Assembly (NCBI GenBank): GCA_002633005.1
Contig: NMRA01000002.1
Location: 1,891,023-1,955,022, forward strand
Source of the DNA: Phoronis australis
Taxonomy: Eukaryota > Animalia > Phoronida
Length of the DNA: 64,000 nucleotides
Reading direction: 5' to 3'
Shown: in pieces, positions 1 to 64,000 of the stretch
Layout: each line of letters begins with the position of its first letter
Position numbering within the stretch: the first letter of the stretch is position 1
The notes under the pieces: model-generated
What the model was told of the DNA's origin: nothing
The model's input: the letters and a program-made list of their open reading frames with translations, nothing else
Databases searched by the model: none
Made by a program: the position numbers and the translations under genes

Positions 1-2753
1 TTACGCTACTGCAAGTTGTTCTAGGGTAAGTGTGTGTGTGGACCGGACATTTTAGGTTTTCTAATGGCATGGTTAAACCATTGAAAGTTATACACTTTCG
101 GTCTCTCTAAGCAAAATGTTTTTACAGTAGCACTTAAACCGGAATAAGTCCAACGCTTGTGACCAACTCAAATGTTGCAAAATCATTATCATGAATAAAA
201 CGAGTAACTGATTTGCAAATACATGCATGCATAGCATCAATGCTTGTTTGAAGAGAGCTAGACCGTCTTCGTGCAGATACGTATTTTGTAAGCACGACCA
301 ACCTAAATGATTAATTTAAGCTGCCCAGCAAATGCGCTATCTTCGCAGGCATCTTTGAACTAGAGGTTTGATTCACTAGAGAGCACATGTCAAACAGGAT
401 ATTACTAAAGCGCTATCACACAACTGAAATCAAGATACGAAGCATCAAATATTAACATGTACAACTTCTCATAGGGCAACTCTCAGGAGTAGTGTGACCT
501 AATTACAGAGTATCAGGTGCTAATTACAGAGTACAGGGCTTGGAATGACCAATGACACAGTTGTTGGCTTTTGTAGCATGCTGCATCCTTTAAAGATTTC
601 AGCTTTGTTTACGATTGACTAGATCCAAACTATACAAACAGTGAATAGCTTTACTTTTTTATTAAGTTCCAGTATATAAATTAAGAGTCTTTTGTCCATA
701 TAAGACAGATGGCAATTTCAGCTGGAACCTTACTCACCAAACACAATAACATTTTCCACTGCTTGCTAAAGGTTTTTTGATAAAATATTTGAACTCTTCC
801 TGTACACTTGGGTGTCAAAAAACTGTATAGTATGGCTGCAGCCTATCTGTTCAGTGCCACCTAAGGTCACATAGTTTGTGTGCAAAAAATAAACATAATA
901 AATATTCAGCCCAATCAGAATCGGAGGTAATATCTCAATTATTACTGGTCAATAACAGCTTCAGATTTTTCAGGACATCACATCAAATCTGAATGTGTTA
1001 GTGAATACATAAGTTGATGACCTCTGTAACGGCCAGTCATCATGTCCACCAGTAAGAAATGTCATCGATCACTACTGCTTGAAAGGATATTATTTCTATG
1101 GATTAGGATTTTTGTTTGGGTGACTTGCTGTCAGAAAGCGATTAAAAAAGCCTACTTATCTCAATACTTGAACTTTACTGCCATTGGCTAAGCACTTTCT
1201 AATAACATTTCCAAGAAAAAAGAATTCCAACTTGGTAGAAACTTTCGTTAGTGCTAATTTCGTCTTGAGCTATTATTGTCCATTTTAAAGTCGAAAGCAA
1301 ACACTGCCAAGAAATGAGACACCTATCACACATTTGATATAATAAAAAATTTTAGGCGAGAAAAACTCCGAATTGGCAACCTAAGATTTTACCTCACTCA
1401 CTAGTTGTGACTTCAGGGTAAAATATTTGACACTAGAGTACAATCACCCTGCCATCACAACGTAATGGACAAAGTTCCCGTTTTGGAATTACTTGACTGT
1501 TTTACTTAATGATTGTTAAACAAATCCACCAAACCACAAGTCAGGAAATTAATAGTTGTCAATAAAACTAAGGAAACTAAGACTAATTGCCTTTCATGAA
1601 TGTATAAATTGTCTTGCAGACCATGTAGGTCAGCTGATCAGTTATGGCACAGTACTAAGATCAGGGCTAGCAATAAACAGTGTTTAGAATGTAGACAAAG
1701 TATGTCTACATTCTAAATGCTGTCTGACAAAGGAATCATGGTGGTATTGAACTTTCAATGTTAAAGAAGTTCATTAAAAAGACCAAATTCAATTTACAAA
1801 CAAATCTTATTTTGTTTGGTTATGATGGTTTTCAGTATATTTTGACTCAAAAGTCATCTCCGGCTCCCAGAGTTAATTATCAGCAGGCAAGTTACCCAGA
1901 CGATTACCAACTTTCTGCCTGCGGTCACAAGTCAGTAGTAACCACAACGTCGACAAGTGTAGGTTAATTGTTGCAAACTAGAAAAAAGAGTGCAGGTGAC
2001 CTGATGCCTTTTGCAGTACACAAGACAAGCTTATGTCGCAAGACTGGGCCCATTACATGAATCACCTGATTATGACTCTCGGGAACCCCACATCAACAGT
2101 TTCCTCGGGTAAAATGTTCCATTCTGCCCGTTTGTTTCAGAAAGACAGGTTTACTATCTGGTTATAGCATCACGTGGCTACGTTTTCCAATTCAGTTTAT
2201 AAACAACAAGACATGTTTATCATGAAACCCAAAGACATCATTCATGTACACAATCAATCAGTCAATTAAAAGTTACCGGACAAACGAAGATGAGAATGAA
2301 ACGGATTTGGCATGGTTTGCACGATGACAATTTGCCGCGTTAATTATTCGAAGGGTCAAAGCTAGATTCTGTGCGTTATGATCAAGATGCAAGGAAAGGC
2401 ATAGAGACACAATGTGCTCATTGTCCAAAATAATACACTGGTTTCCAAAAACAGACCTTACCAAAAATATCTTCTCTGTGAATGAGATTTGAGAAACTAA
2501 CAAGGAAAACAATACAGTAAAAATGGAGGTTCTCTCCTGGACGTTACACAATGATAACGTTAAGGGAAGCATTTGTGCAAAACAAAAACTTCTCTTTGTC
2601 ATTTAATCTCTAAATTTTCCAAACAAAAATTCAATTTATGCATTAAATTAGTACTTTTATTAGAAAATGTTCATATTGTTTGTTTTGTATCTTGTATTTG
2701 TTTAAATAAGTATCCACAACAATATTTTCAATTCTTTTTTTATATCCACTAAA

Positions 2754-2906
2754 ATGGCCGCCCCCATGGATGTAGATTCTGATTTCATCGAAGATCAAGT
2801 GCTTTACTTTATTAATTCGGAGTTTGGTAGTGACATTAAGCAGCTGGTGAAAGCAAGACAGATTTTAGAGAAAGCAAAGGACACAAAGCAGTCTCTAGAA
2901 CAGAAG
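2754..2906 (+). CDS. RINT1: RINT1 exon 1, second copy (probably the other allele)
   Basis: MAAPMDVDSDFIEDQ...SLEQK|GTGCTA; differs from 5376-5528 at 2 of 153 nt (CTG/CTC synonymous; AAG/AGG K/R); lies in the N-joined duplicated block. Confidence 0.8.
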
Positions 2907-3562
2907 GTGCTACAAATCACGTTCATCTTTTTCATATTACTGCTAATGGTTGAAGTGAAGACTGATGAAGTACTGTGCCACGTCTTGCCCGACTTGACCG
3001 TCGACGTTACATTGGAATTAACTCAAGAATTCGAATTCTTTTTAATCTAGATTAAATTCCATAACCAAGGGCTATCATATTTGATCAGTCGTTTTTGGAC
3101 ATGATTATGCTCTAATTTAAAAAAATCCATGAGTTCTAAATTAATTGTTTCCAGACGGGCACCCAATTGCTCCTTTGTTATCGTAACCTGTGTCAAAGAG
3201 TCGAAGGAATACGTGAACAGTTAACTCAATATTTATTTGGTGAATAACATCACCAATAGTTAACAATTTTGGTTAAAGTTTACTTTAATTTATTAACTTG
3301 TAATTTGATTTAGTGCGGTGCAAGTTTTTATCAACATGAACGTGATTATTTGAGTCATATTTTGAGTGAACTTGTCAAGTCTCCTCGTGTATTCCAAGTT
3401 CACGCATAGGTGATCTTGAGATTAAGCAGAATTCCCCTGTTCCCACACAGCAGTGTTACATCTTAGTAGTCCTAATACCAACTAAAATCCCAATATGCTT
3501 AACCTGTCAAAGTCATGTTACTACTCTTTCGAGTGCAGATGGACACCTTTGGAGGCAGTTTG

Positions 3563-3884
3563 TAGGGAGGACAACGTTTTTTTAATTTTTTTTACAATAC
3601 CCATGTGTCATACATTTTTGAAAAGCCCTTGGTGTGAGAAATGAAATGGTACAAAAATCAGAAAAATTGAATGAGCGGTTGACGAGAAAATGGCCGTTGA
3701 AACGCGACGATTATGCGTAAAATATCTGCCTTTTTACATAATTTCGTAAAAAATAAAAGAATATACATGTGCTGCATATAAAAAGATTCGTCTAATTGAG
3801 ACAAACATGGTGGTATGTATTATATAAAATTTGGATCGATTTCTACCGAGATATTGCTGTTTAAGTGTGTTGTTATAGCATATA
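3563..3884. mobile_element. Start of an insertion present in only one copy, cut off by the contig join
   Basis: Copy 1 reads GCAGTTTG|TAGGGAGGAC..., copy 2 reads GCAGTTTG|AGTCTTGG; the extra DNA runs up to the N at 3885. Confidence 0.55.
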
Positions 3885-4300
3885 NGTGCTAATTTCGTCT
3901 TGAGCTATTATTGTCCATTTTAAAGTCGAAAGCAAACACTGCCAAGAAATGAGACACCTATCACACATTTGATAAAATAAAAATTTCAGGCGAGAAAAAC
4001 TCCGAATTGGCAACCTAACATTTTACCTCACTCACTAGTTGTGACTTCAGGGTAAAATATTTGACACTATAGTACAATCACCCTGCCATCACAACGTAAT
4101 GGGCAAAGTTCCCATTTTGGAATTACTTGACTGTTTTACTTAACGATTGTTAAACAAATCCACAAGTCAGGAAATGAATAGTTGTCAATAAAACTAAGGA
4201 AACTAGGACTAATTGCCTTTCATGAATACATAAATTGTCTTGCAGACCATGTAGGTCAGCTGATCAGTTATGGCACAGTGCTAAGATCAGGGCTGGCAAT

Positions 4301-4351
4301 AAACAGTGTTTAGAATGTAGACAAAGTTTGTCTACATTCTAAATGCTGTTT
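4301..4351. repeat. Near-perfect palindrome (other copy at 1675-1724)
   Basis: AAACAGTGTTTAGAATGTAGACAAA G TTTGTCTACATTCTAAATGCTGTTT: 25-nt arms, two G.T mismatches, 1-nt spacer. Confidence 0.85.
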
Positions 4352-5375
4352 GACAAAGGAATCATGGTGGTATTGAACTTTTAACGTTAAAGAAGTTCAT
4401 TAAAACGACCAAATTCAATTTACAAACAAATCTTATTTTGTTTGGTTATATGGTTTTCAGTATATTTTGACTCAAAAGTCATCTCCGGCTCCCAGAGTTA
4501 ATTATCAGCAGGCAAGTTACCCAGACGATTACCAACTTTCTGCCTGCGGTCACTAGTCAGTAGTCACCACAACGTCGACAAGCGTAGGTTAATTGTTGCA
4601 AACTAGAAAAAAGGGTGCAGGTGACCTGATGCCTTTTGCAGTGCATCAGACAAGCTTATGTCGCAAGGCTGGGTCCATTACATGAATCACCTGATTATGA
4701 CTCACGGGAACCCCACACCAACGGTTTCGTCGGGTAAAATCTTCCATTCTGCCCGTTTGTTCAGAAAGACAGGTTTACTATCTGGTCATAGCATCACGTG
4801 GCTACGTTTTCGGATTCAGTTTATAAACAACAAGACGTTTATCATGAAACTCAAAGACATCATTCATTTGCACAATCGATAAGTCAATAAAAAGTTACCG
4901 GACAAACGAAGATGAGAATGAAACGGATTTGGCATGGTTTGCACGATGACAATTTGCCGCGTTAATTATTCGAAGAGTCAAAGCTAGATTCTGTGCGTTA
5001 TGATCAAGATGCAAGGAAAGGCATAGAGACACAATGTGCCCATTGTCCAAAACAATACACTGGTTTCCAAAAACAGACCTTACCAAAAATATCTTCTCTG
5101 TGAATGAGATTTGAGAAACTAACAAGGAAAACAATACAGTAAAAATGGAGGTTCTCTCCTGGACGTTATACAATGATAACGTTAAGGGAAGCATTTGTGC
5201 AAAATAAAAACTTCTCTTTGTCATTTAAGCTCTAAATTTTCCCAAAAAAACTTCTATTTATGCATTAAATTAGTATTTTGATTAGCTATTGTTCATATTT
5301 TTTATTTTACATCTTGTATTTGATTAAATAAGTATCCACAATAATATTTTCAATTCTTTTTTTATATCCACTAAA

Positions 5376-20093
<14,718 letters not shown>

Positions 20094-21181
20094 GGTCTTT
20101 GAGCTCAAAATTAAGCTTGAGAATAGAATAATAGCTCGTTCGGGTTTGTGATTTTTATTGGAAAGCAGATAAAATGTCTGGTGAGAGGGTAACTGTGATG
20201 CTTAAAATGAGTGTTCACAAAGGTGTCTTATCTGCCGACTTACCAGTATTTAAATAACTTTAGATATGTATGGTAAAAATTAAAATTGCCATGATTTTTC
20301 TGTTTTTCAGCGGCGTACCACATTGTTGCAAATGTTAAAAATTTTACCAAATATTGTATTGTAGTAGCTAAACCATACCAACCATGCTGATAGCAAAGTG
20401 AATTTTCCTAAAAAGTTATTTTTGTTGTGAAATTTGACAAAATGAAGTTTCATCTGTCTGCCATATTGTGTCCCAAACTGAAGAATTTTTACCGTAAAAT
20501 GCTAATTTTCTGGCCAATTACATGTGCTTCCATGGGCGCTCAGGACCTAATCACAAATCACACCATTGTAATGTAGGGAACAAGGCAGATGTCTGGCGAG
20601 CAGTCTCCTGATTTTTCAGACAGTGGATCACACGTTCGATCTGCTTTCTGATTTGATGGCTTGTGAACTCTGTATAAAAGTGCAGCTCTGGAAATGTTTT
20701 ACCAAACTGAACAACAGCGGGGTCAGAGAATGTTTTAAAGTGGATATGAGATGTGAAGATCAAAGTCAAATCAGATGTTGAAACTTTGAACCTAGTAGTA
20801 CATTAGTTCCAAAACATCATCGCAACAATAAATTACGTTTTTGAAAACTAATCTGAGCCCAGGGTCTAATCACTGAAGTCAGACTCTACTGAGTCGCAGA
20901 CTGTTGTAGCCAATGACGTTACATGGTTTTTTGCACGGATATGTAAGTTTAATTGAAACATGCCATTCAGTTGTCAACTTTTCATTCTGTTTTGAGTACA
21001 AAGATTCCACTTTGGGCTCTGGACTTCGTAACAGTCAGCAAACTCTACTCAGTTCATAATTTAATTTTTGAAAAAGTAGGAACCCCGCTGTTTGGCAATT
21101 ATTTTGGTGCTATCCTATAATTTTCGTTGATGTATATGTTGTGCTGTGTGTTTGTTATTTATTTTTAATTCTGTGAATGAA

Positions 21182-21497
21182 TTAAAGCTGCATTTTGCCT
21201 CATTTAGCTGGCTAAAGATGCAAATTAAGTTAGACCTTCCACTCTCATAAAATTGGTCTCATAATATAAGGATACTGTGACGGGATTCTACTTTAGTTAC
21301 CGACTCAAGTGGTGTACATATTTCATTTTTGAATTTGCAATTTTAGGGTTGGTGAACCCCAATAAAGTATGAAGCATTTTCCAGAGTTGTTGATGAAGTC
21401 CTGTCACTGAAAGGAATATTATAAGATCAATTTTATTAGAGTAAAAGTCCAAATTCTATTTTCATATCAGCCAGCTAAACATGGCAAACTGCAGCTT
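21182..21497. mobile_element. MITE with AAGCTGCA...TGCAGCTT ends downstream of the RINT1 stop codon
   Basis: Left AAGCTGCATTTTGCCTCATTTAGCTGGCT versus right reverse complement AAGCTGCAGTTTGCCATGTTTAGCTGGCT; a related end occurs near 14520 (AAAGCTCCAGTTTGCCCCAATTAGCTGGCT). Confidence 0.7.
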
Positions 21498-22889
21498 GGT
21501 TATGTACGGTAGAACAATTACTTGTTATATGTTCTCTCTCAGCAACTTGTTTGTAATATAGCCAATAGAGGGCGTGCATTTTATCTTATAATTCCTTCCC
21601 AGTTGATAGAGATGTATGTTATTTAATATAATGAGCTTGTGTTTTGTCTGTAACAATTATTTATGATGTAACATTGTTAAGCCTGCTGCATCGTGACTTT
21701 CATTGGTGGGAAATCGTTTTCTTACTTCTCAATAGGTGACACTACATGCATACCTATCACCTGTTGCTGGTGTGTTATGGAATGACTTTAAACATTGCTT
21801 AAACTGTAAAATGGGGATTGTAATCAGTCACTCCTACTGTGGTTTCTCTGTGCTTCCACTTCCTAACATTTTGATTAAGTCAAAGTTAATGGTTCCAAAT
21901 CCCATTTGAGGGTCTTGACTCGTTTCTTTGCTTAGTATAATGTGTTCAACAACAGGAGTGCTCTGGAAGCTCCAGGTTATCCTAAAGGTGGAGCAACCTC
22001 TGCAGTTTTTGAAGGAAAATGCCCAATGTATGTCATAGAATGCCATGTCGTGGCATTTTGGCCGTGTTCATGGGTTGGCTTGCCCCACAATGGAATTATT
22101 GTAAATGGGATGAAATAAAATTCAAATCTGTGACACTTGTTTGAATTTTAGGTGCACCTGTCGCCTTGCTATTTTAAGTGTCATCTGTGAAACTGGTTTG
22201 ATGTTGCAAAACTTCGTGAAAATCGAACTTTGCATTTCAAAGTCGTCAGTGTGGGTTTAACTATACCATGTTTATAATACAACAGAATAGTTGCAATAAA
22301 TCTAAGCACCGTAAGCAGAGAAGCTTTATATCTGGGTCCTGCGTACTATTCAACTGGTCAAAGGGTGGACGGTGATTCAACTGTGCGGTTTTACCTTAGT
22401 CTGGTACCAATTTGGTATTGCCGAGAATCTTGAAAAATAAGGGATTATAAAGCTGGGTTGTAAAGTTCATGTCTTTTGTTTGCGTCTACAACTCGGTCGT
22501 AGATCATGGAGCAAGACTTGTATGAGAGCCCTGGGGATCTGGGTCTCCTATTTCCTTTGCCATGGAAAGGTCTAAGACGATTTGGTGCGACTGCTGTGTG
22601 GGTGTGCGCGAGAGGTTTTTTGTTTTGTTTGTTTTTGAAACGGGTCGTCGGTGGGTGATTTTTCGATCTGGTAGACACCGCCTTTGTTGGTCCCATTTTA
22701 GCGTTGGATTTTCATTATTTTTTGAATCCTGATAAAATTCCAGTGACCCCAAAATCACGAGTTCAACTGTCTGTCTGTCTGCAACCTTACATTACGGAAA
22801 AGTCCCAAGGCCACGTTTTTTTATGATTTCTGTTGGTTAAAACACAAGGTGCTATCGAGAGGACATCGCCCTGAAAATCACAAGTTAAC

Positions 22890-25508
22890 ACATGGCGCGT
22901 CCTATGAGTGTGAGAAGAATTTATCACCAACAAAACTTCATGAAAACCAGTTTAATATGCTGAGAAGAAAAACAAGTGACATGAAGGGGTTTATATGGCA
23001 TGTTTTTGTCTGTGTAAATGCGCAATGTTTCGAATAGTTGACACACGTTTTTAATTTCTATTTCATTTTGGTGTATCAAAAGTGAGTGAATTTCTCATTG
23101 AATGCTTCGACAAGCATTTGTTCCCAGTTCGTGCACTGCAAACGTGATTCGAATATACCGCTGGAAGTTTCTCAATAGACGACAAATGTTGGAAGTTCAC
23201 TACGTCCAAGCAAGTGAAGTTGCGTTAGTATTAGATTTAGATGGAGTAAAATTTTTGGTACCGGGGTTTTCCGCAGATAATCCCATGGGCGTGTATTGGG
23301 AATATGAAAATTTTCAGGCATTTCAGTAACACCAAATAAACGCCCGGGCGTTTATTCGGAAAGAGGTGGAGTGTAATCGGAAAGTCATTTTTTGCATGAA
23401 ACTCTTGTTTAATTTCAAGTAATAAATACATAGTTCGCCAGCATTTTGTTCCTTTTTATAAATGCTCTATGACAAAATTGAATTCGTGGCTAAAAGTTGT
23501 CACTAAGTGGGACATTTTCCTAATAAACGTCCTACTATCCGGACACTTGACATCAAAAGTTGTAACACGAAATAAACGAACATGGACGTTCATTCGGCAT
23601 AATTTTCCGAATAAACACCCATGGGCGTTTCAGCGGGTAGGCTTATCTACGTAAAATTCCGGTATCAGTTTTTTGTGCATAACCTGAAAGCTTTCGGGGT
23701 GTTATTTTGGAGACAAGGTTAATCCTGGGTTGGAAAGGACCTGAATTCATTGTGCGGCACGTTTTTAGGGAGTGCGCTCGGCGAAACTGATCCTGCCACT
23801 CGCGTATGTTGCGAGTAGACTGGCTCGCAAAGAGGTGAAAATTCGACACTCGAGGAATGATTTAACACCGTTATCGGATGTCACACATCTTCCCATGGCA
23901 AGTGCTCGGAACCAAAAAAACGAACTTAAAATTTATACAAACGGTCTCGCAAGTCATTTGTTTCTATTTTAGGCTCCTTCCAGGGGACGAAATAAACAGT
24001 GAAGCTATTAATTTTAGTCGATGTGCGTTTGTGCCGTGGTCTTTAGGAACACTTTGCTTTGTCTTAGTGATAGAAATTACGCCAGTGCACGTGTAAATGT
24101 ACTGATAAAAGTTGGAAAATAATTCCTTGCTTGTGAGAAGCACTTTTTCTTGTCCATAATTAATGAGCATGGGCNACATGGTGCGTCCTATGAGTGTGAG
24201 AAGTATTTATCACTAACAAAACTTCATGAAAATCAGTTTAATATGCTGAGAAGAAAAACAAGTGACATGAAGGGGTTTATATGGCATGTTTTTGTCTGTG
24301 TAAATGTGCAATGTTTCGAATAGTTGACACACGTTTATAATTTCTATTTCATTTTGGTGTATCAAAAGTGAGTGAATTTCTCAATGAATGCTTCGACAAG
24401 CATTTGTTCCCAGTTCGTGCACTGCAAACGTGATTCGAATAGATACCGCTGGAAGTTTCTCAATAGACGACAAATGTTGGAAGTTCACTACGTCCAAGCA
24501 AGTGAAGTTGCGTTAGTATTAGATTTAGATGGTAAAATTTTTGGTACCGGGGTTTTCCGCAGATAATCCCATGGGCGTGTATTCGGAATATGAAAATTTT
24601 CAGGCATTTCAGTAACACCAAATAAATGCCCGGGCGTTTATTCTGAAGGGGGGGGCGTGTAAACGGAAAGTCAGTCTTAGCTGATATGAAAATATCAGTG
24701 ATTTTTTGCATGAAACTGTGTTTTTTAATTTCAAGTTAATAAATACATAGTTCGCCAACATTTTATTCGTTTTTATAAATGATTAATGCTCTATGGCAAA
24801 ACTGAATTTGCGGCTAATAGTTGGCACTAAGTGGGCTTTTAAGAGGACATTTTCCGAATAAACGCCCTACTATCGGGACACTTGACACCAAAAGCTGTAA
24901 CACGAAATAAACGAACATGGACGTTCATTCGGCATAATTTCCGAATAAACACCCATGGGCGCTTATTTACGGAACATTCCGGTATCAGTTTTTTGTGCAT
25001 AATCTGAAAGTCTTCAGGGTGTTATTTTTGGAGACAAGATTAATCCTGGGTTGGGAAAAATGCCATGAAAGGACCTGAATTCATTGTGCGGCACGTTTTT
25101 AGGGAGTGCGCTCGGCGAAATTGACCTTGCGACTCGCGTACGCTGCGAGTAGACTGGCTCGCAAAGAGGTGAAAATTCGACACTCGAGGAATGATTTAAC
25201 ACCGTTATCGGATGTCACACATCTTCCCATGGCAAGTGCTCGGAACCAAAAAAACGAACTTAAAATTTATACAAACGGTCTCGCAAGTCATTTGTTTCTA
25301 TTTTAGGTTCCTTCCAGGGGACGAAATAAACAGTGAAGCTATTAATTTTAGTCGATGTGCGTTTGTGCCGTGGTCTTTAGGAACACTTTGCTTTGTCTTA
25401 GTGATAGAAATTACGCCAGCGCACGTGTAAATGTACTGATAAAAGTTGGAAAATAATTCCTTGCTTGTGAGAAGCACTTTTTCTTGTCCATAATTAATGA
25501 GCATGGGC
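22890..25508. repeat. Apparent 1.3-kb duplication (22890-24174 vs 24176-25508), probably uncollapsed haplotypes
   Basis: Colinear copies that abut exactly at the single N at 24175. Confidence 0.9.
24545..24984. mobile_element. TA-flanked Tc1/mariner/pogo-like MITE (other copy at 23259-23664)
   Basis: Begins TACCGG...CCCATGGGCGTGTATTCGGAA and ends TTCCGAATAAACACCCATGGG...CCGGTA; internal repeats of GAATAAAC(G/A)CCC in both orientations. Superfamily is inferred from the TA ends only. Confidence 0.7.
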
Positions 25509-25670
25509 CTTTCAGGTCTACTGTGTTTTTGAGAAAAGTTGGAACCTGGAATGTTGATCCGACTTTTTCTGGCCAAGTTGTGCAATTCTTAGGTGCATTT
25601 CTGCTGGGCATTCGACGTCTACAGACAAAACAACGTGTGGGAAAGAAGTGAACTCCAGAGTCGACACCTG

Positions 25671-25684
25671 CCACCAGGTGGCAC
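25671..25684 (+). promoter_or_regulatory. CTCF-like motif between the convergent genes
   Basis: CCACCAGGTGGCAC matches the CCASYAGRKGGCRS core; motif only. Confidence 0.4.
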
Positions 25685-26321
25685 CTGGTATCAAAGTTTT
25701 CGATGCATTCCATTCCAAGTCGTCGTATCTAAAGTGACAATTACAATAATTGGTGACGGACTTGATCAGCGCTAACCGAAACCGCAAGTTTTCTGTTGGC
25801 CTGTCTGAATTGTGTCGGCCAACGGATTTCCTTAATTGACGGTAATTTCTTTGTGTTTTTAAATAAATTTAGACTTAATCTGTGACGTAACATTGGGGGG
25901 AGTGTTGTGAGTTGAGTTGAAACTACCGCTGCCAAATTAGTAGTTAGTCGTATTTAAGTGAAAAATGACGTGCCGGTAAGTACCGAATGCGTGGTTCGAT
26001 TCTACATTAACCGTATGAATACCATATGCAAAGGTCCATTAAGGTGTCCAAGGATACAATTACATAAGAATTGCATGAGTAGGCTATTTCTCATAATTTC
26101 TTTGACGTGGGAACGCAAATGCACATGCTTAAAAATTTACCACGAAAGTAAATTTGTGCTTGCTCTGTGGGTGGTTCAAAAGTAAAATCGCACACAAGTA
26201 AAATTCGGGGGTTCTGCCATGAGGCGGAGTGTTCCGCCCGCGCCCTCGATTACATGTAGGTATGCTACTACAAAGTGCCCGGCTCCGGTGTTTTTTGGTA
26301 GGTGTGTTCCTGTTGGCTTTT

Positions 26322-27788
26322 ATGTTGTGCCTTCCGGGCTATATTTCATATTTTGAAAATTCAGTTTTGTTGACATAGCCACTGGGTTCAGAACAGAGTC
26401 TGGAGAATGCCAGTTTGAGTACGAGTAAGCCGTTTCACTTAGTGGAATCATCCCTGGGCTGTGTTTCGTAGACCCAAGAAACCCGACTGGTCACAAGGTA
26501 TCGCCGGGTATCGCGGGGTGTTACTAGCAAAGCTCGTGATCACACGAGAGGCCGAAGCAATTGGGGTCCGTTCAAGTTATAACCGATGGGAAATTCCGGT
26601 CCGCTTCAGCCTGTACTGTGACAATTTTGTTTCTAAATTACCGTTGAAGTGAGCGGATTATTTTGACCCGATTTTAGGTGATGAAATTGGTATAAAGATT
26701 AGCTGAGTGGGCAGCTGAAAGTAGTCTCTTTGAAACAGTTATTTAAAGGACATTTTTTATTTACTCTCTACACTGTACCTAAAATAGAAATTTTAAAGCA
26801 GATACAATTGACGCCTAAACCTTTTTCACACCTCCCCAAACACATCAATCAAATATCCAGCTACTAAACGGATTGATGACGGAGGTTGACAAATCAAATC
26901 CTTCGCCCCAAGTCAATGACAGGTGACCTACCGTTTTCTTTTGTTGGTTGCAATCATGTCAGTGCTGTTGGACGTTCGAGACACACAGTGAGAGAGTTGA
27001 TTCCGTGATTCGGATGTTTGATCATAAATGAAATTATGCAAATTTGGCATTTCNATGTTGTGCCTTCCGGGCTATATTTCATATTTTGAAAATTCAGTTT
27101 TGTTGACATAGCCACTGGGTTCAGAACAGAGTCTGGAGAATGCCAGTTTGAGTACGAGTAAACCGTTTCACTTAGTGGAATCATCCCTGGGCTGTGTTTC
27201 GTAGACCCAAGAAACCCGACTGGTCACAAGGTATCGCCGGGTATCGCCGGGTGTTACTAGCAAAGCTCGTGATCACACGAGAGGCCGAGGCAATTGGGGT
27301 CCGTTCAAGTTATAACCGATGGGAAATTCTGGTCCGCTTCAGCCTGTACTGTGACAATTTTGTTTCTAAATTACCGTTGAAGTGAGCGGATTATTTTGAC
27401 CCGATTTTAGGTGATGAAATTGGTATAAAGATTAGCTGAGTGGGCAGCTGAAAGTAGTCTCTTTGAAACAGCCTTATTTAAAGGACATTTTTTATTTACT
27501 CTCTACACTGTACCTAAAATAGAAATTTTAAAGCAGATACAATTGACGCCTAAACCTTTTTCACACCTCCCCAAACACATCAATCAAATATCCAGCTACT
27601 AAACGGATTGATGACGGAGGTTGACAAATCAAATCCTTCGCCCCAAGTCAATGACAGGTGACCTACCGTTTTCTTTTGTTGGTTGCAATCATGTCAGTGC
27701 TGTTGGACGTTCGAGACACACAGTGAGAGAGTTGATTCCGTGATTCGGATGTTTGATCATAAATGAAATTATGCAAATTTGGCATTTC
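26322..27788. repeat. Apparent 0.73-kb duplication (26322-27053 vs 27055-27788), probably uncollapsed haplotypes
   Basis: Almost identical copies that abut at the single N at 27054. Confidence 0.9.
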
Positions 27789-29231
27789 AAATTAAAGGCA
27801 CTTTTCTGAAAAAGTGAATCGCCGCTTTTTAACCAGTAATGGTGTAATGTTTCCAACACGTCTTCTAAAGCCGATGCGTTCTTTCTTTTATAGATGAAAA
27901 CTTGTAAAAATACAATTCACGACGAAAGTGATAAGGAAAAATACATTTTTCTCTTCATGACGGGCGATGACTCGTCATGTCAGGTCATTCAAGCTAGTCT
28001 GATTAAGAGTTCTGCTTGCACTCAGCCGTCGTAACGGGGAACTCCAACAGCACCTAGCCGTCATGACGGGGAATTCGTGTCATTTTGTCTTGATTACTAT
28101 TGACATGAACACTAGATTATCAATAATTTCCTATTGGATGCATGCAACCCATGTATGAGTTATATACATAATTCCAATTCCAATGGCCACGGGATTGGGG
28201 GCTAGAACAAATGGTAACTTCCGTTTTTTGAGTCATAGTATAGTCGATTTTGAAGGATTCGAGTCTACGTAGGGGGTTGTCGGAAGGGGAGGGGGTAATC
28301 ATGACTTTGCATCTACCTGTTGCAATATGGGCATGTATTACAGTACACGGTTTCGAATTAAAAAAAAAAATCCGTAGCGACGGGTGCTTCTGGGCAGTCT
28401 TAACAACTAACAGGTTTGAATAATTTCCAACAATTTTGTTCTTACACCCGAGGTCACAAATGTCTTTTTGCGAAGCAGTGCCGGAACTGGTTGGGTCGAG
28501 CCGGTGCAGACAGAAGTTATGATCAGACAGACCGAACATCTTTTTTGAATAATTGCCTATAGAAGGCCCGTGTTACACTCGAGCGGGAGATTAGCTGTTT
28601 GCAATGAGGGGGTCGCGTGTTTGTTTTTGTTTCGTTTTTTATTATTTTTAAATCGAATTATGATCATACTAACCAGACTTAAATTTTATTGGTACGGGTT
28701 CACTCGGTTAGTGAAGGCGAAAACAGATCCTGAAGCACGGACACCCACTGAAAGATTTTTAAAACGTTTGCTTAAAGGAGCTATTCAACACTGTTTAGCT
28801 GTCATTGTTAACTTTTTAAACAAAGGGTTTTGAGGTTAAAAAAACATTACCACGCGCACCTGATCATGAATTGTTGCAGACAGAGTAAAGTACAGGCAAT
28901 GCGTGCGTGTGACGTTTTCGAATTCGCAGTTTTTGGGTTGGCCAATCCTAGTTAGATTTGAAGCGTCTTCTTAAGTCGCGGATTTCGATGTTCTTGTTGC
29001 TAACGAAATAGAATTCTTTCACGGTATGTTTTTAGCCAACTAAACAGAGGAAAGTGCTGCGCTCACTAATTTTAAAAGTTCGTTAGAATTACACACCGGA
29101 TAGTAAGCCGGTTTATTACCAACACTGTAACCAGACTTGCACACGTGCTACCGGTTTACGAAGGTGTACCCGGTCAGTAGAACGGGCATCTAGTAAAATT
29201 TTTATTCGAAAATGTTTCTTGGCCGTGTTCG

Positions 29232-29500
29232 TTAGTTTCTGCACAACTCTCTAATCAGTTTTGTTATGAAGTCCAGACTCCCTCTTTTCGCAGAATACGT
29301 TGACCACCAAGTCATCGAATTAATCGAAATTCTCGACCGAGTCGTAGACAATATAGATTTCATTGCAATTTCAGAAATCGGAAAAAGGCGGATGTTCGTC
29401 CTTACGACATTGAATAAGCAAAACTCGGTTGAAGCGCCCGGACCCTCGTAAAACAAGACAGCGAGAAATATTCTTAGTAGCTGACAGAAACTGGAAGAAA
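29232..29500 (-). mobile_element. Possible decayed hAT transposase C-terminal (dimerisation) fragment
   Basis: QLLRIFLAVL...ASTEFCLFNVVRTNIR and, in a shifted frame, FDDLVVNVFCEKR resemble the hAT pattern LLRIxLTLPVxSASxERSFS...KTxLR...FDxVIDxFAxKK; recognised by eye only. Confidence 0.35.
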
Positions 29501-31007
29501 GACAAAAGTCCATGACAAAGAATAAAATACATGAACCTCAATAAAATGCTTAAACAATGTTTATTGCAACCGCAACGAAATGATTCTCAAAGATCCAGGT
29601 TCAGGACAAAAGTTGTAACAACTTGTAAAAATGATAAATACTCTCGTACCTGACGAGAAATGGACTCATGTCACCTTTCCTTTTTCATTTCACTATCAAA
29701 GTTTCAAATTTCAATACCGGTAGTAGAGTATTGATGGCATATCGGTTCCTATGCGAATACGACGAATTACCGGTGGAACGGTTTATTCATACTGTACCAA
29801 CTTTGGAGACGTGTTTTAGGAGAGCGCTAGTCATGGTTATATGAAATTCTATAAAAATTCCAGTTCTAACCAACTTCGGAACATCATATCTGACAAATGA
29901 CTGATCGGATTAGCAAGAGTTTCCGGTTCTATGCTTTATCTGCTCTTCTCCAAGACGCTGATGGAATATTGTTTTAACATTTTTCTTCTGCATGAGGCTG
30001 AGAGCTATAAAAATAGGCCATAACCATTTTTATGAAAAATAAATTTGCATAAAATGAAAACTTAACGATAATTTAGAGAACCCTAACAGGGTTTGAGATT
30101 CATGTTGGCGATTTATATCATACGAAATTTACTCATGTTGCTTTGCTTTGAATGCACCCTTCTTTTTTACTTAATTTTACCAAAAAGCATGTTCACGTGA
30201 CCTTATGAATGACAGGTTGGTGTAAAGTCAAAAATCATATTCTACAGAATTTCTACTTTTAGAAAATATATACCTTTGCCGAGTTAAATTCTATAGTTTT
30301 GTAGATATTTGGTCAAATGTAGTCTTGTCGATATGGTCCTACATAACCTGAATGGTTGGCAGGCAGACGATTCAATTCCAGTTTTGATGAAATGGCGAGT
30401 AAAAAAGCCCAAATGATTGCCACAGCCTCGTGTAATCACATATTCCTGCTCCCAAGGAAGTAGCGTCTATGACAGTAGAGCATCAAGTTGAATCCAATGA
30501 AATATTTTGAAGTTCATTCGCTCTTGTTGGATGCATAACCCTTTACGCCCAAGATATTCGGAAACGTTCTACGCATTGACGCGTTGTATTCATTCGATAC
30601 TAGGGACAACCAACCACAAAATATTCTATCACAAATACTAACTGATTGCTCTGACCTGAAACCCACGAGACGACTTCTACACGAAACGTACATAATGTAG
30701 CAAGTAAATCTCATAGTATTATGTGACCTGGAGCGGTGGTTTAATTGAAAAAACCCAATAGCGGGACAGACGAATTAGGACCAGTGAGTTAAGTGTATTC
30801 CAATGGGAAATAAGTCAGTACTGGCAAAAAGCTGCAGCAAATCCAAACGTTTCATGTCATGCTGAATTATCCAAGGTTTCATCTAAGATAATACTTTTCG
30901 TTTGAAGCCTCTCCCCTTGCACTGCACCGCTGGTATCTCCAAGACAGAGAGAACATCAGATTGTGTGCAATGGTATACAAAAATAAACACCTCTAAGCAG
31001 TTTTGTG

Positions 31008-31013
31008 TTTATT
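31008..31013 (-). terminator. Candidate poly(A) signal of the neuregulin-like gene (3' UTR about 1.7 kb)
   Basis: AATAAA on - followed about 20 nt later by the GT/T-rich GTGTTTATTTTTGT. Confidence 0.5.
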
Positions 31014-32696
31014 GTTCTCCAACAGAGGGGCTTACATAGGCGAATAGAACTTGTGAACAAGCATTCATACAACATTCCACCTCACAAACATTTATACATC
31101 TCATGAAACTAGTCCGGGCAGTTCAACACAGCAGTTCAGTACATCATTAACTGAGTACTGCCACCATATACTTAAATACACAACACTCATGGAATGGTCA
31201 AATGAATATACTGTGGTAACATAATCCTACAAATAGTCTGGTTGTTATTTACATCCATATTTGGAAAAATTTCCTAGAGACAGTGCCCTCTCTGGGAGGC
31301 AGGTGTCAACATACAACACAAACAGTGGGCAACATAATTCTATAATGGCCTTAAATGTCTATTACTCAGTAAGGTCCTAAACGTGACATGACAGTGGGTC
31401 CTTTTGAAGTTCTTAAATTGCAATATTTAAATTAACTACTTTCTACAAAAAATAAATCTTTAAGGAACACTATCTGTAAGTGTAATTGTCAAGTATCTCA
31501 TAATTTAGTTTACCTACATTCACACCAGGCCTCTAAAAGTGGACTTCTAAGCTATAACAATAACACATCTGGAGAAATTACAATAAATTAGATGAAGATG
31601 AACAGTATACAAAACCGAAAATTGACAGTTTGGTCAGTTCTTACCTAACATCATACATATATACTAGAGGTAATCAACTGAAACTAATTCAGAAGGGGAA
31701 TTGAAAATAGCAAAATAAGGAACATGGTTACTCATAACAACGGCAACAACTCATTGGAACCATCAAAAACCAGTGGGTAGGAACAAAATAGCTTAAGTAC
31801 TGTAATGACCTTGATGCAGGTCACAGTAAAATATCACTAATTTGCGACACAACATGGCACAAAAAATGAAAGTTTATTTTATCAAATTTTCGTAAGATAT
31901 TTAGCACCACAATAATGCTTTTCAAATTTCGCACCACTGCTTTTACAACTAGATATTTTCTTGAGAAATTTTGGGCACTCACAACAATGCTTGAACATGT
32001 GAAAAATGAAAAAAAAGCAACTGAAACTGGCAGGTATTTTTGCGCAAAATTGGTGAAATTTTATGGTACATCTAAACCCGATGATCATAAAAAGCACTTG
32101 GTATTACATGTCAAAATCTGTATGATGTCGCTGAGAAATCTCTCTCAGCAAAAGTCTGGAACACAACTTCACACACACAGACCTGGTAATGATTACCCAA
32201 AAGCGCTCGGCTTATATAAATATATTGAAGACTCACAAATGTTTACAAATAAATAGAACATAAAATTGTAAGAAATATTTACAAACTTTGTAGCCTCTGC
32301 TGGCTTAAAAGCAATATATACATATATGGTCTTTACTTAATCAACAAGTCTTATCATTCATGTCAAATAATGCATGAATGCGTATACACACAGAATTGTT
32401 CCTACGAAGAGATTTTTTGCATATGGTTGAACAAAACCATGCATATATGCATCAGGCTAACAACAGTATTTAATATAAATTACTTAAATGCCATAAAATT
32501 TTAACAACCATAATAGCTCCAACAATTTAACTATAAGCCTATGCATGGGCAATGCACTGGTGACTGCAGCCATAGTGAATAAATATCATATAAAAAGCGA
32601 AAAACGGACGAACAGAATTGGAGAAAGATCTTCAGCAGGGTTTTCAGGTTGTTCTCGATGCAAAACGCATTTTAAAATGAGCTAAAGAGGGCAACA

Positions 32697-33245
32697 TTAG
32701 ATGTTTGTCTCTCTGTCCAATAAAATGCCATTTTTTAATAATTGTTCCTCATCGAAAAAAATGCTGACTTCAGCTTTTTTTGCCGGACTTTCATGATTAG
32801 ATTTGCGGTTAGTGGCAGGAGCTTGCTTTGGGTACTGGCCAGAGTGGTCATTGTCATACAAACTTTTATTACTAATTGTAACAGTGTTACCAATTACTGA
32901 CTCATTAACACTATGATGGCTCCCCATGGAACTTCCATCACTCCCAGGAACTGGCTGGCAAGATTCCGTGTTGGAACTCTGGGACGGTAAGCTGTTGTTG
33001 GTGTCGTCGGTGTGGGCCCCAGAGGGGTCTTTCTCCAGCCCTTTCTCACTGCTGCCACTCGAGGCCTTTGAAACTCCCGAGAGGCGCTTACGAGATGGGA
33101 GCCGGCTACCGAAGGAGGTCACGGAGTTAACCTGGTGTCTCTCTTCATTGGAGATGGCCGTTCCTTTCATAACTGAAGACGGATGGTGGTTAGGGTCAGG
33201 CACTGCTTCAGTAGTCTTTTGAACTCCGGGGTAGGGCATAGGACG
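32697..33245 (-). CDS. NRG: NRG-like last coding exon (Ser-rich tail ending ETNI)
   Basis: ttgcag|RPMPYPGVQKTTE...FFDEEQLLKNGILLDRETNI TAA; 549 nt, phase 0, matches the preceding donor. Confidence 0.85.
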   Translation of the reverse strand, partial: RPMPYPGVQKTTEAVPDPNHHPSSVMKGTAISNEERHQVNSVTSFGSRLPSRKRLSGVSKASSGSSEKGLEKDPSGAHTDDTNNSLPSQSSNTESCQPVPGSDGSSMGSHHSVNESVIGNTVTISNKSLYDNDHSGQYPKQAPATNRKSNHESPAKKAEVSIFFDEEQLLKNGILLDRETNI

Positions 33246-36200
33246 CTGCAAGTGAAAAGAAACAATATTAACTGTAGAGATTACAAAATGTAGATTGTAA
33301 GGTTGTACATTCATAAGGTTAAACATAAAAAATAAACTGCTATAATGAAAACCGTAGCCCAACCAATAAAACAACAAATTTCACTAAACATGGATATCCA
33401 CCAAGATCGCCAAGCTGTGGAGATGAGCTAGTTCAACAGGCACTCAACACTAACTATAATCCAATTTATCGGAGACTGTGAATGCACCAAGGTGATGACG
33501 TGTTCGACTAATAACTATCATCATCTTCCCTCATTTATCTCAGAGCCAGAATTAAAGCTTAAACAAGACTCCCGCTGATATATTTGTTTTTGTCTAGAAA
33601 ATCAAAGGAGTTATTATCATCAGTTTACAGCCATCATCAGGTAAGTGACTGCAACACATTAAATCCAACATGGCGGCACAGTGAAACAAAATGGCTTCCA
33701 TCTTGAGCAGCTTAACCTAAGCAAGGTGTTAAATGACTGTCTGCTAAACTGTTATGAATCTTAATTCACTTGCACATGAATCTCACCAATAATCCTCTAA
33801 TAAATATTCCAAATCTGTGTTTTGGTAGCTATTAATACCCAATCTTTAAATAATTTGTGGGCCATCACCAGAAACACCAATAAATAAGGGAAAACCTAAG
33901 CCTTTATCTCTTACACATCTGAGGGCCATTTTAACCACAAATGGTTTATAGGTGTTTTTCAAAGCAAGGGAAATATTGGCCTAGCCATTTCAGGGAAGCA
34001 ATTCACATAATGCACCCACAATGCAAATTACATTTCCATCACTCCGTCCAGTGTTCCCTACATATTGCTCTCTAACATTGAAGGAACCCACAAAAATAGC
34101 AACTGCACAAAGATCAATGCCTGACTCAAAAACAACGCCAAGAGTGAACCCAGCCCCTAGTTGGTCATCATGGCCTTCAGGACACTGACAGGCAGCAGTA
34201 TGCAACAGCCGTCAGCCCCAAGACAGCAACAGTGTATATCACATTACCAATAAGTTCACACAAACTTGACTGGCAGGTTGCAACAGCCCCAGGCAGATGG
34301 GTATAGGACAGTATACAAGAGCAACGCAGAACGTTGATATGCACAGACCTAGTGTGCATCGCACGCATACATCGCACATACGAAGGATGATTACTATTTC
34401 AAATATTCCCACTAAAGGGAGCAACACCAGTAAATTTAAAATAATCTCTCAGGGGTACATAGCAAGTCAGAAATGCTCTCCTCAATTGGAACGCATCTGA
34501 CAAGATCATAAGAAAAAGTGTATTTGCACTACGTGGCACAGTGGTTGTCAGGTACGTCCATAAGTTGTTGTCATATATTGCCACATTCATAGAAATACAC
34601 TTGCCTGCATGGTTTTAGTAGAAACACCTGTGGATGCAAAAAAAGATGAACTGCCACCAGAGGGTGCCACAGAAGTCAAAATTGTCCAAAAACATTGTCA
34701 GCCATGGTCTTCCCAGTAAGAACACAGACACCACCTTTAATAACTAACTTAGCTTGGTTTGGCCCTATAGAGAGATGGACCTCAAAAACACTAAAAAATA
34801 ATTAAAATGGACACAAGAAAGCATACATTATGTCAAATCATCTGAAAACAGGTTGGTGCCATCGCCTTTTTTGATAAGATCCTATTTCCAAATTTCAAAA
34901 AAATAAATTAAGGAACTCCCACGACATAGAGGTAATAGTGAAAAATAAAATTGCCATTATGGGGCATACCGTTGTTCAATCTATTAAAGGTACAAGGTCT
35001 GCAAAACTTCACGAACATGACATCCAAGGGATTTGAAGACTACAGCAGCGAACGGTTGCTGGGCAGACACTGCAGACAGGGTTAATGGCATAACACACCC
35101 ACATATAAATATATATGGGCGCATAAAAATTAATCATTATGCTACAACTAGGCAATTTCCGATGATTTTATCACGAACAGCCACGTCAATTTTCAGACTC
35201 TGTTTATACAAAACACAGTGTAACCTCCCATATTTGAGAAATATATGAACACCAAAATGTCCCAATCTCCAGAATCAAAAAAAAAAATCAATTTTGGGCT
35301 TGAATATCATTGTACCAAATTTTACAGACTTCCCCAAAGTGGAGCATTTAACTGTAAATAAAGCCATCAAATTTACTGTATCAACATGAACACAACAACC
35401 CATGAGCTTATTCTGTTTCCAATGATTCTTAGCTAACCAAGAACTCCAACTGCCAAGTGCACCAAAACAGCAGAACATCAAAGGGCGATGGAACAACAGG
35501 GTAACACAATTAATTTAGGTGGAGCAAGCATGTTAACTGCCCCTTATGCAACTCATGAGACAGGTTTAGGATGAACGAATTGAACCTCAGCCTTGACCAT
35601 GGCACCACATAGAGATGGTTAAGACAGTCTGGGAACTGGGTCACTGGCCAATTGGACTAATGGATTGTAAACATCTGCCCAGATAGAGACCTGACAACAA
35701 TTAGTTGTAGGAATCCACGTATTCTGCCACCTATTTAGACCCGCAGGCTTACATGTGAATTTGCACTTTAATCCAGAATTAGGGCATGTGACAAATGCTG
35801 ACGAGCATTGAGCTTAACATTAACTATTGAGTGAAAATTATTAAGAATGGAGAAAAATGTGCACAAAAACACCCACATTAAGAGACGAGATAGCCAACTG
35901 TATCTACAAGTGCATGCACCTTGTATGTGAAACACCTCTGCAAAAATTTTCTTTGAAAAAGTACATTATTTCAGACATAAGTGCATACGTGAAAATGCAC
36001 ACATACATGTATACAGTAATGGAAAAATGAACTTGTCAAGAAATGTGCAGATGTAATAGCAGTAGTATTTACCAACAATCATCAGGAGATTCTACAATTC
36101 TATTTTGTCTATTTCATGTGGACTTTCGTTCAAATTATCTACATAAATAAAAGGCAACAATTTGGACTTTACCGAGGAATTTTTATAACGAAGATAATTA

Positions 36201-39200
36201 GCTTCCAGGAAATGATGTAGATGGCCGGCCTAAGCGAAAATTCAATGCAAGGCAATCATGAAACTGCATACTTACAGACTGGGGTGGCCGTGAATCAACT
36301 TGGTCGAGGAGTGGTAGTTCATGATTTGCAATGTTGTAATTATTCTGTCGTCCGCGTTGTTTCCTAAATATAAAAAGACCATTTAAAGGCATGGTTATAT
36401 TCATATCTGGAACAGATTTTCGGAAAAAGGAAAACCCTGCACTAATAATTTCAACCTGTTTGTAGCTGGCCAAGCATAAGTAACAGTGGCTATGTTTTTA
36501 CTTATAACAAAACTCATTCCTGTGTTATTAAGAATTCTCTTAACTTTCAATTTCAGTACACTTATTAGCTTGCAATCACTAAAGCAAACATCACTGTCAC
36601 AGGATGTTTTAGTAATCAGGATATCACAAAAGTAACACAATGGCTGAAGAAAATGAATGAAAGCAGCATTTGAAAAAAATTTTCTGACATGTTTCTAATT
36701 GCCATTGGTTACTTCTTTTGAATTCTGTTGAAATGCCTCCACTGAATTCGTGGTACGAGCTTGAATGACAGACACGCCAAATACTACCAGTTCTATCCAT
36801 ACTGTAGAGTAGTTCAACTGTATGGTATATTTTTGATATCCCACCACCAGGTGGCGTTGGGTGCAAAAATATGTAGCTAGATTTACTTGTGAAATGTATA
36901 ACAATTTACAACTTTCTTTCACTTTTATACTTTTCTGATAATGAAAATGTATTTAGAAAATAGACCACAAGAATTTCAAAAATATGCCTCCTTGTTTTAA
37001 ATTGAATTTTTTTTAAAAATTGACCTGCACACTGAAATGCACCCAGCTCAGCATATCAAACAATTTAAACCTAATTGGTACAATACAGAACAATGCTCAT
37101 TACAATGGTCAACCACTGAATGAAAACAAGTTACTGTGACGTGCAATTCATGGGAGAATAACTCAAATGAATCAACCTAGTGACACGGCATGATACATAC
37201 CTATTGTAGAGAAAACACATGATCATCACTATAAACAACAGTACACCAATGATAATGCCCATGGCAACGCCCATAGCTATCACATTCTTTGGCCTCTCCA
37301 AACCTGTCAAACACAAACATTTCTTCCATGAGGAGCTGATGGTACAACTGGCAAAATTTGACACAAGCCGACGTGGTACTATCCAAACTTGCAAAGAAAA
37401 AACACAATAGCTGTGTGGCGGACTTTATCAAAGCATGCCTGACATTCCTAAAGGTACAGTCTCCTTTCAAGCATTGTAACCAAATGTTTCAAATCACTGA
37501 ATCCATACTTTTCATGTGGAGAATCCATACTTGTTCATGAGGAGAAATCATGGCTTCCTCATTCACAACACAGTGTACCGTACTCAGCCAGGAGTCCGCT
37601 CAGGGTACATAAATTCGGCAACTGAAAATCATGGGGGAGGGGGTAGGGTGTTTACCGGAGCATAGGTGCCTAGAAACGAAATTTTGTAGATGTCGGAGGT
37701 GGATGCTTATCCATACAGTTGAATGAGTTAATACTCGGGGCGCCACTTTGACGTCGGACATCTCATGGAAAAGTAAAATAAAACAGAGGATTGTAGACAA
37801 CAAAATAAGGGACTTGCTATCAAGAATAAAGTGACTGCACAAAGTAATTCACAGCAGCACGACACAGCTTTTGATGTGGTGTATATTTAATTTTCTGTTA
37901 CAAACATTATACACATACAATGAGCTGGTTACGCATTGACAAGAATGCTTTTGCCAGGTTTGCAGACAATAATAGAATGTGCACAAGCCAAAAGAACCAT
38001 TTCATGTCTTGTTCAGTGAAGACCAGGAGAGTACTGGGTATTTTCCCTAGCGAATTATGCAAGGTTCTGTGGAAACCAACTGGTAAACTAATCTCATATT
38101 TTACGAAAAGTAAAATGCTGATGGCAAGGGCATTCCCAAAGACACGGGCACATTTATGGAATTCTCGGTTGTATACATTGAGGGTGGGTGGTAAGGCAAA
38201 AATAGGAGTGTAAACAACAAAATTTGCGAATTTCAAGGGTGGGCGGTAAAGTTGAGTATTGGTGTTAACCTAGACAAGTACGGTACTTGAACTATGCTTG
38301 AACTTTAACCACATAAAACTAGACACCGAAACAATAAAGTAGACAGCCAAACAACACAGCTCGATTTGTTCCGTTCAAAAATAGGTTTTAAATATTGCAA
38401 TTAAGCAGTTAAGTAAGAATTCTTTGGATTCTTGGTTTTTACAGTTTGAAATCAACATCAGCAATACTTAAAATAATCATGCACTAATAGTTCTGGCATA
38501 TGACATAATCACTGGTTCATTTGTCAGGATACAAAGCATTTGTGTGTTATAATTTATACACCAAACACATAGCGAGAGTGAAATCACTGGAAAGTGTGAT
38601 TCATGCAAAGTCATAGTTTTGCAAATGAGAAGTGTGCAAACCTAACAGCAGCCAGTGCTATTGCAAGATTCATTAGGTTATTATTGTGCTACTGCAAAAA
38701 TACACATTTGGGAGCAAAGAATGCTCAAATTCTCCAACATGTACAAATTGTTTTAACCTTTTGCAGAAAGACGGCATTTCTTTACAACAATCAAGTAACC
38801 ACTAAGTGGAAAACTATAAAGCATTCAAGAGACACATAGTAGCAACAGAAATTTCAAGAGGCATGCAAGACAACAATAATGATAAAAATAGGGACAAACT
38901 AAACAAGACAACGTGCAACTTTAAACAGAGATTGCTGGCAACTGAATGAAAGAAAATAGAGCACAAGACAGGGTGAACTGAGGAGAGCAAAGCCCATGCT
39001 CTGAACGAGAACGTGCAAACTAAAACAGCATGCAGAATAAAAAGAGATCTTCCAAACTTGGTAACCAATAACGGATGTTGAGACTACTTCCTAGGCACTC
39101 GCATGCTTGCATGTCTATTATATCATTGCTAAATAAACATAACATGGAAATTTCAAAACAAAAAATGTCAAGAATATATGGAAAATAAAAAAAATTCTGA

Positions 39201-42200
39201 GAAAAACATGCCTAAAGTTTTGAGCACTTGCAACACAGTGCAAGAGTTTGAATCATGCTCATTAGAAAAATGGTTCTGAATAAATCACGATGCAAGTGAC
39301 AGCTAAACTAAAAATGACATGCTCCATGGTACCTACTTGATCCCCAGGGGGGGTATCCTGGATACACTATTTCCTCACAACGTAAGCCGGTGTAGTTTTC
39401 TGGACACCTGCGATTCAGAGAGCGACAACATTGAATCGTCACAAATAGAAATGTGTTAAGCGACACCTACAGGGTAAAGCGAGTCAGGCAAAGACAGGCA
39501 GGCAGTTAGAGCAGACGACATCGTCGAAAGGGACACCTGAAAACTGTTCACTAATTCTTATCAGATCTTAAAGCATAGCATTGTCATGTGGGAACTTGCA
39601 ACTATGGAGTTCATCATAACATGCTCAGGACATGTCAAGTCCAATGTCATGGTTCAAAGGTCATAGGTTTGTTTCCAAATGGAACTAGACATGTTAGTAA
39701 CCACAATGACTATCTACATCTATAGACAATAGGAATAGTCGAGTTAGAAATTGGTCTAAATTTTGTAGTCATTCATGCCTTTAGTGGTACAAATTTCTAA
39801 AGAAAGTTCTAAATTCCACATGTAGTTGAAATGGCATGCATCGTACGACTAAAATTAAAGACACCACCTCCAATAATTAATTACAAAGACATTTTTAACG
39901 CACTGTCAAATGAAACGGTACAACAATAACTAATGAAATTCATAAACGATGTTCAGATATTGTTGAACAACTTGCGTTCAACCAATCATTAACCGCCCAC
40001 AGATTTACTTCCTAACCATGCCATGCTTTAAGACCAGACAGTAACTAGTGAACAAAAAATGAACATTAACTGGCGCCAAAACCCTGGAAGATGTGGACAG
40101 CGCGACAGTGTCTATCGATGGTGCTCCAAATGAAATGACAGGGTTTTGGCAAGGACAAAACGCCTAGTACAACACACGGCGTCACTTTACCTGGCAGCAC
40201 CGGTCGGAAGTCGACAACATTTTCCTCGCACCTTTCACCAGTAAAGCTGCTCGGACATCTGTATAAAACGTGGTCACGTGAATATAACAACATTTCTCAC
40301 AGATGTAAAAACTTCACTCTACTGTAATAATGAACAATTTTTGAAACAATGTATAATAACCATGGAGATAAAGTTACAACAAGTAAATGCTTAATTATTT
40401 TTGATAGAGTTAGAGAACAGAAAAAGGAATAGACAAGTCCAAAAAATTTATTTACCGTACTGGTTAATTTATTTGCTGACCACCAGAAAACCAGAAAAAG
40501 TGGAATACAAAACCCAAACATTGCAAACATATAACACCAAACCGTTCATAGGAGCAATCCCCATGGTGCATCGCAAACTTCATTTTTCGAAACAACATCG
40601 AACCAAAAAACTTCAAAACATGAATACATTGTCAACAGGGAAATAAAATTGCTCCAAATGGACACAACACTATGGTATCCAAAACTGGCAAGTGTCGTCT
40701 GCTTCCTTACAGAGATGAATAGTCATGGGGTTTGGCATGCACTTCCCAAGATATGCCCCTCACCTTTTTCCAATTTCTATAAAAATCCGATTTCTTAAGA
40801 TATCAAGTTGACAACTGAATGCCCATGAAACCCTACGCTCCGACAGGATGGTGACAATATGCACCCACATATACATATGCTGGCACATAAAAAGGCAAGT
40901 TCAAATTAACTTCAACAAATTTAAACAGAAGTTATCTCCATTTTAATAACATACATTTTACAGAAACACTTCTTTCCATGAATTTAAATATTATCAAGAT
41001 TGAAGTTTAGTCATCCAATTACATCAAATCAAAAAAAAACTAACTGAGCACACATCCTGGAAAGCACAACAAAGGAGCATCAGGACTACAAGAGCATGCT
41101 TTATAGATAGAATTTTCAGCAAACTTACTGGCAAAGCCTTTCATTTAAGCGTGGAATGATGGCGCATTGACCACCGTTGAAACAGTACGTTTGTTCAGCA
41201 CATGAAACCCAATGTTCTTCTGAAAATAGACGTTAAAATTATGACTTTAATGCATCAGGCTCCTTGAATTAAAGTTATTGTCAGGTAACTTGGAGTAGGG
41301 AAGACACATTTCTAGAGATATCAGCATAAAGCGTTCGTTGTAAACTGAAAAACACCGCCCTAATCGTACAGGAGACGGGATCTCTGCCCGACTGTTTGAG
41401 ACATGAAACTTGTATACACCCCCGTTCTATCAAAACTAGCAGTGGTCTCAGGTTAACTGAAAGCTTTTAAACCAAACTTCTATCTAAATCAACTTTTGAT
41501 TTTCACCACGCATCATAACAAAACTGGTTTCACCTTTTTCATAACTTTTACCGCAAGTAATTAGCATTTTAACATTAACATAGAAAATACTAACATTTTG
41601 GCCAATCACGTGTAACCACCATGGATGAACGGAGACTGGCCACAAATCAGTAGGCTTCTCATGGTAAGACCATTTTGGCAATTATCTTCATGGAAACTCT
41701 GATTACCAGTTCCCAATTAACATGTCAGGATAAAAAATAAGACTTTTCTTACACTTACTTTTAAAAATGGTTGTGCTGGCAGGCGTTGTTGTTGTAGGTT
41801 GAGGCAATAATACTGTAAACAACAATAACAACAACATTGACAATATTCGTCGTTTAACAAACAAGAGCTGTGAAGAATAAGTAAAAGCTCGCCAAGTTCG
41901 AACAAACAAATTGCTAAAATCAAACTTTCTCTGTTTTCAGAACCATTTTCACAATAGTCAAGATATTGTGTGATGGTTATGGTAGTACAAAACCAGAAAA
42001 TGATGAATTATCAATTGCAAACGTTTGTGAAATCGCGTAAATAGAAATTTTAGTATCCTCCATGTTGTATCTTAAATCGGTGGGATTTTACGTCTAACAT
42101 TCAACACATGACAGTTACGATACATCACACAGAGGAATTGATAGACACAAGAAACACGTCAACTTGAAAACAATTCATCGCACCAATTAAGAAAACATTT

Positions 42201-45200
42201 GACAAACTTACCGTTTAAATTGGGCATGGTTGAAAACAAGGTAAAAATTCTGTTTTCAGTTAGATGAGAAATAACAGCTCTACAGCGTGAAATTATGTGA
42301 CATCAGTTTGAAGACCTCAGTTTTTCCCTGTAACTATATAGGTTAGGCACCCACCCACTCTTTTCTGCCAACCGGAATTCCAGCTATTTTTAGCTATTGT
42401 CACGGAACATTAAATAATTGAAGAACGTGCCTTTAACAAATCAGCCAATGAAACCGCTGATCACAGGATGTGCACAATGGTCCTTTTTGATGTATCCTAT
42501 AGAAAACTGTTCACCAGAAACCCTTGTTGTGTGTAAGAAAGATAGTGTCCTATTTAACCCCTACGGTGGATGTCCAACAGTAAACAGGTTTAACGCATGG
42601 CTTGTTTCAGAAGTTAGCCATAGAGTACAACTATAACATTAATTATTGAATTATTCATGCCAGCATTCCAGCAAACCATGAAGATATCTTTTAAAAAAAC
42701 ACCATTTAATGAATCTTGATCACATCAAAAAGCATGCGACGTCTAACTCTGAGCTCAGTCATGCACGTTAAACAAAATTATGAATGCAGATTTGCATAAA
42801 TCAAGAGAAAACTTCAATGAACACACAAACATAGCAACTGAGCAATAGGGGCCTTCGTCAGCAACAGTGTAACAACCAATCAGCAGGCGGTATCCAGGGG
42901 TGAATTCCACAATACATAGAACCAAATCTTTGCTCGTTTTTAACTACCCCATTTAACAAGTGGATAATTAGAGAAGAGATAAATCACACACGCTTGCTTA
43001 TAAATTTTTGATTGTCACTGCTTTATGGTCACTAACCAACACCATTGTTTGTACTGGCCTTATGAAAAATGCCACATTGATGTTCCAAAAATAACCAGCA
43101 TGCTTGTGAGAGAATCCAAAAACAATAAGAGCTTGTTTGTGTACCGGGTATCTGAGATATCTGAGTGGGATACTAGTAGGAAGAATGTGATTATGCACTA
43201 GATTTCCCAACAATTATTTCCCAATAATTTTTTTCATAGTGCGAACAAAAATAACTGACAAAACTTCATTTTCCCCATTTTTGAAAAGCTAACTTACTAT
43301 ATGCTAAATAATCCCAAGCTTGCACCATGTGTCTTAGAAGACAACTGAATAGCACAAACCGTTTTTATAGATGAAGTGTGTTTTCTTCCTATAAATTATT
43401 GCCAAGACAAATTTTTAAATTATCAAAACACAGGTGGAAACTGCGAGGACAATCAAAACGGGAAATAGTACCAAAGAACATTTTACATTTCTTACTAGAT
43501 TCCAGAATGTCTTTTTCTCGGGTATTAAATTTCAGCTGAATCCCAATTTGACCACCATGGCCTTAGCAAGCAAAAGTTAAACTTTGCAGGCAATTGTGGT
43601 CGAACCCGTGTCACTGCTCTTTTGCAGCCAGGACTCCCAGAAAATTTCTGAGCTCCCTCTCAGCCTAATGACCTAGTCTGGAACTGGCCAGTTCATCTAA
43701 ATATTTACACTGCTAATTGGTAATAAAAGAATACAGACAGCAGAGTGCACAGGGACTGGGTGCTGTTCAACCTGTCTGTAAACAGCAAAATGCTGTTATT
43801 CAGTCACCCTGGCTAGAAGCCAAACAAGACACCTGCGGAGGATGCTGAAGATATGGTGCAAGCAAAGTCTCATGGGAGAAATCAAGTCCAGGCACATTCA
43901 TAACATGAACTGGTGTCTCACTGAAGCTATCATATTCAAAGGTGAATTCATGGCATAAACTGGTGTCTCACTGAAGTGATCATATTCAGTCAAAGGTGAA
44001 TTCATGGCATTAACTGGTGTCTCACTGAAGTGATCATTAATTGAGTCAAAGGTGAATTCATGACATAAACTGGTGTCTCTCTGAAGTGATCATATTCAGT
44101 CAAAGGTGAATTCATGACATAAACTGGGGCATTGATGTAAAAGTAGATAAGAGTTTATTAAACAAATCACAGTAGATCCCCTATCAACATAAGCCTGCCC
44201 AGTACACGGGTTTCAAATTAAATTTAGACAGTTAAATTTTCACCCAATACCACAAGTTACTAAGGATTCCAATTGGGGAAACAGTGTAAGAGAAATGTTG
44301 GACAAGAGTCAGACTTTACTGACATCAGGGTGTCATTTGGCAGATTTTTGGAAGTGCTGGCGTGTTTCCTGTCTTGGTATGGCCAGCCTCGTTACATTAA
44401 TTAGTCTAAATGGCCCAACACCCCTGCACTTAACACCTAATGACAACAAGATGAAATGAGCACAGAATTTCAAGTATAACTGAAGCATATCTGCCGTGCC
44501 ACTGCCTAAAAGGATATCCTATAGAAGTACACACAGGAAAGGGATTGCATTAAGATGTTATCATTTTCGGAAAATGGGCATTTAATGTTTTGCAGTTTCC
44601 GTAACTTAAACTGCTGTAAAACCATTCTGAGAAAGTCCCTGCCAGCAAAGTACAAATGGTTTAATCAGAATTCCATTTTGTCCAAATGTTTGAGTTGTCC
44701 TAAGCTAAATTGTCACTTTCAATCAGTGCCCATGTGGGCTTAATTAGATCTTAGCTGGGTAGGGATGGACCACCACAGGGGCTAAAGGTCAAGTCTGGCA
44801 ATGGATCAATACTCAAATTGTTGTCTGGGACCCGCTGGATATTCTGTTAGGACCATGAGAGTGACCTTAGGTCAAAAAGGTCAAGTCTGGGTCAGGCCTG
44901 GACAACAGACAGTGTGAGAATGGCATGGAACTGATAACGTCCAGAGCTAAAGCATAAAAAAGAGCAAGTTAAAATTTTTGAAGCAAAACATCAAAAAGCA
45001 AAAAAAAATTTTAAGACTTACAGTCTGCAAACTTACAGGTGTCCCGAAATTGATTCCCCTTAACTTTAGCTTGTAGGCAAAAGTTATGGCCTGTTATTAT
45101 AGTGTTATTATAGGTCAGTCAGTGCGTGCAAACTAATTTTCAAACTGGATTGCTGATGGAATTCATAGTTGAGGTTTCTTGTCAGCAGGAATTGTTGTCA

Positions 45201-48200
45201 GAGGCTAAAACTAAAGGCTACTCCATGGATTAGACCACACCCAGCCCTAAATTCATACAAATGCAGGTTTTGGTTTTATTGGTGTCTGTGGAATCTATGA
45301 AATTGGCTTGGCTTACAGTACTGTAGACCAACTGGATAAACCTTGTGCGATACTCAATTGCTCAGCAATGAACGGGTAATCAGTCCTTTTGGATTTTACC
45401 TTTAGTAACAACACGTGTCCCTGGTTATCTTGGAAAGAATGTTTTCCATGTTAATTAATGTTGTTGACATGGTGTGTACCAACAATCCACGGAACAATGG
45501 AAAGCGATGTAAACGGCTTAGAAAAAGGCAGACACAATGACCGACACAAACCCTGTTTTATAACCACTAGGACATTGCGTTTGTTCTATGAAAGTGAATA
45601 CAGAGTCGCGATGCGGGACTTAGCTGGACCATTCACAGCGCTTTCTATTGACCCTTGGAGGCACACACCAATGAATCTCCAAGACAATCAGGGATCAGCA
45701 TTTCTCCTCAATGTAAAATCAAAATAAGGTTGCTTTATCGTTCAACTTCCACTTCTGCGTCAGTAAAAGTACAGAGGCCCTTTTGTATTATGTGATAAAA
45801 GTTGCATCTCAGGAACCTATTTTAACCAAATCCTCCTGCCAACAGCAATTCTCTGAAAACTGATGTTTCAGGATGGTAAACGTGTGAAAAAACAAATATT
45901 AGTAGGAAACAAAGGTCTTTCATATGGTTATGTAAGTTCCAATGACATCAATATGTTCCTGTTCTCCAACAAATGTCCATTATAACACCTGAACTCACCT
46001 GTAACAGAGACATTTTTGGCCGATGCCCCTAACAGGTTGATGGCCCTGCAAGTGTAGACCCCAGCATCTTTGGGACTGGCTTTTTTCACTCTCACCACGG
46101 ACAAGGTGCCTTTTCTGAACAAGAGGGAAAAATTACAAGACTATAGTTTTTAAGTATGCTTCTCAATCACACAGATCTTGCGCACAAACTGTGACCAACA
46201 ATAGTACTGGTCGTAACGTCACTATTCGCAGTACCTGGTGTGGTCACCTGTTTTACTTCTGGCAAGTACATCAACTATTGGCTAACTGGAAGATGAGTAT
46301 TGAGAAAAAATAGCGCCTCCTCTGGGAATTTCATAGTAAAGTATCAGAGCTGAACGAACGTTGTCTATGATCTCTGATAAAAATGAAGATGGCAAAAAAT
46401 GCACAAATGAACACGCAGACGTCCAAACAAGCATTGCTTGTCTGTCATCAGTAACGGTGAAAATTCAAAAAATGAAATACGACAAGCAGATAATTAACCA
46501 CTCAAATTAAATTATTTGGTTCTGTATTATTCTCAAACACTTGCGCACAGTAATTCAAAATGGGGGCAGTTAGTGCACAGGGAGCAGTCGGTTACGCATT
46601 TACTGTAACGGTCATTTTGGGCATATTTCAACTAATCACATGTCCTTTGTGACCCTTCAACTGCAAGAGGAACAGGACACCAGCAGGGACAGTCTAGAAC
46701 AACATCTAACCAGATCCAATAACATCACAGAATGTAGCCAATTAACATTTGCAAGACCAGAGGGTCTTGCAGCAATACTTGCACCTCATTGGAGTTAGGC
46801 AAGAAATAAGCGCCTAATGTTCTCAGAAGACTTTATGCTATTGCAATGCAGAAAAAAAATAATTGGTTTATTTGAACAGATTCCGACATATTAGTTAACG
46901 ATATTGACTGGGTGGTTTTGGATACAACTATGCCTGACAGTAACATGCAAAATTAAGAACGAAAGCATAGAGTTTTTGTGCATGCTGAGTGAACTGAAAT
47001 CCACCCACAGGTAAAATCTCACTTAGGACGCTATATGGCAGATGAATGAAATTTTACTTTTTCATTTTTTGATAAAACTAGCACCAAGCAAATTCATTAC
47101 CATTTTAAATTTTTATGCCACTGTGACCATTGAGAAATTGTGAACATTCAGAACAATGTTAAAAGCCTTTAAAAACTGAAAAGGTCAATTTTGGCAATCC
47201 TTTTTGTTCAAAAAGATTGGTGGGATTTTCCGTAACTCGACTCCTGGGAACAGGGAGAACGAGTTTGACAGGAAGCAGACGTGTTTTGCACAATGGAACA
47301 ATTCGCTGCGTGGTATAACTATTAACAAAAAGACAGACACCATGCAAAATTTCAGACTTCGTTGGTGGAATCATTGTCATTTTTTATGTCACGGCTGACG
47401 CTCAAGGTCGTAAATAGAGTACGTATGACCTATGGAGTATGATGTGCTCCAACAAAACGAGGTCAATGCTGAAGCTCACGATATACGGCGCTGGAACGTG
47501 CATATTATGTCAAAATTTTGCATAAAGCTAATTGCTTTAATAAAAAATGAATGACGAAAATGATTCTGAAGTTTTGCAAGTGTTCTAACAGAATTAAAAG
47601 AACGAAACATGAAAGGTATTTCTTGATTTGTGGCTAACAAAAGAAACGGTAGATGAAAGAAACCACGTTTCTGAGAAAATGAAGTAAAAAGTCAGATTTT
47701 GGAAGCACTAAAAATAGTAGTTGCCATAACCATTTTAAAAGCAACACCCTCACATAACAATATTAGCTATTACCCTATCACCAGTAAACACATTATGAAA
47801 CCAATTGAAGATGACACAAAAACAAAAAAGCAAGTTTCGGAGAATTTGCCACGATGTAATTGGATTTTGCACTTTAGCTTCAGAATGAAAGGTGGTAGTC
47901 ATTAAGTTGATGGAGTCAACAAGAGCAGACTTCAAGGAAAGGAGGAAGTTTTGATGGCAAAACAACTAGTCAAGCACTTAACAGCAAGGATTGAATGACT
48001 AATAACAATCAAGTTATGAGCAACCACGGATGATGGGACTTCTTGGCATCATCAAATGTCATTTAAAAGCTAAAAGCTGAAGAATATGAGACAGGTAGTA
48101 TAGCACCTGTTAACGAAACAGAAAAACAAAAAACAAATTTTGCACCAGTTCTCAGTTAAACAGCTGCAGGGAAAATTTAGGTACTACAGCCCTAATTCAG

Positions 48201-50674
48201 TTAGAACATTTGGCTTAGATTTTTTGTACCTTTATCACAGATCATGATTTCTTTCGGTGTACAACGTACAACAATTTGGATTAATTTGATTTTTTACCAT
48301 CTTATTTGCCAAGCTGAGGCCCAGCGACTTAAGTCATGTTTATCAGTATCAGAGACCCAAAAACAATCCCTCCTAGATCCACTTGCTCCCCCCCCATTCA
48401 GTGGAGCATCCACAACACACATCCTTCACATGGCACACACTGGCCAGTAAGTTGCCCTAGTGCGTCCACACCACCACTAAACCCGGCAACAACAATGTTC
48501 CAGAACTTTCTAATGTTATAGGAAGGCAAACTGGTAGTGTGGATGGCACTCTATAATCCAAACATACAACATTTAAAGAAGGTCATGTGTCAAACACCAG
48601 TCATTGTCCTGGTCATTGAACCAGTAACTTGGGTTTGAAAGGTTGAGTCCTTTGACCTTACTTAAAAATATCAGGAAGATTTGTTGAAGTGTAGAAAGTA
48701 AAATCATAAAAGCCGAGATGAGCTCAGCCATTACTCAAGTAGGCGTGTTAAACCGGATTTACGCTTCTCACTCTGGTGATTTTACAAAAAAAAACAGTCA
48801 GCCTACAACTTATTTAATATCTCAACACAGGGTGTGACTATTCAACGCCTAGAGCATGAAAACATGGTTTCGCGTTTTCGGTTTCTACGACAACCCATAA
48901 AAGGCATTATATGCAGCACTTTCCACAAATAATGAAAATGTGTCGGAAGTACGCCAACATCAATAAAAGTGTGCGTGACTCGAGCTTTTTCACATAGATG
49001 GACTTTAAATTTTGCAATTCAAACATTATGCTGGCAGTGCACTGCTTACTTGAGTACTTTCACAGTATTATGTACATAAATACCATAATATAGAATGAAA
49101 ATGTATCTATTTCATGTCTTCTTCAGTAAAGAGCAGGAGAGTATGGGTATTTTCCCACCTGAACAAGGAAACGTTTCACTGAAAATGACAAATCATTACT
49201 GAAGGTAATTACTTGCATGCTACTAAGGGAGCTAAATTCTATGACCATTCACAAAGACACCGGCACATTTAGGAAGTCTTAGTCATATAAGTTGGAAGTG
49301 GTTGCCTGGGCAGTGAGCCGAACATGGGGGTTAACCTGAACCAGTGCACTAATTACACTAGACAACAGTGTAAGTTAGCTGATGACCAATGAGCGCCAAA
49401 CAAGAAATAAACAATTATTTTTATGGTTACACAAAATATCGATCTTACAATCAGCATGAAACCTTTTGGTAGCATTGCATATTAAATAATAAGGTGTGTG
49501 AAAAAGAAACACCAATTAGATGGATATAAATGTTTTCTAAATATTTATAAAATGTTTAAAACAAAACTTTAAATATTTGGGTCCACAGACAAGCTGACAG
49601 ACTGTTAAACTGATGGAGTCTGCAGTAAACAGTTTGACCCCACAGTTATTTTATGAACATGTTTTCTACTAGCTTACAAGAAACAGAATCCCTGGTTAAT
49701 AGCAAGGAAACATGGGGGTTCACTGAAGCGTGCACAAGACAGCTAGACACTATCAACCCAGATTATCTGGACCGGGTGTTTTTTTAAATACTTCACACCT
49801 GAGACTGGGTCAAATAGCATCCTACTGGGCTGTAAGTTAAAAACAAATTATGTTCCCCACAAGAGAAGGAAGTGTCAGAATTAGTGCCAAGAGAAAGGTA
49901 CTCAAGATTTGATGAATTGCTTGGAATACTTGGCTTTTCAATGGAAAAGCAGCCAAAGACTGGCAAAGGAGATTGTTAAACTGAACAAAATCGGAGGGTG
50001 AATTGGGTGAAATCAGGAAGATTGAAAGCCGAAAGGTAAAATTATGGATGCATGGATCACCCTAGGGACCATTGCTGAAAAAGACATTTGCTGGCACATA
50101 CGTAGAGTGGCGGCTCTACACTCGCTACTCCTCCACTTTAGCATTGATGTAATGGAGAATACATCAAGAGGCCCTCATTGTCTGAACCATACCCTCTCTG
50201 ACCAGCATCCCAGATCTGTACTTCACATTACTATAAATATGCTAAAAGCCACATGCTAAACATCAAAGACAGAAGCTGAAGAGTTCGGACGAGGGGTACA
50301 GGCTTGTACCACTCTGACAACCACATTGCTACTTCGTGCCTATTTTTTGTTGAACACAAACATTTTGGAATCGTAAAACGAAGGAACAATATTCGGAATT
50401 TCAATATTTCTCAAGCCAAAATGGATATACCATGAAATTTTGCAAAACAAAATGTCTACGACAACCTAACCAAAAAAAGTATTTAGGCTGAAGACCATAC
50501 TCCATACTCACTTGTTTGCTCTTATTTTCAACCCTTGCCTTTTCTTAAGCGGCTCGCCATCCTTGGTCCATGTAATTTTTGGTGGAGGATTGGCAGACAC
50601 TCTACATTTAATAACAATTTTTTTGCCTTTTTTAACTTTCACTTCACCTATCTTCTTTATATTTGGAGCTTTGG
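32697..50674 (-). CDS. NRG: Pro-neuregulin-like EGFR/ErbB ligand (Ig-EGF-TM-cytoplasmic tail), 5' end not identified
   Basis: Phase-consistent exons 50674-50512, 46114-45999, 41812-41759, 41219-41129, (40258-40191 or 39407-39337), 37303-37201, 36363-36276, 33245-32697, about 410 aa. One I-set Ig domain followed by one EGF domain split between Cys4 and Cys5, then TM and RKQR...NIAN, is the neuregulin layout. Which vertebrate paralogue is closest cannot be told. Confidence 0.88.
36276..36363 (-). CDS. NRG: NRG-like cytoplasmic juxtamembrane exon
   Basis: atttag|G KQRGRQNNYNIANHELPLLDQVDSRPPQS|gtaagt. Confidence 0.88.
37201..37303 (-). CDS. NRG: NRG-like transmembrane exon (103 nt)
   Basis: tgacag|GT LERPKNVIAMGVAMGIIIGVLLFIVMIMCFLYN AG|gtatgt. 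Confidence 0.92.
37576..38285. mobile_element. TA-flanked non-autonomous DNA element in an NRG-like intron
   Basis: Left TACCGTACTCAGCCAGG versus right reverse complement TACCGTACTTGTCTAGG; an internal segment recurs near 49110 (ATTTCATGTCTT.TTCAGT.AAGA.CAGGAGAGTA). Confidence 0.7.
39337..39407 (-). CDS. NRG: NRG-like EGF C-terminal exon 2 (beta-like, 71 nt), mutually exclusive with 40191-40258
   Basis: tcgcag|G CPENYTGLRCEEIVYPGYPPWGS A|gtaggt; phase 2 to phase 1; C-x3-Y-x-G-x-R-C intact. Confidence 0.85.
40191..40258 (-). CDS. NRG: NRG-like EGF C-terminal exon 1 (alpha-like, 68 nt)
   Basis: atacag|A CPSSFTGERCEENVVDFRPVLP G|gtaaag; phase 2 to phase 1. Confidence 0.88.
41129..41219 (-). 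CDS. NRG: NRG-like common EGF exon (Cys1-Cys4)
   Basis: tttcag|(K)EHWVSCAEQTYCFNGGQCAIIPRLNERLC CA|gtaagt; H-x-x-x-C and C-x-N-G-G-x-C as in neuregulins. Confidence 0.93.
41759..41812 (-). CDS. NRG: NRG-like Thr/Pro-rich linker exon (54 nt, symmetric)
   Basis: ttacag|(V)LLPQPTTTTPASTTIFK A|gtaagt. Confidence 0.8.
43897..44127. repeat. Minisatellite, about 54-bp unit, 4+ copies
   Basis: AACTGGTGTCTCACTGAAGTGATCATATTCAGTCAAAGGTGAATTCATGGCATA starting at 43908, 43958, 44012, 44068, with a partial copy at 44122. Confidence 0.93.
45999..46114 (-). CDS. NRG: NRG-like Ig exon B
   Basis: gttcag|A KGTLSVVRVKKASPKDAGVYTCRAINLLGASAKNVSVT G|gtgagt; D-x-G-x-Y-x-C motif. Confidence 0.93.
48735..49350. 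mobile_element. Diverged second copy of the 37576-38285 element, same orientation; ends approximate
   Basis: Shared blocks ATTTCATGTCTT...GGGTATTTTCCC, CAAAGACAC.GGCACATTTA and GTTAACCT in the same order. Confidence 0.55.
50512..50674 (-). CDS. NRG: NRG-like Ig exon A
   Basis: tttcag|CC KAPNIKKIGEVKVKKGKKIVIKCRVSANPPPKITWTKDGEPLKKRQGLKIRAN AA|gtgagt; Ig Cys and W-x-K-D-G. Confidence 0.92.
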
Positions 50675-51207
50675 CTGAAAAAGAGAGAAAAGCATTATAG
50701 AACAAGACACCTTTTGAAAATCCCTTTTGGCCACCTTGTTATGCAAAAGACAATTATGGACTTTTCTGCGAGGCTAAATCAATATAGACTCGAAAATAAC
50801 AAAAATGTATTTGAACAACGATGGAAAGTTTGGGTAATTACACTATTTTCCGTGATAAGGCGCAAATATTTTGTAGCAAAATTCAGCAGAGACTCCTGGT
50901 CGGCTTTTCTCTTGCCAAATGATGTTTTAGTTCTATTTCTTCCTGCATGTTTCTCCCAGCTGTTTTAATTTCCTCATTGCGAAAGTGTGCGGTCATTTTG
51001 AACTGAGTGTCAGGCAAACTTGGACACCTCAATTCAAAGGAGATGATTGATATAGCTATCTCCTACTGATGTCTTTACTTTGGTTTACAATTATCAATGT
51101 CCAATCTTCTATGAGAGGAAAAAACAGATGGTTGGGGCTGTTAAATCATTTCGTTGAGACTGTCTCTTGATCATTTACTAGTATGAGCTGTTTCAACATG
51201 TCTGAAT

Positions 51208-51702
51208 GTCCTTTCTACTAACTCAACTCCAGTATGAGTGGAGCGTTGACATAAACTGCAAAGTTAATTGAATCTTTCATACTAGCCTCCAAGTAGCAGT
51301 GGGCGTCGAGGTAAACCGTAGATGACACTGTAGTCATCGAAATAATTGCCAGGTAGCGCTGGTGCATCCTGTGCATGATAAGAATTTTTAATGTGATGAT
51401 TTAAGAACATTTACATGTGCTAATTGATAAAACACTTGTTTCTAATTTTACCGTTGACTATTCCAGCAAAATATAAGCAACTATTAGTAACGACACTGCC
51501 CTTAATTATTGACAATAGCAGTGTTCCCTGACGATAACTTTGATGAAGTCGAAGTTGACCGTTCGTACCGCATCGCAACATGGACACTCGGCTGTTAACT
51601 CCACCTGTTTACTGCGAAGTTAACTTGCGTTGTTAAATTTGATCCATGACTGAAGTTAACCGTTCATAATGACGCAACTTCCCAGTTTAGTACAAAAGGG
51701 CC
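51208..51702. mobile_element. MITE with repeated AAGTTAAC-like motifs
   Basis: Ends GTCCTTTCTACTAAC and (reverse complement) GGCCCTTTTGTACTAAAC; about 51550-51665 is homologous to the reverse complement of about 56125-56245. Confidence 0.6.
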
Positions 51703-53313
51703 TTAAGAGACTGAATGGTAACAATCAACTGCTGTTGATACTCTCTTCATAAAACCTTTGGATAGTTCTTGAATTAGCCAGGCACATGTCTACGAAATGA
51801 TGATTGACATTGGACTTGAAGGCAGCCATCAACATGTTGTAGATCTGACTCGCCAATTGAATCAGTAAACTTAAAATTATGGATGAAGGCGTCAACAGAA
51901 AATGAGAATCAATGTCACAGAAACGGCTTCATTCAGAATAATACAAAAGATTAAAATTTTCACTGTACACTCAGTTAACAGGGTCTGTACATCTCACAGA
52001 GATGTCCAACATTACCCAAAAATTGTTAAGACCAAATTTCCAAATTAATCACATACAAAGCCTAATGGCAAGGTGTAGGTAAAACTATCAAAACTTACAC
52101 CAAAGTCCATTAGTTCCCATACTCATACAATTATATGCAAACACCTGGACAAAACAAGGATTTTACCCATAAAATCATATTGAAAAAACATGTAACTATT
52201 TTTATAGTAATCTATTAAAGCACATTTATCATATTATCAAATAGCAAAAATGTTGAAAAACATTGATGATTTTATTGGAAAAAGACAAATCTACTAAATT
52301 CACACCTACGGCAACACACTCCCGAATTTGTTTGGTGTTTTGTCAAACAAATTAAAATACTATTACCATTACCGTAGGACACCTTGCCCGAGGCAATCCG
52401 AGAAAAAAGGGGTGGCATTTTTAACACAACAAACCGTGGTTGCTTAAAAAGCGATTTTTTTTAATTTAGTGCTACGTCGGCATTTAGTTGTACACAGGCA
52501 TTGACCTGAACAGACATGGTAATTCAAATTGAAAGGTCATTAAAATTAACAGGGCGTAATTAAAAATTACCATTTAGGGATATTCAAATTAGCAAGGCAC
52601 CATTATAACATAATTCAAATTAACAGGTCTATAGGCCATCAATAGTCTTGATGACAGACATCAGAGAGAATACAATTTCAACCTTCAAAGCAACCAAAAA
52701 TGCTCAGCACTCCACTAACAGCCGGTAAGAACACCCACAATCTCCACCTGGTGATTCAATCTGGTGCAAGTCTACTCAGACCCCTGGTTACTGTGAATGA
52801 CCCCTACACACAGACCATTACATCATAATAAGCTTTCCAGTGACCATTGGCCAGGTTGAGTAATGCAATACTAGCATTCTATTGTCGCTAAAGAAATGAT
52901 AAGACACAAATAACTCAAGAGCTTGCCTTATCATTAACCCTATCATTCAACATGAAAATTGGAAGTGCAGTACTGATTCTGTGATACCCTAAAATACTTA
53001 TCGTTTAGTGGGCAAATTAAGATTAAAAAGTAGAAAAAGTTTATAAGCACTTCTTGCAATTCTACTAAACGTGACAGTTCACAGTTTCACATCCCTTAAG
53101 TACACAAAATGTGTGATTCGATACCAAGACAAGAGCCAGTAGTCAATAAATGAAGTATGGGTATTATAGTAATCCAAACAATGGAATTAATTTTAAAGCC
53201 CCCACACAGCGCTATTTAGGTTAAGCCGAAATCACAAACTTCAAACAAGAATAAAAAACCAAGTTAACACTAGTGTATCTTCCCCTTAAAACCATCAATG
53301 ACCTCCATTCAGT

Positions 53314-53440
53314 CGATGGTTTTATCAAGCGTAACTACTGTAGTAGAAAAGCTAACTACCATATTAAAAAAAAGAACGATGGTTTTATCAAGCGTAACTA
53401 CTGTAGTAGAAAAGCTAACTACCGTATTAAAAAAAAGAAC
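53314..53440. repeat. 63-bp tandem duplication, 2 copies
   Basis: CGATGGTTTTATCAAGCGTAACTACTGTAGTAGAAAAGCTAACTACC(A/G)TATTAAAAAAAAGAA at 53314 and 53377. Confidence 0.95.
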
Positions 53441-56088
53441 AGAGGATTTCCGGCTCATGAACCAAAAACAATGGTTAAGAAAGATGACGCTGCATGGTGC
53501 TTTGAAGTGTGAAATTACAAAAGAGAATATTTGGCAATCGATATTGATTAACACTCTCTGTGTAGGTGGTAAAGTTTATAGATAGTATTAACCTATTTCC
53601 CTAACTTATTAGTCTAAAAAGAGGCAAAAGAGGCAATTTCACAGACAGATCACAATGACTTCAGTCTGTTAAATGCATACTGCCTCAAAGAAACAAATCT
53701 CCATTATTGCTGCACTATAGAAAGACATGACCTGACTTACTAATGCCATCCTCAACCTTTTCATCCGCATCATCACCTCCAGCAACCTCAATTACAAGTG
53801 GAGCGGCTAATGTCAAATTTCCCGGATACGATACTGTTGAATTTCCCACGTATGCATCTGTAGCCATTGCAAAGAGACTTCCTAGATATCTGAGAATTGT
53901 TGATCTTTGAAAACTATTCCACGCTCAAAAGTGCGAGTTCATTCTTTGCCCAACACCGAGTGAATGAAAGTAATAATGGTTCAGGGATTTAAGTATTCCG
54001 ACAACTGTCACATAAATTGAGACGATAAAAAATGCCCTTATGTCCATATATAGAATATATCAGTCACGCACAGGTAGTTAAACAACCATTAATCTCCTAG
54101 TCTAGCTTCATATAGGTGAATGCTCCAAGTGGCTTAAAGTAGTAGTATAGATTTTTTCCGCGCCACTCCTATTTCCTGTGTCAACTACTGAGCTAATTAC
54201 TATCGCCACACCACACAATCCATTCACGGAAGCAACAGGTAAGTTCTTCATACAAGGAGCGACTTTCCTTGGCAAGGCAATCCAGGTAAATAACACGAAA
54301 GCAACTATAAACTATTTTATGTCAACACAGATAAGAAAAAAATCCAGGACACCAAGCCCATGACACTTCGTCTGGTGGGTAAACAATGAAGTCATAAAAT
54401 AGCAGCCTTGAACCAAACACTCAAGTAAAAGGTGTTTTTGTACATTCACACAGGCTTGGGCAACACAACAAGCCTTCAGAAGTTCAGTGTTGAACACATA
54501 GGCACAGCCTCACAGCAGGATTAGAGGTCACAAAACCAGTTTAGAAATGGGCCTCAATGGAATCACAGCATCAACAGAGCAAATGGGTCAGCCAAAGTTT
54601 GCTAAATGATGGCCGAGTATAAAGATGGGAAAATGAACACGGATAATTTTTCAGATTTTTTTTTCTGCATACGGTAGTAATACCAAGTAAATGCTTCATT
54701 ATTTTTAAAAATCTATGCCAAAGCTACTATCTACCAACAATTCTGAGACACTGTGAGCATTCACAAAGTAAGAACACCATGAAAAGTGAAAAAGCCCACA
54801 TTTGGCAATTGTTTTGTACAAAATTGGCGAGATTTTTTTACTGGGTCTTTATTTGTATAACTTTGGAAACAAATGGCACAAGTCTGCAATAAATCTTTTC
54901 AAAAGTTATAATTTAAAGGTTTAACAACCCATGCTTTCTGTCAATTAAATTGCAGCAAGTTCCCATCAGTGGAAAAGTTTAACTCTACTCCAATGTAACA
55001 CACATATATTCAGTTGACAGTGCTAATCAACAGTGCCATCTGGAGTTTAATCCCTGGAATTGGAGGTAACTCCGATGTTGTAACCGTAGAGGAGTTAGTG
55101 GGAAATGTGAGAGGAGACCTGAATTTCCGAATAAGAAAAGCAGTATCAGACAAAAAACAACAAATGTCATCTCAAGATGTACAGGTTTGCACATAAAGCA
55201 CAATTTGTTAAATTAAAAGCTGTTTTTGTTCAAAATCCACCTGGCCATGGTTGGCTCATTCGGACTGCTTGCATATGACCAAGTTTTGAGAGAAAAACTG
55301 CTGTCTCACAAAACGACAAACTAAGGGAGTGTCAAATTGACAGTACATACCCGACTGACAAATACCAAATACTTGACGACAAAACAATATTTGAGCACCC
55401 ATTGTGAACTTTTTAATCTACTCACGTGATAGGTAAAGATTTTTAACATGGGAGTTTGGGCAGTAGACCCCTGAAGTGACATGGTAGGGAGCGTACTAGT
55501 AAAGATTCAGTACAGCCATAGCTATTGGCAGATTTATGAGACCTGTCAGCTTTTGACCAAATTTTACTAGAGCCACAATTGAAAATTGACCAAGCACATT
55601 CTATGATTCCATTAATTTTTGCCAATTCAAGACATGTTAATTGTCAATTTTGTAGTATAGTCCAGTCCAGTCCAGTACAATTTGGAACTGACATTCCCCT
55701 ATTACCTGACCTGGAATGGTTATGGCCTAAGGATGGATGCCACAAACAGGTTAAATGGTGTGTAACCAAAACATGAACAAAACAGTTCACACAGCCCTGC
55801 TTCTACTATCCACAAAATATTTACCCATTGAGCCTCTACTTGACATGGCTTACTAAATCTAGTTCACCAACTGTACCTGGCATCCTGTGACGATCCAATT
55901 TAAAGGTGTGTTTTTTGACAAACAGGTAAGCCTGATAACAAGCAACTACATGATGTTGACATCTCAGATAAAGAACAGCGGCACGCTGACCTCATAAATG
56001 CTCTAAAGAATTTTCGAGGTTATCATAGCAGACTTAAACACCCATGGCAACTTGAGTTCAGCCAGTGTTCACTATAGATAATAAAAAC

Positions 56089-56563
56089 GCTGTTCCCATT
56101 GCTTCCGAAGCTTCAGTTACTGGTAGCACTTAACTTCGGTCTTTTATCGAAGTTAACAGCGCTACTTAACTCCAAAGTTAAGAGGTGGATTTAACACCGA
56201 AGCGTCGACGTTTCGATATAATGAGAACACTTAACTTCGACACGTGTCACTTCGTTTGCTAACAGTGGTGGTAACTGGATAATATTTGATATTTCGTTCC
56301 AATATTTGTTATTTTGGCAGTATAAGCATTCTGTTTCAATTTGTCCACGTGTTTGCTGGATTCTTTCCTTAAAAAATCTCTGAATGTATGAGAGTGCACC
56401 GTCAATATTTGCAAAAGGTGAAGGTCATATTAGCGCCACCTGGTAATAAATTTGCTGAGCTATAACTCCTAGGCTGATGTGAACACTCACGCTTATCTTC
56501 AAAATTAACCACAGTTAACAACAAAGTTACAATTGTAGTGAAGTAACTGTATGGGAAAGGACC
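56089..56563. mobile_element. Same MITE family as 51208-51702, opposite orientation
   Basis: Ends GCTGTTCCCAT and ATGGGAAAGGACC; repeated TTAACTT; shared central CCAGGT(G/A)GCGCT. Confidence 0.6.
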
Positions 56564-59500
56564 TGAAGTCTGTATGAAATCTCTGAAAAAGTTGACCTAC
56601 AAAATACATACCTAAGTCCAACGAGAGACCACTACTACTCTCATGTGTGCTTTTAACCATCTTCACCTCAATCCAAATAACAACTCCTAGTAAGCTAATA
56701 ACCAGTATTCCAATAAATCATCAAACTGTGACTGATTCGTATGTGCCGGTAGTTAACATTTCGTGTATTTTTATTAATTATCAAAAATTTAATCACCGGT
56801 AGAGCTGAGGGACTCCCCCACATTTTTACACAATGATTAACCGTATGGCTCGACAGGTATGTTATAAAGGTGTGCCAATCTCATTTCGTCAGGTGAAATC
56901 GACAGCTTCCTTCAACCGCTTGACTACCAGATAATTAGGTCATCAATCACGCTTTATGTGGGCAAACTGGCATTTTCCAGAATATTCTTGTAATGTAAAC
57001 ACTTCTTTATGACTTTTTGCTGGAAGGAATTGTGGTAATTATAAAAATTTCAGTCACGATTATACTTCAGTCATCAAATATTTCTTCACTAAAATTATTA
57101 ACAGGCGCACTCAAGCTTGTCACTGTCTCCAATCTGGCTATAACTGAGCTCCAGGCCCCAATATTGTCATATGAGTCTATGATTCCGGTATGCCAAGAAT
57201 GTCTATGGACAACAATAAATCCAGGTGTATTATAATAGTTACACCTGAAGCAGATGGGTGTTAGAGTAGACATGACTAATACATCATTCTTGGTGACAAA
57301 TTGCCACTATACACCCAATTTATTAGTAAATGATATTTGCATTTGATATCTAAAATTTAATGGCTTGACATGTAGGTGTAAGAATTATTTGTGCTCTACT
57401 ACATACCTACGCATATGTCCAAAGGATACAGCAGGTAAAGACAACGATGTCTGAAGTACACACAGCCATGTTAAACTGGACATTTTTTGAGAAATACCCA
57501 TTACACATTCAGGGAACATGTTTTCAGGAATGAAAGGAAATTCTTATTATCGCAAGCATTTCATTAAAATAGTTAGGTTTTTTGGGTTAACATTTGCTAC
57601 ATTGATTTAAACTCAGTTTCTTTGTGTATCACATTTTGATAAGTTTACTACATAGGGATCTCACTTTCATTGAGCTACGCGAGGTAAGATATGATTTTTC
57701 AATCCTCAGACATTCCTTATAGTGTTAACTTTTGGAGAAGTCTGGTCTCGAAACAAAAGAGTTATGGCCAGTAAAATCTGGCCAATTTTGCAAATAAATA
57801 AACTACCACAATTGATTGAACTTTTTTACTTTCCACAGGCTTTGAAAATTGTTGATGATGCCCACAATTACTGAAAACATTTATCTGATGGCAAATATGG
57901 TAAAAAAATTAAACTGACGAAGCATTCATTTGTTGCTACTAATCATTAATGAATCAACTGAACAAATTATATAAAATTTGACTTGTCTGCCACCTTGTGT
58001 CATAAATTGGTGACATTTTACCATAAGGTAACCGGGAGTGGTTGTGAGATCTTGTGTCTTAGCATTGAGATTGTAGGAAACATGAGAAATAACAGGCAAC
58101 AATGAAAGTAATGTACATGGTTGGTTATCAACAACACGAGACACTTGACAACGTCATGGCTGTAACTAGGACACCACCTATGAACAGAAATGAGAATTAA
58201 CTACCACACAACATGCACTGGGAGTCTACACTAAATTTGTCTTCAATGTAAGGAGGACAAATTAATAGCCACATAAACTCCTCTGCACCCCATTTGTTGA
58301 ATTTGAAAGGTTAGCAATCAAAGCAAATTCTAGCTGCTGAAAATCTTTCCAATCCACATTGGAATAATTAGCCTAAAGGAATGGACCTTTATCAGTCTTC
58401 AGCCATTTCTCCAATATCTCAGCTCTTATCTGTTAATGAATATACATATACAGACAGCAAACAGCCTACAGACTATCACCTTGGCTAAACCTCAAGGTCA
58501 ACAAAGCTCTGCCCCCAAGGACAAAACAAACAAACATTGGCCAACAGCAGCCAGGCTTTTCCTTATTGTTATGCCTACTGGTTACATAACATTGCATAAT
58601 GTTACATGTGCCAGGAGTGGGCTTCAACATTCCAGTACACACCTACACACTGCTCTACAAGGCCTACTGTACAACTTTTTCGATTTGGATTGATTAAAAA
58701 ATGAATTTTAATTTTGAAAATTTCTAATTAATTGGATGTTAGGAAAGTTTCATGTAACATTCTGTATTAACAGTTATCAAGGAAGACCATTTTTAACATT
58801 TGTACAGTGAACCTTTGGAAATGGGAAAATTCAATTGCGGCTGTCATTTAGGTGATAACTGAAGAAGCTGTAAACAATCTTCTTTAAACCCAAAGAAATT
58901 GAATTTGGAATTGTGCATTGGACTTACTCAAGAATTTGAAGATTGAGTATCTATCATGTAAACCAAGATGTAATCTCAAAACAGATGTCCCCATCAGTTC
59001 AACTGACAGCAAAGAAGAGAAAATTTCAACAGAAATCCCTTGCCTATTTGATATATGATACACAAAAACTTTACATCCCCCCATAAAAAGATTAACTAGT
59101 CTGTCTGTTATCTTAGAAGTTCTGGTCCAAAGTCCTGTGGGGTGGTCTATTGGTACCTAAGGCTTAGTCCTGGACATACGTCAAAAACATTGATGCCATA
59201 AAAGAACATTTGGCCGTTTACGTTATTTGTGGCAAGGTAAATTCAACCTTTGAAAAACAGAAATACAACAATTATCCTTGTTCAAAATAAGTGAAGAGTT
59301 ACATTAACTATCAGAGCACATAAATCACATAGATCACCCAACTGTGAAGCACAGACACTAGCTCCACATGGTGGTGAATAAAAACACTACAATGAGACAT
59401 GGACAGCAGTCACAGTAACTTCTATGAAGTGCAATACAATTATCCCAGCAGAGACAGTTTAAAGATATATCATTTGTGTTTAGTTCAAGGATGATAGGAA

Positions 59501-61125
59501 CCTAAGACCTGGTGGTTAACAGATGATCAATGAGTTTTTGAGTGGACAGGAACCCCATGCCCTGTTTATTTAAGTTGCAGACAATTATTCAATCAAAACA
59601 TGAAGAATGGACTTTCAATGAGCTTGGTATAAACAAACTTACCAAATGGATAATGCCCTGCCAAATAAAGCACCAACTCACACAGCAGCTTCTAAGAAGA
59701 AATTCAATTCTCTTAAAAATATCTGGGCCCCAGGTCTAATCTCTGCACTAGACCCAAAATTGACCAGTTGCAGGGCATGTTTCAAGTAAACTAATTCACA
59801 AATTTGTACTCGAACCAGGTAGTTTGACGGATTTAATTTCGAATCTGAGAGGAGTGCGAGCTCAGAAATTATATCCCAAACCAAGTTGACTGTTTTGCAT
59901 TGCAAAAAATAAATGCTGCGGGTAAAAGTTCGCATAGAAATAAAATCAACGATTTTCCACTGGATTATCTTGCCAGTACTAATATATAGTCAAAAAAATT
60001 AGCTCAAGAAATACATTGGGTTCAATGACTCACAGCACACATGTTTTGTCCGAAAGTTTCCTTAACCATTAACTTTTGCAAATATTAGAACAGCAATAAG
60101 TTTGACACCTTGAATTTATGAATGATTAAAGACCTACATGAAACCAACACGAAACTGTGTTGTCATTGGCAACAGAGGAAATCGGCAATAGTGTGATAGT
60201 AGGACTAAGCACATGCTTCAGCTTATTGCCATGATAAAACTAAACGTTGTTTGTGATTTTGGAGCAAAAGTCCCATGACTACAACTTATCACACTGAACC
60301 AAGCCAGTTAATTGGCTTGAACTTTACTACTGGCCAAGGTCAGTGAATGGTGAACACACGCACAGAATAACTCAATCAGGCATCTTGGGAGACCAACAGA
60401 AATTTCAAAGCAAACTTAATCAAGAAAAACAAGACTCCCTGTCTGGGTGGTGGGGTAGAGAAAATAAGAAGCATACATAGAGATACAGGCATACGCAAAA
60501 CCCCACATCACCAGAGTGAGCAGTAAGTCTGTTGGATGCTGGTGGTAGTAAAATGTACAACGTGCAGAGCTCCAGAAGTCTGGGGTCTTGCGAAATGCCC
60601 GGTGCACGAGTATCTGTCAGGAAAGAACCGACAGCTGTCTGATTTTTGGACGTCGAGCCTGGTGCAAAGATTCTTTGCATCCACCCTGCAAATTCTGAAC
60701 ACAAAGTTTCGGACAATACAGTCGGCCATTTCACATTCTACAAGGTTTACAATATTGCCTAGTGCAAATGGTTATAAATGACATTTGAAAACCATATACC
60801 ATTCTAGGGATGTAGTTGTTTCAGAGGCAAATCCACAGTTCCAAATTATTATTATTCAAAATTTGTCATTAATACACAACTTGACTTTTCAGTGATACTT
60901 ATTTTCTACAAGAGGGCACTTTGCACTGCTAAAATGTTCATCACTGGATTTTCATCAAGCTGTCATGAATGAATTCAAAAAAATTATGTAGTAAAAAGTC
61001 ATCAATTTTGGGCACAAATGGCAGACAAGTACGTATAATTGTATTTTTCGTTGTTTTCACCGAAGATAAATACTGTAAAACAAAGGCATTTTCAGTATAC
61101 CATAGGTACCATCAGACAATCGATC

Positions 61126-61262
61126 CACTTGATTGACTTTGCCCATTCTGTTGGGTCAACCAACTAAGACATCTGATTGGTTCTTGGTGATGTCCTCTGA
61201 GTTTTAAACCAATCAGATGTCTTACCCATCGACCCAGAACAACCAGTGAAGTTAATCAAGTG
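61126..61262. repeat. Fold-back inverted repeat (small MITE-like hairpin)
   Basis: Inner perfect 18-bp arms TAAGACATCTGATTGGTT / AACCAATCAGATGTCTTA; outer arms CACTTGATTGACTT / AAGTTAATCAAGTG. Confidence 0.8.
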
Positions 61263-64000
61263 CAGTCAATGATTGGTGAAACTAGGCAATGTTAGAGGCC
61301 TTTGAAAAGTGAAAAATGGAAATTTTGGCGATTAATTCTTGTCCGAAATTGCTGAGATTTTATAGCATCTGTAATGATTTTATGAACTGCAAGGAGATTG
61401 CACTCTGATGATGGAGAGACTCAGAGTCCCCCTATAAACATTCCCGGACTTGACACCTGTAGTCTACTCTTGCTCACAAAATTTGTCTAGATCCAGCTTT
61501 TAATTTAACTACTGGTTATCGAACGTCTAGAACCAATTCAATGTATGTACTGCAAAATACATGTGGTACCCACAGTTTGATAATCAGAGAAGTTATTGAA
61601 GTCAGACAAAATAAGCAACAATATAATCTAATGAAAATTGATAAACTATTTTGCCATATTGTTCTGATTGAAACAAAGCAGATGACATTCCAGAGTGATA
61701 GGATTGGACTCATCGTTTTTTTTGTAGCCTTCACGAACTCCACACCATGTGTATCCATTATAGGTGACCTTTAATTATTGTTCGCAGGAAAATTATTTAC
61801 CCAATTTATGATGCACAGATGATTAATAACATTTACAGAACACACAACCTTGTGGCTCAGGGAACACAGTAGTGTTTACACAACTTTATCCAGGCATGGC
61901 TGAACAGGGTAAAAATTGGGAATTCCAACCACATCATAGAGTGGTTAATAGGCTGCAACAGGAGTGGAGAGTTCATTAGCTTAATTCCATAGGATTAATA
62001 TCGGGTATACAAAACACTCTACGGAATATTTTATGGTAACCTTAGCTGCCCCAGTCTAGCACCAGTCTTTTGCTAGGTGACAGTTGCTAAGCAGATTAAA
62101 AGCAACATGCACCTGATGGCCTCAAAATATTCCAGTAACTGTCAATTTGCAAATTTTGTCTTAATCTTATAAATTTCTATACACAACTTTCATTCCTCTG
62201 TGTCCCCAAAGGTCTCAGTCATACCAGTCCACGGTACAAGATAGTGGTGAAACTCAGTTGGTAGTCAATCCACTAGAAGACTGCAAGTAAAACTAGTGTG
62301 ATTATACCTGTTTTGCTTGTATTGTGTGGAAATATCTCGCCAAAATTATGCCTTATCTTGCATTTTCGTGAATATAACGTGTCTACCGAACAAGCACCAG
62401 GTCTAAAAGTTTGAACACACTGAGTCGGTTGGTTGAGGTTTCATGAATATGCCCAGTGTAAATCCAGCCTGCAATACATTAATAGCACCTTAAGTCTTCA
62501 GCTATTTAGCACATGGCCGGCCGACAAGCGAGAATCTATTTAGTTAAAATTCCCCAAAAAGTAAAATCAAGAATCCATTACAAGCATGGGTGGAAGTGTG
62601 CACATGTCACAAAATAACATTTACCTCAAGCTCTCGTTATTTGCAAAAAGATAATCAGCCTTTGAAAAAATGGGAAAATGCACATTTTGGCGATTACTTT
62701 TTGTGTTAAATATAGAATAATAGTAAAACACTGTTATACTCAAAGACCCCAGGTGCACTGCTGGATCTAGGATCTAGGGTCAGGAGGGAGGTGTGAGTCT
62801 GACTACAAAGATGAGTGTGAAACTTTGAAAACAGTGCGGTTAGCTTCTTCCTAAATATACCCATGAGCTGCACCCTGCAGACAGCTAAATCAATGACCAG
62901 TAACCTTGCCCCAGTAATTAGTAGGTTGACCACTGCTCAATCAAGCCACACAGCCAAAGACATTAAAATGAACCCATCAACCGTCTGACTTAGTTTAACC
63001 TTGGTGCAAAGTGGAAAACAACCAACTACACGAAAGTGGTGTGGTATTCTCATCAAACATCGTTATTAGGCTATTATCGGGTATCTCACATGCACCATGA
63101 CTGAACCATGGGCATGGTGGCAGAGAAAAAAGAGGCAGTGAGTAGGTCTATAATTGACCAAGGCACTCGCCCCACCCACAGGTCTCTAAATAGATGACAA
63201 CAATCACTAATGGCAAATTAACAGGTTATTTTCTTATCAAATTTCACTATTTTTAAACTTGTTTTAAAAACTGGTGACTGGGGCACATACAAATCAATGG
63301 CACGAGGCGATACTTCTCAGAAATATCCTAACTTGGCACCGGTGAGCACACTAACAGAAAATGGTGCAACACTTTCAAAACAAAAATCTTTGCTCATGAA
63401 CAGTCATTCATGACACATTTATTTTACACAAATCAGGAAACTGTCTAATTTGTCATATCTAAGTATCCCACATTTAGTAAACAGGAAATTGGCACATGAA
63501 TCAAAATTACTAATCGTGAACAAAATGACCTACTTTTTAGTTAACAACAATGACAATGCGATTCCGTGTCATATTTGTTCCTTACGTTACAAGTAAACAC
63601 ACAAAGAAATTGTTCAATTGGTAATGTCTATAACTTGATTCTGAGATATCTTTATGTAATGCTGAACATACCACCGACTCCTCTTCTTGAGTTAAACAAT
63701 AGGGAATGTTATTGTATTATTGCGCCTGTCTATAATTTGACAGACAGTGGAATCAATAAACAATTAAAAATAAAAACTGTTTGGTCATGACAAATTTTCA
63801 ATGAACAATAATTTAGACCTTGCCTTTTTATAAGAGAACTTACTCAGACACAGGGCACAATTTATAATGTGGTTATTTTTAAGCAAACAAATCAATGCCT
63901 ACTGATGCCCGAGGAATGTGAATTGATTGTTTCAAAACACCAAGCCATGTAGATATTGATCGAGTCGGTACCTCAGATCCTTCCTAAGCACACTCAGTTT

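Follow-up and report, generated by a model that had tools for sequence, protein, structure and literature searches.

Genes in the window and identity of the neuregulin gene

The window, meaning the whole 64-kb stretch of DNA that was analyzed, carries a RINT1 gene and, adjoining it on the minus strand, a neuregulin gene encoding Ig, EGF and transmembrane (TM) domains (Table 1). The exons of the latter were linked into one chain by RNA reads and by one assembled contig. The RNA data comprised three raw-read runs of one study (X2, X3, and X4), of which about 18-19% of each run was read, and an assembled contig set from another study (X1). Junctions were listed at a threshold of 3 reads with 2 starts, and the junction numbers, given in the order X2/X3/X4, are upper counts in which the mates of one fragment may count twice.

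Table 1. Positions of genes, exons and candidate regulatory elements in the window, and of the tandem exon pair on a metagenome contig.
Feature	Position	Strand	Remarks
RINT1 gene, ~13 exons	2700-20100	+	adjoins neuregulin gene
Alternative 5' exon	53741-53942	-	ATG at 53867; 5' end not fixed; X1 contig spans 53741-53942
Ig I-set exon 1	50512-50674	-	Pfam I-set E 5e-11; 11/11/21 reads to Ig exon 2
Ig I-set exon 2	45999-46114	-	Pfam I-set E 1.6e-4 (below cut-off); junction reads
Ser/Thr-rich spacer exon, 54 nt	41759-41812	-	loose-end consensus from Ig exon 2; 6/13/19 reads to EGF exon
Common EGF exon, Cys1-4, 91 nt	41129-41219	-	ends in phase 2; AG/GT ends
Exon A, Cys5-6 and stalk, 68 nt	40191-40258	-	major form; junction reads (see text); X1 contig
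Predicted 40-bp RNA stem in A-B intron	39545-40054	-	arms 40054-40015 and 39584-39545; duplex -46.7 kcal/mol
Exon B, Cys5-6 and stalk, 71 nt	39337-39407	-	minor form; junction reads (see text)
Cluster of 9 GCATG (4 TGCATG), candidate Rbfox-type elements	38478-39322	-	downstream of B; first 15 nt from donor
TM exon, 103 nt	37201-37303	-	phase 1 to 2; junction reads
First cytoplasmic exon	36276-36363	-	16/8/21 reads from TM exon
Last coding exon, cytoplasmic tail to stop	32697-33245	-	loose-end consensus at 36276; ORF
Metagenome locus L001, tandem Cys5-6 exons, 50 and 59 nt	5781-6034 (own contig)	-	phase 2 to 1; 145-nt intron; animal-looking

The 5' exon inside the window joins the first Ig exon in frame (junction 53741>50674, 1/0/5 reads). 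Loose read ends indicated a second upstream exon that also splices to this Ig exon and sits beyond the window end (64000). Its end resembles the N-terminal domain of other spiralian neuregulins (NRGs), and the two alternative upstream exons recall the alternative N-termini of NRG1. A 38-base intronic stretch (57988-58025) was covered 41-121 deep by partial RNA reads that continued elsewhere, and is a repeat shared with another abundant transcript.

Pfam, PDB and the reads place Ig I-set, EGF and TM domains within one transcript, the domain combination of the bilaterian "NRG-type" ligands (PMC4914847). At E<=0.5 the common EGF exon had five PDB matches, each of them to human NRG1 (best E 0.0012). 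Pfam returned no EGF match for the half-domain EGF exons and no match at all for the two tail exons, in which the intracellular neuregulin domain was not found; because that domain has been reported only in deuterostomes and a priapulid (PMC4914847), its absence here was expected. A phase-2 intron precedes Cys5, and Cys6 lies 19-20 residues from the TM segment; a Cys4/Cys5 intron beside the TM segment is a mark of ErbB ligands, vein included (PMC1618406). The series of N-terminal domain, Ig I-set, spacer, EGF, TM and tail is alike in the invertebrate NRG ligands, namely vein, SISS-1 and the spiralian NRGs (PMC4914847). By its domains and intron position the gene encodes an NRG-type ligand, as the preliminary description of this DNA had proposed, and is predicted to activate an EGFR/ErbB receptor. 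Searches with the tail exon found no NRG relative among longer proteins (0 of 1086 candidates) and none in 1.84 billion representatives, and the 2 of 12 candidates obtained with Ig exon 1 were unrelated multi-Ig proteins.

The neighboring RINT1 gene provided evidence on lineage. Its best protein matches, 47-51% identical, were to a hemichordate, two annelids and two of three amphioxus records. An 11-row tree, which included 10 named homologs of the 20 found (10 unnamed fragments were excluded) and contained no mollusc, brachiopod, phoronid or nemertean, placed it as sister to annelids with support of 94/98. Among seven fixed topologies the annelid sister position was best; hemichordate, echinoderm, Ambulacraria, amphioxus and arthropod placements were rejected (p-AU 0.001-0.03), and a stem position was not (p-AU 0.226). 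Grouping with deuterostomes in a free arrangement was not rejected either (p-AU 0.167). In the neuregulin gene, the tail motifs RLSGVS and PSQSS-x-TES, the TM segment and the end of the exon beyond the window match by eye the nemertean, annelid and oyster NRGs of PMC4914847. Hemichordate and sea urchin NRGs carry extra EGF repeats after the Ig domain (PMC4914847), which are absent from the window gene. The RINT1 tree and the NRG tail motifs together make a spiralian affinity quite probable, and the RINT1 matches and tree agree with the earlier impression of an invertebrate gene. The region of the first RINT1 exon occurs in two copies (1251-3562 and 3886-6188) that are 95% identical and have a single N between them, and further near-identical tandem blocks (22890-25508 and 26313-27788, 90-99%) are joined at single Ns; likely the assembler placed both haplotypes in series.

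The paired exons and their use in RNA

Two homologous exons, A and B, each with AG/GT ends and running from phase 2 to phase 1, supply the end of the EGF domain. They had been described from the sequence alone, and the coordinates, lengths, phases and peptides given for the region 39337-41219 were all recovered on the minus strand. The 3.8-kb intron between the common and TM exons contains two acceptors followed by C-x5-G-x2-C, against a mean of 0.015 expected from 2000 first-order Markov resamples (one site in 30, two in none), and no third such site was found on either strand within the 64-kb window. Both exons keep the core Cys5-x5-Gly-x-Arg-Cys6 with silent sites saturated. Only 29 of 68 bases are identical, and 9 residues are identical in the first 15 codons, just 3 of them by identical codons. 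Since residues were kept while codons diverged, the duplication is an old one and both copies are constrained. One RNA polymorphism was seen in exon A, a synonymous one. A and B differ at Cys6+3 and from +5 onward; their stalks, with 19 or 20 residues before the TM segment, differ as well, and an N-Y-T sequon is present in B and not in A.

Some neighboring sequences deserve mention. Read-through of the common EGF exon (41129-41126) meets a stop directly after Cys4-Gln, which could give a truncated, gamma-like form. At 39536 and 39466 on the minus strand, two look-alike acceptors (AG then GTGTC) precede the true acceptor of B by 129 and 59 nt, and each opens with an in-frame Cys codon followed soon by a stop; they may be decoys or relics of duplication, and no reads were listed for them. 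Three of the 14 minus-strand copies of the look-alike acceptor 7-mer lie within 130 nt.

The reading frame allows either exon but not both or neither, a claim of the preliminary description with which the positions of the stops agree. From the in-window first exon, A alone or B alone gives an in-frame product of 452 or 453 aa. With A and B together, translation stops inside B, 221 nt ahead of the last junction, for a product of 219 aa, and with both skipped it stops within the TM exon after 217 aa.

Both exons were used in RNA, with A the major and B the minor form. Reads joined the common exon to A (2/4/8, total 14) and to B (0/4/4, total 8, in two of the three runs), and joined A to the TM exon (6/7/16, total 29) and B to the TM exon (2/2/6, total 10, in all three runs); these are the junctions whose counting had been proposed as a check. 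Exon B accounted for 10 of the 39 reads entering the TM exon (26%, CI 13-42%). No junction from the common to the TM exon reached the listing threshold in X2, X3 or X4. The X1 contig set contained the A form alone, and the support for B comes from one study with low read counts. The proposal that the exons are mutually exclusive held in that homologous tandem exons are each spliced alone to common flanking exons, making the switch real, and failed in its strict form: exclusion is leaky, as reads joining A to B, which are out of frame, were present in two of the three runs (1/0/3, total 4) and made up 4 of 33 A-donor reads (95% CI 3-28%). Double inclusion leads to an early stop in human NRG1 as well, where the alpha-beta-2a transcript is a proposed target of NMD (PMC11360300).

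Sequence elements that may set the choice

GCATG, the Rbfox element, was the top 5-mer in an unbiased count across the three introns flanking A and B, with 17 copies in 3688 nt compared with 16 in 26062 nt of background (p 6e-8), the background being the other sense introns of the same gene plus upstream DNA, on the same strand. It was the sole 5-mer past the Bonferroni bar, and its single-letter neighbors were enriched at most about 2-fold. An apparent enrichment of TGTTGT-type words fell below that bar with the same-strand background and was dropped. The densest 1-kb span in the 64 kb holds 10 copies and the next at most 5. Five copies lie between A and B, and B has the arrangement of an Rbfox-regulated exon, a (U)GCAUG cluster downstream of the exon. 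In other animals Rbfox is expressed in nerve and muscle.

The A-B intron also contains a predicted RNA stem whose duplex energy was better than that of all 300 shuffles and all 32 control intron tiles, with a mean pairing probability of 0.88; the folding z of the whole intron was -3.0. Two GCATG copies lie in its 5' arm, and a branch-point-like motif lies in its 3' arm. The stem is single-copy within the window, a target-site duplication is not evident there, and it could be a decayed transposon end. Its imperfect pairs comprise four G-U and one C-A, a weak strand bias.

Steric exclusion through a short intron or a distant branch point was rejected, the A-B intron being 783 nt long and the AG exclusion zone of B 57 nt. 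Because the intron is too long for steric exclusion, exclusivity may be set by regulated competition, with NMD of A+B messages cleaning up. Rbfox sites downstream of an exon promote its inclusion and upstream sites promote skipping (PMC5840707). In Rbfox-expressing cells, occupancy of the GCAUG cluster that closely follows B would thus promote B, and the five sites in the A-B intron could favor A or oppose B, the net direction being a matter of inference. The stem may tune the choice, with two of these sites hidden and three looped out. Exclusive exons of C. elegans, on which Rbfox and NMD both act, are alike in having UGCAUG in flanking introns and would be alike in the frame-based removal of double inclusion (PMC4165533); the window gene differs in encoding a growth-factor ligand and in that its regulation is predicted from motifs. 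A literature search covering mainly freely accessible journals found no report that Rbfox controls whether NRG alpha or beta is chosen.

Origin of the exon pair and its significance

The layout is that of human NRG1 and NRG2 (events 147 and 148 of PMC8373072), which likewise have a common Cys1-4 exon, two Cys5-6 exons and a TM exon, with alpha of 68 nt followed by beta of 59 nt in NRG1 and alpha of 77 nt followed by beta of 59 nt in NRG2 (PMC8373072). Splice positions and phases are the same, the lengths of the Cys5-6 exons are 2 mod 3 in both, and the exon order fits alpha before beta, so the likeness to NRG1 and NRG2 noted at the outset is borne out. The window gene differs from NRG1 and NRG2 in its non-chordate host, in its second exon of 71 instead of 59 nt, and in having no Pfam neuregulin tail domain and, in the reads, no separate stalk exon between B and the TM exon. 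Human alpha exons have Pro at Cys6+5 and human beta exons Gln at +1 and Met at +5; A lacks that Pro, and B lacks the Gln and the Met. The human NRG1 alpha exon is the first of its pair and indeed has the 68 nt given in the preliminary description, but the match with A is weak evidence, because the frame permits only lengths of 2 mod 3 and NRG2 alpha has 77, the betas 59 and B 71 nt; it was rejected as evidence of ancestry. The TM exon of human NRG1 has 103 nt.

The preliminary description left two choices, that the switch predates vertebrates or that it evolved twice. A pre-vertebrate origin, at the level of Chordata, has already been published, and of the two choices the second is favored because A and B share a signature, C-E-E-x-V, that is missing from all four human alpha and beta exons. 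By hand count over 19 positions, A and B are identical at 10; A matches human alpha1, beta1, alpha2 and beta2 at 9, 8, 7, and 6, and B matches them at 7, 7, 6, and 7. The rule for common ancestry in PMC8373072 is that an exon be closer to its counterpart in another species than to its neighbor; with 10 for A-B and best cross values of 9 (A-alpha1) and 7 (B-beta), the pair failed it narrowly, the margins being one to three residues in 19. Between-species identity is thus not above A-B identity, which favors independent duplication. PDB searches with A or B alone gave nothing significant (the best E, 0.0035, came from summed Notch repeats, and NRG1 beta had E 0.15 for A) and were excluded from the argument on orthology. 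Taken together, these sequence comparisons suggest that the A/B duplication probably arose independently of the vertebrate alpha/beta pair.

Published surveys bear on the same question. The NRG1/NRG2 event has been dated to jawed vertebrates (PMC4494069) and, in supplement rows of PMC8373072, to Chordata. Of 85 chordate-age events searched across Bilateria, nine were found, plus one convergent, and NRG is not named among them in the accessible text (PMC8373072). Convergent duplication of such exons is common, with 27 families between human and fly (PMC9741552), and ACOX1 exons were duplicated three times (PMC8373072); the window gene and NRG1/NRG2 resemble these cases in their apparently separate duplications at one position of one gene family. 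In the accessible text most of the convergent cases concern ion transporters, enzymes or muscle proteins, and neither "NRG" nor "neuregulin" occurs in the main text of PMC9741552. PMC4914847 prints one sequence per gene, its main text contains neither "isoform" nor "splic", and it describes no second EGF exon; none is described for SISS-1 in the accessible text of PMC11686035. A search of mainly freely accessible literature, PMC11686035, PMC8474258 and PMC7297728 included, found no report of alternative EGF exons in a protostome neuregulin.

A metagenome scan for such exons returned nine loci (L001-L009), one of which, L001, has a tandem pair. Its two exons are identical to each other at 10 of 16 positions and to A or B at 6-8 of 16, and they share a motif of their own, unlike the A/B signature. 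The contig does not include the common EGF exon; a polybasic stretch is encoded by a likely exon at 2526-2371, and no TM exon was found between the pair and this next likely exon. L002 has a single exon and L004 is a multi-EGF locus. L003, L006, L007, and L008 contain later EGF exons, and L009 the first exon, of a multi-repeat gene; these five loci represent a related multi-EGF gene in which one repeat after another has an intron between Cys4 and Cys5, so an intron at this point also occurs outside single-EGF ligands. L005 was a chance match in bacterial-looking DNA.

We regard as doubtful the alternative that the alpha/beta switch is a bilaterian invention shared with vertebrates and older than the four ErbB receptors, in which an Rbfox-controlled first neuregulin would have had two tips for one receptor, A corresponding to alpha and B to beta or to the NRG4 exon. 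The intron, phases and exon order (A first, B second) are those of human, but the Cys4/Cys5 intron present throughout the family dictates the phases and the frame dictates the lengths, including the 68 nt that A shares with NRG1 alpha. Residue-level likenesses would also fit: E-N-V after Cys6 is common to A and alpha1, and B, as the betas, is hydrophobic at +3 and aromatic at +8. B matches human NRG4 at 12 of 19 positions by hand count, above B vs. A, NRG4 having been selected as the best among printed ligands compared by eye. The match in the second EGF half includes the N-Y-T sequon and Pro-Gly after Cys6. Leaky double inclusion is common to the window gene and human NRG1, the event is already dated to Chordata, and gene conversion between neighboring exons could mimic a recent local duplication. 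The tandem pair of L001, on a second, animal-looking contig, has a second exon of 59 nt, the length of both betas; its motif differs from that of A and B, and this, with C-E-E-x-V in A and B being absent from the human exons and NRG being absent from the events traced across Bilateria in the accessible text of PMC8373072, speaks against shared ancestry.

It is improbable that B is mainly a regulated poison exon, which after A would yield an NMD target or a soluble A ligand lacking the TM segment, a B-only ligand being secondary. Four of the 12 reads entering B come from A, though decay should deplete such messages, and the A+B product retains the A-type EGF domain intact and ends ahead of the TM segment; on the other side, eight of the 12 come straight from the common exon, and B keeps both cysteines, the Gly and the Arg despite saturated silent sites, which would be needless in the other frame. 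That B is a duplicate in decay with merely noisy splicing, or an artifact of assembly, is very improbable and already largely refuted by the junction reads: counts are low and from a single study, haplotype-like duplications occur elsewhere in the assembly and two look-alike acceptors lie upstream, but reads joining A to B on one molecule put both in cis, just 29 of 68 bases agree between the two exons, the B frame is intact, and a significant regulatory motif cluster flanks it.

On balance we lean toward an expressed invertebrate neuregulin, likely spiralian, with duplicated exons for the EGF end that are likely under Rbfox control and likely independent of vertebrate alpha/beta. Residues after Cys6 contact the receptor. 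The A and B ligands would be distinct after Cys6, in the N-glycan sequon and in their stalks. At one and the same receptor, the alpha and beta forms of NRG2 have unequal affinity and efficacy, and alpha antagonizes beta (PMC11060329). From these differences and the NRG2 precedent, unequal potency or release of the two ligands is predicted at the EGF receptor of this animal.

What is likely new is a probably spiralian neuregulin with alternative EGF exons, together with the GCATG cluster and the stem; the design itself is known from NRG1 and NRG2. It is usual to view the alpha and beta neuregulins as tuned to ErbB3 and ErbB4 of vertebrates (PMC11060329), and the spiralian ancestor is thought to have had one EGFR (PMC4914847). 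A working pair in a likely spiralian means that a two-tip ligand exists outside chordates. If the switch is ancestral, the event shifts back to Bilateria. If it is convergent, a growth factor joins the known convergent cases, and the window gene and L001 point to a receptor-binding tail that the Cys4/Cys5 intron has turned into a module duplicated time and again.
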